Of a stretch of 64,000 nucleotides of DNA, positions 1-64,000 are shown in pieces. The stretch is from positions 8,952 to 72,951 of the forward strand of contig DAHUXZ010000006.1 of the NCBI GenBank assembly GCA_027315455.1. Direction: 5' to 3'. This DNA is from Thermoplasmata archaeon (GTDB lineage Archaea; Thermoplasmatota; Thermoplasmata; Lutacidiplasmatales; UBA184). The notes under the pieces are model-generated. The model did no database searches, was not told the origin of the DNA, and saw nothing but the letters and a program-made list of their open reading frames with translations. The translations under genes and the position numbers were made by a program. The stretch's first letter is position 1. Every line of letters starts with the position of its first letter.

Positions 1-251
1 ACGGCCGCCTCGGTCGACTCGGCGAGGTCGACCCATCCCAAGTACGTGTTGAGCGCGGCCCGCAGTGCCCCGGTGTCCCGGGCCTCGATGTGGAGGGCGA
101 TCGAGCCGGACGCGGGACGGGAGATCGCCGAGCGGGCGCGCGGGACCTCGCGCGCGGCCTCGGGCACGAGGGCGGCGATGAGCCGGTCGGCCGACGCTCG
201 GGAGGGCCGTCGGACGGTGAGGACCGCCGTCCAGGCGACGGACGGGCTCAC
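1..251 (-). CDS. pcc1: KEOPS complex subunit Pcc1-like (partial; 3' end runs past window start)
   Basis: Reverse-strand translation from GTG at 251 gives VSPSVAWTAVLTVRRPSRASADRLIAALVPEAAREVPRARSAISRPASGSIALHIEARDTGALRAALNTYLGWVDLAESTEAA. The motif L.I.A.D..ALRA.LN.YL.W matches Pcc1. The GTG overlaps the purB stop (GTGA). Confidence 0.5.
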   Translation of the reverse strand, partial: MSPSVAWTAVLTVRRPSRASADRLIAALVPEAAREVPRARSAISRPASGSIALHIEARDTGALRAALNTYLGWVDLAESTEAA

Positions 252-1615
252 CGGGCGAGCTCCGATTCGAGGTGGGCGAGGACGCGGTCCGTCTTCTCCG
301 CCGCGGCCCGCACGTACCGGGCCGGGTCGAGGAGCTCGTCAATATCGGTCGGACCGAGCACGGCGAGAACCCGGGGGTCGGCCTTCGCGCGGGCGGCGAG
401 GCTCGCTCCCGGGCCCAGATCGCGCGAGAGGGCGCGGAGGATCTCGTGGGCATCGGCCCGCGCGAGGCCCCGGCCGGTCAGGGCGAGCATCAGGTTCTCG
501 GTCATCACCGCACCGCCGGCCTGACGGAGGTTCTCGCGCATCCGTTCCACGTCCACGTGGAGTCCGCGGAACACCTGGGCGAGCTTGCGCAGGATGTCGT
601 CGGTCAAGACGAGGGCGTGGGGGAGGACCACCCGCTCGTTCGCCGAGTTCGCGAGGTCGCGCTCGTGCCAGAGGACCATGTTCTCCAGGGGAGGGAGCGC
701 GAACGCCCGGATGAGCCGCGCGAGGCTCGTCACGTTCTCCGAGAGCATCGGGTTGCGCTTCTGGGCCATCGTCGAGGACCCGACCTGCTGGCGTTCGTCG
801 AACGCCTCGCTCACCTCGCCGATCTCGGAGCGCTGCAGATTGCGGACCTCCGTCGCGAGGCGCTCGGCCGTGCCCGCGATGAGCGCGAGCAGGTTGGTCA
901 GCTCGGCAATCCGGTCACGGCCGACGATCTGCGTGGGCGCCTCGTCGGCGGTCAGCCCGAGGCGGTGCATCGTCCCCGCCTCGACCTCCGCGGCCCGCTC
1001 CCCGAAGCCCGCCCCGGTCCCGACGGCCCCGGCCATCTTCCCGACGGCGATGCGCGGGCGGGCCTCGTCGAGCCGGCGGCGGTGCCGTAGGACCTCCGCG
1101 GCCCCGACCGCCATCTTGTAGCCGAAGCTCAACGGCACCGCGTACTGACCGTGCGTCCGCCCCACCTCGGCCGTATCCCGATGGGTCCGGGCCTGGAGGA
1201 TGAGGGCCGCGGCGAGGTCCGTGAGCCCCTCGCGCACCCCTTCGATCGCGTCGCGGAGCTCGAGGGCGAGCGCGGTGTCGCTGATGTCCGCGGACGTCGC
1301 GCCGAAGTGGACCCACCGGCCGGCCGGGCCGGCCTTCTCGGCGAGAGCGCGGGTGATGGCCATCACGTCGTGGCGAAGTCCGGCCTCGAGCTCATCGACC
1401 CGGGCGAGGGTGACGGAAGGGCCCTCGGCCGCGGCGCCGATCGCCCGGGCGGCTTCCGGGGGGATCAGGCCGAGCTCGGCCTGCGTCGCCGCGAGCGCCG
1501 CTTCGACCTTGAGCGCTCGTCTCAGCCGGGCCTCGCGGGAAAATAGCGCCCGGAACTCGGGCCGGCCGTAGCGGAACTCGAGCGGGCAGATCGCGTCGGC
1601 GGTGCCGGCGTGCAC
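248..1615 (-). CDS. purB: adenylosuccinate lyase
   Basis: 455-aa ORF with fumarate-lyase/PurB similarity along its full length (GATSADI..., SSTMAQKRNP motif). Confidence 0.9.
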   Translation of the reverse strand: MHAGTADAICPLEFRYGRPEFRALFSREARLRRALKVEAALAATQAELGLIPPEAARAIGAAAEGPSVTLARVDELEAGLRHDVMAITRALAEKAGPAGRWVHFGATSADISDTALALELRDAIEGVREGLTDLAAALILQARTHRDTAEVGRTHGQYAVPLSFGYKMAVGAAEVLRHRRRLDEARPRIAVGKMAGAVGTGAGFGERAAEVEAGTMHRLGLTADEAPTQIVGRDRIAELTNLLALIAGTAERLATEVRNLQRSEIGEVSEAFDERQQVGSSTMAQKRNPMLSENVTSLARLIRAFALPPLENMVLWHERDLANSANERVVLPHALVLTDDILRKLAQVFRGLHVDVERMRENLRQAGGAVMTENLMLALTGRGLARADAHEILRALSRDLGPGASLAARAKADPRVLAVLGPTDIDELLDPARYVRAAAEKTDRVLAHLESELAR

Positions 1616-1635
1616 GTCCCGCGAGCCGGGGGTGG

Positions 1636-1642
1636 CTATATA
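1636..1642 (-). promoter_or_regulatory. TATA box (TATATAT) ~25 bp upstream of the purB start codon; leaderless-type promoter
   Basis: The only AT-rich heptamer in a 200-bp GC-rich intergenic region, at archaeal TATA spacing from the purB start at 1615. Confidence 0.4.
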
Positions 1643-1818
1643 TGGCTACCCGCGCCCGGTGCGTGACGCGCCGGGCTCCGGCCCGACGGCGGTTTTAACC
1701 CGTCCCCGGTCCGCCCGGTGTAGGGAGGTCGCCTACGGCGCGCACGCTCGTCGCTCTGGGGGGGAACGCGCTCCAGCGGGCCGGCCGGCCGGCGACCTGG
1801 GGAGAGACCGTCCGCCAA

Positions 1819-2691
1819 GTGCGCGCTACGGCGGCCGCCCTCGCGCCGCTTGCCGCGGAGGGTCACGCGCTCGTCCTGACCCACGGCAACGGCCCCCAGG
1901 TCGGGGGCCTCCTCCGCCAGAACGAGCTCGCCGAGCGGGAGGTCCCGCCCCGGCCGATGGATGTCCTCGGGGCGGAGACGGAAGGCCAGATCGGCTATCT
2001 CGTCCAGCAGGAGCTCGCGAACGCGCTCGCCCGCGCCCACGTTGCGCGGACCGTCGTGACCCTCATCACGCGCATCGAGGTCTCGCGGCGTGACCCCGCG
2101 TTCCGGCATCCGACGAAGCCCGTCGGGCGGTACTACTCCGAGGGTGAGGCGCGGATCCAACGCAAGCGGGAGGGCTGGCAGCTCGTCTACGACGGCGCCC
2201 GGGGGGGCTGGCGACGCGTCGTCCCGTCGCCGGAGCCCCGCCGTTGGCTCGAGGGGGAGCTCGTGCGGCAGCTCCTCGATCGCGGCGGCGGGGACTCGTG
2301 GATCCCGATCCTCGCGGGCGGGGGCGGCATCCCCGTCGTCGCGCGCGGTCGGGGGCAGTACGAGGGGGTCGAGGCCGTCATCGACAAGGACCTCACCGCG
2401 GCGCTCCTCGCCCGCGAACTTTCCGTGGAGACCCTCGCGATCGTCACCGACGTCCCGTCGGTCGCCGTGGGCTTCGGCCGGCCGTGGGAGCGATGGCTCG
2501 GTGAGGTCCGGGCCGCCGAGCTCGCCGACCATCTCGCGCGGGGAGAGTTCGGCGAGGGGAGCATGGCCCCCAAGGTGCGCGCCGGCCTACGGTTCCTGGC
2601 CGCCGGGGGACGGCGGGTCGTGATCACCGATGTCCCTTCGCTCGGACGCGCCCTCCGCGGCGAGGCCGGCACGCGGGTCGGACGCGACTAG
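1819..2691 (+). CDS. arcC: carbamate kinase (first canonical start GTG 1819; the true N-terminus probably begins near 1735)
   Basis: VLTHGNGPQVG and the C-terminal carbamate kinase motifs are present. The conserved N-terminal VALGGNAL is encoded in frame at 1750-1773, upstream of any ATG/GTG/TTG. GGGAGGT (1723-1729) followed by ACG at 1735 suggests a non-canonical start. Confidence 0.85.
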   Translation: MRATAAALAPLAAEGHALVLTHGNGPQVGGLLRQNELAEREVPPRPMDVLGAETEGQIGYLVQQELANALARAHVARTVVTLITRIEVSRRDPAFRHPTKPVGRYYSEGEARIQRKREGWQLVYDGARGGWRRVVPSPEPRRWLEGELVRQLLDRGGGDSWIPILAGGGGIPVVARGRGQYEGVEAVIDKDLTAALLARELSVETLAIVTDVPSVAVGFGRPWERWLGEVRAAELADHLARGEFGEGSMAPKVRAGLRFLAAGGRRVVITDVPSLGRALRGEAGTRVGRD

Positions 2692-3450
2692 GTCGCGGCG
2701 CGGCCGGTGCACGGCCCGATGGACCCCGCTCCCGTACTGGAAGGCGCGCTTGGGGCGCTCGCAGATCGACCCCGGGAGACCCAGGTCCCGGGCGAGGCGG
2801 CGCAGGCCGGGTTTCGACACCGTCGGGGTGGGGAGCGGCGGGGGGTCGTCGCGGACCGCCGCGAGGACGGCCGCATCGAGGAACGGAGCGCGCAGCTCTC
2901 GCCCCAGACGGGCGGCGATGCGATCGGCGCGCGGCCCGTCCTCCCGTTCGACGCGCAGGAGATCGGCCGACGCGCTCTGCCGCACGACGCCCGGGACCAT
3001 GGTGCGGTAGCGGGCGTAGCCGTAGAACAGCTCGTCGGCGCCTTGCCCCCACAGGACCCGCCGGTCCGGCGCCTGGCCGACCAGGACCGCGGTGCCGAGG
3101 GCGACGCTGTAGTAGGGCTCGCGCAGGCCACCGAGCTCGTCCGCGAATATCGCCGCGACGTCCCGTACCTGCTCCTCCGTCACCAGCGCCTCGGTCAGGG
3201 GCAGGCCGAGCCCTTGCGCCCCGGCGCGCGCGGCCGCACGATCGCGGGCCCCCTCGGTCCCGACCACGAGCAGGGTCACCGCGGCGAAGCGGCGGGCGAG
3301 GTGCGCGATGATCGAGGAGTCGACGCCCCCCGAGTACAGTACGGTGAGGCGGTCCACCCCGCCGGCCGCGGCCTGGACGGCGCGAAGGAGCGCCCCGGCC
3401 AGCCGCGGGCCGCTCTTCCCCCCGTCGGGGCCCACCCCCCCGGGTTCCAT
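2587..3450 (-). CDS. asparagine synthase-related PP-loop ATP pyrophosphatase (C-terminal AsnB-like domain only)
   Basis: SGGVDSS PP-loop motif and AsnB C-domain-like sequence. Start taken at the internal Met (MEPGGVG) to avoid overlap with the divergent gene. The 3' end overlaps the convergent arcC by ~100 nt. Confidence 0.55.
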   Translation of the reverse strand: MEPGGVGPDGGKSGPRLAGALLRAVQAAAGGVDRLTVLYSGGVDSSIIAHLARRFAAVTLLVVGTEGARDRAAARAGAQGLGLPLTEALVTEEQVRDVAAIFADELGGLREPYYSVALGTAVLVGQAPDRRVLWGQGADELFYGYARYRTMVPGVVRQSASADLLRVEREDGPRADRIAARLGRELRAPFLDAAVLAAVRDDPPPLPTPTVSKPGLRRLARDLGLPGSICERPKRAFQYGSGVHRAVHRPRRDLVASDPRAGLAAEGASERRDIGDHDPPSPGGQEP

Positions 3451-3479
3451 GACGGGAGGCCCGAGGGGGTCCACGGTCA

Positions 3480-4112
3480 ATGACTTATCTGCGACGCCGG
3501 TGCCCGGCCGCCGTGGTCGACGCATCGCAGGTCGAACGTTCGCGGCCCCGCCCGGGGCCCGCCCGCCGCCGTGCCGTGTTCGTCGATCGCGACGGAACGC
3601 TCAACCCCGACCTCCACTACCTGGCCGACGCCGCCCGGCTCGAGGTCTACGCCGGCGTAGCCGAGGGGATCCGGCTGCTGCGCGCCCACGGCTATCTCAT
3701 CGTCTGCGTCACGAACCAGTCCGGGATCGAGCGCGGGTTCTACACCGAGGAGGAGGTCGGGCGGATCCATGCCCGCCTCAACGAGATCCTCGGACGCGAC
3801 GGGGCGCGGGTCGACGCGTTCTACTTCTGCCCTCACGCGCCCGAGGCCGGCTGCGACTGCCGCAAGCCGGGCATCGCGCTGTTCGAGCGGGCGCAGCGCG
3901 ACCTCGGGCTCTACCTGCCGGCCAGCGCCATCGTGGGCGACCGGTCGCTGGACATCGAGGCCGGAAGCCGCCTCGGCCTCTTCACCGCCCTCGTCCCGTC
4001 GCGCGGCCACGAGCGCGAGATCGCCCGCGAGCTTGAGGACCGCCACCTGGCCGCCGACGTGGTCGCGCCGTCGTTCCGGGCCGCGGCGCACCGCCTCCTC
4101 GCCCACGGCTGA
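3480..4112 (+). CDS. HAD-IIIA family phosphatase (D,D-heptose 1,7-bisphosphate phosphatase / histidinol-phosphatase-like)
   Basis: AVFVDRDGTLN (motif I DxDGT) and Cx..C.CRKP, characteristic of GmhB-like HAD phosphatases. The start may be the downstream GTG near 3573. Confidence 0.7.
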   Translation: MTYLRRRCPAAVVDASQVERSRPRPGPARRRAVFVDRDGTLNPDLHYLADAARLEVYAGVAEGIRLLRAHGYLIVCVTNQSGIERGFYTEEEVGRIHARLNEILGRDGARVDAFYFCPHAPEAGCDCRKPGIALFERAQRDLGLYLPASAIVGDRSLDIEAGSRLGLFTALVPSRGHEREIARELEDRHLAADVVAPSFRAAAHRLLAHG

Positions 4113-4164
4113 CCCTTTCGCAAAGCTTCTATGCGGAGGTCCTCCTCGGTCGCGGGGCCTGTGC

Positions 4165-4926
4165 GTGGTTCTTCCACTCCTTGAGGCCGCCGTGGGCATC
4201 GCGCTCACGGCCGGCCTCGCCATCGCGGCGGTCGCGGCGCGTGCCCTCACCCCGGCCGCGGCCACGGCGGCCGCGGTCTTCGGCTCGGTGATCGTCGTCC
4301 TCGCCGGCTTTCCCTACCTGCTCCTGCTCGTCCTGTTCGTGGTCGCGAGCGTCCTCGCGACGCGCTACGCGTTTGAGGAGAAGCAGCGACGCAACGTCCA
4401 GGAAGGGGTGCACGGCGAGCGGGGGATCTCGAACGTGCTCGCCCACGTCCTCCTCCCGACGGCCCTCGTCCTCATCGCGACCGTCGGCCCGCACGCGCTT
4501 CCCGACGTGTCGCTCTACGTCCTCTTCGCCGCCGCCCTCGCCTTCGGCACCGCCGACACGTTCGCGAGCGAGTTCGGCGTCCTCGCCGGGCGCGCCCGGA
4601 GCATCCTCACGATGCGGCCCGTTCCGGCCGGGACGAACGGGGGGGTCTCCGGGATCGGGCAGCTCTGGGCGCTCGCGGGCGCGCTCGCGACGGGGGTCGC
4701 GGCGGCCGCGCTCGCCCTCGCGTTCGCCGCCCCGCTGCCGCGCCCCGGCCTCCTCGTGTTCGGTGCGACGGCCGCGGGGTTCCTCGCCTGCCAGGTCGAC
4801 AGCATCCTCGGCGAAGCGCTCGAGAACCGGGGCCTCCTGACGAAGGGAACGACGAACCTCGCCGGGATGCTCTCGGCGATCCTGATCGCCCTCGCGTTCC
4901 TCGCCGTCGCGGGGTCCCCGCTGTGA
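4165..4926 (+). CDS. DUF92 (TIGR00297) family integral membrane protein
   Basis: Multi-TM protein with ...TADTFASEFG...GGVSG... signature. GTG at 4165 chosen because the ORF before it overlaps gmhB in another frame. Confidence 0.55.
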   Translation: MVLPLLEAAVGIALTAGLAIAAVAARALTPAAATAAAVFGSVIVVLAGFPYLLLLVLFVVASVLATRYAFEEKQRRNVQEGVHGERGISNVLAHVLLPTALVLIATVGPHALPDVSLYVLFAAALAFGTADTFASEFGVLAGRARSILTMRPVPAGTNGGVSGIGQLWALAGALATGVAAAALALAFAAPLPRPGLLVFGATAAGFLACQVDSILGEALENRGLLTKGTTNLAGMLSAILIALAFLAVAGSPL

Positions 4927-5648
4927 GCGCGGCATCGCGGCCGACGGGGAGCGTCGTCCTCCTGTCGGGGGGGATGGACAGCGCGACCTGCCTCGCCCTC
5001 GCCGCGCGCGACGATCCGCCCGTGCACGCCCTCACGATCCTCTACGGCCAGCGCCACGCGCGGGAGGTCGCGGCGGCCCGCGCCCTGGCGGCCCGCTACC
5101 GTGTCGCGAGCCATACCGTGCTTCGGCTGCCGCTCGGCAGCCTCCTTGCCTCGTCGCTGACCGACCGCCGTCGCCCGATCCCGCGCGGCCGATCCCGGCC
5201 CCGCGGGGCCATTCCCTCGACCTACGTCCCGGCGCGGAACACCGTGCTCCTGGCGATCGCCCTCGGGCTCGCCGAGAGCCGGCGCGCCGGGGCGATCTAC
5301 CTCGGGGTCAACGCCGTCGACTACTCCGGCTACCCCGACTGTCGACCGGAGTTCCTGCGCGCGTTCACCCGGCTGGCGCGGCTCGCGACCCGGGCGGGGG
5401 TCGAGGGGCCGGGCGCGCCGCGGATCGTCGCGCCGCTGCTGCGGTGGAGCAAGGCCGAGATCGTCCGGCGGGGCGAGCGCTTGGGCGTCCCATGGGCGCT
5501 CACCTGGAGCTGCTACGTGGGTGGTCGACGGCCCTGCGGCCGGTGCGACAGCTGCCGCCTGCGCGCGAAGGGGTTCGCCGAGGCCGGGGTGGCCGACCCG
5601 ACCCTCGGCGCCGGTCGACGCCGCCCGGCGTCGCGCCCTACGCGGTGA
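4923..5648 (+). CDS. queC: 7-cyano-7-deazaguanine synthase
   Basis: LLSGGMDS PP-loop and C-terminal CxxC...C zinc motif typical of QueC. Overlaps the preceding gene by 4 nt. Confidence 0.9.
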   Translation: MSAASRPTGSVVLLSGGMDSATCLALAARDDPPVHALTILYGQRHAREVAAARALAARYRVASHTVLRLPLGSLLASSLTDRRRPIPRGRSRPRGAIPSTYVPARNTVLLAIALGLAESRRAGAIYLGVNAVDYSGYPDCRPEFLRAFTRLARLATRAGVEGPGAPRIVAPLLRWSKAEIVRRGERLGVPWALTWSCYVGGRRPCGRCDSCRLRAKGFAEAGVADPTLGAGRRRPASRPTR

Positions 5649-6042
5649 GCTGCGACGTGCAGTTCGGGCAGCGCGTCGCCTTGAGGGAGATCTGCGTAAT
5701 GCAGTACGGGCACTCCTTCGTCGCCGCCGCGGCCGGCGGGGGCGCGTTGCGGCTCTTGAACTTCTGATACGGCCGGACGATCAGGAAGAACATCACCAGC
5801 GCGATCGTGACGAAGCCGATGATCGCGTTGATGAACGCACCGTAGAGGATCGGGCTGCCGTTGATGGCGACCGAGAAGCTCGAGAAGTCGGCCTTCCCGG
5901 GAATCCCGATCAGGCCGTTGATCACGTCGTTGACCAGCGCGGTGATGACCGCCTGGAACGCGAGGCCGATCACCACGGCGACCGCGAGTTCGATCACGTT
6001 GCCCTTCAGGGTGAAGTTCTTGAAGTCCTCCCAGATACCCAT
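5638..6042 (-). CDS. mscL: large-conductance mechanosensitive channel MscL with a C-terminal CxxC...CxxC zinc-ribbon extension
   Basis: N-terminal FKNFTLKGNVIELAVAVVIGLAF and two TM helices match MscL. The C-terminus CPYC...CPNC is an added zinc-ribbon-like tail. Confidence 0.8.
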   Translation of the reverse strand: MGIWEDFKNFTLKGNVIELAVAVVIGLAFQAVITALVNDVINGLIGIPGKADFSSFSVAINGSPILYGAFINAIIGFVTIALVMFFLIVRPYQKFKSRNAPPPAAAATKECPYCITQISLKATRCPNCTSQLTA

Positions 6043-6109
6043 GTTCCTCCCCCTCCGGGGGGCGAATGGCGACCGGTCCGGCCCCTCTTAAACTATCGGT
6101 CAGACCCGG

Positions 6110-7933
6110 CTACATCCGCTCGAGGGGGGAGAGGCCAAGCAGGTCGAGGGCGTTGCCGAGGCCCTGGCGGGCCGCGGCGACGAGGGCGAGTCGGCTCGCG
6201 CGCTCCTCCCCGGCCTTGATCACGGGCGTGCTCTCGTAGAAGCGGTTGAACTCCTCGGCGAGCTGATGGGCGAAACCGGCGAGAGCGTGCACGTGCGTCG
6301 TCCGTGCCACGCGCGCGACGACCCCCGGCAGGAGCGAGAGCCGCTTGATGAGGGCGCGCTCGGGCGGCGTCGCGAGGCGGTCCACATCGAACGGCCACGG
6401 CCCGGCGTCGCCGTCGGCCTTGCGCAGGATGCTCGAGGCCCGGGCGTACGAGTACTGGAGGAAGGGGCCGCTGCGTCCCTCGAAGCTCAGGGCGTCCTCC
6501 CACCGGAAGGCGACGGTCTTGTCCGGCGCGACACGGAGGATGTGGTAACGGACCGCCGACGCGGCGATCGTCCGGGCGACCTGCGCGACCTCGTCGGGCG
6601 CCATGTCCTCCCGCCGCGCGAGGATCTCGGCCCGGGCGCGGATCTCCGCCTCGTCGAGGAGGTCGTCCAGGTAGACGGCCTTCCCGTGGCGCGTGCTCAT
6701 CCGGCCTCCCCCGCTGTCGGGGACGGTGATGTCCTGGTAGATCACGAACTCCGGGCGCCGCGTCTCACCGATCTCGGTGAGGAGCGCCTCGAGGGTCCGC
6801 GCGTGCAGATGGTGGTCCTGGCCGAGGACGTCGATCACCCGCGGGAACCGACCGAACTTCTCCAGGTGGTAGGCGACGTCGCGCGTCGCGTAGAGGGTCG
6901 TCCCGTCGGCCCGCGCGACGATGACGCGCGCGCTCTCCTTGGGGAGACCGTAGTCGCCCGCGTCGATGGCGGCGGCGCCGTTCGGCTCCGTGACGGCGTG
7001 GGGGGCGGCCGCCAGCCGCTCGACCACGCGGTCGACCTCGCCGGAGGAAAGGAACCGGGACTCCCAGACGAGCTCGTCGAAGCGTATGCCGACCCGGGCG
7101 AGCGACGCGAGCATGCCCTCGAGGACCTTCGTGACGAGCTCGTGGTGGCGCGCCGGGGGGTGACCGGACTCGAGCGCCCGGGAGAGGGCCTGCACCTCGG
7201 CCGCGGCCTCGGGGTGGGTCTTGAGGTACTGGCTCACGGCCGGGTACGGCCGGCCGAGGCGGCGGTCGGCGCGCTCGTCCGGGTCGTCGACCGCCGGCAG
7301 GACCGCCCGGATCTCCTCGGGCCACTCGGCGACCGGCTTCGACCAGATCCACGTGACCATCGCGGCCTGGCGTCCGACGTCGTCGACATAGTACTGGGAG
7401 GTGACGGGAGCTCCGGTCGCCCGGAGGACCCGCGTGAGCGTGTCGCCGATGATCCCGTTGCGGACCCGCCCGACGTGGAACGGTCCGGTGGGGTTGGCGC
7501 TCGTGTGCTCCACGCAGACCCGCGCCCCCGCGAGGTCGAGGTGACCGTACCTCGGTCCGCGCTCGAAGATCGACCGCAGCGTGGTCGCCGCGAGGTCCCG
7601 CGGCTCGGCCGCGACGTTGAGGAACGCCCCGACCGGCCGCGGGGGGGAGAGTCCGGCAAGCGCCGGCATCGCTCCGGCGATCTCGCGGGCCAGCTCGGAC
7701 GGATCGCGGCCGACCGCCTTCGCGGCCCGATGCAGCGGGAACGCCAGATCGCCGTGCTCGCTCCCGGACCAGTCGAGCTGGAGCGCGACCTGTTCGGGAG
7801 TCGCGGAGACGCCCCGCGCGGCGAGCGCATCGGCGAGCGCACGGACCAGGTCGCCCTCGAGGGCGGCCCACGGGTCGGCCGGCGACTGTCCGGAACCGTC
7901 CGCGCCGCGCGTCGCCATCCTCCTCGGGAGCAA
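6110..7933 (-). CDS. argS: arginine--tRNA ligase
   Basis: 607 aa with class I HIGH-like region (HVGRVRNGIIGD), KMSTRHG (KMSK variant) and a DALR anticodon-binding C-terminus. Confidence 0.95.
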   Translation of the reverse strand: MLPRRMATRGADGSGQSPADPWAALEGDLVRALADALAARGVSATPEQVALQLDWSGSEHGDLAFPLHRAAKAVGRDPSELAREIAGAMPALAGLSPPRPVGAFLNVAAEPRDLAATTLRSIFERGPRYGHLDLAGARVCVEHTSANPTGPFHVGRVRNGIIGDTLTRVLRATGAPVTSQYYVDDVGRQAAMVTWIWSKPVAEWPEEIRAVLPAVDDPDERADRRLGRPYPAVSQYLKTHPEAAAEVQALSRALESGHPPARHHELVTKVLEGMLASLARVGIRFDELVWESRFLSSGEVDRVVERLAAAPHAVTEPNGAAAIDAGDYGLPKESARVIVARADGTTLYATRDVAYHLEKFGRFPRVIDVLGQDHHLHARTLEALLTEIGETRRPEFVIYQDITVPDSGGGRMSTRHGKAVYLDDLLDEAEIRARAEILARREDMAPDEVAQVARTIAASAVRYHILRVAPDKTVAFRWEDALSFEGRSGPFLQYSYARASSILRKADGDAGPWPFDVDRLATPPERALIKRLSLLPGVVARVARTTHVHALAGFAHQLAEEFNRFYESTPVIKAGEERASRLALVAAARQGLGNALDLLGLSPLERM

Positions 7934-7971
7934 TCCTAAAGCGGGCCGTCTTTCATAACGGTTCTCCCGGC

Positions 7972-8868
7972 ATGGCGGTCATTCTCGTTCGCTACGGCGA
8001 GCTCGCGCTCAAGTCCCCTCCCGTACGACGGGAGTTCGAGCGCGCCCTCTCCCGCAACATCCTCGAGCAGTTCGTTGCGGCGGGGACGAGCTGCCGGTTG
8101 CGATCCGATCGGGGCCATCTGTACGTCGAAGCGGAGGACGGCCGCGCGGCGATGCGCCTGCTGCGGCGGGTCTTCGGGGTCACCTCGGTCAGCGAGGTCC
8201 GCGAGGTGGCGACGGAGCGCGCGGCGATCCGAGCGGCGCTCTTCGAGATCGCGGATACGGTCCTCGTGCCCGGCGCGCGGTTCGCCGTCCGCGCACGTCG
8301 GACCGGTCAGCATCCGTTCACGAGCCAGGAGCTCGCCCGGGACCTGGGGGGCGACCTCCTCGAGCGCTACGCCGACCGCGGGCTCCGCGTCGACCTCACG
8401 CACCCCGAGGTCGAGCTGACGGTCGAGGTCCGCGACCAGCGCACCTATCTTTCCACGGGGCGGGAGCGCGGGCCGGGCGGTCTTCCGCTGGGGGTCGCGG
8501 GGCGAGTCGTCGCTCTCGTGGACGGCCCGCGCGGCGCCCTCGGAGCGTTCCTCATGATGAAGCGCGGGTGCCGATGCGCCTGCGTGATCTCCCCCGCCGG
8601 CGCCCCCGCGGCGGAGGAGGTGCTCTCCCGCCTCGACCCCAAGGGGACCCGGCGGGTCGCCGGGCCGGACCCGCAGGCCCTCGAGGCCGGCGTCCGGGAA
8701 GCGGCGGAAATGGGCCATGTCGACGGGATCGTGCTCCCGCTCCGGGTGGAAGACTACCCCGAGGCGCGCGCGCGGTGGGGCGACCGGGTCGTCTTCTCCC
8801 CAACGGTCGGGCTCAGCGACGAGGAGGTGGAGGACCGCTGGCGCGGAATCGAGGAGCTCGTAGCGTAG
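7972..8868 (+). CDS. THUMP-domain, ThiI-like protein with a degenerate PP-loop
   Basis: N-terminus ILVRYGELALKS and the THUMP region resemble tRNA 4-thiouridine synthase ThiI. The expected SGGxDS PP-loop position reads LVDGPRGALGAF followed by RGCRCAC. Confidence 0.65.
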   Translation: MAVILVRYGELALKSPPVRREFERALSRNILEQFVAAGTSCRLRSDRGHLYVEAEDGRAAMRLLRRVFGVTSVSEVREVATERAAIRAALFEIADTVLVPGARFAVRARRTGQHPFTSQELARDLGGDLLERYADRGLRVDLTHPEVELTVEVRDQRTYLSTGRERGPGGLPLGVAGRVVALVDGPRGALGAFLMMKRGCRCACVISPAGAPAAEEVLSRLDPKGTRRVAGPDPQALEAGVREAAEMGHVDGIVLPLRVEDYPEARARWGDRVVFSPTVGLSDEEVEDRWRGIEELVA

Positions 8869-9098
8869 GGCCGGCGGTGCGCCCCTTCGTGCTCGACGAC
8901 GCGACACCGGCACCGCGGCCGACCGCGCCGTCCCCGGTGTCCGACCCTGCCGCCACCGAGTCGCCACGGGCCCGGCTCGACGAGCGGGTCCGCCGCTGGC
9001 TTGAGGAGCGCGAGCGCTACGAGCAGCGGCAGGCCGCGGCCGACTCCGCCGACCCCGCCGGACCGACCTCCAAATAGGCGGACGGGTTCCCGTCCGAG

Positions 9099-11129
9099 AT
9101 GTCGGTCGGCGCGGGCGGGGCCCCCGGCGCGGAGGGCGCCCTCCTCCCGCGGGAGCGGTCCACGCTCGCGGCCCTCGTGGACACACTGCTTCCGCCGGTC
9201 CCCGCGACCGGCGCGGGGAGCCCGTGGCCGTCCGGCCGCGCGCTGGGGGTCGATGCCGAGATCTCCGAGCTCGTCGCGCAGGAGTTCTCCCCGACCCAGC
9301 GGGCCGAGTTCCGTCGTCTCCTCGCCACCGTCGATTCTCCGCTGCTGAACCTCATCCTCGGCGGGAGACCGGTTCGCTTCTCGGCGCTCGACGCCCGGGC
9401 TCGGGAAGAGTACCTGTTCCGATGGGCCGCCAGCCGTCTCGGGGTCAAGCGCCGAGGGTTCCAGGCGATCAAGCGCCTCGCCCTCTTCCTCTACTACGGC
9501 CGGGAGCGGCCCGATCGCGACAGCATCCGGTCGGCGATCGGCGTTCGGCCGACCGTCGTGGTCGCCCCGGCTCCGCCCTCCCGGCACCGGCCGGTCGCGG
9601 TGACGGGACCGGTCGACATCGCCTGCGATGCCGTGGTCGTCGGGAGCGGGGCCGGCGGCGCCGCGATCGCGGCCCGCCTCGCCCGGTCCGGTCACTCCGT
9701 GGTCGTGCTCGAGGCCGGACCCTGGCGCGAAGGGGCGACGTTCCCGCGCGAGGAGGTGGACGCCTACTCCCGCCTGTTCCACGCCCGCGGCCTTCTCACG
9801 ACGCGCGACCTCTCCGTCACGATCCTCGCCGGGGCGACGGCGGGGGGCAGCACCACCGTCAACTGGATGACCTGCCTCGAGCCACCGGCCCCGGTTCGAG
9901 CGGAGTGGGCCGCGGCCGGTCTGACGCAGGCAACGGGCGCCGGGTTCTCGGCCCTCCTGGCCGAGGCCGCCGCGCGTATCCACGTCACGGACTCGGAGAG
10001 CTCGGTCAACCCTCCGAACGACGTGCTGCGCCGCGGCTGCCTCGCCCTGAACTATGTTCCCGGCACGGACTTCGACGTCATCCGGCGGAACGCCGACGGC
10101 TGCGAGGGCCGCTGCGGGGTCTGCGTCTTCGGTTGCCCCTGGGACGCGAAGCGCTCGGCCCTCGTGACGTTCCTCGCCGACGCCCTCTCATCCGGCGCGC
10201 GCCTGTACTCCCAGACCCGCGTCCAGTCGATCGAAGTGTCGGGCGGGAGGGCGACGGGCGTTCGGGGGGTCTTCCGCGACGGCCGCACCGAGCACCCCGT
10301 GCGCGTGCGGGCGCGCGCGGTCGTCGTCGCCGGTGGCGCCGTGCAGACCCCCGCGCTCCTTCAGGCGTCGGGGGCCGGCCCGTCGGGGGTGGGCCACGGG
10401 CTCCGCCTGCATCCGACGACGGCCGTCTTCGCCGAGTACCCCGAGCCGATGCGGATGTGGGAGGGACCGATGCAGACGATATTCGTCCGGCGGTTCACCG
10501 CCACCGACCCCGCGCTCCACGGCCCCTGGATCGAAAGCGTTCCGGCCCATCCGGGGCTCGCGGCGTCCGCCCTTCCGTGGACCTCGGCCGCCGACCATCG
10601 GGACCGCATGCTCCGGATCGAGCGGGCCGCGGCCTCGATCGTCCTCGTCCGGGACGTCGGGGAGGGACGGGTCCGGGCGGACGCGACCGGGCGTCCCCTC
10701 CTCGAGTACCGCCTCACGACGGCCGACCGTGATCACCTCCTTCAGGGGATGGTGGAGACCGCGCGGATCCACCGGGCGGCCGGCGCGCTGCGGATCGCCA
10801 CGCTTCACGCCGGCGGTCTTTCCGCCGGCGACGGGCGGCGTCCGGTCACGGCCTCCGAGTTCGACGCGTTCGAGTCCGAGGTGTGGCGCCGCGGCGTGCG
10901 GGAGAACGACGTGGCGCTCTTCTCGGCCCACCCCACGGGCTCGGCGCGCATCGGCACGGACCCGGCGCGGTCCGCCTGCCGTCCTACCGGTGAGGTCCAC
11001 GGGGTCAACGGGCTTTGGGTCGGGGACGGCAGCCTTCTCCCGAGCGCACCCGGGGTCAACCCGATGCTGTCGATCTACGCGGTCGCGCTCGGGACGGCGG
11101 GACACATCGACGCCGCGCTTCGCCGATAG
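9099..11129 (+). CDS. GMC-family FAD oxidoreductase fused to an N-terminal gluconate-2-dehydrogenase subunit-3-like domain
   Basis: Rossmann motif VVGSGAGG, and a GMC C-terminal region (HPTGSARIG...VHGVNGLWVGDGSLLP). The ~160-aa N-terminal domain resembles the small subunit-3 family of membrane-bound dehydrogenases. Confidence 0.8.
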   Translation: MSVGAGGAPGAEGALLPRERSTLAALVDTLLPPVPATGAGSPWPSGRALGVDAEISELVAQEFSPTQRAEFRRLLATVDSPLLNLILGGRPVRFSALDARAREEYLFRWAASRLGVKRRGFQAIKRLALFLYYGRERPDRDSIRSAIGVRPTVVVAPAPPSRHRPVAVTGPVDIACDAVVVGSGAGGAAIAARLARSGHSVVVLEAGPWREGATFPREEVDAYSRLFHARGLLTTRDLSVTILAGATAGGSTTVNWMTCLEPPAPVRAEWAAAGLTQATGAGFSALLAEAAARIHVTDSESSVNPPNDVLRRGCLALNYVPGTDFDVIRRNADGCEGRCGVCVFGCPWDAKRSALVTFLADALSSGARLYSQTRVQSIEVSGGRATGVRGVFRDGRTEHPVRVRARAVVVAGGAVQTPALLQASGAGPSGVGHGLRLHPTTAVFAEYPEPMRMWEGPMQTIFVRRFTATDPALHGPWIESVPAHPGLAASALPWTSAADHRDRMLRIERAAASIVLVRDVGEGRVRADATGRPLLEYRLTTADRDHLLQGMVETARIHRAAGALRIATLHAGGLSAGDGRRPVTASEFDAFESEVWRRGVRENDVALFSAHPTGSARIGTDPARSACRPTGEVHGVNGLWVGDGSLLPSAPGVNPMLSIYAVALGTAGHIDAALRR

Positions 11130-11214
11130 GCCCCCTCCGGGCGGCGCGCCCGGGGGGAACCCAAGGCGTTAAGAACCGTGCCTTGGTGAGTCGGACCGAC
11201 CTCTCGGAGGCCGT

Positions 11215-11400
11215 ATGCCGCATTGGTCCGTGACCGGTAGCTTCCTGGCCCGCCGCGACGACTGGCAGCGCTTCACGAAGAGCTGCGAGGCGCCCTCGGC
11301 CGAGCTCGCGCGCGAGTGGGCGCTCAGCGAGATCGGCGGCTGCCACGGCGTGCCGCGCGCCCGCATCCGGATCGAGAAGGTCCACGAGGTCGCCCAGTGA
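11215..11400 (+). CDS. rplX: 50S ribosomal protein LX (L18Ae/eL20)
   Basis: 61 aa (MPHWSVTGSF...WQRFTK...RIEKV) matches archaeal LX. Sits in the conserved position upstream of prefoldin alpha and ftsY, with GGAGG 6 nt upstream of the ATG. Confidence 0.7.
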   Translation: MPHWSVTGSFLARRDDWQRFTKSCEAPSAELAREWALSEIGGCHGVPRARIRIEKVHEVAQ

Positions 11401-11417
11401 GCGCGGCCGCCCCCGAG

Positions 11418-11873
11418 ATGACCGAGCAGCAGGTCCAGGAGGACCTCGTCCGGCTCGACACCTACCGGGGCCAGCTCAACGCGATGCTCCAGCAGCACCA
11501 GTACCTGACGGCGTCCCGCGCCGACCATTTGCGGGCCCGCGAGTCGCTGGAAGGGCTCGACCGCCTCGGGGACGACGGCGAGCTCCTCATCCCCATCGGA
11601 GGGGAGACCTATGTCCACGGCGCGGCGACCCCGAAGACGAAGGTGGTGATCGGGATGGGCTCCGGCCTCGTGGTCGAGCTCGAACGCCCGAAGGCGATCG
11701 AGATCCTCGCCGACCGTCTCGGCAAGATCGACCGCGCGACCCAGGACCTGGAGAGCCAGATCCGCACCCTCGAGGAGCGGGTCCAGCTCATCTCCCAGCG
11801 CATCGACCGACTTTCGCGCGGGGACTCCGGCGAGCCGGGAGCGACGGCCGCGGACGATGTGGGCGGCGATTAA
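11418..11873 (+). CDS. pfdA: prefoldin alpha subunit
   Basis: Coiled-coil/beta-hairpin/coiled-coil architecture (LIPIGGETYVHG hairpin). ATG at 11418 directly follows the LX stop. Confidence 0.8.
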   Translation: MTEQQVQEDLVRLDTYRGQLNAMLQQHQYLTASRADHLRARESLEGLDRLGDDGELLIPIGGETYVHGAATPKTKVVIGMGSGLVVELERPKAIEILADRLGKIDRATQDLESQIRTLEERVQLISQRIDRLSRGDSGEPGATAADDVGGD

Positions 11874-12840
11874 GGCCCGCCTCGGGTTGGGCTCCCCGCC
11901 GCCGAAGGCGTCGTCCCCCGCGGCGCCGGCCCCGGCCGCCGCCGCGGAGGGGCCCTCGCCGTTCGCCGAAGGCTTTGGCGGCCGCCGGCTCACGGCGGGG
12001 ACCGTCGTGGACGTCCTCGACGACCTCGAGATCGTCCTGCTCCAGTCCGACGTCGCGCTGCCCGTGATCGAGAAGATGCGCCGGGACCTGCGGAAGGAGC
12101 TCTCGGGCCGCAAGCTGCGCTGGGGAGTGGACGCGGAGTCGGCGATCCGCCACGGGCTCGAATCGTCGGTGCGGCAGGTCCTCGCGAAACCGGGGATCGA
12201 CCTCGTCGCGACGATCCGGGCCCATCAGCCGAAACCGTACGTCATCCTCTTCGTTGGGGTCAACGGCACGGGGAAGACCACCACCGTCGCGAAGATCGCC
12301 GGGCGCCTTCGGGACGCCGGGCTCAAGGTCGTCATCGCCGCGGGCGACACCTTCCGGGCCGGGGCGATCGAGCAGCTCCTCGTCCACGGCGAGCGCCTCG
12401 GCATCCGCGTCATCCGCCAGCAGGAAGGCTCCGACCCGGCGGCCGTCGCCTTCGACGCCCTCGAGCACGCGCGCGCGAAGGGCGTCGAGGTCGTGCTGGT
12501 CGACACCGCGGGCCGTCAGCACACCAACGAGAACCTCGTCCAAGAGGCGAAGAAGATCCGCCGGGTCGCCGCGCCCAACCTGACGCTGTTCGTGGGCGAT
12601 GCGCTCTCGGGCAACGACGTCGTCGAGCAGGCCCGCCTCTTCGAGGAATCCCTCGGGATCGATGGTCTCGTCCTCACGAAGCTCGACGCCGACGTCAAGG
12701 GCGGGGCGGCCCTGTCGGCGACGTTCGTCACCGGAAAGCCGATCCTGTTCGTGGGGGTGGGCCAGGGCTACGCCGACCTCGCCCCGTTCGACGTCGACTG
12801 GATGATCGCCCGGCTCTTTGCGGAGGGGACCGCCGGGTGA
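11857..12840 (+). CDS. ftsY: signal recognition particle receptor FtsY
   Basis: NG domain with GVNGTGKTTT, DTAGR and TKLD motifs. Confidence 0.9.
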   Translation: MWAAIKARLGLGSPPPKASSPAAPAPAAAAEGPSPFAEGFGGRRLTAGTVVDVLDDLEIVLLQSDVALPVIEKMRRDLRKELSGRKLRWGVDAESAIRHGLESSVRQVLAKPGIDLVATIRAHQPKPYVILFVGVNGTGKTTTVAKIAGRLRDAGLKVVIAAGDTFRAGAIEQLLVHGERLGIRVIRQQEGSDPAAVAFDALEHARAKGVEVVLVDTAGRQHTNENLVQEAKKIRRVAAPNLTLFVGDALSGNDVVEQARLFEESLGIDGLVLTKLDADVKGGAALSATFVTGKPILFVGVGQGYADLAPFDVDWMIARLFAEGTAG

Positions 12841-13586
12841 CGGCCGAGGTCGAGGTCGTCCTTGTCCGGCCCAAGGAGGACGGGAACGTCGGGGCCGTCG
12901 CCCGGCTCGCCCGGAACTTCGGGGCCGCCCGCCTCGTGTTCGTCGCGCCGCGCGCCGGTCTCGGCCCCGAGGCCCGGCGGCGCGCCATGGGCGGTCTCGG
13001 CCTGCTCTCGGCCGCCCGCGTCGTCCCGACCTTCGCCGAGGCGATCGCGGGAGCGGACCTCGTCGTCGGCACGACGGACCTTTCTACGGGGCGCTCCACG
13101 GCGTATCTCCGCCGCTCGGTGAGCCCGGAGCGGCTCGGCGAGATGGTGCGCCCGATCGTGGGGCGCGTCGCGCTCGTCTTCGGTCCCGAGGACAACGGCC
13201 TCGACCGCGACCAGCTGCACGCCTGCGACCTGCTCGTGCACGTGCCGGCGCGCCGGGAGTTCCCGACCCTCAACCTCTCCCACGCCGCCGGTATTGTCCT
13301 CTACGCCGTCCACCGGGCCCTGTCGCTCGACGCGAGCGAAGAGAGCACGCCCGCCCCGGAGGTCCTCAGCCTGAACGGCCGCGAGAAGGAGCTCCTCCTC
13401 GCCCGTATCGCCGAGCTCGCCGCCCGGACCGGATATCCGGCCCACAAGCGGCCGGGGCTCACGCTCCTGTTCCGCCGCGTACTCGGCCGCTCGACGCCGA
13501 CGGAGGCGGAGTACCGCATGATGCTCGGGTTCCTACGCAACATCGACCGAAGCCTCGGTCGGAGGGGTCATGGCAGAAGCAGCTGA
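12837..13586 (+). CDS. SpoU/TrmH-family RNA 2'-O-methyltransferase (TrmJ-like)
   Basis: SPOUT motifs LVFGPEDNGL and NLSHAAGIVLY. Overlaps ftsY by 4 nt. Confidence 0.8.
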   Translation: MTAEVEVVLVRPKEDGNVGAVARLARNFGAARLVFVAPRAGLGPEARRRAMGGLGLLSAARVVPTFAEAIAGADLVVGTTDLSTGRSTAYLRRSVSPERLGEMVRPIVGRVALVFGPEDNGLDRDQLHACDLLVHVPARREFPTLNLSHAAGIVLYAVHRALSLDASEESTPAPEVLSLNGREKELLLARIAELAARTGYPAHKRPGLTLLFRRVLGRSTPTEAEYRMMLGFLRNIDRSLGRRGHGRSS

Positions 13587-13998
13587 CTGGGTACGGGTGC
13601 GCGGCATGGGTCGGGAGCGGTTCGCGGGATACTTCGTCGACTACCTCGCCACGCTCGGCTATTCCGTCGAGCGGAGCGAGTCGACCGAGCCGGCCGAGAC
13701 CCGGCTCACGGCGCGCCTTACCCGGATGAACCCGGCCCTCCCCGAGGGGGCGCGCGAGCTCCGCTTTTGCCTGACCCCGACGAGCGGCGGGGCCTCCGTC
13801 GTCTGGGAGCACCCCACCTCCGTCGCCGACTCCGAACGTGGGCGGATGGACCGCCTCCAGCGCGAGCTGCTGGCCCACCTCATCCGCGCGGTCTCCACCG
13901 AGAGCCACGCGACGGCGAAGGTCTCGGCGGCGCCGGTCCCCCGGCTCCCTTGGTTGCCGCCGGCCGCCGGATCGTTCCGCACATCGGCAGCTTTATAA
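13570..13998 (+). CDS. hypothetical protein
   Basis: 142-aa ORF with plausible composition overlapping the trmJ-like stop. No recognisable motifs. Confidence 0.3.
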   Translation: MAEAADWVRVRGMGRERFAGYFVDYLATLGYSVERSESTEPAETRLTARLTRMNPALPEGARELRFCLTPTSGGASVVWEHPTSVADSERGRMDRLQRELLAHLIRAVSTESHATAKVSAAPVPRLPWLPPAAGSFRTSAAL

Positions 13999-13999
13999 T
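13992..13999 (+). promoter_or_regulatory. TATA box (TTTATAAT) ~30 bp upstream of the rpl15e ATG
   Basis: AT-rich octamer at canonical archaeal spacing. Overlaps the stop codon of the upstream ORF. Confidence 0.4.
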
Positions 14000-14028
14000 A
14001 GGCCCGTGGGTCCCCCCGCCCGCTCCCC

Positions 14029-14643
14029 ATGGCCGAGTCCCTCTACCACCACATCAGCTCCGCGTTCCGCGAGACCCAGGGCCCGGAGGGCGCCACGCTC
14101 CGCCACGAGCGCCTCCTCGCCTGGCGACGGGAAACGACGGTAACGCGGCTCGAGCGGCCGACCCGGCTCGACCGGGCGCGGGCCCTCGGCTACCGCGCGA
14201 AGGGCGGCTACGTCCTCGTCCGGGTCCGCGTCCGCCGCGGGGGCCAAGGCAAGCGGGCGATCATCGCCGGCCGCCGCCCGAAGCGCAAGGGTATCCTTCG
14301 GATGACCCTCGCGAAGAGCCTCCAGCGGATCGCCGAGGAGCGGGCCCAGAAGCACTACCCGAACCTCGAGGTCCTCAACTCCTACTGGGTCGGGGAGGAC
14401 GGCAAGCAGAAGTTCTTCGAGATCGTCCTCGTGGACCCGTCGCACCCGGAGATCCTCGCGGACCCGAAGATCCGCTGGATCGCCGCACCGTCCCAGAAGG
14501 GGCGGGTCTTCCGCGGCCTCACCCGTGCCGGTCGCGACAGCCGCGGGCTGCGCTGGAAGGGAAAGGGCGCCGAGCGGATGCGTCCGTCGCGGGCGCGGAA
14601 CCGCCGGCCGTACCGCCGGACCCAGACGAAGGTCATCCCGTAG
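14029..14643 (+). CDS. rpl15e: 50S ribosomal protein L15e
   Basis: Strong L15e similarity (YRAKGGYVLVRVRVRRGG...RPKRKG...). Confidence 0.9.
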   Translation: MAESLYHHISSAFRETQGPEGATLRHERLLAWRRETTVTRLERPTRLDRARALGYRAKGGYVLVRVRVRRGGQGKRAIIAGRRPKRKGILRMTLAKSLQRIAEERAQKHYPNLEVLNSYWVGEDGKQKFFEIVLVDPSHPEILADPKIRWIAAPSQKGRVFRGLTRAGRDSRGLRWKGKGAERMRPSRARNRRPYRRTQTKVIP

Positions 14644-14651
14644 GCGTCGGG

Positions 14652-15104
14652 CTAGCCGCGCTCGATCTCGCCGAGGAAGTGCTCGAGCGGGGCCCCGGCC
14701 CGGTCGGCGGTCCGCCGCGCCCAGCCGGCGAGGCCCTCGACATGGGAGACCTCGCCGCGCAGGACCCGGGCCAGCTCCCGACGGAAGTCGAGGTCGAGGT
14801 CGATCGAGGACGGCCCGAGGAAGTCCCGGAGGCGGCGGGCGAAGTGCCCGCCCTCGGTGTCCCAGTCGGTGAGGACGATCACCCGCTGCACCCCCTGGGT
14901 CAGTCCCTCGGCCACGGCGGCCAGGCTCTGGCCGCGGTGGATGAGCCGGATCGGTCCGGGGACCCTCAGCCGACGCAACGAGCGCCGGTCCCGGTCCCCC
15001 TCCACCAGGATGACGGTGCCCGGCTCCGCGCTCGCGCGGAGGAGCCGCTCCCACAGCTCGAGGAACTCCGGCCAGACGGCGATCCGCTGCGCCGATTCGA
15101 CCAT
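14652..15104 (-). CDS. small Toprim-domain protein (RNase M5-like fold)
   Basis: VILVEGDRDRRSL and VIVLTDWDTEGG match Toprim conserved Glu and DxD motifs. 150 aa. Confidence 0.5.
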   Translation of the reverse strand: MVESAQRIAVWPEFLELWERLLRASAEPGTVILVEGDRDRRSLRRLRVPGPIRLIHRGQSLAAVAEGLTQGVQRVIVLTDWDTEGGHFARRLRDFLGPSSIDLDLDFRRELARVLRGEVSHVEGLAGWARRTADRAGAPLEHFLGEIERG

Positions 15105-15295
15105 GCGTCGTCCGAGGGAGCGGGCCCGGGAGGGGCCGACGGCCGGTAGCCGCGGCCGGCCTTAACCCTCCCGGGCGATCCCGCTCCCGGCGCGCGGACG
15201 GGCCCCCCGACCGGGCCCGTCGGGCGATCGCGCGACGAGCCGGGGCGCGCCGCGCGCGACCGCTTAAGAGCCGGCCACCCCATCCCCCGGGGCCC

Positions 15296-15943
15296 GTGAC
15301 GGACCAGTACACGCGCCTTCTCGAGTGGCGACGGGCCGAGGCCTCCTCCCGCGGGCTCGCGAAGCTTCCGCACGATTTCTACGCCACGACGCGGACCTAC
15401 CTGGCCGAGGCTCGCCGCCTCTTCGAGTCCGAGCTGCGGGCGAATCCGTCGGGAAAGAAGGGGGAGCTCGCCCGCCAGACCTACCAGCGGGCCGGCCAGG
15501 TCGCGCGCGATGTCGTCGAGGCGCGGATGACGAAGGTGCTGTCGCTGGCGTTCCAGGCGAGCGTCGGGGGGGCGAAGGACCTTCCGAACGCCCTTCCCGA
15601 GGAGCGGAGCCTGTTCGACGGCCTCCTCGATCGGCTGCGGGCGCACCGCCAGGGCGTCGCCCCGTTCCTCGAGCCGTCGGCCGAGGGCGCGGGAACCCCC
15701 GCACTTTTGGCCGACGCATCCCCGCCCGCCGAGCCCGCCCCGCTTCCGAGCGCGCCGGCCGCGACGCCGGCGACCGTCCTCGTGCGGATCGTCAAGGACG
15801 GACGACCCGTCGTCGTGGGCGGCGACACCGTCGAGCTGCGGAAGGAGGACCTCTTGACCCTTCCGGCGGAGACGGCCCGGCTCCTCATCGACGCGAAGCT
15901 CGCCGAGCCGGTGCGGCCTAAGGAGCCGCCGGCGACGGCGTAG
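15296..15943 (+). CDS. GINS subunit (Gins51/Psf1-Sld5-like), tentative
   Basis: N-terminal YTRLLEWRRAE...LAKLPHDFY...YL pattern resembles the archaeal Gins51 A-domain. Weak; called from memory. Confidence 0.4.
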   Translation: MTDQYTRLLEWRRAEASSRGLAKLPHDFYATTRTYLAEARRLFESELRANPSGKKGELARQTYQRAGQVARDVVEARMTKVLSLAFQASVGGAKDLPNALPEERSLFDGLLDRLRAHRQGVAPFLEPSAEGAGTPALLADASPPAEPAPLPSAPAATPATVLVRIVKDGRPVVVGGDTVELRKEDLLTLPAETARLLIDAKLAEPVRPKEPPATA

Positions 15944-17069
15944 CGTCGGGCGTCGCGACGGCCGATCCCGGCGGCGCGAGGTCCAGGACCCGGAACGTGC
16001 CGAACCCGAAGAGGAGGTTCTTGGCGGCGAGCCGCACCCGTACCTCGGCCTCGCTCGAGACGCTGGCGCGGGCTCGCTCCTCCAAAAGGGCCGGCAGGCC
16101 CCAGCGGACGAGCGCCTCGGCCTGTCCGACGTAGGCCCGCTCGGTGAGGCCGGCGCGGCGGGCCGCATCGCGCAGGCGGGTGAAGTTGACGAACGCGCTC
16201 AGGTCGGCCCGACCGAGCTCGGCGAGCGGATCGTCGACCGGTCGGTGGGCCCGGACCGCCGCGAACGTCCCCTCGGGATGGCCGAGGAGAAGCTCCGGCT
16301 CCTCCAGCCCGTAATCGACGAAGACGGCCGCCCCCGCGACCAGATGGTCGGCGACCTCGCGCAGGATCGCCTCGGCGGCGGGCGCGACCTCGAGGACGAT
16401 CCCGTCCCGGGGCGGAGCGGGGAGGGCGGGAGGCGGCAGCGCTCCGAGCGGCCCCTCGGCCCACTCGACGGCCGCGGGGCCGACGCGCAATCCGAGCTCG
16501 CGCCAGGCGCCGTCGCGGGCGACGAGCCGGCGGAACGGGACCGCATCGAGAAGCTCGTTCGCGATCACGAACCCCGAGAACGGGCCATCGGTGGAGAGGG
16601 CGTCGGCGCGACGGATCGCGACGCGGCCGGGGTCGGCGACGCCGAGGAGCGCCTCGGCGCTCGCGCGCGCGAGCCGCCGGGAGCGCTCGACGAGGACGTA
16701 GTCGACCGTCGTCGTCGGCGGCATCCGCGGGACGAGGGCCGCCAGCAGGTCGCGGGCGAGCGTACCGTCCCCCGGACCGAGCTCGACGATGCGAAAGCGC
16801 GCCGGTCGTCCGAGCCGCTCGAACTCCTCGAACGCGCGGGCGGCGACCGCCCCCCCGAACAGCGGACTCGCGTGGGCGGCCGTGTAGAAGTCCCCGTGCG
16901 GCCCGAGCGGCGGTTCGGCGGACTCGTAGTAGCCGGTCTCGGGATCGTAGAGGGCGCGGTCGACGACGCGGTCGAACGGGAGGAACCCGCGGGGACCGGC
17001 GTCGGCCCGGAGACGCTCGAGAAGGCCGGACGGGATGGACGGCGCGGTCGGGGAGGGGGACGGCGCCAT
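15918..17069 (-). CDS. class I SAM-dependent methyltransferase, MidA/NDUFAF7 (DUF185) family
   Basis: RIVELGPGDGTLARDLL methyltransferase motif I and DUF185-like layout. Start set at internal Met (MAPSPSPT) because upstream codons overlap the next gene. Confidence 0.6.
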   Translation of the reverse strand: MAPSPSPTAPSIPSGLLERLRADAGPRGFLPFDRVVDRALYDPETGYYESAEPPLGPHGDFYTAAHASPLFGGAVAARAFEEFERLGRPARFRIVELGPGDGTLARDLLAALVPRMPPTTTVDYVLVERSRRLARASAEALLGVADPGRVAIRRADALSTDGPFSGFVIANELLDAVPFRRLVARDGAWRELGLRVGPAAVEWAEGPLGALPPPALPAPPRDGIVLEVAPAAEAILREVADHLVAGAAVFVDYGLEEPELLLGHPEGTFAAVRAHRPVDDPLAELGRADLSAFVNFTRLRDAARRAGLTERAYVGQAEALVRWGLPALLEERARASVSSEAEVRVRLAAKNLLFGFGTFRVLDLAPPGSAVATPDATPSPAAP

Positions 17070-17079
17070 CGCGCCGGGC

Positions 17080-17856
17080 TCAGCCGATGTAGCCGAGGTC
17101 CTCGCGGGCCTGCTCGCGCGGCATCTCCGAGGGCTTCTGCTCGGCCTCGTGGATCTTCTGGGCGATGCGGTCGATCTCGCGGGCCTTCGACTCGAGGTCG
17201 GTGAAGTCGACGTGGACCCCGAGGGCCTGGGTGAGGACCTTGAGCACGGCTTCGGCGCTCCGCGGGTCGACGAAGTAGCCGCTCGTCTCGCCCATGAGGC
17301 AGACGCCCTCCATGTCGAACGTGCGGCCGAGGCCGAGGAAGAGCCCGCTCGCCCCGATGAGGCCACCGCCGGGGTCGTCGCGCGAGAAGACGACGCCGAA
17401 CCGCTTCATCGCCTCGACGCGCGCGGGCGACGTCGCGGCCCCGAGGACGCGGGGATGTTCGACGACATGGCCCTGGGCGAAGCCGGCGAGAGTGAAGACC
17501 TCCCGGACCCCCAGACCGGCGCAGAACTCGAGGACCCGGTGGGTGAGCTCGTACTGGCCCTCGGGGGTGATGCCCTGGTAGTCGCCCCCGAGGATCAGCA
17601 GATCGCGCTCGCCGGCGCGCTGCGCGGGGCGGTAGGATAGGTCGTTCGAGACGAGGCGGATGATCCCCTCCTCGTTGACGTAGACCTGCGGCGGGAAGAA
17701 CTTCGAGAAGATGGTGGCAAGCGGCTTCGCCCCGAGCTTCTCCTTGAGGTAGTCGGCGGCCAGCTTTCCCACGTTGCCGACCCCGGGCAGTCCCTCGACC
17801 AGTATCGGGTCCTTGAGCTCCACCTTCTCGACGACCCGGATCAGCACGTCCTCCAT
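17080..17856 (-). CDS. PAC2-family proteasome assembly chaperone-like protein
   Basis: MEDVLIRVVEKVELKDPILVEGLPGVGNVGKLAADYL matches archaeal PAC2 (PbaB-like) N-termini. Start at internal Met. Confidence 0.6.
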   Translation of the reverse strand: MEDVLIRVVEKVELKDPILVEGLPGVGNVGKLAADYLKEKLGAKPLATIFSKFFPPQVYVNEEGIIRLVSNDLSYRPAQRAGERDLLILGGDYQGITPEGQYELTHRVLEFCAGLGVREVFTLAGFAQGHVVEHPRVLGAATSPARVEAMKRFGVVFSRDDPGGGLIGASGLFLGLGRTFDMEGVCLMGETSGYFVDPRSAEAVLKVLTQALGVHVDFTDLESKAREIDRIAQKIHEAEQKPSEMPREQAREDLGYIG

Positions 17857-18069
17857 CGGCGGTCCCGCGGACGGACCGGGGCGGGCTAGATAACGGTTCG
17901 CTTTCGGGCCGGTGACCTCGTGCGCCGCGTCGCAGCCACCGGGCGTTCCCGACGCCCAACCTCGGCCGTCCCCGGGCGGCCCTCGCTCGGCGGCCGGGGG
18001 CGCCCTCATCACGGGTCCTTCAGCGTCGAGTCCCGTACGCCCGGCTCGGCCGGCCGCCGAATCCGGACC

Positions 18070-18849
18070 CTACTCTTCGGTCCGGGAGGGGTCGCGGTCG
18101 GAAGGGGAGACCAGGGTGAGGCCGTGGTCCGTGACGCGGGCGGCGAGGGCCTGCGTCCGCTCCGGGTGGTTGCGGACCTTGCGCACGTGCAGCGTCCGCC
18201 GGTCGTCGCGCGGGGGCTCGGCGCCGTGGATGTCCACGACGAGGTCGGCCATGTCCTCGAGGAGGCCGGAGGTTCGCCGCTCGTGGATGTCGGGCTGGAT
18301 GACGAGGAGGACCTGGCCCCCCAGGTTCTGGGCATGGTGGCGCGTCTGACGGGCGAGCATCATCACGTCCGAGGGGTCGAGGACCTCGAGGAAGAAGTCG
18401 AGCGAGTCGACGACGAGCCGAAAGGAGCCGCGCATCGCGGCCAGGTCGGCGAGGATGCGGTTCGCGAGGTTGTAGGTGCGCCGGCGCAGGGGGACCGTCG
18501 GGTGGTCGGAGAGGTCCCGGTAGGTGAGCCCCGTCTCGCGCGCGCGCGACACCTCGAGGTCGCGGCGGAGGATGCGCTCGTAGTACTCGTCGGAGAGGTT
18601 GATCACCTCGAGGCCGTTCGGCGTCCACCCGAAGTCGCGGAACGCCCGCTCGACGTCGTCGGTCCGCTCGTAGGTGGAGTAGTAGTGGACCGGGTCGTGC
18701 CCGAGGCCGGCGTGCGCGAACTGTTTCGCGAGCAGGCTCACGCCGGAGCCGGAGGTGCCGCGAAGGAGTCCGAGCCAGCCGGCCGGCAGGACGTCGGAGA
18801 GCTTCGGGTCGACCTCGGGCAGGTCGAAGATCGGGAGGGCGCCGGTCAT
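18070..18849 (-). CDS. KaiC/RadA-paralogue (RecA-superfamily) protein with degenerate Walker A (no Lys)
   Basis: RecA-like core; P-loop position reads GTSGSGVS. Start ATG overlaps the upstream stop (ATGA). Confidence 0.55.
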   Translation of the reverse strand: MTGALPIFDLPEVDPKLSDVLPAGWLGLLRGTSGSGVSLLAKQFAHAGLGHDPVHYYSTYERTDDVERAFRDFGWTPNGLEVINLSDEYYERILRRDLEVSRARETGLTYRDLSDHPTVPLRRRTYNLANRILADLAAMRGSFRLVVDSLDFFLEVLDPSDVMMLARQTRHHAQNLGGQVLLVIQPDIHERRTSGLLEDMADLVVDIHGAEPPRDDRRTLHVRKVRNHPERTQALAARVTDHGLTLVSPSDRDPSRTEE

Positions 18850-19433
18850 GACCTCGCCCCGCGGCCGACGTCGATCGTCTCGTCGACGATGAGGCTCAGC
18901 ATCTGGTCGAGCGGCGACGCGGCGTCGTCGGAGACGTCGAGGACGACGGCGAGGACCTGCCGGCTCTTGAGATTGTTGAGGAGGATGTGGAAGAACTCGC
19001 TCAGGAGGTCCGGGGGATTGTGGATCGCGAGCGAGTTCACCGAGTCGACCACGACCGTCGCATGCGGGGCCGCCGTGCGCCGAAGGAGGTACTCGACCCG
19101 GAGCATGATGTCCTCGAGCATCCGCGGGCTCTCGACGTACGAGGCGTTGGGAAGCGGATTGCGGTAGTTCATCATGATGTGGCTGATCGCGTCGACGAAC
19201 GAGACGCGGTCCCGGGGGACGTCGAGCGCCTCCGCGAGCGACCAGACGAGCGACGCGGGGTTCGTCACGGAGACGTAGATCGTGTGCGCCCCGGTCTCGA
19301 TACCCACGTCCCGCAGGGTGGCGCTGAGGACGTTGAAGTACTGGTCCGCGTACTGGCGCGGGTCGAGCCGCAGGGCGACGGCGGCGCCCCCCGTGAGCGT
19401 CCGCAGACGCTCGCCAAGATCGGCCCCCCCCAC
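18846..19433 (-). CDS. KaiC/RadA-paralogue-like protein lacking Walker A
   Basis: RecA-fold-like 195-aa ORF directly abutting the upstream stop. No P-loop. Confidence 0.5.
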   Translation of the reverse strand: MGGADLGERLRTLTGGAAVALRLDPRQYADQYFNVLSATLRDVGIETGAHTIYVSVTNPASLVWSLAEALDVPRDRVSFVDAISHIMMNYRNPLPNASYVESPRMLEDIMLRVEYLLRRTAAPHATVVVDSVNSLAIHNPPDLLSEFFHILLNNLKSRQVLAVVLDVSDDAASPLDQMLSLIVDETIDVGRGARS

Positions 19434-20207
19434 CTAGCCTCCTTCCTGGTGGCCGCCTTTGAGGTGGGGCGCCATCAGCATCCCGATCGGGGTGAGCTCG
19501 ATGACGTACTGCGCGCGGGAGTGGGACGTCCCCCGCATCTTGATCACCTGCAGGACCCGGATGATGTCGCCCTGGCGCCGGGTGTTGCCGAGGAGGATGA
19601 CCCCGTCCACGATCGCTTCCTCCACCCCGTAGAGGGACAGGCGGCCCGGGCTCTGGGCGACCTCCGAGACGAGGAGGGTCGTGCAGTCGACCGCCGAGAG
19701 CGCCTGGCTCAGCTTGAGCATGAAGTCCCGGATCCGTTCCTCCTTGCGGATGCGGTAGCAGACGGAGGTCAGGGAGTCGAGGACGACCCGCTTCGCCCCG
19801 AGCTCGGTCACCAGGCCCTGGATCGTGAGGACCAGGAGGTCGACGTCCTCCGCGGTCATCTCCTCGCGGTCGAGTCCGAGGCGGTCGTAGATCACCGGGA
19901 CGTCGACGAAGACGAGGGCGCCGGAGGTCACCAGGTCGGCGCGGAAGAACTCGAACGTCGAGAGGTTCTGGATGAGCTTGTCCGAGGCCTCGGTCACCGA
20001 GAGGAACAGCGACCGCTCGCCCCGCTCCGCTCCCCGTACGAGGAACTCGAGCGTGAGGGTCGTCTTTCCGGTGCCCACGCTCCCGGAGACGAGGATCATG
20101 TTCCCGCGCGGGATCCCCCCGCCGAGGATGTCGTCGAGCCCCTGGATCCCTGTCGCGCACCGTTCGCGCCCCGGCGGCGAAACGCTCTCGGGTGCCGGGG
20201 CGTCCAT
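19434..20207 (-). CDS. KaiC-like / RadA-paralogue ATPase (intact Walker A and B)
   Basis: GIQGLDDILGGGIPRGNMILVSGSVGTGKTTLTLEFL and VVLDSL. Typical archaeal KaiC/aRadC family. Confidence 0.75.
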   Translation of the reverse strand: MDAPAPESVSPPGRERCATGIQGLDDILGGGIPRGNMILVSGSVGTGKTTLTLEFLVRGAERGERSLFLSVTEASDKLIQNLSTFEFFRADLVTSGALVFVDVPVIYDRLGLDREEMTAEDVDLLVLTIQGLVTELGAKRVVLDSLTSVCYRIRKEERIRDFMLKLSQALSAVDCTTLLVSEVAQSPGRLSLYGVEEAIVDGVILLGNTRRQGDIIRVLQVIKMRGTSHSRAQYVIELTPIGMLMAPHLKGGHQEGG

Positions 20208-20231
20208 CGAGGCGAGAGGCGACCGCCTACC

Positions 20232-22727
20232 CTAAGAGGGTTTCTCCGGCCGCGCAAGCGCGACGCGCGTTCGCACGGCGGCCCAGCGGGCCGAAGCCCA
20301 GGCGAGCTCCGCCGGGTCGACGGAGGGGCCGAGAAGGCCCGCGAGCGCCTCGCGGCGGATCGCCCATCGGCCGGCGTTCCCGTGGCCCGCGTCGTCGAAG
20401 GCCCCGGCGCGCCCGAGGCGGCTTCCCGCCTCCCGCACCGCGTCCCCCGCGCGGTCGACCTCGGCCCGCAGGTCCGACAGGGCGACCTCGAGCGTCGGGA
20501 GGTCGCTTTCGAGGAACCCCGCCCAAAGGGTGAGGAGGACCCCCCGCGCGGTCCCCGGTCCGGCCCGCTCGCCGGCCGGGGATAGGATCGGCGCGGGCGT
20601 CGGCGACGCCGGGGCGTTGGTGGTCGTCGGGCCGGCCGCCGCGGGGTCCTCCTCCTCGGGAGCGACCACGTACGGCCGCGAGGATTCCCGTGCGGCGTTA
20701 AGCGCGTCTCCCTCGGCCGCGGCCGGCGGCGGCGGGCTCGTGCGGAGCCAGTCGATCCGTCCGCCCTTTCCGATGAGGGCGAGGGCCTCGCCGCGCGGCA
20801 GCCCGAGCATCATTTCGGGCGAGAGGGAAGGGTGCCATCGGGCGAACTCGCGGGCCTCCTCGGGCGCCCCGCGGAAGACCACGAAGTCCGCCACGTTCGT
20901 GAGCGTCGCCTCCCGCACCGCCTCCGGCAGCGCCGCGAGCGCCTGCGTGGCGAGGACGAGATGGAGATTGGCGCGGCGCCCGAGGCGGAGCATCTCCGCG
21001 ACCGCGTCATGCGCGTACCACTGCGCCTCGTCGAGCAGGAGGAACGTCTTCTCCGACCCGTCCCGGCCCAGGAGCTCGGAGGCGGCGAGGGCCAGATGCA
21101 CCGAGAGCAGGTAGCGGGCCGTCGACTCGCCGACGACCGGCGCTTCCCCGAGGAAGAGGGTGATGCGGCGGCCGCCGGTCAGTTGGCGCACCGACCAGCG
21201 GGGCTCGCGGGCGCACAGGAGCTGGCGCAGGACCGTGCGGCCCGTGATCTCGAAGAGGAGGCGGCGCGCCCCGTCGACCTCTTCCGGACGCTCGAGGACC
21301 CGCTGCCGCAGCTCCTCGACCGCCGGCCGGGCCGAGGGGAAGACCGCCCCGGGTCGCTGCCGCGACGCTCCCAATAGCGCCTCCGCGTCGACGATCGTCC
21401 CGCCGGGGGTCGCCGCCGCGGCCGCCAGGGCGCGGCGTACCATCTCCTCGATCCGGGGCCCCCAGAACGGGGTGTCCGCGTAGCGCGCGGCGCGTACCCG
21501 GCGCAGGGCATCGACCAGATCTCCGAGCCCCCGCTCCGCGTTGACCGCCCCGCGGTCCGGGCCGACGGCGGCCAGGGCGTTGACGGCCACCGGCGACTCC
21601 CGGGGGGCGATGAGGACGACCCGGGACCGGGCGGCCACGGGCAGGCAGGCGAGGAGGCGAAGCCCCGTGTCGCCGACCGGGTCGAAGAGGGCCACGTTCC
21701 CGACCTGGGAGGCCGCGAGGGCGACCCGAATGAGGAGCGAGCTCTTTCCCATTCCGGTCTCGCCGACGATGGCGAGGTGCCGGCCCTGGCGCCGTTCGAG
21801 GGGCAGGGTCAACGCTTCGCCGTGGCGCGAGGTGCCGAGCGCGAGCGCGATCGCGTCGGTCGTCGGGCGCACCGGTGCGGCCACGAACTGCACGGAGGGA
21901 CCGGGAAGGGCGCCCAGCAGTTCGCTCTCCCGGAGCGGGAGATCGGCGTACGCTGATCCCAGGATCGGCCAGGGCCGGCGGAAGACGAATCCGTCGGTCC
22001 CCGGCTGCCGCGCGGCCGCCTCCGCCACCCGGACCGCGGCCGCGATGCACGAATCGGACATGGCCCGCGCCGCCTCGACGTGGATCGTCACCCGCCAGAC
22101 CGGCTCGAGGGCCCGCGCGTCGATGCGGTCGCGCAGCTCGCGCTCGGTATCGGTGAGCGGCGCCAGCCGCCCGCCGACCGGCACGACCGCGGCCTCGACC
22201 CCCGGGGGTCTTGGCCTCCGGGGGGGCGGCGCGGGGCCGGCGGGGACGGCGCTGAGGACGATCTCGGGGCCGAAGGGGAGGATGCGGAGGGCCTCGACGA
22301 GCCCGTCGGACCAGGGCGCGGGGTCGGTCGCGGGCAACGGGAGGCCGCCTCCCGTGCGCAGCGCCGCCCGACGCACAACGCGCGCCCGGGGCCGCGTGCG
22401 CCCGGGATCGACCGCACGGACCCACTGGCCGGCCTCGTAGCCCGCCAGAAGGAGCCGCCCGGCCCAGCGGGCGGAGCCCGGGTCGGGGGCCGCCAGCTCG
22501 ACCCGAGGAGCGGGGCCGGGGACCCATCGGAGCTCGAACCGGCAGCCGAGCGCGTGGCCGATGCGCAGGGCTTCCCGAAGCCGGACCTCCCGGCGCCGCA
22601 GCTCCTCGGGGGTGCGCCGAACGATGCGCGATTCGAAGCGCCAGCGGACCGGCGCGGGCGATGGGTTCGCGCGTCCAGGGCGTTGGTTTAGGCGGCCCAC
22701 AGCGCCGGCGAGACCGACCCCAACCAC
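20232..22727 (-). CDS. HerA/FtsK-superfamily (DUF87-like) ATPase with ~270-aa unknown N-terminal region
   Basis: Walker A AIVGETGMGKSSLL, Walker B FLLLDEAQW and ATQ...P..L motif of the HerA/FtsK/VirB4 clade. Confidence 0.65.
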   Translation of the reverse strand: MVGVGLAGAVGRLNQRPGRANPSPAPVRWRFESRIVRRTPEELRRREVRLREALRIGHALGCRFELRWVPGPAPRVELAAPDPGSARWAGRLLLAGYEAGQWVRAVDPGRTRPRARVVRRAALRTGGGLPLPATDPAPWSDGLVEALRILPFGPEIVLSAVPAGPAPPPRRPRPPGVEAAVVPVGGRLAPLTDTERELRDRIDARALEPVWRVTIHVEAARAMSDSCIAAAVRVAEAAARQPGTDGFVFRRPWPILGSAYADLPLRESELLGALPGPSVQFVAAPVRPTTDAIALALGTSRHGEALTLPLERRQGRHLAIVGETGMGKSSLLIRVALAASQVGNVALFDPVGDTGLRLLACLPVAARSRVVLIAPRESPVAVNALAAVGPDRGAVNAERGLGDLVDALRRVRAARYADTPFWGPRIEEMVRRALAAAAATPGGTIVDAEALLGASRQRPGAVFPSARPAVEELRQRVLERPEEVDGARRLLFEITGRTVLRQLLCAREPRWSVRQLTGGRRITLFLGEAPVVGESTARYLLSVHLALAASELLGRDGSEKTFLLLDEAQWYAHDAVAEMLRLGRRANLHLVLATQALAALPEAVREATLTNVADFVVFRGAPEEAREFARWHPSLSPEMMLGLPRGEALALIGKGGRIDWLRTSPPPPAAAEGDALNAARESSRPYVVAPEEEDPAAAGPTTTNAPASPTPAPILSPAGERAGPGTARGVLLTLWAGFLESDLPTLEVALSDLRAEVDRAGDAVREAGSRLGRAGAFDDAGHGNAGRWAIRREALAGLLGPSVDPAELAWASARWAAVRTRVALARPEKPS

Positions 22728-22823
22728 CTTCGCATGCCCCCCGGCGAGGGATGAACGGTGGGCCGGCGGCCTTCGCTAGTCTCAAGTAGGCCCCACCGTC
22801 CCCGTGAGGGACTGGCGGACGGC

Positions 22824-23942
22824 ATGGCATCCATCGAGGAGCAGATCGACGCCCTCGAGGAGGAGATCCGCACCACCCAGTACAACAAGGCGACCCAGCA
22901 CCACATCGGACGGCTGCGCGCGAAGATCGCGTTCCTCCGGCTCGAGCGCGAGAAGCGCGCCGTGGGAAAGGGCGGGGGGGTCGGCTACGCCGTGCGCAAG
23001 TCCGGCCACGCGACGGTGGGGCTGGTCGGCTACCCGTCGGTCGGCAAGTCGACGCTCCTCACCACCCTCACCGGCGCCATGAGCGAGGCGGGGGCCTACG
23101 ACTTCACGACGGTATCGATCATCCCGGGGATGCTCCGCTACGGCGGCGCATCGATCCAGATCCTCGACATGCCCGGGCTCGTCCCCGGGGCCTCCCGCGG
23201 CCGCGGGCGCGGACGCGAGGTGCTCTCCGTCGTCCGGAACGTCGACCTCATCCTGTTCCTCATCGACCCCGACCACACCGACTTCCAGGCGCTCGTCAAC
23301 GAGCTCGAGGGCGCCGGCGTTCGGGTCAACGGACGGCCGCCGAAGATCGTGGTGACCCGGGCCGACCGCGGGGGGCTGACCATCTCCTCCACCGTGCGCC
23401 TGACGCATCTCGCCGGCGGGCTGGCGATCCCGATCGCCCGCGAGTTCGGCCTGCACAACGGCCTCATCGTCTTCCGCGAGGACGCGACCGCCGACCAGCT
23501 CATCGACGCCCTCGCCGGCAACCGCGTCTACGTGCCGGCGATCCTCGCGATCAACAAGGCGGACCTCCTGACCAACACCGAGAGGGAGCGCATGCGCGCC
23601 TCGGCCCGGCCCTTGGAGCCGCTGTTCGTCTCGGCGCGGACCGGGGTCGGTCGCGCCGAGCTCATCCGGGCCGTCGCCGAGGCGCTGCGGTTCATCCGCA
23701 TCTACGTCAAGCCCCCCGGCCGCCCGCCCGACCGGGACGAGCCCGTCATCCTTCGGCGCGGAGACCGCGTGGGGGATCTGTTGAAGCGCCTCCCCGAGGA
23801 CCTCGAGCGCGGGTTCCGCGCCGCCCAGGTCTGGGGCCCGAGCGCGCGGTTCCCGGGCCAGACCGTCGGGCGCGAGCACCTGCTCGCCGACGAGGACGTC
23901 ATCACCGTCGTCGTTCAGCGCGGGGTCCGGCCCGGCGACTGA
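22824..23942 (+). CDS. drg: developmentally regulated GTP-binding protein (DRG, Obg family) with TGS domain
   Basis: GLVGYPSVGKSTLL, DMPGLV, NKAD and a C-terminal TGS domain. Start at MASIEEQ. Confidence 0.85.
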   Translation: MASIEEQIDALEEEIRTTQYNKATQHHIGRLRAKIAFLRLEREKRAVGKGGGVGYAVRKSGHATVGLVGYPSVGKSTLLTTLTGAMSEAGAYDFTTVSIIPGMLRYGGASIQILDMPGLVPGASRGRGRGREVLSVVRNVDLILFLIDPDHTDFQALVNELEGAGVRVNGRPPKIVVTRADRGGLTISSTVRLTHLAGGLAIPIAREFGLHNGLIVFREDATADQLIDALAGNRVYVPAILAINKADLLTNTERERMRASARPLEPLFVSARTGVGRAELIRAVAEALRFIRIYVKPPGRPPDRDEPVILRRGDRVGDLLKRLPEDLERGFRAAQVWGPSARFPGQTVGREHLLADEDVITVVVQRGVRPGD

Positions 23943-24666
23943 CGGGCGGCGCGGACGCCCCTGCGACGAGGGCGCGCGTCGGCCGTCCCCCGAGAAGGAA
24001 GTGGCGCTTGTGGAACGGCTCGAGCGCGATCGTCTCCTCGATCTCGAAGGGCCCCTCGAGCCGATCCTCCGCCTCGTCCCGGTGGCGGCGCGGGTCCTTC
24101 TCCCGGCCCATGCTCGAGGTCTTGAGGGCGAGGAGCAGCGCCCCGCTCCCCCGGAGGAACAGCCGGGCGTTCGCGAGGGCCAGGTCGACCTGGTCGGGTT
24201 GCGCGACGTCGAGGTAGAGACCGTCCACGAGAGGGACCCGGTCGAGATACGCCTCCGGTCGGCGGGCGTCGGCGAGGACCGGTAGCAGGTTCGGGTACCG
24301 GCCCCCGAGCGCGAGGAGGCGCGCGAACGGGCGCAGGCTGCGCTCGACCGCGTAGACCCGCCCCTCCCGGCCGACGAGGTCGGCGACGTGGGAGGCCGTC
24401 GTCCCCGTCGCCGCGCCGAGGTAGAGCCATCGCTCCCCCGGGGACGGGAGCGGCCCGGTCCAGCCGCGGGCGAGCGCGGCGCCGAGCTTGCTGCGGTACG
24501 GGTCCCAGCGGCGGAGCGGCCGATCGCCGACGTAGGCGATCCGCTCGCCGTAGACCGCCGGGGGATCGCCCAGGGCCTCGGTCCAGAACTCGGCCCGACG
24601 GTCCTCCTCACGACGGTAGAGGTGCCCCCCGACCGGACCGGGCCGGTCCGCCCGGCGCCGGGTCAT
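23902..24666 (-). CDS. flpA: fibrillarin-like rRNA/tRNA 2'-O-methyltransferase
   Basis: LYLGAATGTTASHVADLVG SAM motif and fibrillarin fold. ATG overlaps the nop5 stop (ATGA). Confidence 0.85.
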   Translation of the reverse strand: MTRRRADRPGPVGGHLYRREEDRRAEFWTEALGDPPAVYGERIAYVGDRPLRRWDPYRSKLGAALARGWTGPLPSPGERWLYLGAATGTTASHVADLVGREGRVYAVERSLRPFARLLALGGRYPNLLPVLADARRPEAYLDRVPLVDGLYLDVAQPDQVDLALANARLFLRGSGALLLALKTSSMGREKDPRRHRDEAEDRLEGPFEIEETIALEPFHKRHFLLGGRPTRALVAGASAPPVSRRAGPRAERRR

Positions 24667-25526
24667 CCCTGCCTCCGCAGCTGCTCGACGCGCCGGTCCC
24701 GGCGGGCGACGAGCGCCGCCGCGACGTCGGCGTGGGTGTAGGCATCGGCCCGCGCGGCGATCACGGCCAGCGCGGCCAGCGACCGGGCGTAGCGGCCGCG
24801 GCGATCCGGGGGGACGTCGGCCATCCGCGCGGCGCGGTAGAGGAGACCGAACCGGGGGCCGTGCCCGCTCGGACGCCGGCGGGCCCCGAGGATCTGCAGA
24901 CGCGCGCCGGTCGAGCGCGCCAGCGCCTCGAATCCGCCGGCGGCGGCCAGGAGGCGCGCCGCGATGCGGGGGCCGACGAGGACCGAGAGGTTGGGGAGGG
25001 TCGCCCGCGCGAGGCGTTCCAGGCGGGCGGCCAAGCGCTCGTGGTGCTCGCGCTGGGAGAGGAGGAAGCGGTCGTGGTCCCGGGCGTACTCGGCGAGCTC
25101 GCCGGTCGGCCCGGGAAGGAACTGCTCCTTCGCGCCGGTCTCCCGCCCGACGGTCCGCTCGACCCGCTCCTCCTCGCGGGCGAGGGCGATCAGCGTCTCG
25201 ACCGGGGCGGCGAGGGCCTTCTCGAGGTCCGCGCGCGCCCGCGTGAGGATCCACGCCCGCTCCTCGGCCGCGACCGGTAGGGGGAGCGCTTCCCTCGCCC
25301 GGCGCAGCTCGGCGACCCCGGCGGGATGCACGGCCACGCCGAGCGCCGTGGCGCTCGCGACGAGGGACGGGTCCACGCACCCGACCGCCCCGCGGCCGGG
25401 CCGGGGCAGGAGCGCGCGGAGGTTCTCGGGAAGGGGCCCGGACGACCATGGCGCCCCCACCGGCGGGCGCCCCGCCTCGACCCAGTACGCGCGCGGGCCC
25501 TCCCGCAGGAGGACGCCGTCCGCCAC
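24663..25526 (-). CDS. nop5: C/D box snoRNP protein Nop5 (Nop56/58)
   Basis: NOP domain LVGPRIAARLLAAAGGFEALARSTGARLQILGA. Upstream of flpA as in other archaea. Confidence 0.8.
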   Translation of the reverse strand: MADGVLLREGPRAYWVEAGRPPVGAPWSSGPLPENLRALLPRPGRGAVGCVDPSLVASATALGVAVHPAGVAELRRAREALPLPVAAEERAWILTRARADLEKALAAPVETLIALAREEERVERTVGRETGAKEQFLPGPTGELAEYARDHDRFLLSQREHHERLAARLERLARATLPNLSVLVGPRIAARLLAAAGGFEALARSTGARLQILGARRRPSGHGPRFGLLYRAARMADVPPDRRGRYARSLAALAVIAARADAYTHADVAAALVARRDRRVEQLRRQG

Positions 25527-25529
25527 CCC

Positions 25530-26936
25530 CTAGAACTCCTCCAGCGACCTCTGGAATCGCCGGTGCTCCTGCGGGACCTCGACCGGATACCGACCGGTGA
25601 GGCAGCCCAGACAGAGGTTCTCCTCGCGCAGGCCGATCGCCTCGACCAGGCCGGCCATCGACAGGTAATGGACGCTGTCCGCGCCGATGAGCTTCGCGAC
25701 CTCCTCTTCCGACCGTCCCGCCGCGACGAGCTCCTTGCGCTCCTTCATGTCGATGCCGAAGTAGCACGGCGCCACGATCGGCGGGCAGCCGATCCGCACG
25801 TCGACGCGGAGGGCGCCCGCGTTGCGGACCATCGCCACGATCTCACGGAGCGTCGTCCCGCGGACGATCGAGTCGTCCAGGAGGACGATCCGTCGTCCCT
25901 TGAGGAGACCGGGGACCGGGTGGAGCTTCACCCGCACCTCCTCCTCGCGACGCTTCTGGTCCGGGAGGATGAACGTCCGCTCCACGAACCGGTTCTTGAT
26001 CAGCCCCTCGGCGTACGGGATCCCCGCGACCTCGGAGAAGCCGAGGGCCTGCGGCCGGGACGAGTCCGGCACCGGCATCACCACGTCGGCCTCGACGGGC
26101 GACTCCTGCGCGAGCCGCTGGCCGATGCGGTGGCGGACATCGTAGACGCTCCGTTCGTCGACCACGCTGTCGGGGCGGGAGAAGTACACCCATTCGAACA
26201 TGCAGTGGGCCCGCTCGCCGTTCGTCGCCATGCGGCTCGAGTGGGCGACCTGGCCCTTTTCGAGGACCACGACCTCGCCGGGGAGCACGTCGCGCGTGAG
26301 TTGGCCGCCCATCAGCTCGAGGGCGACGGACTCGCTCGCGACGGCGACGCCCCCGTCGACGGTGCCGAGGACCAGCGGACGGATGCCGAGCGGGTCGCGG
26401 AACGCGACGACCCGGTTGCCCATGACCATCACGACCGCGTAGCCGCCGATGAGCTCGCCGCAGGCGCGGCGGATCGCGCTGTCGAGGTCCCGCGTCCGGC
26501 CGTACTCGACGGCGATCATCTGCGCCATCGTCTCGGTGTCCGCGCTGCCGAGGAACTCGACCCCCTGGGCCTGCAGCCGGCGGCGGACGCGCTCGAAGTT
26601 GACGATGTCGCCGTTGTGGGCGATGGCGGCCTCGTCGTCCTTGAGCTTCACGACGATCGGCTGGGCGTTCTCCAGGTCGCTCGTGCCGGTCGTGGAGTAG
26701 CGCACGTGGCCGATCCCGACGGGACCGCGGAGCGCCTCGAGCAGCTCGCGCGAGAAGATCTCGTGCACGAGGCCCATCCCCTTGCGGTGATGGAGGACCC
26801 CGTGGGAGGTCGTGGCGATGCCGGCGGACTCCTGGCCCCGGTGCTGGAGCGCGCGTAGTCCGCGGTAGAGGTACGGGGCGGCGCCCTTTCCCTGGAGCGA
26901 TATGCCGACGACGCCGCAGAACTCCCGGTTGGGCAT
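25530..26936 (-). CDS. purF: amidophosphoribosyltransferase
   Basis: N-terminal CGVVGI Ntn-glutaminase start, PRTase motif and C-terminal [4Fe-4S] cysteines. Confidence 0.9.
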   Translation of the reverse strand: MPNREFCGVVGISLQGKGAAPYLYRGLRALQHRGQESAGIATTSHGVLHHRKGMGLVHEIFSRELLEALRGPVGIGHVRYSTTGTSDLENAQPIVVKLKDDEAAIAHNGDIVNFERVRRRLQAQGVEFLGSADTETMAQMIAVEYGRTRDLDSAIRRACGELIGGYAVVMVMGNRVVAFRDPLGIRPLVLGTVDGGVAVASESVALELMGGQLTRDVLPGEVVVLEKGQVAHSSRMATNGERAHCMFEWVYFSRPDSVVDERSVYDVRHRIGQRLAQESPVEADVVMPVPDSSRPQALGFSEVAGIPYAEGLIKNRFVERTFILPDQKRREEEVRVKLHPVPGLLKGRRIVLLDDSIVRGTTLREIVAMVRNAGALRVDVRIGCPPIVAPCYFGIDMKERKELVAAGRSEEEVAKLIGADSVHYLSMAGLVEAIGLREENLCLGCLTGRYPVEVPQEHRRFQRSLEEF

Positions 26937-27016
26937 GACTCGGGGTGGGGGCTGTGCCTCCGCCCCGAGCTACCTTGGAATGGGTTTTAAGGCAAGCGCT
27001 GGGGGGTGGCGCCGGC

Positions 27017-27343
27017 TCAGCCGAAGAGGGCGGAGAGTCCCTCGGCCGCTTCCTCCTCGGAAACGCCCTTCTCCTCCTTCTTCTCCTCTTCCTTCTTCTC
27101 GCCCTTGCCTTCCTTCTTCTCGGCCGGTGCGGCCGGAGCGGCGGCGGGCGCGGCGAACGTCTCGGCCTTCGCCAGGACCTCGGTCAGATTCACTCCCTCG
27201 AGGGAGGCGAGCAACGCCTTCACGCGGGCCTGGTCCGGCGTGACCCCGGCGGCGGTGAGGATCTGGCTCAGCCCCTTCTCGTCGATCGGCTTGCCCGCGG
27301 CGTTGAGCAGCAGGGCTCCATACACGTACTCCATCTTGCTCAC
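27017..27343 (-). CDS. rpl12: 50S ribosomal stalk protein P1 (L12)
   Basis: [11 protein letters not shown]-terminus and acidic/KEKKEEE tail ending [12 protein letters not shown]. Confidence 0.9.
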
Positions 27344-27365
27344 TCCTAGGTGTCTCGCTGGACCT

Positions 27366-28226
27366 TCAGTTCTTCTCGAGCGCCTTCACGGCCCGCGCCT
27401 CGCGCAGCGCCCGCGCGAGGATCGGGGTGATCGTCTCGGGAGTGGGATAGCCGGCCGCGACCGCGACCAGAAGGGCGCGGCGGTGCGCCCGGCTGAGGAG
27501 AAGCGGCGTCGACTCGGCCGTGGGGTAGGCGAGCTCGACGGCGAGGCCGAGGGCCCGGCGGTGGGCCTGGACGAGGTCGTTGCGGCGCGCGTCCAGGTCG
27601 ACCCCGAGGACCTCGGGCGGGTAGAACGTTCCCCCTTCCACCACGGCGCGGAGCTCGAGACCGACCTCGAGGGGAAAGATCTCGAGGCGGGTGAGCATCG
27701 CGGCGACGGCCGCGGGGATCGGGGCACCGGCCTTGACGATCGTGATGTCCTTCTTGAGGACGACTTTCCCCTTCTCGATCGCCGCGGGGAACCCGGCCTG
27801 CTGCAGCTCACCCACGATCGGCCCCGGCTTGAAGCTCGTGGTCTGCGCGGGCACGACGATGTCGTTCGGCGCGATCTCTCCGCCCCGCGCCGGGGTCGGC
27901 GAGCGGGTCCGATGCAGCTCCTGGAAGAGGCTGAACGGGTTGCCTTCGGCGGTCAGGACCGCCGTCTGGTCGGCCACGTGCTCGAGCAGCGGCGCGAGCG
28001 CCGGCGCGTCCTTCGCCGCCTGGGTCAGGGCGTTGCGGATCGCGCTGTTGGTCGCCACATGGATCGGGTGGCCGCGTTCGCGCAGCTCGCGCCGCATCGA
28101 CTGGAGCGCGCTCGCCGGGATCCCGCGGACCCCCACGAGGGCGATCATCGGCTGCCCGAGGACCTGGGCCTTCAGGCGAGCGACCCGTTCGGTCTTCTCG
28201 GGGCGCACGGAACCGCGACCGGGCAT
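27366..28226 (-). CDS. rpl10: 50S ribosomal protein L10 (P0)
   Basis: Full-length P0 similarity. Sits between L1 and L12. Confidence 0.9.
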
Positions 28227-28240
28227 CGTCCGACCTCCTC

Positions 28241-28879
28241 CTACCAGAGCCGGACCGACGGCCCCATCGACGTCTTGACGTAGACGCTCTCGATGTTCGA
28301 GCGTCCGCGCTCGAGCTTGCCCACGATGCGCTGAAGGACGGCGTCCACGTTCTGGGCGAGCTGCTCCGGGGGCATCGATCGGACCCCGACCGGGGCGTGG
28401 AACGTGCGGTTGCCCTTCGAGCGGACCCGGATCGAGCGCTTGAGCGCGGCGATGAGGTTCCCCGGGTCGCTGCCCGGGGGGATCGGCCGGGGCATCTTCC
28501 CCCGGGGGCCGAGCACGACGCCGAGCCGCTTACCGATCGTGGGCATGAGCGGGGCCTCGGCCAGGAAGAAATCGATCTCGGTCACGAGCTTCTTCGCGGC
28601 CCGCTTGTCCTTGACGAGCTCGTCGAGCTCGGCCGGGGCGACCAGGAGGTCGGCCGCGCCCCGGGCCTTCTGGAGCATCTCGGGCGTGGCGAACAGGGCG
28701 ACCTTGACCGCACGCCCCCTCCCGTTCGGCAGCGGGACCTCGTCCTCGATCCGGTTCTTCGGGACGGTGAGGTCGAGCTCCTTGAGGTTGATCGCCAGCT
28801 CCACGGTCTCGCCGAACGCGCGGGCCGGGGACTTGGCGACCGCCTCATTGATGACCTCGAGAGAACTGCGATCCGCCAT
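28241..28879 (-). CDS. rpl1: 50S ribosomal protein L1
   Basis: Full-length L1 similarity. Confidence 0.9.
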   Translation of the reverse strand: MADRSSLEVINEAVAKSPARAFGETVELAINLKELDLTVPKNRIEDEVPLPNGRGRAVKVALFATPEMLQKARGAADLLVAPAELDELVKDKRAAKKLVTEIDFFLAEAPLMPTIGKRLGVVLGPRGKMPRPIPPGSDPGNLIAALKRSIRVRSKGNRTFHAPVGVRSMPPEQLAQNVDAVLQRIVGKLERGRSNIESVYVKTSMGPSVRLW

Positions 28880-29013
28880 GGTGAACCGAGTGAGCGCGGC
28901 CGCCGAGAAGGCACCTCTACATAAAGCTTGAGGCGAGGCGCGCGCTCGTGGGCCGGCGAGGCCCGCCGCCGCGTCTCCCGGCCGTGCGCGGGCACCCGCC
29001 GTGCCCGCAACCC

Positions 29014-29021
29014 TTTATATT
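29014..29021 (+). promoter_or_regulatory. TATA box (TTTATATT) ~25 bp upstream of the rpl44e ATG; leaderless-type promoter
   Basis: Sole AT-rich octamer in the GC-rich intergenic region at canonical spacing. Confidence 0.45.
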
Positions 29022-29042
29022 GAGTACGTCTCGGCGGAGCCG

Positions 29043-29327
29043 ATGCACTATCCAAAGGTCGTATCGACCTATTGCCCGAAGTGTCGCAGCCACACGGCCC
29101 ACGAGGTCGAGAAGGGCAAGAAGCGGCCGGCCTCGGAGCTCAAGTGGGGCCAGCGGCGGTTCCGGCGCGCCACGTCCGGCTACGGCGGGTTCCCCCGTCC
29201 CAAGCCCGAGGGCCGGGCGAAGGCGGTCCGCCGGGTCTATCTCAAGTACCGGTGCAAGAAGTGCAAGTACACGGTCCAGCCCGCGAGCTGGCGCGCGAGC
29301 CAGCTCGAGCTCGTGGAGCACCGGTAG
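29043..29327 (+). CDS. rpl44e: 50S ribosomal protein L44e (eL42)
   Basis: CPKCRSH...C..C zinc ribbon and lysine-rich L44e sequence. Start at the internal Met of the longer ORF. Confidence 0.85.
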   Translation: MHYPKVVSTYCPKCRSHTAHEVEKGKKRPASELKWGQRRFRRATSGYGGFPRPKPEGRAKAVRRVYLKYRCKKCKYTVQPASWRASQLELVEHR

Positions 29328-29338
29328 GGGTGGAAACG

Positions 29339-29512
29339 ATGGCGCCGGCACCGTTCTGGGTCGTCAAGTGTCCGGACTGCTCCGGGGAGCAGACGATCTT
29401 CAGCCGCCCGTCGACGACGGTCAACTGCTCCGTCTGCGGTGCGACGCTCGCGACGCCCACCGGCGGAAAGGCCGCGCTCCGCGGTGAGCTCGTGCGCCCG
29501 GCCTCGGAGTAG
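29339..29512 (+). CDS. rps27e: 30S ribosomal protein S27e
   Basis: FWVVKCPDCSGEQTIFSRPSTTVNCSVCGATL, the S27e zinc ribbon. Confidence 0.85.
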   Translation: MAPAPFWVVKCPDCSGEQTIFSRPSTTVNCSVCGATLATPTGGKAALRGELVRPASE

Positions 29513-29529
29513 GCCGGAGGGAACCGCGA

Positions 29530-30306
29530 ATGCCGCTCCGGGCCGAGTTCCCGGACGAGGGGGACCTCGTCGTCGGGACGGTCACCTCGATCCGCAACTT
29601 CGGCGCCTTCGTCACCCTCGACGAGTACGCCAACCGCGAGGCGTTCATCCATCTCTCGGAGGTCGCCACGGGCTGGGTCAAGTACATCCGTGACCACATC
29701 CGCGAGGGGCAGAAGATCGTCGCGCGGGTCCTTCGCGTCGACACGGGGAAGGGCCAGATCGATCTCTCCCTCAAGCGGATCAACGACCACCAGCGCCGCG
29801 AGCGGATCCAGTCGTGGAAGAACGAGCAGCGGGCGATGCGTCTGCTCGGGCTCGTCGCGCAGCAGCTCAAGATCGAGCCGGACCAGACCCACGCGTTGTT
29901 CGCCGAGTCGCTGGTGGAGCGGTACGGCAGCCTCTTCCAGGCGTTCGAAGCGGCGAGCGCCGACGCGAAGAAGTTCCAGAAGGACGCGGGCAAGTCGCCC
30001 TGGGCGACGGCCGTCCTCAAGGTCGCCCGGGAGAACATCGTTCCCCCGCACGTCGCGATCACCGGTACGCTCGAGGTGACCGACGCCGGGCCGAACGGCC
30101 TCGAGGCGGTGCGGGCGGCGCTGCTCGAGGCGGAGAAGGTCGACCCGGAGTCCGTGACGGTCCAGTACGTGGGCGCGCCCCGCTACCGGGTCGTCGTGAG
30201 CGGGACCCAGTACAAGCACGCCGAGGAGATTCTCCGCCGGGCGACGGAGGCGGCGCTCGCGCGGATCAAGGAGACCGGGGGCCAGGGCACGTTCGCCCGC
30301 GCATGA
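29530..30306 (+). CDS. eif2a: translation initiation factor 2 alpha subunit
   Basis: S1 domain (VVGTVTSIRNFGAFVTLDEY) plus aIF2-alpha helical and C-terminal domains. Confidence 0.9.
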   Translation: MPLRAEFPDEGDLVVGTVTSIRNFGAFVTLDEYANREAFIHLSEVATGWVKYIRDHIREGQKIVARVLRVDTGKGQIDLSLKRINDHQRRERIQSWKNEQRAMRLLGLVAQQLKIEPDQTHALFAESLVERYGSLFQAFEAASADAKKFQKDAGKSPWATAVLKVARENIVPPHVAITGTLEVTDAGPNGLEAVRAALLEAEKVDPESVTVQYVGAPRYRVVVSGTQYKHAEEILRRATEAALARIKETGGQGTFARA

Positions 30307-30479
30307 CGGAGCCGCTCCTCCACCTCTGCCGCGCCTGCGGGCGCTACACCCTCACCGACCGGTGCCCCCGGTGCGCGGGCCCGGTCCGCAACCCGCATCC
30401 GGCGCGGTTCTCGCCCCAGGACCGCTGGGCCAAGTACCGCCGCGCCCTTACTGCTCCTCCCTCCTCGGGAGGATCGTAG
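30303..30479 (+). CDS. nop10: H/ACA RNP protein Nop10
   Basis: LHLCRACGRYTLTDRCPRCAG zinc ribbon. Immediately downstream of eif2a, the conserved archaeal position. Overlaps eif2a by 4 nt. Confidence 0.8.
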   Translation: MTEPLLHLCRACGRYTLTDRCPRCAGPVRNPHPARFSPQDRWAKYRRALTAPPSSGGS

Positions 30480-30486
30480 AACCGTC

Positions 30487-31011
30487 ATGTCGGCCGTCAT
30501 GCACCGGATCAAGGTCGTCAACGACATCAGCGAACTCGTCCCCGTTCTCCGGGCCGTCGATACCCCGGTGAAGCTCAAGCTCGTCCAGCGCCTCGCCGAC
30601 AGCTGGCTCACCGGCGACGACGTCCTGCAGGAGTTCGGCAAGGAGGGGGCGAAGGCGCTCACCTTCTTCGAGAAGCTCAAGCTGATCGATACGCGCTGGG
30701 TCTCGCGGGAGGGTCGGCGCCAACCCGACAAGAGCTACCACTTCTACTACTCCACGATCAACATCAACACGACCGCCCCGCTCCAGGAGGTCTCGGAGAT
30801 CCTCGCGATCGCGTCGATGGCGAACAAGGACTACGAGCGGTTCGAATCCCAGATCTACGAGGCGGTGGGCGAGGGCGGCCGGTTCTTCTCCGACGTGGCC
30901 GAGGAGCTCGGGATGACCCCGACCCGTCTCAAGGGGCTGGTCAAGCGCTCCGACAAGCTCGAGTACCGGGGCCACCGGGTCGAGCGGTTCCATGCCGCGC
31001 CGGTCCCGTAG
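30487..31011 (+). CDS. hypothetical protein with two predicted winged-helix DNA-binding domains
   Basis: ArsR-like helix pattern (LVPVLRAVDTPVKLKLVQRL) and a second wHTH near the C-terminus. Embedded in the nop10-aTrm56 block. Confidence 0.45.
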   Translation: MSAVMHRIKVVNDISELVPVLRAVDTPVKLKLVQRLADSWLTGDDVLQEFGKEGAKALTFFEKLKLIDTRWVSREGRRQPDKSYHFYYSTININTTAPLQEVSEILAIASMANKDYERFESQIYEAVGEGGRFFSDVAEELGMTPTRLKGLVKRSDKLEYRGHRVERFHAAPVP

Positions 31012-31540
31012 GTCGGCGCCGGGCCACGTCGAGGTCCTGCGCATCGGCCACCGGGCCGGCCGCGACCCGCGCCTCACGACCCACCTCGCGCTCACCGCCC
31101 GCGCCTTCGGCGCCGAGCGGCTCTACCTCCACCCGCCGGACCCCGCGCTCGCCGAGCGCCTCGTCAAGGTCGCCGCGCAGTGGGGAGGGGGGTTCGCGGT
31201 CGAAGGAGTGCGCGACTGGCGGGCGGTCGTCCGCGATCACGGCGGCGCCGTGGTCCACCTCACCATGTACGGCGAGCCGCTCGCTCGCGTCCTTCCCCGC
31301 CTCCGGCGCGCGGACCGGATCCTCTTCGTCGTCGGGGGCGCGAAGGTCCCGAGCGAGCTGTACGCCCGCTCGACGTACAACGTCGCCGTGGGCCACCAGC
31401 CCCACAGCGAGGTGGCGGCGCTCGCGGTGGCGCTGGCGCTCCTAAGCGGGGTGCCGGGTCCGGGGGCGTGGCCGGGGGCCCGACAGGTGATCGTCCCCCA
31501 GGCGCGGGGGAAACGGGTCGTCGATGCGGGGGCCCCGTGA
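30992..31540 (+). CDS. trm56: tRNA (cytidine56-2'-O)-methyltransferase aTrm56 (SPOUT family)
   Basis: VEVLRIGHRAGRDPRLTTHLALTARAFGA matches the aTrm56 N-terminal signature. Confidence 0.8.
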   Translation: MPRRSRRSAPGHVEVLRIGHRAGRDPRLTTHLALTARAFGAERLYLHPPDPALAERLVKVAAQWGGGFAVEGVRDWRAVVRDHGGAVVHLTMYGEPLARVLPRLRRADRILFVVGGAKVPSELYARSTYNVAVGHQPHSEVAALAVALALLSGVPGPGAWPGARQVIVPQARGKRVVDAGAP

Positions 31541-32532
31541 GCTCGCCGCCGATCCCCGCGCAGGCGCTGCCGCTCGCGGCCCGGGCCCCGGGAAAGTGCA
31601 TCCTCTTCGGCGAGCACGCGATCGTCCACGGTCGCCCGGCGCTGCTGCTCGCGATCGACCTGTTCACCCAGGTCGCCCTGCGCGAGTCCGACGCGCTCCG
31701 CCTCAACGGCCGGGTCGACGAGGCGGCCGCCCACCCGTACCTGCGCGAGGCGATCGCGCGTCTGCGCCCCCCGACCGCCGCGCCGCTCGAGGTCACCGTC
31801 ACCTCGCGCCTCCCCAAGGCCGCGGGGCTCGGCTCGTCGGCCGCGTTCTCCTCGGCCCTCGCGGCCGGACTCCTCGCCAGCGCCGGCGGGGCCGCCCGCG
31901 AGCGGCTCGCGCTCGAGGCGTTCGCGATCGAGCGCGGAGCGCAGGGCGTGGGAAGTCCCGGCGACACGACGGCGAGCGTCGCGGGGGGGTACGTCGCCGT
32001 CAACGGCGGCGACGGGCCGCCGCTGTGGGAGCTCGCGGACGACACCCGTCGCTGGGCCGTCCGTCGCGTCCGCGACCCGGGCTGGGTCTGGCTCCTCGCC
32101 TACTCGAAGGTCCCCCGCGACACCGCGGCGACGGTCCGCGCCGTGGGCGCTCGTCTGGCCCGGCCCGACGGGGAGGAGCTCCTCGCCCGCTTCGGCGACG
32201 TCGCGACGCGCGGCATCGCCGCCGTCACCGACGAGGACCGGGCCGGGGTCGCGCGGCTGCTCGGCGAGAACCACGCGCTCCTGCGCGAGGTCGGGGTCTC
32301 CCACCCGCGCCTCGAGGCGCTGATCGAGGCCGTCGCGCCGGTCGTTCAGGGGGCGAAGCTCACCGGGGCCGGGGCCGGCGGGTCGATCGTCGCCCTGCCG
32401 CACCCCGGGCGCGAGATCGACGCGGCCCGACGGGTGGCGCGCGCCGGCGGGGTCGCCTACGTCGTCCGCGCCTCCCGCGCGGGAGCCGCCCTCATCGGCT
32501 CGGCGACCGGGGACCCCGCGGGGTCCGACTAG
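31537..32532 (+). CDS. mvk: mevalonate kinase (GHMP kinase)
   Basis: APGKCILFGEHAIVHG and GHMP motifs (PKAAGLGSSAA...). GTG start overlaps the aTrm56 stop (GTGA). Confidence 0.8.
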   Translation: MSSPPIPAQALPLAARAPGKCILFGEHAIVHGRPALLLAIDLFTQVALRESDALRLNGRVDEAAAHPYLREAIARLRPPTAAPLEVTVTSRLPKAAGLGSSAAFSSALAAGLLASAGGAARERLALEAFAIERGAQGVGSPGDTTASVAGGYVAVNGGDGPPLWELADDTRRWAVRRVRDPGWVWLLAYSKVPRDTAATVRAVGARLARPDGEELLARFGDVATRGIAAVTDEDRAGVARLLGENHALLREVGVSHPRLEALIEAVAPVVQGAKLTGAGAGGSIVALPHPGREIDAARRVARAGGVAYVVRASRAGAALIGSATGDPAGSD

Positions 32533-33725
32533 CGCCGCGCGACGATGCGGACGACGGCGCCCGCGGTGAGCGGGTGGTCGGCGGCCATGGCGCGGTGGGT
32601 GCGGCCGTCGATCGCGCGGATGAAGTTCTCCCCGAGGTCGGTGTGCACGCGGTAGGCGAGACCCCGGGCGGGCGTATCGGCCGGGACGAGGAGCGCGTCG
32701 GGCAGGATCCGTCCGCGGGAGTCGGTCCAGCGCGTCTCGTCCTCGACCGGGTAGACCACGATCTGGCGCAGCCGCTCGAAGACCATCGCTTCGAGCGCCG
32801 CCTGGACGCCCGTCGAGCCCCATCGTCCGAGGATCTGGCGGATCTCCTCGAGGGCGCGGCGCTGCGGGGCGCTGAGGGCGGCCGGGTCGCGCTCGGCGAA
32901 CGCCGGGTCGCCGGGGCGGTAGCTCACGAGCTGGGCGCGGGCGGCCCGGCGCAGGGTGAGCTCCGCCTCGGCGCACGTCGGCACGAGCGGCACGGGGTCG
33001 ATCCGCGTAGCGAGCTCGGCCGTCGACGCGGGGGTGGTCCGGTCGCACTTGTTCGCCGCCACGAGCCGGGGCTTGGCGATCGAAAGGACGGTCCGGGCGA
33101 GGCGGACCCGCTCCTCCCGCGTCCACGCCGACGGGTGGGCGCGGTCGAGCGGATGCGCGCGGAGCGCCTGCTGGATCGCGGCGAGCGGGATCGACAGGCC
33201 GGTCAAGCGGGCGTGCACGAACTCCTCGACCTTGCCCCCCTCCAGCTCCAGGCTACGGGCGCTTCGATCGAAGTCGCGTCCGAGGACCTCGGCGGTCCAC
33301 GCGACGAGCTCGTCCTCGAGCCAGCGGACCTCGTCGGCCGGGTCCTGGCTTCCGGCCGGAGCGAGGACCCCCTCGGCCGTCGTCCCGCCGGAGGCGTCGA
33401 CGACCTGGAGGAACCCGTCGGCGGCCCGAAGGTCGTCGAGGAACTGATGGCCGAGGCCCTTGCCCTCGTGCGCCCCGGGGACCAGCCCCGGGACGTCCAC
33501 CAGGCTCACCGGGACCCAGCGGGTCCCGTCGACGCAGCGCGCGTTGCCCGGAGTGCAGGCGGTCCCCTTCTCGGTGTGGGGGCACGGCACCCGCACGGCG
33601 CCGACCCCCCGGTGCGGGGCGATCGTCGTGAACGGGTAGGGGGCCATCGGCACGTCGAGGAGGGTGAGCGCGTTGAACAGCGTCGACTTCCCGACGTTCG
33701 GCTTCCCGACGACCCCGACCTCCAT
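32529..33725 (-). CDS. YchF/OLA1-like Obg-family GTPase with TGS domain and a Cys-rich insertion
   Basis: VGVVGKPNVGKSTLFNALT, DVPGLV and a C-terminal TGS-like end. Insertion CPHTEKGTACTPGNARC sits within the G domain. Confidence 0.7.
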   Translation of the reverse strand: MEVGVVGKPNVGKSTLFNALTLLDVPMAPYPFTTIAPHRGVGAVRVPCPHTEKGTACTPGNARCVDGTRWVPVSLVDVPGLVPGAHEGKGLGHQFLDDLRAADGFLQVVDASGGTTAEGVLAPAGSQDPADEVRWLEDELVAWTAEVLGRDFDRSARSLELEGGKVEEFVHARLTGLSIPLAAIQQALRAHPLDRAHPSAWTREERVRLARTVLSIAKPRLVAANKCDRTTPASTAELATRIDPVPLVPTCAEAELTLRRAARAQLVSYRPGDPAFAERDPAALSAPQRRALEEIRQILGRWGSTGVQAALEAMVFERLRQIVVYPVEDETRWTDSRGRILPDALLVPADTPARGLAYRVHTDLGENFIRAIDGRTHRAMAADHPLTAGAVVRIVARR

Positions 33726-33746
33726 CGCCGACCTCGCACCTCTCGG

Positions 33747-34292
33747 CTAGACGGAGTAGTCGGGCCGGATCTCGGCCGCTCCCGAGGATCGGTTCGCGTA
33801 GAGCGCGAGCGCGAACAACAGATCGCTCAGCCGGTTCGCCCACGCCAACAGCTCCGGGGCGACCGGTTCGGAGTCGTTCAGGCCCCAGAGGGAGCGCTCG
33901 GCCCGACGGGCGACCGCGCGCGCGACGTGGAGCTCCGCCCCGACGCTCCCGCCTCCGGGCAGGACGAAGGAGGCGAGGTCGGTCAACTCCTTCGCGTAAC
34001 GGTCGATCTCGGACTCGAGACGCGTCACGTGCCCGGGCCCGATGCGATGCGCTCCCGCGGCGCCGGAGCTCGCGAGCTCGGCCTGCGCGACGAACAGCTC
34101 GTGCTGAAGCCGCGTGAGCAGCCCCGCGAGATCGGCATCGCGGCCGGCGAGGAGGGCCCGGGCGAGCCCCAGGTGGGCCCCTACCTCATCGAGGTCCCCG
34201 ACGGTCGCGATGCGCCGTGCGGTCTTCGCTACGCGTTGACCGCCCAGGAGACCGGTCTCGCCCCGGTCGCCACTACGGGTGTATAGCCGCGT
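33747..34292 (-). CDS. PduO-type ATP:cob(I)alamin adenosyltransferase (no canonical start; ACG at 34292 aligns with the family's Met1)
   Basis: Minus-strand translation gives T-RLYTRSGDRGETGLLGG...FVLPGG...HVARAVARRAER, the PduO-type signature. The frame is open upstream with no ATG/GTG/TTG. GGAGG lies ~10 nt upstream of the ACG. Confidence 0.65.
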   Translation of the reverse strand, partial: TRLYTRSGDRGETGLLGGQRVAKTARRIATVGDLDEVGAHLGLARALLAGRDADLAGLLTRLQHELFVAQAELASSGAAGAHRIGPGHVTRLESEIDRYAKELTDLASFVLPGGGSVGAELHVARAVARRAERSLWGLNDSEPVAPELLAWANRLSDLLFALALYANRSSGAAEIRPDYSV

Positions 34293-34489
34293 GGTACCCT
34301 CGCCTCCGGCCGCCCGGGGAGCGCATCGAGGGGAGAGCTCAGCCCGTGGACGGGACAGAACGAGATGTGCAGCACCTCATTATGCTTGGCGTCCTGACGG
34401 CACAATCGGCAGATGAACCCGCTCCGCTCGCTCCACGCAACCACGCCCAACGCTTCCATTCGCTACCGCTCCCTCGAAACCCCGGGGCC

Positions 34490-34891
34490 CTAGCGCTCGA
34501 GGAGGCCCCGCCCCTCGCGGTCCACTCGCTTTCGGTCCCGGGATCGGTCGGAGGTCTCCCGGGCGGCCTTTCTCAGCTCGCGCCACTGCTCGACGTGGAG
34601 CCGGTGGAGCGAGTCGAGGCCCATCGTCAGGACGAGGGTGAGCGCCCCGTCCACGTCGCGGGCATAGCCGTCGTCGACCAGCGTCTCGAGTTTCGAGCGC
34701 AACGTCACCGGTAGATCGAGGCCGCGGGGTCCGGCCACCGGTCCCGTCGCCCCGATGAGGGCGCGCACCGCGTGGGACCGGCTCGGACTCCCGTGCTCCG
34801 TTCGCCAGGTGTCGAGGCGCTCGAGCTCCTCGGACGTCAGCCGGAGACCGACGAACTTCGTCGCCGGTCCGCTTGAGCGAGGGACTCGCAC
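34490..34891 (-). CDS. ribbon-helix-helix (CopG-family) DNA-binding protein
   Basis: KFVGLRLTSEELERLDTWRTEHGSPSRSHAVRALI is an RHH beta-strand plus two helices. GTG start. Confidence 0.6.
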   Translation of the reverse strand: MRVPRSSGPATKFVGLRLTSEELERLDTWRTEHGSPSRSHAVRALIGATGPVAGPRGLDLPVTLRSKLETLVDDGYARDVDGALTLVLTMGLDSLHRLHVEQWRELRKAARETSDRSRDRKRVDREGRGLLER

Positions 34892-34894
34892 GGC

Positions 34895-34943
34895 GTTAAA
34901 CAGAACTCAACGTCTATTTAGATATTGTGACTTTTTGTTTAAC
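34895..34943. promoter_or_regulatory. inverted repeat GTTAAACA-N33-TGTTTAAC bracketing an AT-rich TATA-like segment, immediately upstream of the RHH gene
   Basis: Perfect 8-bp arms at 34895-34902 and 34936-34943 in the only AT-rich stretch of the divergent intergenic region. Confidence 0.4.
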
Positions 34944-35160
34944 ATCGGCGGTACTCCCTTCGTCGAACGGCGGTGGGGGTTCGTTCCGCCTCCACGGACC
35001 GTAGGGGTGCGGCGGGCGGCTTCTCCCCGCCCTCCGGACCGCCCCCGATCTCTCCGACGGCGGCGGTCCTCCCGCGGACCGGAACGCTCCGCCCGCGGTC
35101 CGAGGGCCGGCGTGCGCCGGCAGCGGCATCTCCTTACGTGGGAAGCGACGACCGTTCGTC

Positions 35161-35556
35161 GTGGAGCTCGGCCCGTGCAGCCGCTGCGGGACGCGCAACC
35201 CCCCGGGCAGCCGGTTCTGTTCGCACTGCGGTCGACCCCTGGCGGCCGACGCCGGCGCTCCCACCGGGCCGGGGTTACTTTCGGCGTGGTGGCCGGTCGA
35301 CCCTTCCGCCTCGCTGCCGGGGCGGGATATCCGCTACGTCCTGATCGTCCTGGGGATCGCGCTCGCCCTCGTCGGGATCCTGCTGCTCGTCGCCGGGGCA
35401 ATGATCTCGAGCGCCCTCGCCGCCGGGGCCTCGGGGTGCGTCGGGTCGGGCTGCGCTTCCGTCGACCCGGGGGTGTGGTTCGAGTGGTTCGGACTTCCGC
35501 TGTTGGTCCTCGGGATCGGCCTGGTCGCCGCCGGGATCCTGTGGGCACTGCGGTAG
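35161..35556 (+). CDS. zinc-ribbon domain membrane protein
   Basis: N-terminal CSRCGTRNPPGSRFCSHCG zinc ribbon followed by two predicted TM helices. GTG start. Confidence 0.45.
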   Translation: MELGPCSRCGTRNPPGSRFCSHCGRPLAADAGAPTGPGLLSAWWPVDPSASLPGRDIRYVLIVLGIALALVGILLLVAGAMISSALAAGASGCVGSGCASVDPGVWFEWFGLPLLVLGIGLVAAGILWALR

Positions 35557-35575
35557 GGTCGCCGGGCTTCGGGGC

Positions 35576-36544
35576 CTAGAACATGTCGCCGCGATGGTTG
35601 GAGAAGGCCGGGTCGCTCCCGAGCGGGCGAAGGTCCTCCCCCAGCGACCGGGCCGGGACGAGCGGCTTGGCCATGAGGACCGCGTGGGAGACCGGGGAGA
35701 CGAGGAACCCCCCCTCCCTCAGGTCGACCTCGGCGTCCGTGACGAACGACGTCGATTGGAACGTGAGCCACCGGCCCCGGGCGAGGGAACGGAGGGCCGC
35801 GAGCATCGCCGGCCGGTGCTCCGGCGAAGGGACCACGACCTCGCTCGCGGTGAGGCTCCACGGCTTGTCGTCCGAGAGGTAGGCGTATCCCACGGGTCGG
35901 CGTCCGTCAAATAGGATGCGGAAGTTCTTCCAGCTCCGTCCGCCGAGGCGCGCGCGGAGCGTCGCCTGCGCCGGCGGGCGCGGGAGGAAACCCAGTCGGC
36001 CGTGCGTCCCGGAACGGAGGATCCGTTCGATCCGCCCGGCGTCCGCGGCACCGGCGACGAGCAGCCGGTAGCGCCCCGGCGGCCGTCGCGCCGCGGAGGA
36101 CGGGACCCGGCCCAGGGCGTAGGGCGTCGAGTAGATGTCCTGGTATCCGAGCGATTCATACAGGCGATGCGCGCCCCAGCTCCGCCGGGTCCAGAGGAAC
36201 GACCAGCGGGCCCCGTCGGCCCTCGAGCGTCGGTGCACCTCCTGGAGCAGGGCCCGGGCGTAGCCCCGTCCGAGCCCCGGCGGCCGGGTCACGACGTCCG
36301 CGACCCCGACGACCGGCTGCGTCCCGGTCCGCCCGGTGAACGGGAGGCGCAGGGTCTCGACCCGGGCGAGAAGCTCGTCCCCCTCGACGGCGTAGACGCC
36401 CCAGTAGTCGGTCGTCGGGTAGCCGAGCCGGCGCAGCCGTCCCAGGAACCGGTCGTCCTGCGGGGATTCGTTGTCGCAGACCCCCAGGGCGGCGAGCTGG
36501 GGCCTAAGGCCGGTCGGCAGCCCCGCCAGGTCGTAGATCTTCAC
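35576..36544 (-). CDS. GNAT-family N-acetyltransferase (two-domain)
   Basis: Acetyl-CoA-binding motif RPPGLGRGYARALL within GNAT fold pattern. Confidence 0.6.
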   Translation of the reverse strand: MKIYDLAGLPTGLRPQLAALGVCDNESPQDDRFLGRLRRLGYPTTDYWGVYAVEGDELLARVETLRLPFTGRTGTQPVVGVADVVTRPPGLGRGYARALLQEVHRRSRADGARWSFLWTRRSWGAHRLYESLGYQDIYSTPYALGRVPSSAARRPPGRYRLLVAGAADAGRIERILRSGTHGRLGFLPRPPAQATLRARLGGRSWKNFRILFDGRRPVGYAYLSDDKPWSLTASEVVVPSPEHRPAMLAALRSLARGRWLTFQSTSFVTDAEVDLREGGFLVSPVSHAVLMAKPLVPARSLGEDLRPLGSDPAFSNHRGDMF

Positions 36545-36580
36545 GGACCGCTGTCGTGGGACGACGTCGGATCCCGCGGC

Positions 36581-36868
36581 CTACGCTTGGACCGTGATCT
36601 TCCCGGAGCGGCCCGCGGAGACCTGGAGCTTCCCGCGGAAGTCCTTCACCCAGCCGTCGGTGATCCGGATCTTCTGGCCGACCTGGTAGCGCCGCGTGTC
36701 CTCGCCCCACAGGGTCAGGGTGATCGACCCGGTCTCGTCGGTCAGGGTCGCGTCGGCCACCTGGGAGGGGCCCCGCGCTGTCGTGACATCCCGCACTGCG
36801 GAGATCGCGGTGATGGTCGCGTCGATCGTCGCGCTCTGGTTCGCTCGGAGGGTGGCGATGCCGGTCAT
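36581..36868 (-). CDS. single OB-fold nucleic-acid-binding protein (SSB/RPA-like)
   Basis: 95 aa. ITLTLWGEDTRRYQVGQKIRITDGWVKDFRGKLQVS matches the OB-fold ssDNA-binding pattern of archaeal SSB/RPA. Confidence 0.55.
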   Translation of the reverse strand: MTGIATLRANQSATIDATITAISAVRDVTTARGPSQVADATLTDETGSITLTLWGEDTRRYQVGQKIRITDGWVKDFRGKLQVSAGRSGKITVQA

Positions 36869-37074
36869 GCCGACCGGGGTGAGCCGGCGGAGCGTATAGC
36901 CGTCCCCCTTGCCAGATTCGGGCCCGTCCGGGGGCTGCCGGCCCCCCGCCTCCCGCCGTACCCCCTACCGTGCGCGCCGACCGACGGCCCCGCGGACCGG
37001 CGGCGCGGGTCGAGAGGTTATGGGCCCCGCGTCCCTCTGCGGCCGTGAGCTCGACCCCCGCGCCCCCTCCCCCG

Positions 37075-37860
37075 ATGGAGGTCCCTGCGTCGCTCCGCGA
37101 GGTGACGGAGGTCGCGGAGGTGGACGGGCTCGCCCTCGCCCCGCTCTCCGAGTGGTTCGGGGAGCTCCTCCCGCACTTCATCGGCGAAACGCTGCGCTGC
37201 GGCGGCGAGGTGGCGCTGGCCGTCCAAGCGGACCACCCGGTGGGCCTCTATCTCTTTAGCCCGGGCGAAGAGATCGCGTCCGTCTTCTCCCGCTCGCCCG
37301 CGGTCGCCGAGATGCTCCTTCGCCACCGGCCGGCCCCCTCGACCTTCGCCGAGTTCGCCCTCGCGCCCGGCGCCGACCCGTATACGGTCTTCCTCGCCGA
37401 GCCGGACCGACGGCGGCCCGACGGGACGCTGCGGCACCCGGTGCGCCGCGCGCGCCCCCGGGACGGGCCCGCGATCGTCGGCCTCAACCGGGTCGTGCAC
37501 GGACGGGCGGACGAGCGCTGGTTCGCCGTTCCCCGACCGGCCTCGGAGCAGTACTTCGTGGTCGAGCTCAACGGCGAGCTCGCCGGCGCGGGCGGCTCGA
37601 CCCTCATCGGCACGACCGGTCGCCTCCACTCGCTCGCGGTCCACCCCCGCTTCCGCCGGCTCGGGGTCGGCACGGACCTCGTCCTCGCCCGCCTGATGTT
37701 CCTGGCCGCCGCGGGAGCGCGCCGCGTCTACTCGGAGATCGCCCAGCGGAACGCGCCGTCGCGGGCGATCGCCGAACGCGCGGGGATGCGCGCCGTCGGG
37801 ACCCTTTTCTGCCACGACCGGCCCCGGGCACCGGCGGGGTCTCCGCCGAGACCTCCCTAG
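37075..37860 (+). CDS. GNAT-family N-acetyltransferase
   Basis: C-terminal LAVHPRFRRLGVGTDLV motif A. Start at internal ATG. The stop codon lies inside the IS1182 left terminal repeat. Confidence 0.55.
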   Translation: MEVPASLREVTEVAEVDGLALAPLSEWFGELLPHFIGETLRCGGEVALAVQADHPVGLYLFSPGEEIASVFSRSPAVAEMLLRHRPAPSTFAEFALAPGADPYTVFLAEPDRRRPDGTLRHPVRRARPRDGPAIVGLNRVVHGRADERWFAVPRPASEQYFVVELNGELAGAGGSTLIGTTGRLHSLAVHPRFRRLGVGTDLVLARLMFLAAAGARRVYSEIAQRNAPSRAIAERAGMRAVGTLFCHDRPRAPAGSPPRPP

Positions 37861-39323
37861 GAGCGCGTAGCGCTATTCGTCTCGCGCACTGATTCGGTTC
37901 GAACGGTGGTACTATAGCCGGGCTCGTCTATCGAGGAGGTATGGCCTCCTCGAAGGGACCGTCATTCCGCAAGTACGATCCGAGTCAGACCGTCCTGCTT
38001 CCGACCAACCTCGACGAGTGGCTCCCCGAGGATCACCTCGCCCGCATCGTGGCCGAGGTGGTCGACCACCCCGACCTCGAGCCGCTCCTCGCCACCTACC
38101 GGAACGCCGAGGGAGGATTCCCGGCCTTCGATCCCCGACTCCAGCTCAAGGTCCTCCTCTATGGTTACTCCGTCGGCGTGGTGAGCTCTCGACGCCTCGA
38201 GAAGGCCACGTTCGAGGACCTCGCCGTCCGGTGGCTCGCCACCGACCAGCACCCGCACTTCACCACGCTCGCCCGGTTCCGCCATCGGAACCTTCCGCTC
38301 ATGGACGGGCTCTTCCACCAAGTGTTGGTGCAGTGCCGGGAGGCGGGCCTCGTGAAGCTCGGTCGGGTAGCACTCGACGGGACGAAGATCAAGGCCAATG
38401 CTTCGAAGCACCGCTCGAAGAGCTACGCCCGGCTTCGAGAGGAAGAGGACGAGCTGCGACGGCTATCGAAGGAGATTCTCCGAGAGGCCGAGAAGGCCGA
38501 CGAGGAGGAGGACCGGCTCTATGGAAAGGACCAGAACCCCCTCCTCCACCCAGCGCCCCCGGATTGGAAGGAGCGGCTGAAGAAGGCCCGTGAGGCGCGC
38601 AAAGCGCTCGAGGAGCGGGAGAGGAAGAAGGGTAAGGAGGCGCCGGAGACCACGGCGCAGTGCAACTTCACCGACCCCGACTCACGAATCGTTCAGGACA
38701 GCGGGAACAAGCGGGCGTTCATCCAAGGATACAACGCCCAAGCGGCGGTGGACGCGAAGAGCCAGGTGATCGTGATGGCGGCGATCACTCAAGAGAACCC
38801 GGACCAACAGCACTTGCTCCCGATGGTCGAGGCCTTGGAGAGGGAACTCGGAGAGCTCCCCGCGAAGCTCCTCTCCGATGCGGGGTACTTCAGCGAGACA
38901 CAGATCCGCGCCGTGGAGGCGAAGGGCGTGACGGTGTACTGCCCTCCGGACTCCTGGCACCTAACAAAAGGGAATCCGTGCCCCCGGGGGCGTCCTCCGA
39001 AGGACGAGGGGTTCAAGCAGTTCTTCCGTCGGAGGGTCCGGAGCTGGCGAGGGCGACAGGAGTACCGCTGGCGGAAGGTCAGCGTGGAACCGGTGTTTGG
39101 GCAGATCAAGCAGGGGAGAGGGTTGCGGCAGTTCCTCCTTCGAGGGAAAGCGAAGGTCGGAGCCGAGTGGAAGCTCTGGTGTCTGACCCACAATATCCGG
39201 AAACTACACGTGGCAAGCCTCGGCTGAAGGCCCGAGGGAGCGGATCGCAAGGGTCCCGAGTTCCACCGAACGAAGGAACGCCGAACGTCCCGCCCCGATC
39301 GGGGTAGAGCTACGCGCTCCTAG
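37857..39323 (+). mobile_element. IS1182-family insertion sequence (~1.47 kb) with ~19-bp imperfect terminal inverted repeats
   Basis: Left end CTAGGAGCGCGTAGC (37857-37871) matches the reverse complement of the right end GCTACGCGCTCCTAG (39309-39323). Single transposase ORF inside. GC ~58% versus ~70% flanking. Confidence 0.8.
37941..39227 (+). CDS. IS1182-family transposase (DDE)
   Basis: N-terminal YDPSQTVLLPTNLDEWLPEDHLARIV and a K/E/R-rich middle region typical of IS1182 transposases. Confidence 0.85.
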   Translation: MASSKGPSFRKYDPSQTVLLPTNLDEWLPEDHLARIVAEVVDHPDLEPLLATYRNAEGGFPAFDPRLQLKVLLYGYSVGVVSSRRLEKATFEDLAVRWLATDQHPHFTTLARFRHRNLPLMDGLFHQVLVQCREAGLVKLGRVALDGTKIKANASKHRSKSYARLREEEDELRRLSKEILREAEKADEEEDRLYGKDQNPLLHPAPPDWKERLKKAREARKALEERERKKGKEAPETTAQCNFTDPDSRIVQDSGNKRAFIQGYNAQAAVDAKSQVIVMAAITQENPDQQHLLPMVEALERELGELPAKLLSDAGYFSETQIRAVEAKGVTVYCPPDSWHLTKGNPCPRGRPPKDEGFKQFFRRRVRSWRGRQEYRWRKVSVEPVFGQIKQGRGLRQFLLRGKAKVGAEWKLWCLTHNIRKLHVASLG

Positions 39324-39329
39324 TGCACG

Positions 39330-39690
39330 CAGATACTCTCCTCAATTTCAGAAGCGACGTAGATCTTCTCCTCGGCCCTCCACCGGCTTGGGTCAAGACC
39401 CTAAAGGGGAAGGGGCGAGCAGCTGCCACAGGGCTAATCCCCGAGATGCGTGAGCGTGGACCCGATGGGAGGTGATTGTCAGGCCTTCGACCGTAAAGAA
39501 TGAGTTCTCGGCCCCTCCCTTCATTGTGGATTCGAATCGAGCGGTGGTTCGTGAGGATTCGCCTGACCTCCAATGAAAGCGGACCGAGGCTCGCAACCCG
39601 GCGTGGGCCTTAGCTCGCGTTCCACCTCCGGCGCAGGATTCACCCTTAGGTTCCTATCCAGGGCGGACCGGTCTGGAGACCCGGTCGAAT
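39330..39690 (+). ncRNA. candidate structured non-coding RNA (possibly SRP/7S RNA-like)
   Basis: ~370 bp with no credible ORF and lower GC. Contains GGGGAAGGGGCGAGCAGCUGCC, which resembles the SRP RNA helix-8 GGAA-tetraloop/AGCAGC region. Confidence 0.2.
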
Positions 39691-39700
39691 GCATGCTAGG

Positions 39701-40573
39701 TCATCGGGTTCGAACAGTCGGGGCCAGAATCTCCCCGCGACTGAGCCGCTGATCCACCTTTCCGAGGGCGAGCCAGAGCCCGTAGAGCAGCGAGACCGGG
39801 GATGGTGGACATCCCGGCACATACACCTCCACGGGGAGTACGCGATCCACCCCCCCTTCGATCTCCGGGGAACTCCGGAACGGTCCTCCGGAGATGCCGC
39901 ACGCCCCCACGGCAATCACGAAGGACGGGCCGGGCAAAGCCCGATAGGTCTTCTCGAGGGCAAGGCGCATGTTCCGAGTCACCGGACCCGTTACCAGCAG
40001 CGCATCGGCGTGACGGGGGGATGCGACGAGGTGGACTCCGAGACGCTCCATGTCGTAGCGTGGCCAAACCAGGGCAGCCACTTCGACCTCGCATCCGTTG
40101 CAGCTCCCGGCGTCTACGGCGCGGATCGCGAGCGATGTGCCGTAGAGCCGTTGGATGCGGTCCCGCACCTCCTCGGCCATCCGAGCCGAAGCCGCGGGCG
40201 GGGCGTCGGGACCGTGCCGGAGGAGTAGGTCCGACCGGCGCCGGACCGCCGTCTCCTCGAACCGGACCGACGTCATCGCTCCCGACGGGCAGGCGTCCAC
40301 GCAGAGCCCGCAGAATAGACACTTCCCGTAGTCGAGCCGGACCGTGATCGTTCCGGGGGCTTGGTCCACCGCGATTGCCCCCGTGGGACAGGCGCGAGCG
40401 CACGCCCCGGTCCTTTCGCATTCGGCGGCGTGGTGAACGGGGGTCCGGGGGGGGCCGTCCCACTCATCGAGCGGGCCGAGCGGATACCGGATCGTGCCCA
40501 TTGCGGGAAGGAGCGGCTCCGGGGCGGGGACCCTGGGGGGCGCCAGTGCGGGGTCGACCGGCGTCTCCGTCAC
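39701..40573 (-). CDS. fusion of a 2x[4Fe-4S] ferredoxin (NuoI/HyfH-like) and a NuoB/hydrogenase small-subunit-like protein
   Basis: N-terminus CERTGACARACP and CLFCGLCVDACP. C-terminal part has AVGACGISGG, SCNGCE and VPGCPP motifs of NuoB/HycG. Confidence 0.75.
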   Translation of the reverse strand: MTETPVDPALAPPRVPAPEPLLPAMGTIRYPLGPLDEWDGPPRTPVHHAAECERTGACARACPTGAIAVDQAPGTITVRLDYGKCLFCGLCVDACPSGAMTSVRFEETAVRRRSDLLLRHGPDAPPAASARMAEEVRDRIQRLYGTSLAIRAVDAGSCNGCEVEVAALVWPRYDMERLGVHLVASPRHADALLVTGPVTRNMRLALEKTYRALPGPSFVIAVGACGISGGPFRSSPEIEGGVDRVLPVEVYVPGCPPSPVSLLYGLWLALGKVDQRLSRGEILAPTVRTR

Positions 40574-42228
40574 CGATCATACCCTGAATAGGAGAGATTG
40601 AGGCTCTTGTTGCACAGCGGGAAGTCTGGGACGATGTTCCCCCTAACCGCGAGCTCGATTGCCGGCCAGTTCAGGAACGACGGGTCCCGCACGTGCACCC
40701 GTTCGAGTTTCGCCCCCGGCCCCAGAGTGACGTGAACGAGGTACTCGCCCCGCGGGGATTCCACCCAGCCGAGACCGGACCGGCCTTCGGTCCCAGGCTG
40801 TGCGGGAACGTCACCTGGGACCGAAACACCTTGTCGAACGCTCGAGAGGAATCTCTGAGCCAGCCGACAAGATTCGACGATCTCCTCGATCTTGACCACC
40901 AACCGGGCTTGCACGTCCCCGTCGATCCCTCGGGGAACCCGCACCTCGTTCCCGAGGTAGGCACCGTACGGTCGGTCGTGCCGCAGATCGATGCGTAACC
41001 CGGAGGCCCGGGCCGTAGGACCGACGAAATGCATCAGCTCCGCAATCCACCGAGGGATGGTCCCAGTGCCCTGCAGACGGTCCACCACCGACGACTTGCC
41101 GAGCAGCTCCTCCCGCAGGGCGACGATTCCGTCGCGGAGTCGCTCGTAGGTGCCCCCCAGCTCGGGGGTCGCGCTCACCCGGACCGGCCGTCGCAGGCCG
41201 CCGACCCCGACGACGCCTCGGCCCAATCGGGACCCGGTGAGGGCCTGGAGTGTCTGATACGCGGACTCCCGGAGCCGGTTCGCATGAGCGGCCCCAACGG
41301 GGTAGCCGACGTCCAAGGCGATGCCGGCTACATCCCCGCAAAGGAACGCCATCCGTTCTGTCTCCATCAACAGACCACGGAGGATCTCGTCGTCAGGCGG
41401 GACGGGAAGTTCGAGGGCCCGCTCCACGGCGTGGGCGTACGCCACTGACCCAGCGATGGACATGTCGCCGGAAACCGACTCCGCCCATATCGTCCCGAGG
41501 TCGCTCGGCTTTCCTTCGAACAGCCGCTCCGTCCCTTTGTGGTTGTAGCCTAGGCGGACCTCCAGGTCCAGGATATTTTCCCCGACGACCTGGAACCGGA
41601 AGTGTCCGGGTTCGATCACCCCGGCGTGGACAGGGCCGACGGGGACCTCGTAGACGCCTTCGCCCTCCACCATGGAGAACGGGTACTCGACCCGCTGACC
41701 GTCGGGGGCGGAGTCGGGGCCCTTGAGGAGCGGCGGGGCGGGATGTCCTTCGTGCAGCAGCAGCGGTCGTCGGTCCTCCAATCCGTCGAACACGACGCCG
41801 AACATCTCCGCGACCTCCCGTTCAAAGGGTGCAGCGTACGGCAACGTCGTCGAGAGCGTCGGTAGCGTCGGTCGGTCCGGATCGATTGCACAGACGAAGT
41901 GGACGCCCCCGGAGGGCAGGGTCCCGAGGAACAACGCGTGAATCCGGATCTTCCCGAGGTAGCTCCGGGCATCCTCGCCGAAGAGCGTCGAGAGCGGGTG
42001 ATGCAACGAGTCCAGGGCGAGGGCGGCCGCGGCGTTCCACCGCTCCGGCGGCACTGGCACCCGCCAGAGCTCCTCGGAGGGGTCCCACGCGACCGAGGTG
42101 GTCCCGAGCTCTAGGAGCATGCGTCGCTCCTCGGCGGGGGTAGGTCGGCTCGGGAAGTCGCTGACCAGGGCCACCGACGGGGCCGGCTCTCTAGGGACCT
42201 CCTCCCCCTCCTTCGGAAGTCGGATCAT
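40570..42228 (-). CDS. NuoC-NuoD fusion (complex I 30-kDa plus 49-kDa / hydrogenase large-subunit-like) lacking [NiFe] cysteines
   Basis: NuoD-like RLGYNHKGTERLFEG where hydrogenases have RxCGxC. C-terminus ends ...NLSYSGYDR rather than DPCxxC. Start ATG overlaps the upstream stop. Confidence 0.8.
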   Translation of the reverse strand: MIRLPKEGEEVPREPAPSVALVSDFPSRPTPAEERRMLLELGTTSVAWDPSEELWRVPVPPERWNAAAALALDSLHHPLSTLFGEDARSYLGKIRIHALFLGTLPSGGVHFVCAIDPDRPTLPTLSTTLPYAAPFEREVAEMFGVVFDGLEDRRPLLLHEGHPAPPLLKGPDSAPDGQRVEYPFSMVEGEGVYEVPVGPVHAGVIEPGHFRFQVVGENILDLEVRLGYNHKGTERLFEGKPSDLGTIWAESVSGDMSIAGSVAYAHAVERALELPVPPDDEILRGLLMETERMAFLCGDVAGIALDVGYPVGAAHANRLRESAYQTLQALTGSRLGRGVVGVGGLRRPVRVSATPELGGTYERLRDGIVALREELLGKSSVVDRLQGTGTIPRWIAELMHFVGPTARASGLRIDLRHDRPYGAYLGNEVRVPRGIDGDVQARLVVKIEEIVESCRLAQRFLSSVRQGVSVPGDVPAQPGTEGRSGLGWVESPRGEYLVHVTLGPGAKLERVHVRDPSFLNWPAIELAVRGNIVPDFPLCNKSLNLSYSGYDR

Positions 42229-43700
42229 CCGTTCACCACCTGGACCGCCCCGTGCAGGAGCTGGGAGAGGGGGTCCGGGAGGAGGAGGCCGAGGGCGAGG
42301 GCGACGGCCAGCACGACTCCGAGCCCGAGGGAGGCGCAAACGACGGCTCGGGTCTCCGGGGCGTATGGGTGGCCGGGGGGGCCGAGGAGCATGCGGGTCA
42401 AGTGCCAAGAGAGCGCCCCGAACGCCAATACGAGGGCAATCAGCATGAGGCCAGCCGCGACGCCGTTGCCCTGCGAGAATCCCGCGGAAAGGATCAGGAG
42501 CTCGCTGGAGAACATCGAGAACGGGGGCACGCCGGCAAGGGCCAGCCCGCCGAGCAGCAGGAGCGCGCCGGTCCCTGGGGCGGCCACCAGGGCGCCCTGA
42601 ATCTCCTGCAGGTCCTTGGTCCGGGCAGCGAGGGCGAGGTTTCCGCTCACCAGGAACAGGGCGGTCTTGGTCGCCGCATGGTTCAAGAGGTGGTAGAGCG
42701 CGCCGAAGAGTCCGATCGCGCCCCCGAAGGCGAGACCGAGAGCGATGATGCCCATGTTCTCCACAGAGGAGTAGGCGAGCAGTCGCTTCAGGTCCCGCTG
42801 AACAAAGAGGAACAGCGCCGCGAGGAAGACCGAGAGGAGGCCGAAGATCAAGAAGAACCGCTGGGTCCAGAGAAAGCCCGGGATCCTCAGGGTGATCGCG
42901 TAGATCCGGATGAGAGCGTACATGGCGCAGTTGAGAAGCGCACCGGAGAGGAGCGCGGAAACCGGCGTCGGCGCCTCCGAGTGGGCATCCGGGAGCCAGG
43001 TGTGGAGCGGCGCGAGGCCGGCCTTCGTCCCGTACCCAACGAAGAGGAAGACGAGGGCGAGGCGCACTAGGCCCGGGTCCAGCTGGGATCCCGACGACAC
43101 CAGGGTCGTCCAATTCAGCTCGGAGTTTCCCGCGCCGAGGACGTGAACGGAAGCGACGTAGAGCAGGAGCGTTCCGAAGAGGGCGAAGACGAGTCCGACG
43201 CTGCAGAGGATGAGGTATTTCCAGGACGCCTCCTGGGCCCGTCGGGTCTGGTAGTAGCCGACCAGCAATGCCGAGGCCAGGGTCGTCCCCTCCAATCCGA
43301 TCCAGAGCACCCCGAGGTTGTTCGCTTCGGCAACGAGGTACATCGTGAACAGGAACAGGAAGACGAGCTGGTAGTACCGGCGCAACCTTGGCAGCGGCGC
43401 TTCATGCGGACTGCCCGACCGACCGAGGTAGTCGACGGAGTACAGGAGCGAGGCGAGCCCGACGACAGCGACGATGAGGAGGAGTAGCCCTGACAGGTCG
43501 TCCACATAGAGCAACCCCCCGTACGAGGAGAGGGCCCCGAGAGTGAGGAGCGCCTGCAGCAGGAAGGCCACCACCAGGCCGAGGGCCAGAGCCACCGCGA
43601 TGGCGACTGCGTTTGCCTGGTCTCGGGTGCGGGCGAAAGCGACGGCGCCAGCCCCCGCGAGCGGCACGATGAGGACGAGGAGGATCCAGGGGATCGGCAC
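42225..43700 (-). CDS. NuoN/NuoM-HyfF-like proton-pumping antiporter subunit
   Basis: 14-TM Mrp-antiporter-like protein with GTKAGLAPLHTWLPDAH motif. Confidence 0.75.
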   Translation of the reverse strand: MPIPWILLVLIVPLAGAGAVAFARTRDQANAVAIAVALALGLVVAFLLQALLTLGALSSYGGLLYVDDLSGLLLLIVAVVGLASLLYSVDYLGRSGSPHEAPLPRLRRYYQLVFLFLFTMYLVAEANNLGVLWIGLEGTTLASALLVGYYQTRRAQEASWKYLILCSVGLVFALFGTLLLYVASVHVLGAGNSELNWTTLVSSGSQLDPGLVRLALVFLFVGYGTKAGLAPLHTWLPDAHSEAPTPVSALLSGALLNCAMYALIRIYAITLRIPGFLWTQRFFLIFGLLSVFLAALFLFVQRDLKRLLAYSSVENMGIIALGLAFGGAIGLFGALYHLLNHAATKTALFLVSGNLALAARTKDLQEIQGALVAAPGTGALLLLGGLALAGVPPFSMFSSELLILSAGFSQGNGVAAGLMLIALVLAFGALSWHLTRMLLGPPGHPYAPETRAVVCASLGLGVVLAVALALGLLLPDPLSQLLHGAVQVVNG

Positions 43701-43709
43701 GGCGGGGGC

Positions 43710-44366
43710 TCACCCCTCCAAGGCCCGCAGGGCATCGGCGTCGACGTGGTCGAACGACTCCTTCATCCTCTCGAGGAAGATCCTGGCCACGATCGCAAGG
43801 ACGAGGAGGTTCGCCGCGAGGCCGAGCTCGACGAAGAGCCCTAGGCCGTACGTGAGGGCGATCCCGGCGAGGAAGATCCCGTTGTTCATCACCAAAAGGC
43901 CGACGACCTGGGTAATCGCCTTGCGTCGGGTGATCAGGAGAAAGAACCCGATCAATAGCACGGCCACGGAGATCGGCAACAGCCCGGCCGAAGGGACTTC
44001 CGCAAAGGGTGTGATCCCCCCGACGACCCAGACCGAGACGAGGAGGATTGCGAGCCCTGCCAACGCGCTCGCTCGGACGGAGGCGTACATGTTGACCATC
44101 CGGGAGACGCCGAGGTTCCGGACGACGCGACGCAGCAGCCATGGCAGCACGATCGCGTTGACGACAATCGTGAGTCCGGCGAGAACGTAGATGTCCGGTG
44201 CCTGGTACTGATACGCTACCAGGCCAGCGGTGATGCCGAGGGCGCCGGACTGGATCGCGTAGGTGTCGACGAGGGCCTCGATCCGCCGGTGGATGAGGGA
44301 GATCCACGCGGTAACCAGCACGATGGCGGCGGAGATGTCGAGGGCCTGGACCGCCAGCACGATCAT
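43710..44366 (-). CDS. HyfE-like small membrane subunit
   Basis: 218-aa polytopic membrane protein positioned as in hyf operons. Start overlaps the upstream stop. Confidence 0.55.
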   Translation of the reverse strand: MIVLAVQALDISAAIVLVTAWISLIHRRIEALVDTYAIQSGALGITAGLVAYQYQAPDIYVLAGLTIVVNAIVLPWLLRRVVRNLGVSRMVNMYASVRASALAGLAILLVSVWVVGGITPFAEVPSAGLLPISVAVLLIGFFLLITRRKAITQVVGLLVMNNGIFLAGIALTYGLGLFVELGLAANLLVLAIVARIFLERMKESFDHVDADALRALEG

Positions 44367-45328
44367 GCGCCCCCGCCGACGACGTACGTGAGGGCGAGGG
44401 ATCCGAAGGCGAAGACGACGGCCAGAGTCGTCAGGTCCGCGACGCGGAAGAGTCGCCACTTGGCGACCCCGGCCTCGAGCCGGCTGACGAGCACGTGTGC
44501 CCCGAGGAGCTTGATCACGACGATCCCAACGGCGAGCGAAACGAGGGCAAGGGTCCACGACGTGCTGATGCCCCACGGCGCGGCGAGGGCGATCAAGAGC
44601 CCGATCATGATCGCAAGCTTGAACCCCCGACCCCACTCGAGGAGGGCGAGGTCGCGGCCCGAGTACTCCAGCACCATCGCTTCGTGCACCATGGTGAGCT
44701 CGAGGTGGGTAGCCGAGTTGTCGATAGGGAGCCGGCCGGTCTCCACGAGCAACAACAGCACATAGGCGACGATGGCCAGCAGCAGCGGTGGGCTGGCGTA
44801 CGCGATCCCGAGAGAGACGCCCCGGGCCGCGATGGCCCCGGCCTGCGTCGAGCCGGCAGGGCTGCCGAAGGCGAAGATGACTAGGAGGAACACTGGCTCG
44901 GCGAGAGCTCCCATCCACATTTCTCGGGTCGATCCCATGCCGCCGAAGGTGCTCCCGGCGTCCGTGGCCGCGAGAGCAGTGATGAACCGGGAGAGCGCGA
45001 GGAGCCCGACCAGCACGATCAGATCGCCAAAGGTCCCAAGCGGCGACGGCAGGACGAACCAGGGGATCAGGGGAACGGTGGCGAGGAGCGCCGCGAAGGA
45101 GATCGCCGGCGCGTAACGGGTGACCCACGAGGCGGATTTCGAGTACACCGCATCCTTGCCGATCAGTTTCCAGAGATCCCGATACGGCTGCAGGAGAGGC
45201 GGACCGACGCGCCCCTGGGTACGGGCCTTGACCCGGCCAAGCACCGCGAGGAGGAGCGGTGAGAGACCAAGGACGAGGAGGTACTCCCCGACGAACGCGA
45301 CCAGTTGGGCGGGCACCGACGCGGTCAC
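44363..45328 (-). CDS. NuoH/HyfC-HycD-like membrane subunit
   Basis: 8-TM NuoH-family pattern (GRVKARTQGRVGPPLLQPYRDLWKL). Confidence 0.75.
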   Translation of the reverse strand: MTASVPAQLVAFVGEYLLVLGLSPLLLAVLGRVKARTQGRVGPPLLQPYRDLWKLIGKDAVYSKSASWVTRYAPAISFAALLATVPLIPWFVLPSPLGTFGDLIVLVGLLALSRFITALAATDAGSTFGGMGSTREMWMGALAEPVFLLVIFAFGSPAGSTQAGAIAARGVSLGIAYASPPLLLAIVAYVLLLLVETGRLPIDNSATHLELTMVHEAMVLEYSGRDLALLEWGRGFKLAIMIGLLIALAAPWGISTSWTLALVSLAVGIVVIKLLGAHVLVSRLEAGVAKWRLFRVADLTTLAVVFAFGSLALTYVVGGGA

Positions 45329-47391
45329 GGTGCGGGTCCCCCGACGGCGCGAACGAGCAGCAGGAGCCCGACGAGGGTGACGAAGATGTACGCCAGGTAC
45401 GCGTGGATGCGGCCGGACTGGAGCCGGCTCATCCTACGGGCGAGCCCGAAGATCCCGGACGCGACGGGAGGGAACACCCACGCCCGGATCGGCTCGGCAA
45501 TCTCCACGGTGTACCGTCTCACCCGGGCGAGGACGATCCATGGCGGTCGCAGGGCCGGCGCGCTATCGGAACGCTCTATCGGCCGGTAGAACTCTTCAAA
45601 GATGCGCACCACGGGCTGGGCGTATCCGGTGGCGGTATACTCCATCCTGGGGGTGGGCGCATCGAGACCGCAGTCCCACATCGGTCCTACGACGGTGGCG
45701 GGAGCCCCCCGGATCCGCCAGACGGCCCACGCGACCAGGAGCCCCGCGCCCAGAAGGAGCGCGACAGCTCCGGGGGCAAGCGGGAGAGAGCCCCCGGAGC
45801 CGTTGGGCAGGTTGGACAGCACCGAGAGGGAGACCCCCGAGCCGACGGCGGCTCCCGTCAACTCCCGCAGGGGCCGAGTGGCGAGATCGAGCGCGAGGAC
45901 CGGCGCGACGCCTAGGGCGAGGCAGAACGCGGCGAGGATCCCCATCCCCCCCACCAGGGAGGAGGGAGGCGAACCCGCGAGCTCGGCCTGCTGGGACCGG
46001 GGCCTCGCCAGGAAGGCGATCCCGAACGCCTTGACGAAGCAATAAGCGGCTAGCCCGCTGGTGAGCGCGAGCACCGCGGCCAGGATCGAGAGCGTCATCT
46101 CCGCGGTGACGGAGCCCGTGGAGAATGCGGCGAAGAAGCTCTGGAAGAGGAGCCACTCGCTGACGAAGCCATTGAACGGCGGCAGAGCAGAGATCGCCAT
46201 CGCGCCGACGAAGAAGCCCAGCGCGACGCCCGGCATCCGCCGGATGAGGCCGCCCATCCGCTCGAGGTCGCGCGTCCCGGTCTCCCCGACTGCGGCACCG
46301 GCGCCGAGGAAGAGGAGCGACTTGAACAGTGCGTGGTTCCAGGTGTGCAGGAGCGCCGCCGCGAGAGCGAGTGCTGCGAGAGCCGGGTAGCCGAGGTTCT
46401 GGAACAGGAGCCCCGCGCCCACGCCGAGGAGGATGATGCCGATGTTCTCGATGGAGTGAAACGCGAGGAGCCGTTTCAGATTGTGTTGGACGATGGCGTA
46501 GAGCACCCCAGCCAGCGCCGAGACCCCGCCTAGGGCGAGGATCGTGTACGCCCACCAGCTGGGCCCCCCTCCTAGCAGGCCGAGGACGACGCGGAGGAGA
46601 CCGAAGATTCCCAGCTTGATCATCACGCCGGACATCAGTGCCGAGACGTTGCTTGGCGCGGCGGGGTGGGCGTCCGGCAGCCAAGAATGGAAGGGTACCA
46701 TGGCGGCCTTCGTGCCGAACCCTACGAGGGCCGCCAGGAACACGGCGTCGCGAACTCCGGGCGGGAGCCCCCCGGCGCCCGCAGCAATCCCCTCCCAGGT
46801 GGTCGACCCGGTCGCCGTCGCCAGCAGCAGGAACGAGACGAGGATCGCCCCCGTGGCCGCGTGGCTCATCACGAGGTAGACGAGGCCCGCCTCGCGGCTC
46901 TCCGCGTCCTCGTGGTCGTGAATGACGAGGAAGTAGGAAACAAGGGTCATCGCCTCCCACGCGACCAGGAAGAGGAAGATGGTCCCCGCGGTGCATACCA
47001 GCACCATCGTCAGGACGAAGAGGCCGCATCCTCCGGCGAGGAACCCACGGCGTTGAGGAACGTACCGCTCGGCGTACCCGACCGAAGCCAGCAATATCGC
47101 GGATCCGCTGACGGATACGACCAAGAGGAAGAACGCCGAGAGCGGATCCTCCTGAATCCCCAGGGCGAGCACCGGCGATGCCGGCACCGTCCCCGGCAAC
47201 CCTAGGGACGACGCGGGCAGCGTCCCTCCGAGCAGGACCAGGACCGATTGGACCGTGGTGATGGCGCAGGACAAGGCGCCCAGCAGGAACGACGCTCGGA
47301 CCTCCACCGGCCGACGGCTGGCGAACCCCAGCACGGTCGCGGCTGAGAGTCCGGCGAGAGAGACGAGCAGGAGCAGTTCGCGAAGATTCAT
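45325..47391 (-). CDS. NuoL/HyfB-HycC-like antiporter subunit
   Basis: 688-aa Mrp-antiporter-like subunit with GFGTKAAMVPFHSWLPDAH motif. Confidence 0.8.
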   Translation of the reverse strand: MNLRELLLLVSLAGLSAATVLGFASRRPVEVRASFLLGALSCAITTVQSVLVLLGGTLPASSLGLPGTVPASPVLALGIQEDPLSAFFLLVVSVSGSAILLASVGYAERYVPQRRGFLAGGCGLFVLTMVLVCTAGTIFLFLVAWEAMTLVSYFLVIHDHEDAESREAGLVYLVMSHAATGAILVSFLLLATATGSTTWEGIAAGAGGLPPGVRDAVFLAALVGFGTKAAMVPFHSWLPDAHPAAPSNVSALMSGVMIKLGIFGLLRVVLGLLGGGPSWWAYTILALGGVSALAGVLYAIVQHNLKRLLAFHSIENIGIILLGVGAGLLFQNLGYPALAALALAAALLHTWNHALFKSLLFLGAGAAVGETGTRDLERMGGLIRRMPGVALGFFVGAMAISALPPFNGFVSEWLLFQSFFAAFSTGSVTAEMTLSILAAVLALTSGLAAYCFVKAFGIAFLARPRSQQAELAGSPPSSLVGGMGILAAFCLALGVAPVLALDLATRPLRELTGAAVGSGVSLSVLSNLPNGSGGSLPLAPGAVALLLGAGLLVAWAVWRIRGAPATVVGPMWDCGLDAPTPRMEYTATGYAQPVVRIFEEFYRPIERSDSAPALRPPWIVLARVRRYTVEIAEPIRAWVFPPVASGIFGLARRMSRLQSGRIHAYLAYIFVTLVGLLLLVRAVGGPAP

Positions 47392-47575
47392 GGACCGGGG
47401 GTTCGCGCGGTCCCGTCAGGGAACGACCGACGGGGGGTCCGCGCCGGCGCAGTGCAACGGGACCATACGATGATGGAGGAGCCGGGCCAGGTCATCCCGA
47501 GGCGGTTGGGATAGTCTAAGACGGTCTGGACCGACTCCGATACGGTAATTACCCCTCCGGCGCCCTGTCTCACGC

Positions 47576-48712
47576 ATGGGCCCCACTCCGGAAGTCGAGC
47601 CGGCGTCGTCCTCCCCGCGGCGGCGTAGCCCGGCCGAGTTCCGCCGGCCCGGGGGGCCCTCCCGGCCGCCTCCGAGGCAGACCCCGAGGCATCTTCACCG
47701 ATCCGGGCCTCATACTCTCGCGGTCAGCCTCCCGAAATCTTGGATCGATGGGCACTCTCTCACCCGGGGGTCCGTGGTCTGGCTCCACTCGAGGGACGAC
47801 GGAAGACTGGTAGTCGCCCCGGCTAGCCCCGAGGGGGCGGGGCCGGCCGGGGATCGGGTGTTGACGATCGGTTCAAACCACTTTGGCGACCCCCAGGTCC
47901 TCGCTCGGACGGTCTTCGGCGGGTATGTGGTCGGGTATGACCGGATCGAACTCATCGACGCCGATGGATTCGACCGGGACCGGCGACAGGAGCTGGAGCG
48001 CACGGCCCACGCCTTTGTGGGGCTGCAGGTGGTGTTCCACGACACCCATCGTGTGACTTTGCAGAGCTTCCTGGACGCCCGTCGGCACACTGTCCCGAAG
48101 GTCTTGACCCGGGCGGGTCTGGTAGTGGAGGAGATGGCCCAGCTCCTCGCGGCGGCGGTCCGGGGTTCGTCCAAGGTGCCGATCAAGGAACTCGCGGCGA
48201 TGGAAGCGGAGTCCGACCGGCTGTATGCCCTGGCGCTGCGACAGCTCATGCTCGCGCAGGGCGACCCCGCGCTGGCTCGCCTATTGGATGTGCGAGAGCC
48301 TCGAGACCTTCTCGGGGGTCGGATCGTCGGCAAGATCTACGAAGAGATCGCGGACCTTCTCTGCAGAGCTGCGCCGGAGCTTCGGGCCGGCCTGGAAGGG
48401 CGGGAGCTGCCGGGTGCACTCCGGGCGGACCTGGTGGGCCATGTGGAGGCGCTCCGGACGATGGTGCAAGACTCCTCCCGCGCCCTCCTGAAAGAGGACA
48501 GCAATCTCGCCCACCGGGTTCTGCGCCATCGGGAGGACGGCCTCGAGGCGCTGCACCGAACCGAGCATCTCTTGGCGCGGGCCCGACTCCCCCGACGGCA
48601 AACCGCGTCGCTGGCAATCTTCGCGTGGGGGCTTGGGACCTCCCGTCGACTCTGCGGGACCATTGCCGAGGTCGCGCTCAACGAATCGATCCAATCGACG
48701 GCCACCGGGTAG
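47576..48712 (+). CDS. PhoU-family regulator with N-terminal AbrB/SpoVT-like domain
   Basis: TLAVSLPKSWIDGHSLTRGSVVWL swapped-hairpin domain followed by two PhoU-like repeats. ~45-aa Arg/Pro-rich N-terminal extension of doubtful reality. Confidence 0.65.
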   Translation: MGPTPEVEPASSSPRRRSPAEFRRPGGPSRPPPRQTPRHLHRSGPHTLAVSLPKSWIDGHSLTRGSVVWLHSRDDGRLVVAPASPEGAGPAGDRVLTIGSNHFGDPQVLARTVFGGYVVGYDRIELIDADGFDRDRRQELERTAHAFVGLQVVFHDTHRVTLQSFLDARRHTVPKVLTRAGLVVEEMAQLLAAAVRGSSKVPIKELAAMEAESDRLYALALRQLMLAQGDPALARLLDVREPRDLLGGRIVGKIYEEIADLLCRAAPELRAGLEGRELPGALRADLVGHVEALRTMVQDSSRALLKEDSNLAHRVLRHREDGLEALHRTEHLLARARLPRRQTASLAIFAWGLGTSRRLCGTIAEVALNESIQSTATG

Positions 48713-48902
48713 CACCGCACCCCCCGGGAAGGCCTCGAAAGATCACCGGGATCCGGACGAACTCCGTGATGGGGGCCATAACGCACGCATTCAGCTCGAC
48801 CTTTTCTGAAACGCAGTTGAGTCGCGAGGAATGAGCGGCCGCATGGTCGGATTCCCTGCGGCTTCAGGATTCTAGGGTCGCGGGCCGGGCTGGACATTGA
48901 AT

Positions 48903-50108
48903 CTAGTGGCGCGGCCACGAAAGAAGGTTGACCCTATCGGGGCCTGAGCCAGATCGGCATCTTGGCTCTGCGACGGTGGTCTTTGCGCACGGTGTCGCGG
49001 AACCGCTTCCCTCGCGCCTGTCGTTCTTCGTTCCGATAGCGGACCGCCGAGGCGAGCACTTCGCCCACGGCCTCAGGGGTCGTGTGCGTCTCCCCGGCCA
49101 TCGCCAGCTTCTGCAGATCCCCGGCGTGGCACTCCACCGGGTTCAGGTGACTCGCATGGGTGGGCGTTGAGAACAGCCGTACCTTGTTCGCCTTCGCCCA
49201 CTGACGGATCGCTGCCGTCCAGTGGTTGCTCGCCCCGTCCCAGATCAGGTTCACCCACTGGTCGGTGGGATACTCCGCCCGCACGTCCTTCAGATACTCC
49301 AGCCAGTTCGCCGCGTGCTTCGTTCGGTAGACCCGACCGAACAGCCGCTGGTGGAACACGTTCAGCGTGAGGAAGTAGTAGACCGTCCCGAACTTCCGCT
49401 CATACTCGGCGGGAATGCGCGCCGGGATCTTCTGAGGGAACCATCCCTCGCCTCCGTGGGGGATCAGTTGGATCGGTCCGATCTCATCCGCCGAGAGGAC
49501 CACCGGCGGATTGTGCCGCTTCCGAGTCAGCTGGTCGATCTTCCGCTTCTTCTCCTCGAAGAGGGGGTCTGGGGAGGTCTTCCAGGTGCGGATCGACTGG
49601 TGGGAGACCTCATCCTCGTGGAGGATCACGCGGAGCCACTCCTCGCTGATCGACTCTACGATGCCGCGTTTCACGGCCTGCTCCCGAAGGCGGGAGAGCG
49701 ACCACTGGGCGTAGGGTAGTTCGAGGTCGCGTGGTCGGCTGAGGGCGAGGTCGACCAGCGCCTTGCGCTGGTCGTCGGTGAACTTCGGGGGTCGGCCGGG
49801 CCCCCACTTCGGCTGGAGCATGGCCATCCCATGCTCGTTGAAGGCGCGGATCACCCCACGAATGTAGTCCTCGCTCGCCAGGGCGATGATGGTAATCCGA
49901 GGAGGGGTGTTCCCCTGGTAGCTCGCGAGCACGATCTGGGCGCGCTTGAACTCGATGGCGTTCTGCCCGTGGCGGACGATGTGACGGAGCTTCTGTCCTT
50001 CCTCGAGCGTTAGGTCACGGACCCGCAGGACCATGCCACCGGGATAGCGCAACCCCGGAAAGTACCATCGGTCCAAAGGTCAGGCAACTTTACCGGCCGC
50101 GCCACTAG
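48903..50108 (-). mobile_element. IS630 (Tc1/mariner)-family insertion sequence, ~1.2 kb
   Basis: Terminal inverted repeats CTAGTGGCGCGGCC (48903-48916) and its reverse complement GGCCGCGCCACTAG (50095-50108), with a partial match extending ~15 bp inward. Single DDE transposase inside. GC ~57%. Confidence 0.75.
48934..50076 (-). CDS. IS630-family transposase
   Basis: N-terminal HTH (RVRDLTLEEGQKL, KRAQIVL) and DDE_3 domain (...WDGASNHWTAA...). Non-ATG start in the ORF track; the true start may be the internal Met. Confidence 0.8.
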   Translation of the reverse strand: MDRWYFPGLRYPGGMVLRVRDLTLEEGQKLRHIVRHGQNAIEFKRAQIVLASYQGNTPPRITIIALASEDYIRGVIRAFNEHGMAMLQPKWGPGRPPKFTDDQRKALVDLALSRPRDLELPYAQWSLSRLREQAVKRGIVESISEEWLRVILHEDEVSHQSIRTWKTSPDPLFEEKKRKIDQLTRKRHNPPVVLSADEIGPIQLIPHGGEGWFPQKIPARIPAEYERKFGTVYYFLTLNVFHQRLFGRVYRTKHAANWLEYLKDVRAEYPTDQWVNLIWDGASNHWTAAIRQWAKANKVRLFSTPTHASHLNPVECHAGDLQKLAMAGETHTTPEAVGEVLASAVRYRNEERQARGKRFRDTVRKDHRRRAKMPIWLRPR

Positions 50109-51157
50109 GTCCGGGGAGCGCCGCACTTCGGGCAGACGGTCGCCGTGGTGTCGATGAGCGTCCCGCAGTAGCGGCAGTTGGTCTTGACCGTCTCCTGAAG
50201 GACGATCTGCTGGACCGGCGGCTGCGCCACCTGCCCGAGGCCGAGCGGCGGCGGGGACGGGAAGTTCGCGCGGTCGTAGGCGATCGTGCCCGGCGCCCCG
50301 TGACGGGGCAGCGTCGCGCCCCGTCGCCGGCGTCCCACGGCCCAGATCGCGACCACGACGACCAGGACGAGGACGAGCGCGCCGACGACGATCGTGGCGA
50401 CCTCGGCGACGTCGAGCCCCGCGGGAGGGGGCGGTGGCGGCGCCGCCGCCGGGGTGAGCGGGTAGCTCGTGCTGGTCGCCGCGAGCGTGTCGGTCCAGGT
50501 GAACCCGTCCCCCGTGCCATCGCGGTCGGTCTCGGTGTAGAGGTAGCCCACGATGTAGCCCGAGCCGGGGTCGAAGTACGCCTTCCAGGTGTACGTCGCG
50601 GTGAAGACGCCGTAGACGTCGTTGCGCTGGTAGGTGCCGTTGCCCTCGGCGAAGAGCGTCCGCACGTAGCCGGTGGGGCTCGAGGCCAGCGGGTAGGAGA
50701 CGTTCGTCCCCACCACCACGAGCTCGCTGTTGAGGACGTAGAAGCTCGCGCCGGGCCGGAGCGCGGAATCCATGTAGAACCAGACGTAGGGATCGACGTA
50801 CCCCGTCTGGTTGTCGGTCCCCTGGACGTAGTGGTACGTCGTCGGGGAGAACGTGAACGTCCCCTTAACGGGGACGATCTCGCTCTGGCCCGCGTTGCTG
50901 ACCCAATGGGTCACGCTCTGGTACGTGGTGTTCGCGGACCCGTTCGCGAGGAGGGAGGTGTCGTGGAGGCTGCCGTTGATGAAGGAGTGCTCGGTGTAGC
51001 CGGTGTAGTTGCCGACGCCGCCGTCGAGGACGATCGTCTCGGTGTAGGCCAGCTGGTCGCCGGCGTTTACCGCGCGCGGGAGCGGGCGGGCGACCGCCGC
51101 GGGAAGGAGGGCGAGGAAAAAGATCGCGGCGACGGCCAGCAGGCGTACCGCTCTCAT
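50105..51157 (-). CDS. predicted surface glycoprotein with signal peptide, C-terminal TM anchor and cytoplasmic zinc ribbon
   Basis: MRAVRLLAVAAIFFLALLPAA signal, many N-x-S/T sequons, TM (VATIVVGALVLVLVVVVAIW), then CRYCG...CPKCG. Start ATG overlaps the upstream stop. Confidence 0.5.
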   Translation of the reverse strand: MRAVRLLAVAAIFFLALLPAAVARPLPRAVNAGDQLAYTETIVLDGGVGNYTGYTEHSFINGSLHDTSLLANGSANTTYQSVTHWVSNAGQSEIVPVKGTFTFSPTTYHYVQGTDNQTGYVDPYVWFYMDSALRPGASFYVLNSELVVVGTNVSYPLASSPTGYVRTLFAEGNGTYQRNDVYGVFTATYTWKAYFDPGSGYIVGYLYTETDRDGTGDGFTWTDTLAATSTSYPLTPAAAPPPPPPAGLDVAEVATIVVGALVLVLVVVVAIWAVGRRRRGATLPRHGAPGTIAYDRANFPSPPPLGLGQVAQPPVQQIVLQETVKTNCRYCGTLIDTTATVCPKCGAPRT

Positions 51158-52680
51158 CCGGTGAACCCTCCGAACGCGTGGACGTGGCCCGGATGCGCGC
51201 CGGAGAACGCGCCATACGTGGAGAAGTAGTGCCCGTGGGCGACGAGGAGCGGGACCAGATACAGCCGGGGGCCGGGGGAGGGCGTCGGCGGGCCGGCCCC
51301 CGCCGGTCGGGCCGCGGCGGTGGCATCGTGCTCGTTGACGGAGGCGACCCGGATGCCGTGGAGGAGGCGGACGGCCAGGCAGAGCAGCTCGGGAGGGGGG
51401 ATCGGGCCGGTACGTCGGCCGAGGATGTCGTAGGCCCGCTCGAGGAGGGTGAGGGTCTCGTTCGCCTCGAGGACCGGGATCGCCGCGAGGATCGAGGCCG
51501 CCACGAGGGGATACTGGAGGTAGGTGCCGACCCCCCGCGCGATGATCGCGAGCTTCGTCCCGACCCCGGTGATGGGGAGGTCGGAGACGGTCAGGTACGC
51601 CGCCGAGAGCTCGACGTCCTCGCTCGGCTGATAGCCCCACATTCCGAACTGGGAGCGGGCCGCGACGAACTTCGCCGAGAGGTCGGCGAAGGGCGCGTTG
51701 ACGACCGACAGCAGCCCGGCGGCCTCGTACGAGCGGGTCAGCGCGAGGAAGGCGGGGAGGTTGGCGACGGCGAACGTCCCATCCTGGCGCTGTCCCGCGA
51801 GCAGGGTCGCCGCGACCGCGAGCGAGGATTCGGGGGGGACGCCGGTCGACGCGACGGACCGGTTCAGCTCGGCGAGAAGCGGAACGGTCTCGGAAAGGGG
51901 CCGAGCGAGCGTCGCGAGGATCTCCGCGCTGAGCAGGCGGTTCTCGGTGTTGGGGGTGAATGCCGCGACCTGTTCGTACGCCGAAAGGAACGTCGCCGCG
52001 GCCGTCGCGCCGTCGCTTCCCGACTTCGCGAGGCCGATCCCGACGGCCCACAGGTAGCTGCGGTCCACGCCGGGCAGGCGGGGCAGGAGCTGGCCGAAGA
52101 CGGCGCCGCCCGCGTCGGCGGTGCGTTCGAGCTCGGCGTCGACCCGCTGGCTATCGGCCCAGTAGGCCGAGAACTCCATGGCGGAGACACGGTAGGCCCG
52201 GACCTCGAGGTCGCGCAGCGCCATCGCCCCGAGCCCGGTGAGGGCCACGAACCCCCCGGCCGCCGGGACGAGGTTATCGAGGAGCGCCTTCTGCTGGACG
52301 AGGTCCGCGAACTGCGCTTCCCGGTCGCGCAGCTCGGCCTGCGCCGCCCGGAGCGCGGAGGCGTCGCCCGCGGCCTGGCCCTCCTCGGCGGCCCGTTTCG
52401 CCGCCCCTTCGAAACGAAAGAGGATCGAGTGCGTGTGGCGCTCCTCGGACCGGACCCGGGCCTGGAGCTGGGCGTACTCCGCCCCCTCGCGCTGGATCGT
52501 CTCCTGGGCGGAGCCCATGCCGCCCACGCGCGCCACGAGGGCCGCCCGATCCGCCGGGGAGAGCACCGCCACCAGCCGCGCGGCGGACAATTCCGTCAGG
52601 CCGGCCGGCGCGAGCTCCCCGGAGAGGGTGCGCGATCGCAGCCCGCTGAGGTACTGGAGGACCTCGGTGCAGGTCGTCAC
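51154..52680 (-). CDS. hypothetical alpha-helical/coiled-coil protein
   Basis: 508-aa ORF in operon arrangement (start overlaps the upstream stop) with protein-like composition. N-terminal coiled coil; no recognised motifs. Confidence 0.45.
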   Translation of the reverse strand: MTTCTEVLQYLSGLRSRTLSGELAPAGLTELSAARLVAVLSPADRAALVARVGGMGSAQETIQREGAEYAQLQARVRSEERHTHSILFRFEGAAKRAAEEGQAAGDASALRAAQAELRDREAQFADLVQQKALLDNLVPAAGGFVALTGLGAMALRDLEVRAYRVSAMEFSAYWADSQRVDAELERTADAGGAVFGQLLPRLPGVDRSYLWAVGIGLAKSGSDGATAAATFLSAYEQVAAFTPNTENRLLSAEILATLARPLSETVPLLAELNRSVASTGVPPESSLAVAATLLAGQRQDGTFAVANLPAFLALTRSYEAAGLLSVVNAPFADLSAKFVAARSQFGMWGYQPSEDVELSAAYLTVSDLPITGVGTKLAIIARGVGTYLQYPLVAASILAAIPVLEANETLTLLERAYDILGRRTGPIPPPELLCLAVRLLHGIRVASVNEHDATAAARPAGAGPPTPSPGPRLYLVPLLVAHGHYFSTYGAFSGAHPGHVHAFGGFTG

Positions 52681-52681
52681 G

Positions 52682-53884
52682 CTATCGGTCGACCAACGGG
52701 AAAATCGTATTTAGGGGTTCCTCCGAGAGGCGGTTCCGTATCTCGAGGGCCAGGCCCTCGGGGGTCTCCACCGGACGCGCGAACGGGTCGTCGCGCAGTG
52801 CCTCGCGGAGGACCGTCGCGAAGTGCTCTCGGCGGTCCCCGAGCGCAAGGAAGCGGCGGCGCCGCTCGGACTCGATCTGCTCGAAGGCGAACATGAACTC
52901 GTAGAGGGAACGGTACACCTGGTCCTCGAGCTTCTCCCGGACCTCCCTACGCTCCACGACGACCTCGTCGATCCCTTCGAGGTCGACGAAGTACGCCGCG
53001 CCGTCCGGGGCGAGGACCGCATCCTTGTCGAGCCAGACGTCGTGGAAGTCGAGGCCGCGATACCGGCCGGGCACCGCGTCGGGAGCGAGCGTGCGGGCGA
53101 ACAGGGTCAGCATCGCGACGACGCTCGCCACGAAGCGCAATTCGAAGGCCAGGGCGCGCGCGTTCGAGCCGATCCCGAACCGATCGAAGACCCATCGGAT
53201 GCTGTCGCCGACGGTCTGGCGGCCGTGGAAGTAGATGCGGACGTTCGACGGGACGAGCCGCAGCTCCTGGACGAACGGGCCGCGGTAGCGGCGGTACCAG
53301 TAGATCGACCGCAGGTCCTCCTCGAGCGACGGGGGAAAGCGGGCGATCTTGACCAGCGGGGCGAGCCGGAAGCCGGCGAGGCTGGTGAGGTCGGCCCGCT
53401 CGGAGACCGCGAGCGCCGTTCGGGCGTGCGCGAGCCCCTGCCCGCCGTACGGCGAGCCGCGCAGCCAGAGCTCCCCGGTGATCAGGCGCTCGGGTGCCGA
53501 ACCCGAAGCGGGCCCGAGGCGGTCCCGGACGGCCGGCGGACCGATCAGCGGACGGACCACGTCACGGTCGAGCCGCTCGGCGGCGAACGGGAGCACCTCC
53601 GAGCCGACGCCCTTGATGGAGAGGTAGAACGCCATTCCGTCCAGCGTCGCCGCCGGCTCGGGGAGGATCGCTCCCCGGTTGTCGTCCTCGATGAACTTTA
53701 ACCGGCCCGCGGACGGGCGGTCCATCAACCCCGCGAGGGCGGGGGGAAGGAAGAGCCGGTCGAGGTCCGAAAGGGGGTGTCCCGCGAACTGGCGGTTGGT
53801 GATCGTCTCGGCCGGGTACGCGTCCAGCCAGAGCGGGGTCCCGGGGAGTCGGTGGTCGACCGGCACTTCGCCCCGCGCGCTCAC
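52682..53884 (-). CDS. hypothetical protein, possibly kinase-like fold
   Basis: 400 aa. FHDVWLDKDAVLAPDGAAYFVDLEGI loosely resembles the catalytic-loop / Mg-binding (IDxE) region of APH/Kdo-kinase-like proteins. Inference only. Confidence 0.45.
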   Translation of the reverse strand: MSARGEVPVDHRLPGTPLWLDAYPAETITNRQFAGHPLSDLDRLFLPPALAGLMDRPSAGRLKFIEDDNRGAILPEPAATLDGMAFYLSIKGVGSEVLPFAAERLDRDVVRPLIGPPAVRDRLGPASGSAPERLITGELWLRGSPYGGQGLAHARTALAVSERADLTSLAGFRLAPLVKIARFPPSLEEDLRSIYWYRRYRGPFVQELRLVPSNVRIYFHGRQTVGDSIRWVFDRFGIGSNARALAFELRFVASVVAMLTLFARTLAPDAVPGRYRGLDFHDVWLDKDAVLAPDGAAYFVDLEGIDEVVVERREVREKLEDQVYRSLYEFMFAFEQIESERRRRFLALGDRREHFATVLREALRDDPFARPVETPEGLALEIRNRLSEEPLNTIFPLVDR

Positions 53885-54053
53885 CCGCCCCCCGCCGCGG
53901 CCCCCGACGCGATCGACGGCCCGTTCGACGCGATACCCGCAGCCCCCGGACTCGCGGGCATCGCACCCTCGGCGGGCCCTCGAGCCGGAGGAGCCCCAAA
54001 AGGGTTCCCCGGCAGGGCCCCGCCGCCGTCAGGTCCCCACGTCGCCCCGTGAG

Positions 54054-57000
54054 TCACCCGTCGCCGCGGCCCGAGGGGAACGCCTCGTGGAGGCGCGCGA
54101 AGGTCGTCGGGTCGACGAGGTCGGGGTTCACGGGGACCAGTATCCGGGCCCCCTGGTGCCGGGCCATGTCGGCGAGCCCCTCCAGGAAGGCCGCGGTCCG
54201 CTCGGCGGTGTGGATCCGCACCAAGTACTCCACTCCCTCGAGGTACGCGGCCTCGACCCCGCGCTCCCCGAACGCCCGGCGGAACAGCTCGGTGAGGGCG
54301 GCGAGGTCCGTCGGCGGGAACGACCCCTCCCGCCGGACGTTCGAAAGCCAGACGACCTCGACCGCGCGCGGTCCGAGGCTCGCCCGCAGGCGGTCGGGGA
54401 AGTCGCGGCTCAGGCAGAGCCCCCGACGCGGCAGCTCGGTCGCGGCCAGGAACTCCGACCAGGACGTCCCGGGGGAGCGTTCGGGCCAGACCTCGACCCC
54501 GGTTCTCGGTGGAAGGACGGCTGGCGCCGCGGGCGCGGGGGAGCGCACGGCGGCGGGGTCCGCGGGGGTCAGCGCCGGCAGGACCGGCGCGGGGGGGGCC
54601 GGAGCGGTGCCCGGCCCGATACCGGTGGGCTCGGCCGGGGCGGGGGGGACCCCTACGGGCGGGGGGAGGACGGGAACCGGCATCGGCGCCGTGCGGGGTG
54701 CCGCTCGCGGCGCGACGGGATCCTCCGCGGCCGCCTCCCCCTGCGGGGGTGCGGGGGACGGCGCGGCGGCGGGCGCCGGCCCTTGGGTGCCGGACGGGGC
54801 GCAGACGACGACGCGAGGACGGAGGGGGCGGGGTGGGGAGGGACCGCCGAAGTGCTCCACGAGAAGGGCGGCGACCTCGGGCCCGAACCCGGGGATAGGT
54901 GCCAGCCGCTCGAACGGCGCGTGGGCGATCTCCTCGTAGGAGCCTAGCCCCGCCTCCCAGGCCATCGCGAGCTTCGTCGGTCCGAGAACGGGACGGCGCA
55001 GCTCCGTGTCGAACGCCGTGACGGCGTCGCGGATCGCGGACTCGCGCGCCCTCAGGCTCTCATCGAGATAGTCGGTCCCTTCCCAGGCCGCCGGAGCGGG
55101 GGGCCGGGGGCGGACGCGGGGGCGCCGGTCGCGGCGGGGCCGGACCTTGTGCCGGGCCGGCGCGGCCGGTGCCCCGACGAGGACGCACCTCCATCGATCC
55201 CCACGCCGCGTCCGCCCCTCCACGCCCCATCCCTCGGGAACGGGCTCGCCGGACGGGACGAGCCGCACGGGGACGCCTCCGAACGCCGGGCCGAGCGACG
55301 GGAGGAGGCGCTCGAGCTCGGCCGCGAGGGGCCCCGAGATTTGGACGGCGATCTCCGACACCAGCGACGGCTGGGGAAGCCGACCGAGCTGGCGATGGAC
55401 CTCGCGGAAGAGCCGGAACCCGTCCGGCGTCAACGGAGGGGGGGCCCCGCCGGTGGCGTCCCCCGACGCCCCGGGCGGCCTAAGGAGCAGCTCGCCGAGC
55501 CGCCAGGGCACGGCGACGACCCCCTCGGGAAGCGACTCGGTAAGGTCGACCATCGTCGCGGCGATCGGGTACGGCAGCCCGTCGAGGACGACCTCGAGCC
55601 GTCCGTCCTTGAGCCCGTCCTGGATCTGGGTCCCGGTCAGCTGCTCGAGGAGACGGGCGATCCGGCCAGCGACCGGGCCGTAGCGGGCGCGGATCCGCTC
55701 CAGGTTCGGGCTCGCCTCGACCCGGCGGGCATCCCACGGTCGGGCGGGCGACGCGATCTGGACGGAGGCCGCCCCCGCGATGCGGGCCAGGATCTCCGGC
55801 CGATCCCGCACGAGGCCGGCCGTCTCCTCATCGTTCAGGTAGACCACGATGGGAGGCAGATCGGCGGACGGGGCGACCTTGAGCTCGCGGCGATATCGGG
55901 CGACGGCCGTCCGCAGCTCCCGCCATACGCCGTACGCCCGCTCCGCGTTCGCATCGAGGAGCGCCTCCTGGACCGGGGCGAACGTCCGCTCGAAGACGCT
56001 CTCGTGATCGCCCCGCAGCGCGCGGTGGATCGCCTCCATCGTGAACGGAAGGATCGGGGCGGAAAGCTCGACCCAGCGCGGCAGGACGTGACCGAGGACG
56101 TTGAGCGCCGCGGCCTTCCCCGAGCTCGGCCCGGCCGACGCAAGGCGCGGCCCCGCGAGCGGCAGGTATCCGGCCCGCAGGTCCTCCTCCATGAACTGCG
56201 CGAGGCGCTCGTGCGCCGCGGCGAGCTCGCCCCGGTCGTAGAGGCGCAGGACCTCGAGCCGCATCCGCTCGAACAGGGAGAGGAACGCCCGGTCCTCCTC
56301 GGTCAGGCCCTCGAGCGGGCGGGTCACGACCGCCGCGTCCGGGTCGAAGCGCTCGGCGGCGAACCGCTCGAGGATCTCCCGGGCCGTCTCCCAGCTCTTG
56401 CGCAGGCGGCGATCCTCCTGCTCGCGGCGGTTGACGAGCGTGAGCTCCCCGTTGCGGGGCGCGCGCTCGGTGAGGAGGAGCGCGGCCCGCAGCGCATCGG
56501 CCGACTCCCCGAGGCCCGGCCGGGCCGGGACCTCCGAGCTCGGAAGGGTCGGGATCGTGGCGACCTTCAGCTCTTTCGGGTCGGCGTCGACCGCCTCCAT
56601 CGCGAGGAGGTGGTGGACCAGGGCGGGCGCCCGGCGTCGCTCGGGAAGGTAGAGCCAGGCCGAGTCGGCCGGGGCGACGGGGGCCGCGGCCGCCCAGGCC
56701 ACGACGGCGGCGTGGACCGGCGGAAGCAGATGCCGCCGGGAGACGAGGCGTACCCCGCCGCACCCGCAGCGATCGGGGGCGTCGGACGGGGCGAGCTCCC
56801 CGCACGACTGGCATTCGGAGAGCGCCGGGGCGTCCGGCTCGGAGGTGATCTCCCCGGCGCTCACGGGCCAAGGGACCACCTCCGACGCGCCGACCTCCGG
56901 TGCGTCGGGAAGGAGGCGCTGGTAGAGCGCCGTTCGCTGGGGGGAAAGGCGGTTCGGCGCGAGGCACCACGCCCGCCCGACGTCCCAGTGGAGGGCCGAG

Positions 57001-58097
57001 CCGCAGGTGACGCAGTGCGGAATGCCCCGTCGGACCCGGAGCTGGGCGAACAGGAGCCCGCTCTCCGTGACGTCCCGGAGGACGAACGCCTCGGCGTCCT
57101 CCAGCGTGAGCCGCTGGTACTTGTGCGCGACGTCCTCGGTCAGGCGCCCGCTCAGGTCGGCGACGGACCAGCCGGGGATCCCGAGCGCCGCGGCCGCGTG
57201 GTAGTCGGCCGCCCCGTGGGCCGGAACGAGCGCGATGACCCCGGTGCCGGAGTCGCCGACCTCCGCCGACGCGAGCACGGTCCCGGCGGGCGGGGGGAGG
57301 TTCGCGAGAACGGGGGACTCCATGGCCAGCGGATGGACGTAGGCCGTCCCCGCCCACCGGCGGCCGGGCGCCTCTTCGAGGACCTCGATCTCGGCGCCGT
57401 CGAGCCACTGGATGACCCGGTCGATCGCGGACCGTAGGATGACGATCCGTTCCTCGACCCCGCGCCGGCGGTAACGGGCCGTGACGTAGGGCATCGTCGG
57501 GTGGACGAGGATCGCCGTCGTCCCGAGGAGCTTCCAGAGCGAGTCGGTCCAGACGAGGAGGCTCGTCCGGGGCGGCGCGCCGGCGATCGGAAAGCGGACG
57601 AGGTACGCCGGTCCCGGCGCCTCGGCATAGACGATCCCCTCAGGGCTCCGGGGGAGGCGGCAGGACGGGCAGGTCCGAAGCGGCGTCGACCGGCTCACCA
57701 GGAGCCGACGGGCCGCGAGACGATCCACGACCTCCTGAAGTCGCTGCGGCCCGACCGCTTCGGTGAGGGGGCGCACACGGCCCCCCTCGGTCGCGATCCC
57801 CGCGCGACGCAGGAGGGGCAGCACACCCTCCCCCGCCGACCCCTGGTCCACCATCCAGAGCGTCCCGCGCGGTCGCGCCCCCGCCTGCGCGAGGTAGCGG
57901 GCCCCGGCATCGGCGGCCACGGCACGGGCGAGGACCTGGGCGGCGGGGTCAGCGGCCGCTACGGTCCCGGGGAACTGGAGGACCCGGGGTTCCCCCCCTT
58001 CCCCGTCACGGGCGAATAGATTGGGTCGGGAGGCCCAGAACAGCCAGGCCTCGGATTCGATCGCCGCGGGGTCGTAGCGTGGGGAGAGAAGGTGCAT
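54054..58097 (-). CDS. giant fusion protein: degenerate class-Ia aminoacyl-tRNA synthetase (IleRS/ValRS-like pseudo-synthetase) + HhH motif + uncharacterised C-terminal domain
   Basis: Class Ia landmarks are retained in degenerate form: the HIGH region reads DPAAQVL, WTTTPWT reads WTDSLWK, the editing-domain motif reads GTGVIALVPAHGAADY, HCWRC reads HCVTCGS, and no KMSKS is present. After ~aa 1000: HhH (LAPIPGFGPEVAALLVEHFG), a Pro/Ala-rich linker, and a ~150-aa domain (GLCLSRDFP...VVWLS...LEGVEYLV...ILVPVNPDL). Confidence 0.6.
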   Translation of the reverse strand: MHLLSPRYDPAAIESEAWLFWASRPNLFARDGEGGEPRVLQFPGTVAAADPAAQVLARAVAADAGARYLAQAGARPRGTLWMVDQGSAGEGVLPLLRRAGIATEGGRVRPLTEAVGPQRLQEVVDRLAARRLLVSRSTPLRTCPSCRLPRSPEGIVYAEAPGPAYLVRFPIAGAPPRTSLLVWTDSLWKLLGTTAILVHPTMPYVTARYRRRGVEERIVILRSAIDRVIQWLDGAEIEVLEEAPGRRWAGTAYVHPLAMESPVLANLPPPAGTVLASAEVGDSGTGVIALVPAHGAADYHAAAALGIPGWSVADLSGRLTEDVAHKYQRLTLEDAEAFVLRDVTESGLLFAQLRVRRGIPHCVTCGSALHWDVGRAWCLAPNRLSPQRTALYQRLLPDAPEVGASEVVPWPVSAGEITSEPDAPALSECQSCGELAPSDAPDRCGCGGVRLVSRRHLLPPVHAAVVAWAAAAPVAPADSAWLYLPERRRAPALVHHLLAMEAVDADPKELKVATIPTLPSSEVPARPGLGESADALRAALLLTERAPRNGELTLVNRREQEDRRLRKSWETAREILERFAAERFDPDAAVVTRPLEGLTEEDRAFLSLFERMRLEVLRLYDRGELAAAHERLAQFMEEDLRAGYLPLAGPRLASAGPSSGKAAALNVLGHVLPRWVELSAPILPFTMEAIHRALRGDHESVFERTFAPVQEALLDANAERAYGVWRELRTAVARYRRELKVAPSADLPPIVVYLNDEETAGLVRDRPEILARIAGAASVQIASPARPWDARRVEASPNLERIRARYGPVAGRIARLLEQLTGTQIQDGLKDGRLEVVLDGLPYPIAATMVDLTESLPEGVVAVPWRLGELLLRPPGASGDATGGAPPPLTPDGFRLFREVHRQLGRLPQPSLVSEIAVQISGPLAAELERLLPSLGPAFGGVPVRLVPSGEPVPEGWGVEGRTRRGDRWRCVLVGAPAAPARHKVRPRRDRRPRVRPRPPAPAAWEGTDYLDESLRARESAIRDAVTAFDTELRRPVLGPTKLAMAWEAGLGSYEEIAHAPFERLAPIPGFGPEVAALLVEHFGGPSPPRPLRPRVVVCAPSGTQGPAPAAAPSPAPPQGEAAAEDPVAPRAAPRTAPMPVPVLPPPVGVPPAPAEPTGIGPGTAPAPPAPVLPALTPADPAAVRSPAPAAPAVLPPRTGVEVWPERSPGTSWSEFLAATELPRRGLCLSRDFPDRLRASLGPRAVEVVWLSNVRREGSFPPTDLAALTELFRRAFGERGVEAAYLEGVEYLVRIHTAERTAAFLEGLADMARHQGARILVPVNPDLVDPTTFARLHEAFPSGRGDG

Positions 58098-58203
58098 GCG
58101 CTCCCACGTCCGAAACGGGTCGCGGTCGAGAGATTCGCCGCCGGCACGATAAACCCTTGGAGCACGCCGCCGCCCGTCGGGGAGCCCGGGATCGCCGGTG
58201 ATC

Positions 58204-58911
58204 TCAGACGGGCGGAACGAGGCGCGCCCGGGGCCGGGACCGGCGGGTCCGGTTCAGGTCCTCTTCGAGCCGGTTGAGCTCGATGAGGACCTCGGAGGCG
58301 GTCCCCGGCGCCGTCTCGAGTCCCTCGGGCTCGACCGGGGGGGCGACGGAGAGGACGGGGGCGGGGGCATGCACCCGGGCGAGGGGGCCCGCCCGCCCCG
58401 TCAGATTCGTAGCGGCCGGGAAGCCCCGCGGGCGGGCCGGCGACGGTTCGTCCGCCTTTCCCGGGTCCCCCGGCGCACTCCCGCCGTCCTCGGGGGACAT
58501 CCGTCCCGCCCGGGACGGGGCCCTTCGGGTCGCCTCGCGAGATCGCTTTCGGCCGGCCCCGTCCTCCTCGTTCTCTTCGACCGCCATGGAGACTCCCGCC
58601 CCGACCGCGGCGACCGCGCCCAGGGCGTAGAACAGCAACCACACTTCGAGCGGCCCCGCCCCCACCTTCGGGCTGGTCACATGGAGGACCGTACCCACCA
58701 GGGCACAGGTCGCCGTGATGAACCAGAGGGGGCCGGCGTCCTCGAACCGCTCGCGCAGGGAGCGCGGAGCCGCGAGGATCCTTGGGTAGGTCCCGTCCGG
58801 CCCGGCTTCCCGGGGGCCCTCCTCGGGTGCCGCATCCGTCGGGGGCGGGGACGGGACCGACGACGGGGGTGCACGGGGGGGTCGGCCCGGTCGATGGATC
58901 GCCCGTGGCAT
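58204..58911 (-). CDS. hypothetical membrane protein (low confidence)
   Basis: Two predicted TM helices (LWFITATCALVGTVLHV, VWLLFYALGAVAAVGAGVSMAV) within an otherwise Pro/Ala/Arg-rich ORF. Could be a GC-driven artefact. Confidence 0.25.
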   Translation of the reverse strand: MPRAIHRPGRPPRAPPSSVPSPPPTDAAPEEGPREAGPDGTYPRILAAPRSLRERFEDAGPLWFITATCALVGTVLHVTSPKVGAGPLEVWLLFYALGAVAAVGAGVSMAVEENEEDGAGRKRSREATRRAPSRAGRMSPEDGGSAPGDPGKADEPSPARPRGFPAATNLTGRAGPLARVHAPAPVLSVAPPVEPEGLETAPGTASEVLIELNRLEEDLNRTRRSRPRARLVPPV

Positions 58912-58922
58912 CGCCAGCAGGG

Positions 58923-59555
58923 TCACGGGCAGCTCCGGAGGGTGAGGCAGGGATTGAGCGAGACGTGGATGGCGAGCACCCTCGGCACCGCTCGGCTGCC
59001 CAGGTCGAGGAACAGGTCCAAGTGGACGATCTGCGCGGCCGGGGAGCGCCCGGACCCGCTCGAAAAGTAGCCGTGGAAGATGGTCCATCCGCCCGTCGTC
59101 TCGACACCGACCTCGATGTCGAAGGAGAACGGAGCGCCCAGGCGCGACGGCTGAAGGTAGGAGATCACCAGCTCTTCGGCATACGTTCCCGCCACCAGGG
59201 TGGACGGGGCCGCCGAGCGGTAGCCGTCCGTGCACGGGCCGACCCGGCAGGCCGCGACGCGGACCGTTGCGCCGCTCAGACCGAGCGTCCCCGCGGTCTG
59301 CCGACCCGCGGTAGGGAACGTGGACGTCGCTTTGGTCAGGAGGACGATCCCGAGGCCGATCTGGGAGATCGGCGGAGGGCTCGCCCCTTGGGCCATCGCG
59401 AGAGCGGACGGGGAGGCGGCGAGCTGGGTGACGGACGTCGACGCATGGGCGGGCGTCGGAAGAAGAAGTATCAGGACCAGGAACGAGAACGCCGCTGCGA
59501 GGAGACGGGAGGCGGGGCCGGCCCGGTGCCGCGGATGCGCTGGGTGACGACTCAT
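58923..59555 (-). CDS. secreted protein, paralogue of 59700-60326, ending in a Cys-x5-Cys-Pro motif
   Basis: Hydrophobic signal-like N-terminus (LLAAAFSFLVLILLLPTPAHA), Ser/Thr/Gly/Ala-rich body, C-terminal NPCLTLRSCP. Confidence 0.45.
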   Translation of the reverse strand: MSRHPAHPRHRAGPASRLLAAAFSFLVLILLLPTPAHASTSVTQLAASPSALAMAQGASPPPISQIGLGIVLLTKATSTFPTAGRQTAGTLGLSGATVRVAACRVGPCTDGYRSAAPSTLVAGTYAEELVISYLQPSRLGAPFSFDIEVGVETTGGWTIFHGYFSSGSGRSPAAQIVHLDLFLDLGSRAVPRVLAIHVSLNPCLTLRSCP

Positions 59556-59699
59556 GAGGGGTTCACCGCCGGGTTCTTGCGCGGAGGGTGGCCGGTAGGG
59601 AGGGTCGGTGCGGCGAGGGCGGGGAAGGGGTGGGCGAGGAAGGGGTTCGCGTCGCCGGCATCGGATGTCGGCGGGTCCGTGGGTCCGGCGGGACGGGAC

Positions 59700-60326
59700 C
59701 TACGGGCAGGCCGTCGCGCTCGCGCACTGGTTGAAGATCACCGACACCGAGTTGATCACCGGGGCCGAGCTCGTCCCGAGGTCGATGAAGACGAACACGG
59801 GGACGGCCGAGGTCGTCGCGACGCCGGTCGCGCCGGTCGCGAGGTAGGCGAGCGCCGTCACCGTCGTGGTCGTTACACCGACGGTGATCGAGATCGTGAA
59901 CGCCATGTCGAAGCCGACGCTCGTCCCGGTACCCGCGGGCTGGGTGACGGTCATGGCGATCTGCTCGCCATAGTTACCGGTCGTCTCCGTCGCCGGGCTG
60001 GCCGAGATGAAGTTCCCGGCCGGGCACGGGGTCGTCGCGCAGGCGGCGAGCGCGGCCGGCGTACCCGAGAGGCCCACGGCGCCGCTCGTCTCGCTGCCGC
60101 CGGCGGTGGCCGTCGCCATTCCCGTCGAGAGCACCACCAGTTGCTCCGAAGTGATCGAAGCGATACCGGAGAATCCCCCCGGGGTCGGGCTCTGGGTCAC
60201 GTTCGTCGCCTGCTGGGGGCTCAGGGTCGTGACGGTGGTCGCGGCGAGGGCGTAGCCCCCGATCATCGCGATCATCGCGGCGGCCGTCACGGCGTAGACG
60301 AGGCGTTGCTTGCGCTTTGTCGCCAT
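59700..60326 (-). CDS. secreted protein with KRK-hydrophobic-GG signal peptide, Thr-rich body and C-terminal Cys-x5-Cys-Pro
   Basis: MATKRKQRLVYAVTAAAMIAMIGGYALAATTV then a Thr/Ser/Ala/Gly-rich sequence ending NQCASATACP. Start at internal ATG with GGGGGAG upstream. Confidence 0.5.
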   Translation of the reverse strand: MATKRKQRLVYAVTAAAMIAMIGGYALAATTVTTLSPQQATNVTQSPTPGGFSGIASITSEQLVVLSTGMATATAGGSETSGAVGLSGTPAALAACATTPCPAGNFISASPATETTGNYGEQIAMTVTQPAGTGTSVGFDMAFTISITVGVTTTTVTALAYLATGATGVATTSAVPVFVFIDLGTSSAPVINSVSVIFNQCASATACP

Positions 60327-60357
60327 CGGTTGTCTCTCCCCCTCGGGGGAATTGCGA

Positions 60358-60375
60358 ATACGCATCGATGCGTAT
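60358..60375. promoter_or_regulatory. perfect 18-bp palindrome ATACGCATCGATGCGTAT overlapping a TATATA box upstream of the secreted-protein gene
   Basis: Exact self-complementary 18-mer. TATATA at 60373-60378 lies ~47 bp upstream of the ATG at 60326 on the minus strand. Confidence 0.4.
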
Positions 60376-60550
60376 ATACACTTATTCATCCCGATTGTGC
60401 ATGCGCGGCGTATAACTCGGGGCGCGCCCGCCGTGGTGGGGCGCGCGGGGTGCCCGGACGCCGTCCCGTCCGCCGGTTTCCCCCGACCGGCGTGCCGCCG
60501 CGGGACAACCCTTATCAAGCCCGGCACGTCCTCGGTGGCGGAAGATTGCC

Positions 60551-60937
60551 ATGGCCTGGACGCAGCAGGAAGTTCGCGAGCTCAAGGAAGGCCGCTACAT
60601 GCTCATCGATGACGAGCCCTGCAAGATCCTCAGCATCCAGACCTCGAAACCGGGAAAGCACGGCGAGGCGAAGGCCCGCATCGACGCCGTCGGCGTCTTC
60701 GACGGGTCGAAGCGGAGCGTCGTCTTCCCCGTGAAGCACAAGGTCCAGGTCCCGATGATCGGCAAGCGCCAGGCCCAGGTGCTCTCGCTCACCGACACCG
60801 AGGTCCAGCTGATGGACCTCGAGACCTACGAAACGTTCTCGCTGGCCCTGGAGGCAGAGCTCAAGGGTCAGCTTTCCCCCGGGGGAGAGGTCCAGTACAT
60901 CGATGCCATGGGGAAGCGTCGGATCAGCCGCCCGTAG
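60551..60937 (+). CDS. eif5a: translation initiation factor 5A (aIF-5A)
   Basis: Hypusine-loop region [13 protein letters not shown] and SH3-like plus OB domains. Confidence 0.9.
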
Positions 60938-61094
60938 GCGGGCCCGGCCGCCGCGTGAGCCATCTTTTATATCGCCGGGACGGCATGTTTGCCGGCGCGG
61001 GCCCCCTCCCATCGGGCGTCGGGCCTAGTTCCTCGGGGGGGCGAAGGCCACGACGGGCTCCGGCGGCATCGGAACGCTTCCCTCCTCTCGCCTG

Positions 61095-64000
61095 ACGAGG
61101 ATCCTCCAGGAGAAGGCCGAGCTGCTCAAGAAGCAGCGGCAGAGCGCCGAGGTCGCCCAGCGGGAGGCGGACGAACGGGCCCAGCTCCTCTCCGCCCTCG
61201 ATATCCATCTACCGGAAGCGGCCGACCGCGAGCAGGCCGTCCAGGCCCTCGCTCGCCGCTCGGACTGGGAGGCCGTCGAAGCCCAGTCCCGGGCCTATCT
61301 CGACTACCTCGACAAGGCCGGTCGGCCGGAGGCCGACGCGGTCCGCGGGCGCCTCCTCGAGCGTGCGGCGCAGCTACCCGCGAGCGGAGTCCCCCTGCCG
61401 CCGGCGGTCGCGGCGCTCGTGGACGCGGCCGATCCCGGGCCCGCCGCCGATGAGAAGGCCCGTCTCGAGGGTCTCCTCCGCCTGAAGGAGGCGCTGACCG
61501 GGGTCGAGGGCGAGTTCGCCCGACGGGTCCGGGGCCTGGCCGGAGCGCTGGCCGACTGGGCCGGCGAGCCGCGGGACTCCCGGGGGGACCTGGACTCCCG
61601 GCTCGAGGAGGCGCTCGCTCCCCTCCAGGACGGTCACGCGAAGGAGGCGATCGGGCGGCTTTACGCCGCCGTGCGGGCCGCGGTCCCGCTCGCCCGCGCC
61701 CGCCACGACACGGCCGTGGAGACCGGCCGCAGCATCGCCGCCGTCGCGAAGGACCTGGGATCGCCGACGGAGGACCTCGAGGAGGCCCTCGCCGCGGACG
61801 CGGCCGCGAGCCCCCTCGACTGGCCGGAGAGCGTTGCGAAGCTCGAGCGGGCGAACACGCAGGCCGGGGACGCGCTGCGCGAGCGGGTGGGAGCGACCCT
61901 GGCGGGGCTTCGCACCACGCTCGAATCGCTGCGCGAGCTCGGTGTCGACCCGGAGGACGCGCTGGTGAGCCTCGAGGAGGTCGCGGCGCAGGTGCCGGGA
62001 GCCGCGACCGCTGACATCCCCCGCCTGCTCACCGCCGCCCGGAACGCGACCGAGGAACCGGTGGTCGCGGTCGTGGCGAGCCTGCTCGACGGCGTGCGGC
62101 CGCGCCTGGTCGAGGCCCGCCGTCTCGGCCGGGACGCGAGCGAGGTCTTCGCGGCGATGAACCGCGCGCGCGAGGCGCTGCGGCTGCGCATCTACTCCGA
62201 GGCCCTCGCCGCCAGCCAGGAGGCGATGGACCGGGTCGGCCAGATCACCGCCGACCTCGACTCCACCCGGGAGGAGGCCGATTCCCTCGCGCGCCTCCTC
62301 GAGCGGCTGGGGGCGGCCCGGTTCCCGACCGGCTCCCATCTCGACCGCCTGGCCCGGGCCCGCGAGAAGCTCGACCGCCTGGACCTCGAGGGAGCGCGCA
62401 CCGCCCTCCAGGAGGGGGTGCGGATCCTCGGCGAGGAGGCCGCGCAGCACTTCACCCGGAAGCTCGAGGAGGTCGGCCGCATCCTCCCGGTGGCGGGGGA
62501 GCGGGGGTTCCTCCCGGCCGACGCCGACCGGGAGTTCGATCGGGTGCGCACGCTCCTCGACGAGGGGATGATCGCCGACGCGGGCGAGCAGCTCGCGGCG
62601 CTCGAGGTGCGCCTGCGCGCGGCTGCTGGGCCGTTCATCGCCCGTCGCGTCGAGGAGCTCGAGAAGGGGTTCGTCGACATCCCGGACGAGGGGCTGGTCC
62701 AGCCGGTCCGGCGACTGCTCGCCGACGCGGACGTGAACCTGCGGGTCAAGGAGGACCTGCCCGCCTCCTTGGACAGCCTCAAGCGCGCCGAGCGGGAGTT
62801 CTCCGCGATCTTCGCCGCGCACGCCTCGTCGCTCGTCGAGATGCTCGAGGACGAGCGCCGGTCCCTCGAGGCGATGGGCGGCACCGGCGACGAGATCCAG
62901 CGGCAGATCGACGAGGTCCAGCAGATCTTCAACATGGGGGATTTCGTCAAGGCCTCGCGCGCGTCGCAGGAGATCCGCGCGCGCGTGCACCAGCAGCAGC
63001 TCGTCCGCACCGAGGACGAGATCTCCCATGCCAAGCTCTCGCTGGTCGAGCTCGCGAAGATGGGCGTCGAGGCCGGGGCGCTGCGCACGTCGCTCGAGCA
63101 GGCCCAGGGCTCGGCCGCCGCCCAGCGGTACGCCGAGGCGTACCGAACCGCGTACGAGACCCTGGCGGGCGCGGGCCGCCTCAAGTCCCAGGCCCAGTCG
63201 ATCCTCGACGGGCTCGCCGAGGCGAACGACCTCTGGCAGAACCTCAAGAGCGCCGGCGGCGCGGCCGACGCCTATCGCGAGAAGATCCGGCTCACGAAGG
63301 TGGCGTACCAGGCGCTCGACTTCGACGGGGCGAAGGAGACCCTCGAGATCCTCCTCGCCCTCCTCAAGAGCGAGCAGGCGAACGCGGAGACGCGCCGCCT
63401 CATCGGCGAGTGCGACCTATTGCGCGAGGACGCCCAGCGCCTCTCCGCGCCCACGGAGGAAATCGCCGTCCGGATCGCGGAAGCGCGGACGGCGCTCGAC
63501 GAGGGGCGGTCGGCCGAGGCCCTCACGAAGGCCCGCACGGCCCACGCCGAGATCCACGCGCTCCTCCGGCCGGTCCTCACGGAGAACCTCCGCGGGCTCG
63601 AGCGGGACTACGAGATCGCGCAGGCCGCCGGCCTCGAGGTCTCCTCGGCCCTCGAGCTGCTCGGTGAATCGCGCCGGCGCCTCGCGCTGCCGGTGCCGAC
63701 CGGCGTCGCCGAGCTCCTCGAGAGCGCGCGGAGCCGCCTGGTCGAGACCCGCGGGTTCCTGGAGCACGCCGAGCGCGCCGCCCGGCGGGCGCGGGAGGCC
63801 GTGAGCGAGGCCGAGCTCGTCCGGGCCCCGGGGGTCGACGCGGCCCGGCAGCAGCTCGCCGAGGTCGAATCCGCGCTCAAGAAGCGGGCGTACGCCCGGA
63901 CCGTCGAGCTCGCCGGCACCGTCGAGCGGGAGACGCTCCAGGTCGTCTACCAGCAGGTGTCGAAGACGCTCGCCGCGTTCCAGGGGGTGGTCTCCCGGAC
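61095..64000 (+). CDS. large coiled-coil / alpha-helical protein (>950 aa), 3' end beyond window; N-terminal boundary uncertain
   Basis: One plus-strand frame is open from 61029 to the window end. E/L/A/R-rich, Pro/Gly-poor and heptad-like. Absent from the ORF track because it has no stop. The first canonical in-frame start is GTG 61419, but protein-like coding (MRILQEKAELLKKQRQSAEVAQ...) begins at an ACG at 61095. Confidence 0.45.

Follow-up and report, generated by a model that had tools for sequence, protein, structure and literature searches.

A probable catalytically dead IleRS paralogue with an HhH and inactivated-KaiC tail in the Thermoplasmata: a candidate tRNA-binding or tRNA-sensing protein

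The window analysed here is a 64,000-nucleotide stretch of a Thermoplasmata archaeon contig with a GC content of 73%. It is rich in translation genes, among them those for ribosomal proteins, aIF2alpha, ArgRS, Trm56 and Nop5, and it contains an ORF with an ATG start that encodes a protein of 1347 aa, referred to below as pseudo-IleRS, whose GC3 of 0.90 is typical of genuine genes in the window (Table 1). Upstream and divergent from it is the gene for aIF5A, followed by the start of a conserved protein of ~1500 aa for which Pfam, NCBIfam and PDB gave no match. At least 80 Thermoplasmata MAGs, counted at species level and with Lutacidiplasmatales among them, carry the pseudo-IleRS gene. Of 80 loci, 74 have it adjacent and divergent to aIF5A, the two genes being separated by about 137 bp (median). 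At the locus of a very distant pseudo-IleRS (P0206) aIF5A lies about 1 kb away, and the aIF5A neighbourhood was not found at three of four distant pseudo-IleRS loci or at two loci of active IleRS with the same tail; it could be inherited synteny in one order. No KaiC-like partner is conserved beside the gene, and the sole KaiC-like ATPase of the window is 35 kb from it.

Table 1. Features of the pseudo-IleRS gene and of its upstream neighbours, in window positions
Feature	Position	Strand	Evidence
pseudo-IleRS-HhH-iKaiC, whole gene	54054..58097	-	71 full-length homologue clusters, 80 genomic loci
Stop codon of pseudo-IleRS gene	54054-54056	-	
Rossmann first half, degenerate, aa 1-125	57723..58097	-	alignments
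CP1 (editing) domain with Zn knuckle, aa 126-385	56943..57722	-	PDB phmmer matches 1ile, 1wk8 (IleRS CP1)
Second Zn module and degenerate Rossmann second half, aa 386-560	56418..56942	-	alignments
Anticodon-binding helical bundle, aa 561-745	55863..56417	-	Pfam Anticodon_1, NCBIfam valS/ileS
C-terminal domains resembling the type-2 IleRS tRNA-binding C-terminal domain (DUF5915 region), aa 746-985	55143..55862	-	Foldseek
Basic Arg/Lys-rich segment, aa 986-1012	55062..55142	-	sequence reading; low pLDDT
Helix-hairpin-helix, (HhH)2-like, aa 1013-1090	54828..55061	-	HHH_5 below cutoff; AF2 helical, pLDDT ~95
Pro/Ala-rich disordered linker, aa 1091-1195	54513..54827	-	pLDDT 53-70, without secondary structure
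DUF835, inactivated KaiC-like (RecA-fold) domain (iKaiC), aa 1196-1347	54057..54512	-	
aIF5A, divergent upstream neighbour (context)	60551..60937	+	Pfam IF5A-like_N, eIF-5a
Start of conserved ~1500-aa protein after aIF5A, cut by window end	61029..64000	+	tblastn matches, 73 loci

A first-pass annotation had placed the gene in an accessory island, within an all-minus-strand block next to an IS630 element. The IS630-type transposase is indeed there (48934-50076), but the low-GC, IS-bounded insertion spans 37.9-50.1 kb and excludes the pseudo-IleRS gene. The minus-strand block does not extend beyond ~60.5 kb, since the genes at 60551-64000 are on the plus strand and the minus-strand ORFs in that part are shadow ORFs. 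The gene thus belongs neither to an accessory island nor to a mobile system; it lies in a translation-rich region and is part of the core genome of an archaeal order, in which it is vertically conserved. The 71 clusters and 80 species-level genomes have ORFs that are intact, 1320 to 1814 aa long and 35-50% identical, and the gene is therefore not a decaying pseudogene. A frameshift artefact, which had been raised as a possibility, is excluded because about 70 homologue clusters share the fused architecture.

Residues 1 to ~985 make up a complete type-2 IleRS fold. The NCBIfam ileS profile matches the protein at 9e-34, although its 117 bits fall far short of the 621-bit cutoff, and hhalign against a true IleRS gives a probability of 99.3 over 803 columns (aa 2-856). 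Foldseek matches the AF2 model (pLDDT 87) to the type-2 IleRS structures 8c9d and 8c8v (E 1e-46, TM 0.62), the alignment extending over ~1100 columns with 8c8v, which has a "fully-resolved C-terminal tRNA-binding domain", and with the yeast IleRS-tRNA structure 8wnd. These matches bear out the fold originally recognised by eye. Pfam Anticodon_1 is found at aa 602-747 (5e-18); Pfam DUF5915 gave no match in the 1347-aa protein itself and is matched in related fused proteins.

The charging site of this fold is gone. In alignments, the position of HIGH falls on AAQV, the GWDxHGLPxE segment (roughly 46 aa) is deleted from the first Rossmann half, the KMSKS loop is deleted, and a conserved ERRRxPALVHH stands in place of DQxRGWF; two Rossmann segments are missing across the pseudo-IleRS family. 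The second Zn module has its cysteines at C429/C432/C444/C446. Retention of IleRS-invariant residues is 13% in the first Rossmann half, 16% in the second, 47% in CP1 and 33% in the anticodon bundle, with just 1 of 13 kept in the C-terminal domain, and within the family the first Rossmann half is the least conserved IleRS domain (4 of 125 positions at least 95% conserved). Because HIGH, the KMSKS loop and DQxRGWF are lost here and likewise across about 70 homologue clusters, the protein is best described as a pseudo-enzyme; with the aminoacylation site gone, neither Ile-AMP synthesis nor tRNA charging is to be expected. The first-pass annotation had arrived at an IleRS-derived pseudo-synthetase unlikely to charge tRNA, and the erosion of HIGH, KMSKS and the editing motifs argues for the same at the level of sequence. 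It was right that KMSKS is absent and that HIGH is degenerate, although its reading of the latter as DPAA was two residues off, AAQV being as degenerate; realignment did not uncover the mis-aligned intact motifs that it had allowed for.

CP1 is the best-conserved domain of the family, with 61 of 260 positions at least 95% conserved and a Zn knuckle formed by C143/C146 and C362/C365. Its pocket has been remodelled: WTDSLWK replaces WTTTPWT, in agreement with the degenerate editing motif first reported, D185 is invariant, and the family as a whole has lost the editing His. D298 is invariant too, as are the HG pair and the GTG loop; we take D298 to be the equivalent of the Asp that anchors the amino group of the substrate when IleRS edits.

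In the tail, Pfam DUF835 is found at 7e-16 (58.7 bits, cutoff 33.1), and HHH_5 stays under its cutoff of 27 in the 1347-aa protein (18.6 bits, 0.0027) while exceeding it in homologues and in active fused IleRS. The disordered linker varies strongly in length among homologues. The proposed fusion of Pro/Ala linker, HhH and DUF835 is thereby substantiated, the HhH being present in both the model and the homologues. The DUF835 fold is that of KaiC/FlaH/RecA, with KaiC-like proteins (PH0284, FlaH and KaiC) as the best fold matches, and its sequence contains no Walker A motif or P-loop, the strand-loop reading GLCLSRDFPDR. We know of no demonstrated function for any DUF835 domain. PMC5847659 counts DUF835 among the iKaiC output domains found in archaeal response regulators, and KaiC-like ATPases have been proposed as archaeal regulatory hubs (cited in PMC10983859).

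The architecture is not confined to this protein: the HhH-DUF835 tail is also carried by apparently active IleRS of Methanomassiliicoccales, Ca. Sysuiplasma and other lineages of the phylum Thermoplasmatota. The fusion is therefore widespread, and what distinguishes the 1347-aa protein from its fused relatives is catalytic decay. It belongs to the degenerate group of a graded series running from partly to fully degenerate IleRS paralogues, and in an NJ tree the pseudo-enzymes are nested inside the fused IleRS clade. The same tail on active enzymes, the degenerate series and this nesting together indicate that the role of the tail is tied to IleRS/tRNA(Ile) and has outlasted catalysis. Literature searches found neither a paper describing the pseudo-IleRS-HhH-iKaiC protein nor experimental studies of IleRS-HhH-DUF835 fusion enzymes, in keeping with the earlier view that there is no characterised counterpart. 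Long-branch attraction may have drawn the degenerate proteins together in the NJ tree.

We conclude with high confidence that the gene product is a catalytically dead version of Thermoplasmatota-type IleRS, a paralogue with a C-terminal HhH and inactivated-KaiC (DUF835) module. A canonical IleRS in the same genomes is presumed. Since the charging site has been lost and the tRNA-binding body and KaiC-like domain have been kept, its task is probably to sense or hold tRNA. Our preferred, still tentative, reading (probability about 0.35-0.4) is that the protein, no longer catalytic, binds tRNA(Ile) or senses tRNA and is coupled to KaiC-type signalling. To the observed fold, motif loss, conservation pattern, synteny and relatives it adds, by inference, tRNA binding, a ligand of CP1 and a partner of iKaiC. 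In essence, the retained anticodon-side domains would dock tRNA, most likely tRNA(Ile), and present its 3' end to the conserved, remodelled CP1 pocket, so that the protein would read or hold tRNA without charging it. The basic segment and HhH may add non-specific nucleic-acid affinity, and the long disordered linker would tether the tRNA-binding unit to an iKaiC domain that may oligomerise or dock on KaiC-type ATPase hubs, in line with other archaeal output domains of the inactivated KaiC type. In favour of this reading are the complete IleRS fold, selection that differs between domains and is strongest on CP1, the tail shared with apparently active IleRS and the translation-related locus; the 1 of 13 invariant residues kept in the C-terminal domain and the lack of a conserved KaiC-like neighbour count against it.

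Other explanations start from the same domains. The protein might be a scaffold or tRNA chaperone that does no sensing. It would hold or sequester tRNA(Ile), for example as a reserve pool or while the anticodon is being modified, or else build a complex by anchoring other synthetases or translation factors, with iKaiC as an oligomerisation module only. Sequence data alone do not separate such a role from tRNA sensing; complex formation is purely proposed, and the neighbouring genes vary between lineages, and we consider the two versions together unlikely. Somewhat less likely still is a trans-editing factor, in which the dead body would deliver tRNA and CP1 would hydrolyse mis-acylated tRNA (Val-tRNAIle or another aminoacyl-tRNA). 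That CP1 is the best-conserved domain, that the GTG loop, HG pair and amino-group-binding D298 are invariant, and that the anticodon-binding domain is kept would all suit this role. However, the Thr-rich peptide is altered (T to invariant D185), the editing His is lost family-wide, even the D298-equivalent Asp is gone in other degenerate clades, and the iKaiC tail is left unexplained. Moreover, the canonical IleRS of the P0178 group (Thermoplasmata of ~70% GC) has a full editing site (WTTTPWT and TGLVHTAxGHGxED), and with the site of the presumed canonical IleRS complete, editing of Val-tRNAIle in trans would be redundant.

A DNA-directed function, as a DNA-binding regulator or repair accessory with the IleRS body as ligand sensor, is improbable. 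An HhH followed by a RecA-fold domain is the domain order of RadA/Rad51, Foldseek aligns yeast Rad51 over 336 columns, and the HhH has weak sequence matches to Pol X and DNA ligase, but 100-560 disordered residues separate the two domains, the top fold matches are KaiC-like rather than recombinases, DUF835 is without Walker A, and the same kind of tail occurs on housekeeping IleRS. The gene belongs to the core genome and has no defence or repair neighbours, and nothing supports, in the defence-island sense, the nucleic-acid-targeting system that had been suggested. Least probable is that the protein is a still-active IleRS with unorthodox motifs or a functionless decaying pseudogene. Archaeal IleRS do tolerate motif variants (HxGT, PMSKS and QMHKS), but here the motifs are absent, not variant, and strong domain-specific conservation of an ORF intact in at least 80 species speaks against decay.

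Among known proteins, the closest in whole-chain fold are the type-2 IleRS (Priestia megaterium IleRS2, 8c8v/8c9d; yeast IleRS-tRNAIle, 8wnd), which match over ~1000 residues in the order Rossmann, Zn knuckles, CP1, anticodon bundle and C-terminal tRNA-binding domain. Identity to them is 15-16%, and pseudo-IleRS differs in its extra 360-aa tail and remodelled editing pocket. The full architecture (tRNA-synt_1 body, Anticodon_1, DUF5915 region, HhH and DUF835) is found in the same phylum in four proteins of Methanomassiliicoccales MAGs annotated as "isoleucine--tRNA ligase" (P0293, P0306, P0314 and P0321), and the Ca. Sysuiplasma acidicola protein MBX8637091.1 (P0171) is an IleRS with DUF835. 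These Thermoplasmatota fusion enzymes, at ~21-28% identity to pseudo-IleRS and in different gene neighbourhoods, look active because, unlike it, they retain the catalytic and editing motifs HxGT, xMSKS, DQTRGWF, WTTTPWT and GTGxVHxAPGHGxxD. The tail has its KaiC-like RecA fold in common with REC-DUF835 response regulators, ArlH/FlaH and PH0284; elsewhere DUF835 accompanies receiver, PAS or transmembrane domains, and here a synthetase body.

Synthetase paralogues with lost catalysis are a known theme, which pseudo-IleRS-HhH-iKaiC would extend. Crenarchaeal ThrRS-ed, free-standing AlaX and ProX/YbaK are trans-editing factors, and ThrRS-ed is a synthetase paralogue that has kept its editing and anticodon-binding parts; in pseudo-IleRS the editing motifs are themselves altered, and the iKaiC tail is without counterpart in these factors. 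HisZ, the class II, histidine-sensing subunit of ATP-PRT, is an inactive paralogue kept for regulatory ligand binding and, unlike pseudo-IleRS, has neither tRNA-binding extensions nor a signalling tail. tRNA sensing is a reasonable hypothesis for pseudo-IleRS, and its logic would then resemble that of the HisRS-like domain of GCN2, a non-catalytic, synthetase-derived domain that is fused to a signalling module, binds uncharged tRNA and reports amino-acid supply. The origins and outputs differ: GCN2 combines a class II HisRS with a protein kinase effector, and pseudo-IleRS a class I IleRS, with putative tRNA binding, with an inactivated KaiC domain.

The gene that we call pseudo-IleRS has a third-position GC of 0.90, the signature of real genes in the 73% GC window, and its product carries a class I anticodon-binding domain of the Anticodon_1 type (Pfam, aa 602-747, 5e-18) and a DUF835 domain (PF05763; aa 1223-1337, 7e-16, 58.7 bits against a gathering score of 33.1), the latter bearing out a resemblance that the first-pass annotation had pointed to. 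An HHH_5 match at aa 1039-1082 falls below threshold (18.6 bits against 27), and fused IleRS, like several other members of the family, score above the cutoff of the same model. In NCBIfam, ileS and valS come out on top, but both miss their cutoffs of more than 600 bits: TIGR00392 ileS scores 117 (116.7 against the curated 621.4) and valS 96. The nearest PDB sequences are IleRS CP1/editing domains. Because the ORF and its Pfam, NCBIfam, and PDB matches were all recovered, along with its third-position GC, the features originally described for this gene are present where they were placed. A fusion artifact created by a frameshift is ruled out because the same fused architecture recurs in about 70 clusters. 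Several MFD MAGs from long reads have the gene broken up into two or three ORFs (related loci L007, at 10001-15180, L058, L073, L079, and L080), for example a 1453-aa ORF plus a 246-aa DUF835 ORF; these are probably assembly indels and not truly divided genes.

Features of the window and of the pseudo-IleRS protein (nucleotide positions unless marked aa)
Feature	Position	Strand	Remarks
Weak KaiC-like ORF, 195 aa	18849-19433	-	beside KaiC-like ATPase
KaiC-like ATPase	19437-20231	-	Pfam KaiC 5.7e-56
HerA/TrwB-like AAA protein, 847 aa	20235-22775	-	beside KaiC-like ATPase
IS5-like DDE transposase	37893-39224	+	one boundary of insertion
Mrp/Nuo-type antiporter subunits	42228-43709, 44366-45433, 45328-47415		insertion cargo
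PhoU+AbrB protein	47576-48712		insertion cargo
IS630 transposase	48937-50079	-	other boundary of insertion
C-terminal zinc-ribbon protein	ends at 50105	-	third gene downstream of pseudo-IleRS
Downstream genes without family	52685-54028, 51157-52710	-	
Pseudo-IleRS gene	54054..58097	-	ORF of 1347 codons, ATG start
HhH domain, compact helical	aa 1013-1083		AF2 pLDDT about 95
Pro/Ala linker, disordered	aa 1090-1195		AF2 model
Alpha/beta domain	aa 1200-1340		AF2 pLDDT about 95
Small ORFs	58926-59699, 59703-60581	-	between pseudo-IleRS and aIF5A
c1 protein gene	61029-64000	+	full length in L007, 4790-9337 (-)
Shadow ORF	61374-63029	-	opposite plus-strand genes

A complete IleRS body makes up the first 1000 residues. 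When a profile built from 27 members of the family was aligned with a bona fide IleRS (hhalign), the probability was 99.3% over aa 2-856, and an AlphaFold2 (AF2) model of aa 1-1000 based on 41 homologues reached a pLDDT of 87 and a pTM of 0.81. In Foldseek its best PDB matches are Priestia megaterium type-2 IleRS (8c9d/8c8v; TM 0.62 and E 1e-46), aligned over ~1100 columns with the C-terminal tRNA-binding domain included, and yeast IleRS-tRNA complexes, with ValRS and LeuRS next; the fold and domain order of IleRS (Rossmann, CP1, anticodon bundle, C-terminal domain) are present. Profile comparison and structure prediction both uphold the original recognition of an IleRS/ValRS fold.

Judged by alignment with true IleRS, the charging site is absent across the whole pseudo-IleRS family. 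The HIGH position reads AAQV in pseudo-IleRS and varies among members; a deletion has removed the KMSKS loop; where IleRS binds Ile/adenylate with DQxRGWF, all members instead have a family-specific ERRRxPALVHH; and two Rossmann segments, GWDxHGLPxE (~46 aa) and DWxxSRxRxWGxP (~20 aa), are missing. The claim of a pseudo-synthetase with degenerate signatures is sound, and it extends to the editing motif WTTTPWT, which reads WTDSLWK in pseudo-IleRS and W-T-D-x-x-W-K/R-L-L-G across the family, with an invariant Asp185. The editing His is also lost. Other CP1 residues are invariant, namely the HG pair, the GTG loop, and Asp298; we take this Asp to be the counterpart of the one by which IleRS anchors the amino group of the substrate during editing. 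All eight cysteines of the Zn knuckles show little or no variation. Conservation of at least 95% is seen at 61 of 260 positions in CP1 versus 4 of 125 in the N-terminal Rossmann half. Of the positions that do not vary among active archaeal IleRS, those in CP1 are kept by the family at a rate of 47%, those in the anticodon bundle at 33%, and those in the two halves of the Rossmann fold at 13-16%. This uneven conservation fits a protein in which selection acts on the work of the CP1 pocket and of the tRNA-side domains rather than on activating an amino acid.

The last 360 residues open with an Arg/Lys-rich stretch and were modeled at a pLDDT of 84. Their DUF835 domain has the KaiC/RecA-type alpha/beta fold of an inactivated KaiC-like (iKaiC) domain; a Walker A P-loop (GxxxxGK[ST]) was looked for in it and not found, and its first strand-loop reads GLCLSRDFPDR, the family consensus being GLCxxRExPER. 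A search with this domain alone yielded fragments only. The window also encodes a KaiC-like ATPase, a possible docking partner for iKaiC domains, which lies between a weak KaiC-like ORF and a HerA/TrwB-like AAA protein. No sequence similarity was found between that weak ORF and the DUF835 tail.

A protein search returned 71 full-length pseudo-IleRS clusters at 35-50% identity, all with Anticodon_1 and DUF835, from Thermoplasmata MAGs in which they are named 'class I tRNA ligase family protein' or 'DUF835 domain-containing protein'. At least 80 loci were found in a species-level genome collection, from soil and peat. By title, the 80 listed loci belong to Thermoplasmata or Thermoplasmatales MAGs with one exception (L074, 'bacterium'), and they include UBA184 and the SubAcS/AcS genomes, which define the order Lutacidiplasmatales. 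The gene for aIF5A is the divergent neighbor in 74 of the 80, at a median gap of about 137 bp, and the genes downstream of pseudo-IleRS vary. After aIF5A, 73 of the 80 loci carry the ~1500-aa protein c1; neither c1 nor the neighbor clusters c2, c4, c10, and c13 gave Pfam, NCBIfam, or PDB-sequence matches, and c1 is therefore conserved 'dark matter' beside a translation factor. The two small ORFs that separate pseudo-IleRS from aIF5A in the window gave no Pfam match and are common only to the window and L001, the gap in other genomes being the usual one. The three genes downstream of pseudo-IleRS (50105-54028) are syntenic in only about 7-10 of the 80 loci and thus form no conserved operon with it.

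The window is a translation-rich core (ArgRS, L1, L10/P0, L15e, aIF2alpha, Nop5, Trm56) that also holds FtsY, the DRG and YchF GTPases, purB, and purF. No tRNA genes were found in it, nor was a canonical IleRS found in the window or the 80 listed loci; the best 'true IleRS' match, P0072, proved bacterial. Synteny and core-gene context rule out the accessory island or mobile system in which the gene had been placed. That reading is wrong because the insertion lies elsewhere, at 37.9-50.1 kb, and its flanks adjoin in related loci. The stretch 37893-50079 has a GC of 0.64-0.68 against about 0.73 elsewhere in the window and is bounded by two transposases; since the flanking GNAT and Zn-ribbon genes adjoin each other in six related loci, it looks like a composite-transposon-like insertion. 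An IS630-like transposase (cluster c23) occurs downstream of pseudo-IleRS in six related genomes (e.g. L063, 11556-12641), in three of them between c4 and a c10 gene, and the window's IS630 copy likewise lies in this region, which suggests a recurrent insertion hotspot. The all-minus-strand block described by the first-pass annotation holds only in part. At 60.5-64 kb it is the plus strand that is coding, by GC3 and cross-genome tblastn, and the long minus-strand ORFs there are shadow ORFs of plus-strand genes, as is typical of very high-GC DNA.

An exhaustive phmmer search over 1.84 billion representatives placed pseudo-IleRS within a wider superfamily. Beneath the 104 proteins at E<=1e-30 comes a further set of proteins, 1230-2330 aa long and 21-28% identical, named isoleucine--tRNA ligase in Thermoplasmata or Thermoplasmatota archaea, and all six that were scanned combine tRNA-synt_1, Anticodon_1, DUF5915, HhH (or a zinc ribbon, as in P0154), and DUF835; some add a zinc ribbon or TPR. 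A canonical Thermoplasmata IleRS seed showed HHH_5 and DUF835 on many bona fide Methanomassiliicoccales IleRS of about 1380-1430 aa, and in the 1228-aa IleRS of Ca. Sysuiplasma acidicola DUF835 is attached directly. The architecture is therefore not unique, contrary to what had been supposed: the domain order of pseudo-IleRS (IleRS body, HhH, linker or Zn ribbon, DUF835) matches that of Thermoplasmatota fusion proteins. Among the fused proteins, P0148, P0154, P0160, P0168, P0171, P0314, and others keep HxGT, xMSKS, DQTRGWF, WTTTPWT, and GTGxVHxAPGHGxxD intact; these motifs are partly degenerate in P0150, P0155, P0165, P0169, P0170, and P0191, and fully so in P0164, P0173, P0179, P0182, P0201, P0206, P0212, and the pseudo-IleRS family. 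In an NJ tree, for which long-branch attraction is a caveat, all degenerate proteins form one group nested inside fused Thermoplasmatota IleRS, and a 'D/E-x-W-K-L-L' change in CP1 common to them points the same way.

The canonical IleRS of ~70% GC Thermoplasmata MAGs (the P0178 group) lacks DUF835, keeps all catalytic and editing motifs, and is encoded at a different locus, near pdxS. In L082-L085 this enzyme closes with a long tail rich in Lys and Ala (KKAAKKATRK...), at the place that HhH-DUF835 occupies in sister orders; the tail looks like an appended non-specific tRNA-binding extension. The aIF5A neighborhood is suggestive: the factor lies about 1 kb from the very distant pseudo-IleRS P0206 (L091) and was not found at three other distant pseudo-IleRS loci or at active fused IleRS loci, where the neighbors are ApbA, archaeosine TGT, an AspRS-like gene, or a MiaB-like gene. 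Distant low-GC pseudo-IleRS-DUF835 genes (P0212 in L095, P0206 in L091, P0173 in L093, P0164 in L094) are followed in three lineages by an ApbA-like reductase; around them also occur an AspRS-like class II synthetase, aIF5A, a MiaB-like radical-SAM enzyme, and archaeosine TGT, and upstream in L095 lies a protein of >1080 aa with HHH_5, a double zinc ribbon, and TPR.

What might such a protein do? It would still dock tRNA, probably tRNA(Ile), and may use its remodeled CP1 pocket on the tRNA 3' end, while the flexible linker would tether the tRNA-binding body to an iKaiC domain that oligomerizes or docks onto KaiC-type ATPases; pseudo-IleRS would thus be a sensor or holder, not an enzyme. The HhH-DUF835 tail presumably arose first on an active enzyme and was retained after catalysis was lost, which would tie its role to IleRS/tRNA(Ile) biology. 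We tentatively propose, with a probability of roughly one in five, that IleRS in Thermoplasmatota was wired into KaiC-type signaling through the HhH-iKaiC tail and that a second copy, in Lutacidiplasmatales as well as in several further lineages, turned into a dedicated non-catalytic sensor of the charge or the identity of tRNA(Ile). Such a sensor would be the functional counterpart of GCN2 in archaea and would signal the state of amino acids or tRNA to a KaiC-like hub, and perhaps also to the neighboring aIF5A.

Other roles must be weighed against this proposal. With CP1 its best-kept part, pseudo-IleRS could be a trans-editing deacylase, but its editing residues are altered and the presumed canonical IleRS of ~70% GC Thermoplasmata MAGs has an editing site of its own that is intact, both of which weaken the idea. 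The HhH and RecA-fold module might point to DNA, and this too is weakened, because the fold is of the KaiC type, the linker is long, and the relatives are housekeeping enzymes. Residual synthetase activity, or decay to a pseudogene, is contradicted. A closer competitor is a passive scaffold or tRNA chaperone, which pseudo-IleRS may also be, as the sequence data do not separate this from a sensor.

No description of a class I IleRS-derived pseudo-enzyme, or of an IleRS or other synthetase coupled to a KaiC-like or DUF835 domain, was found in the searchable literature, and nothing relevant emerged on Methanomassiliicoccales IleRS; the catalog of iKaiC fusions that Makarova et al. 2017 (mBio) reportedly contains may list one. 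Databases name these proteins automatically only, and the 'class I tRNA ligase family protein' entries in these MAGs appear not to be synthetases, a caution for annotation. With its conservation across at least 80 species-level genomes, members of the soil order Lutacidiplasmatales among them, pseudo-IleRS should interest specialists in aminoacyl-tRNA synthetases and in archaeal signaling. DUF835/iKaiC, a recurrent output domain in archaeal response regulators, would gain its first functional handle. Apparently enzyme-active relatives with the same tail occur in Methanomassiliicoccales, an order with cultured human-gut and rumen methanogens, so that the tRNA(Ile)-KaiC link is open to laboratory test.

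Synthetase paralogues with non-catalytic roles are a known theme, to which pseudo-IleRS would add in the function proposed here: GCN2, HisZ, and ThrRS-ed, all without catalysis, each revealed a regulatory or quality-control mechanism. In logic, and by analogy only, pseudo-IleRS may be likened to the tRNA sensor of GCN2, whose HisRS-like domain is also synthetase-like without the catalytic motifs. The two differ in that GCN2 has a kinase effector and a class II HisRS origin, whereas pseudo-IleRS has no kinase domain and derives from a class I IleRS.
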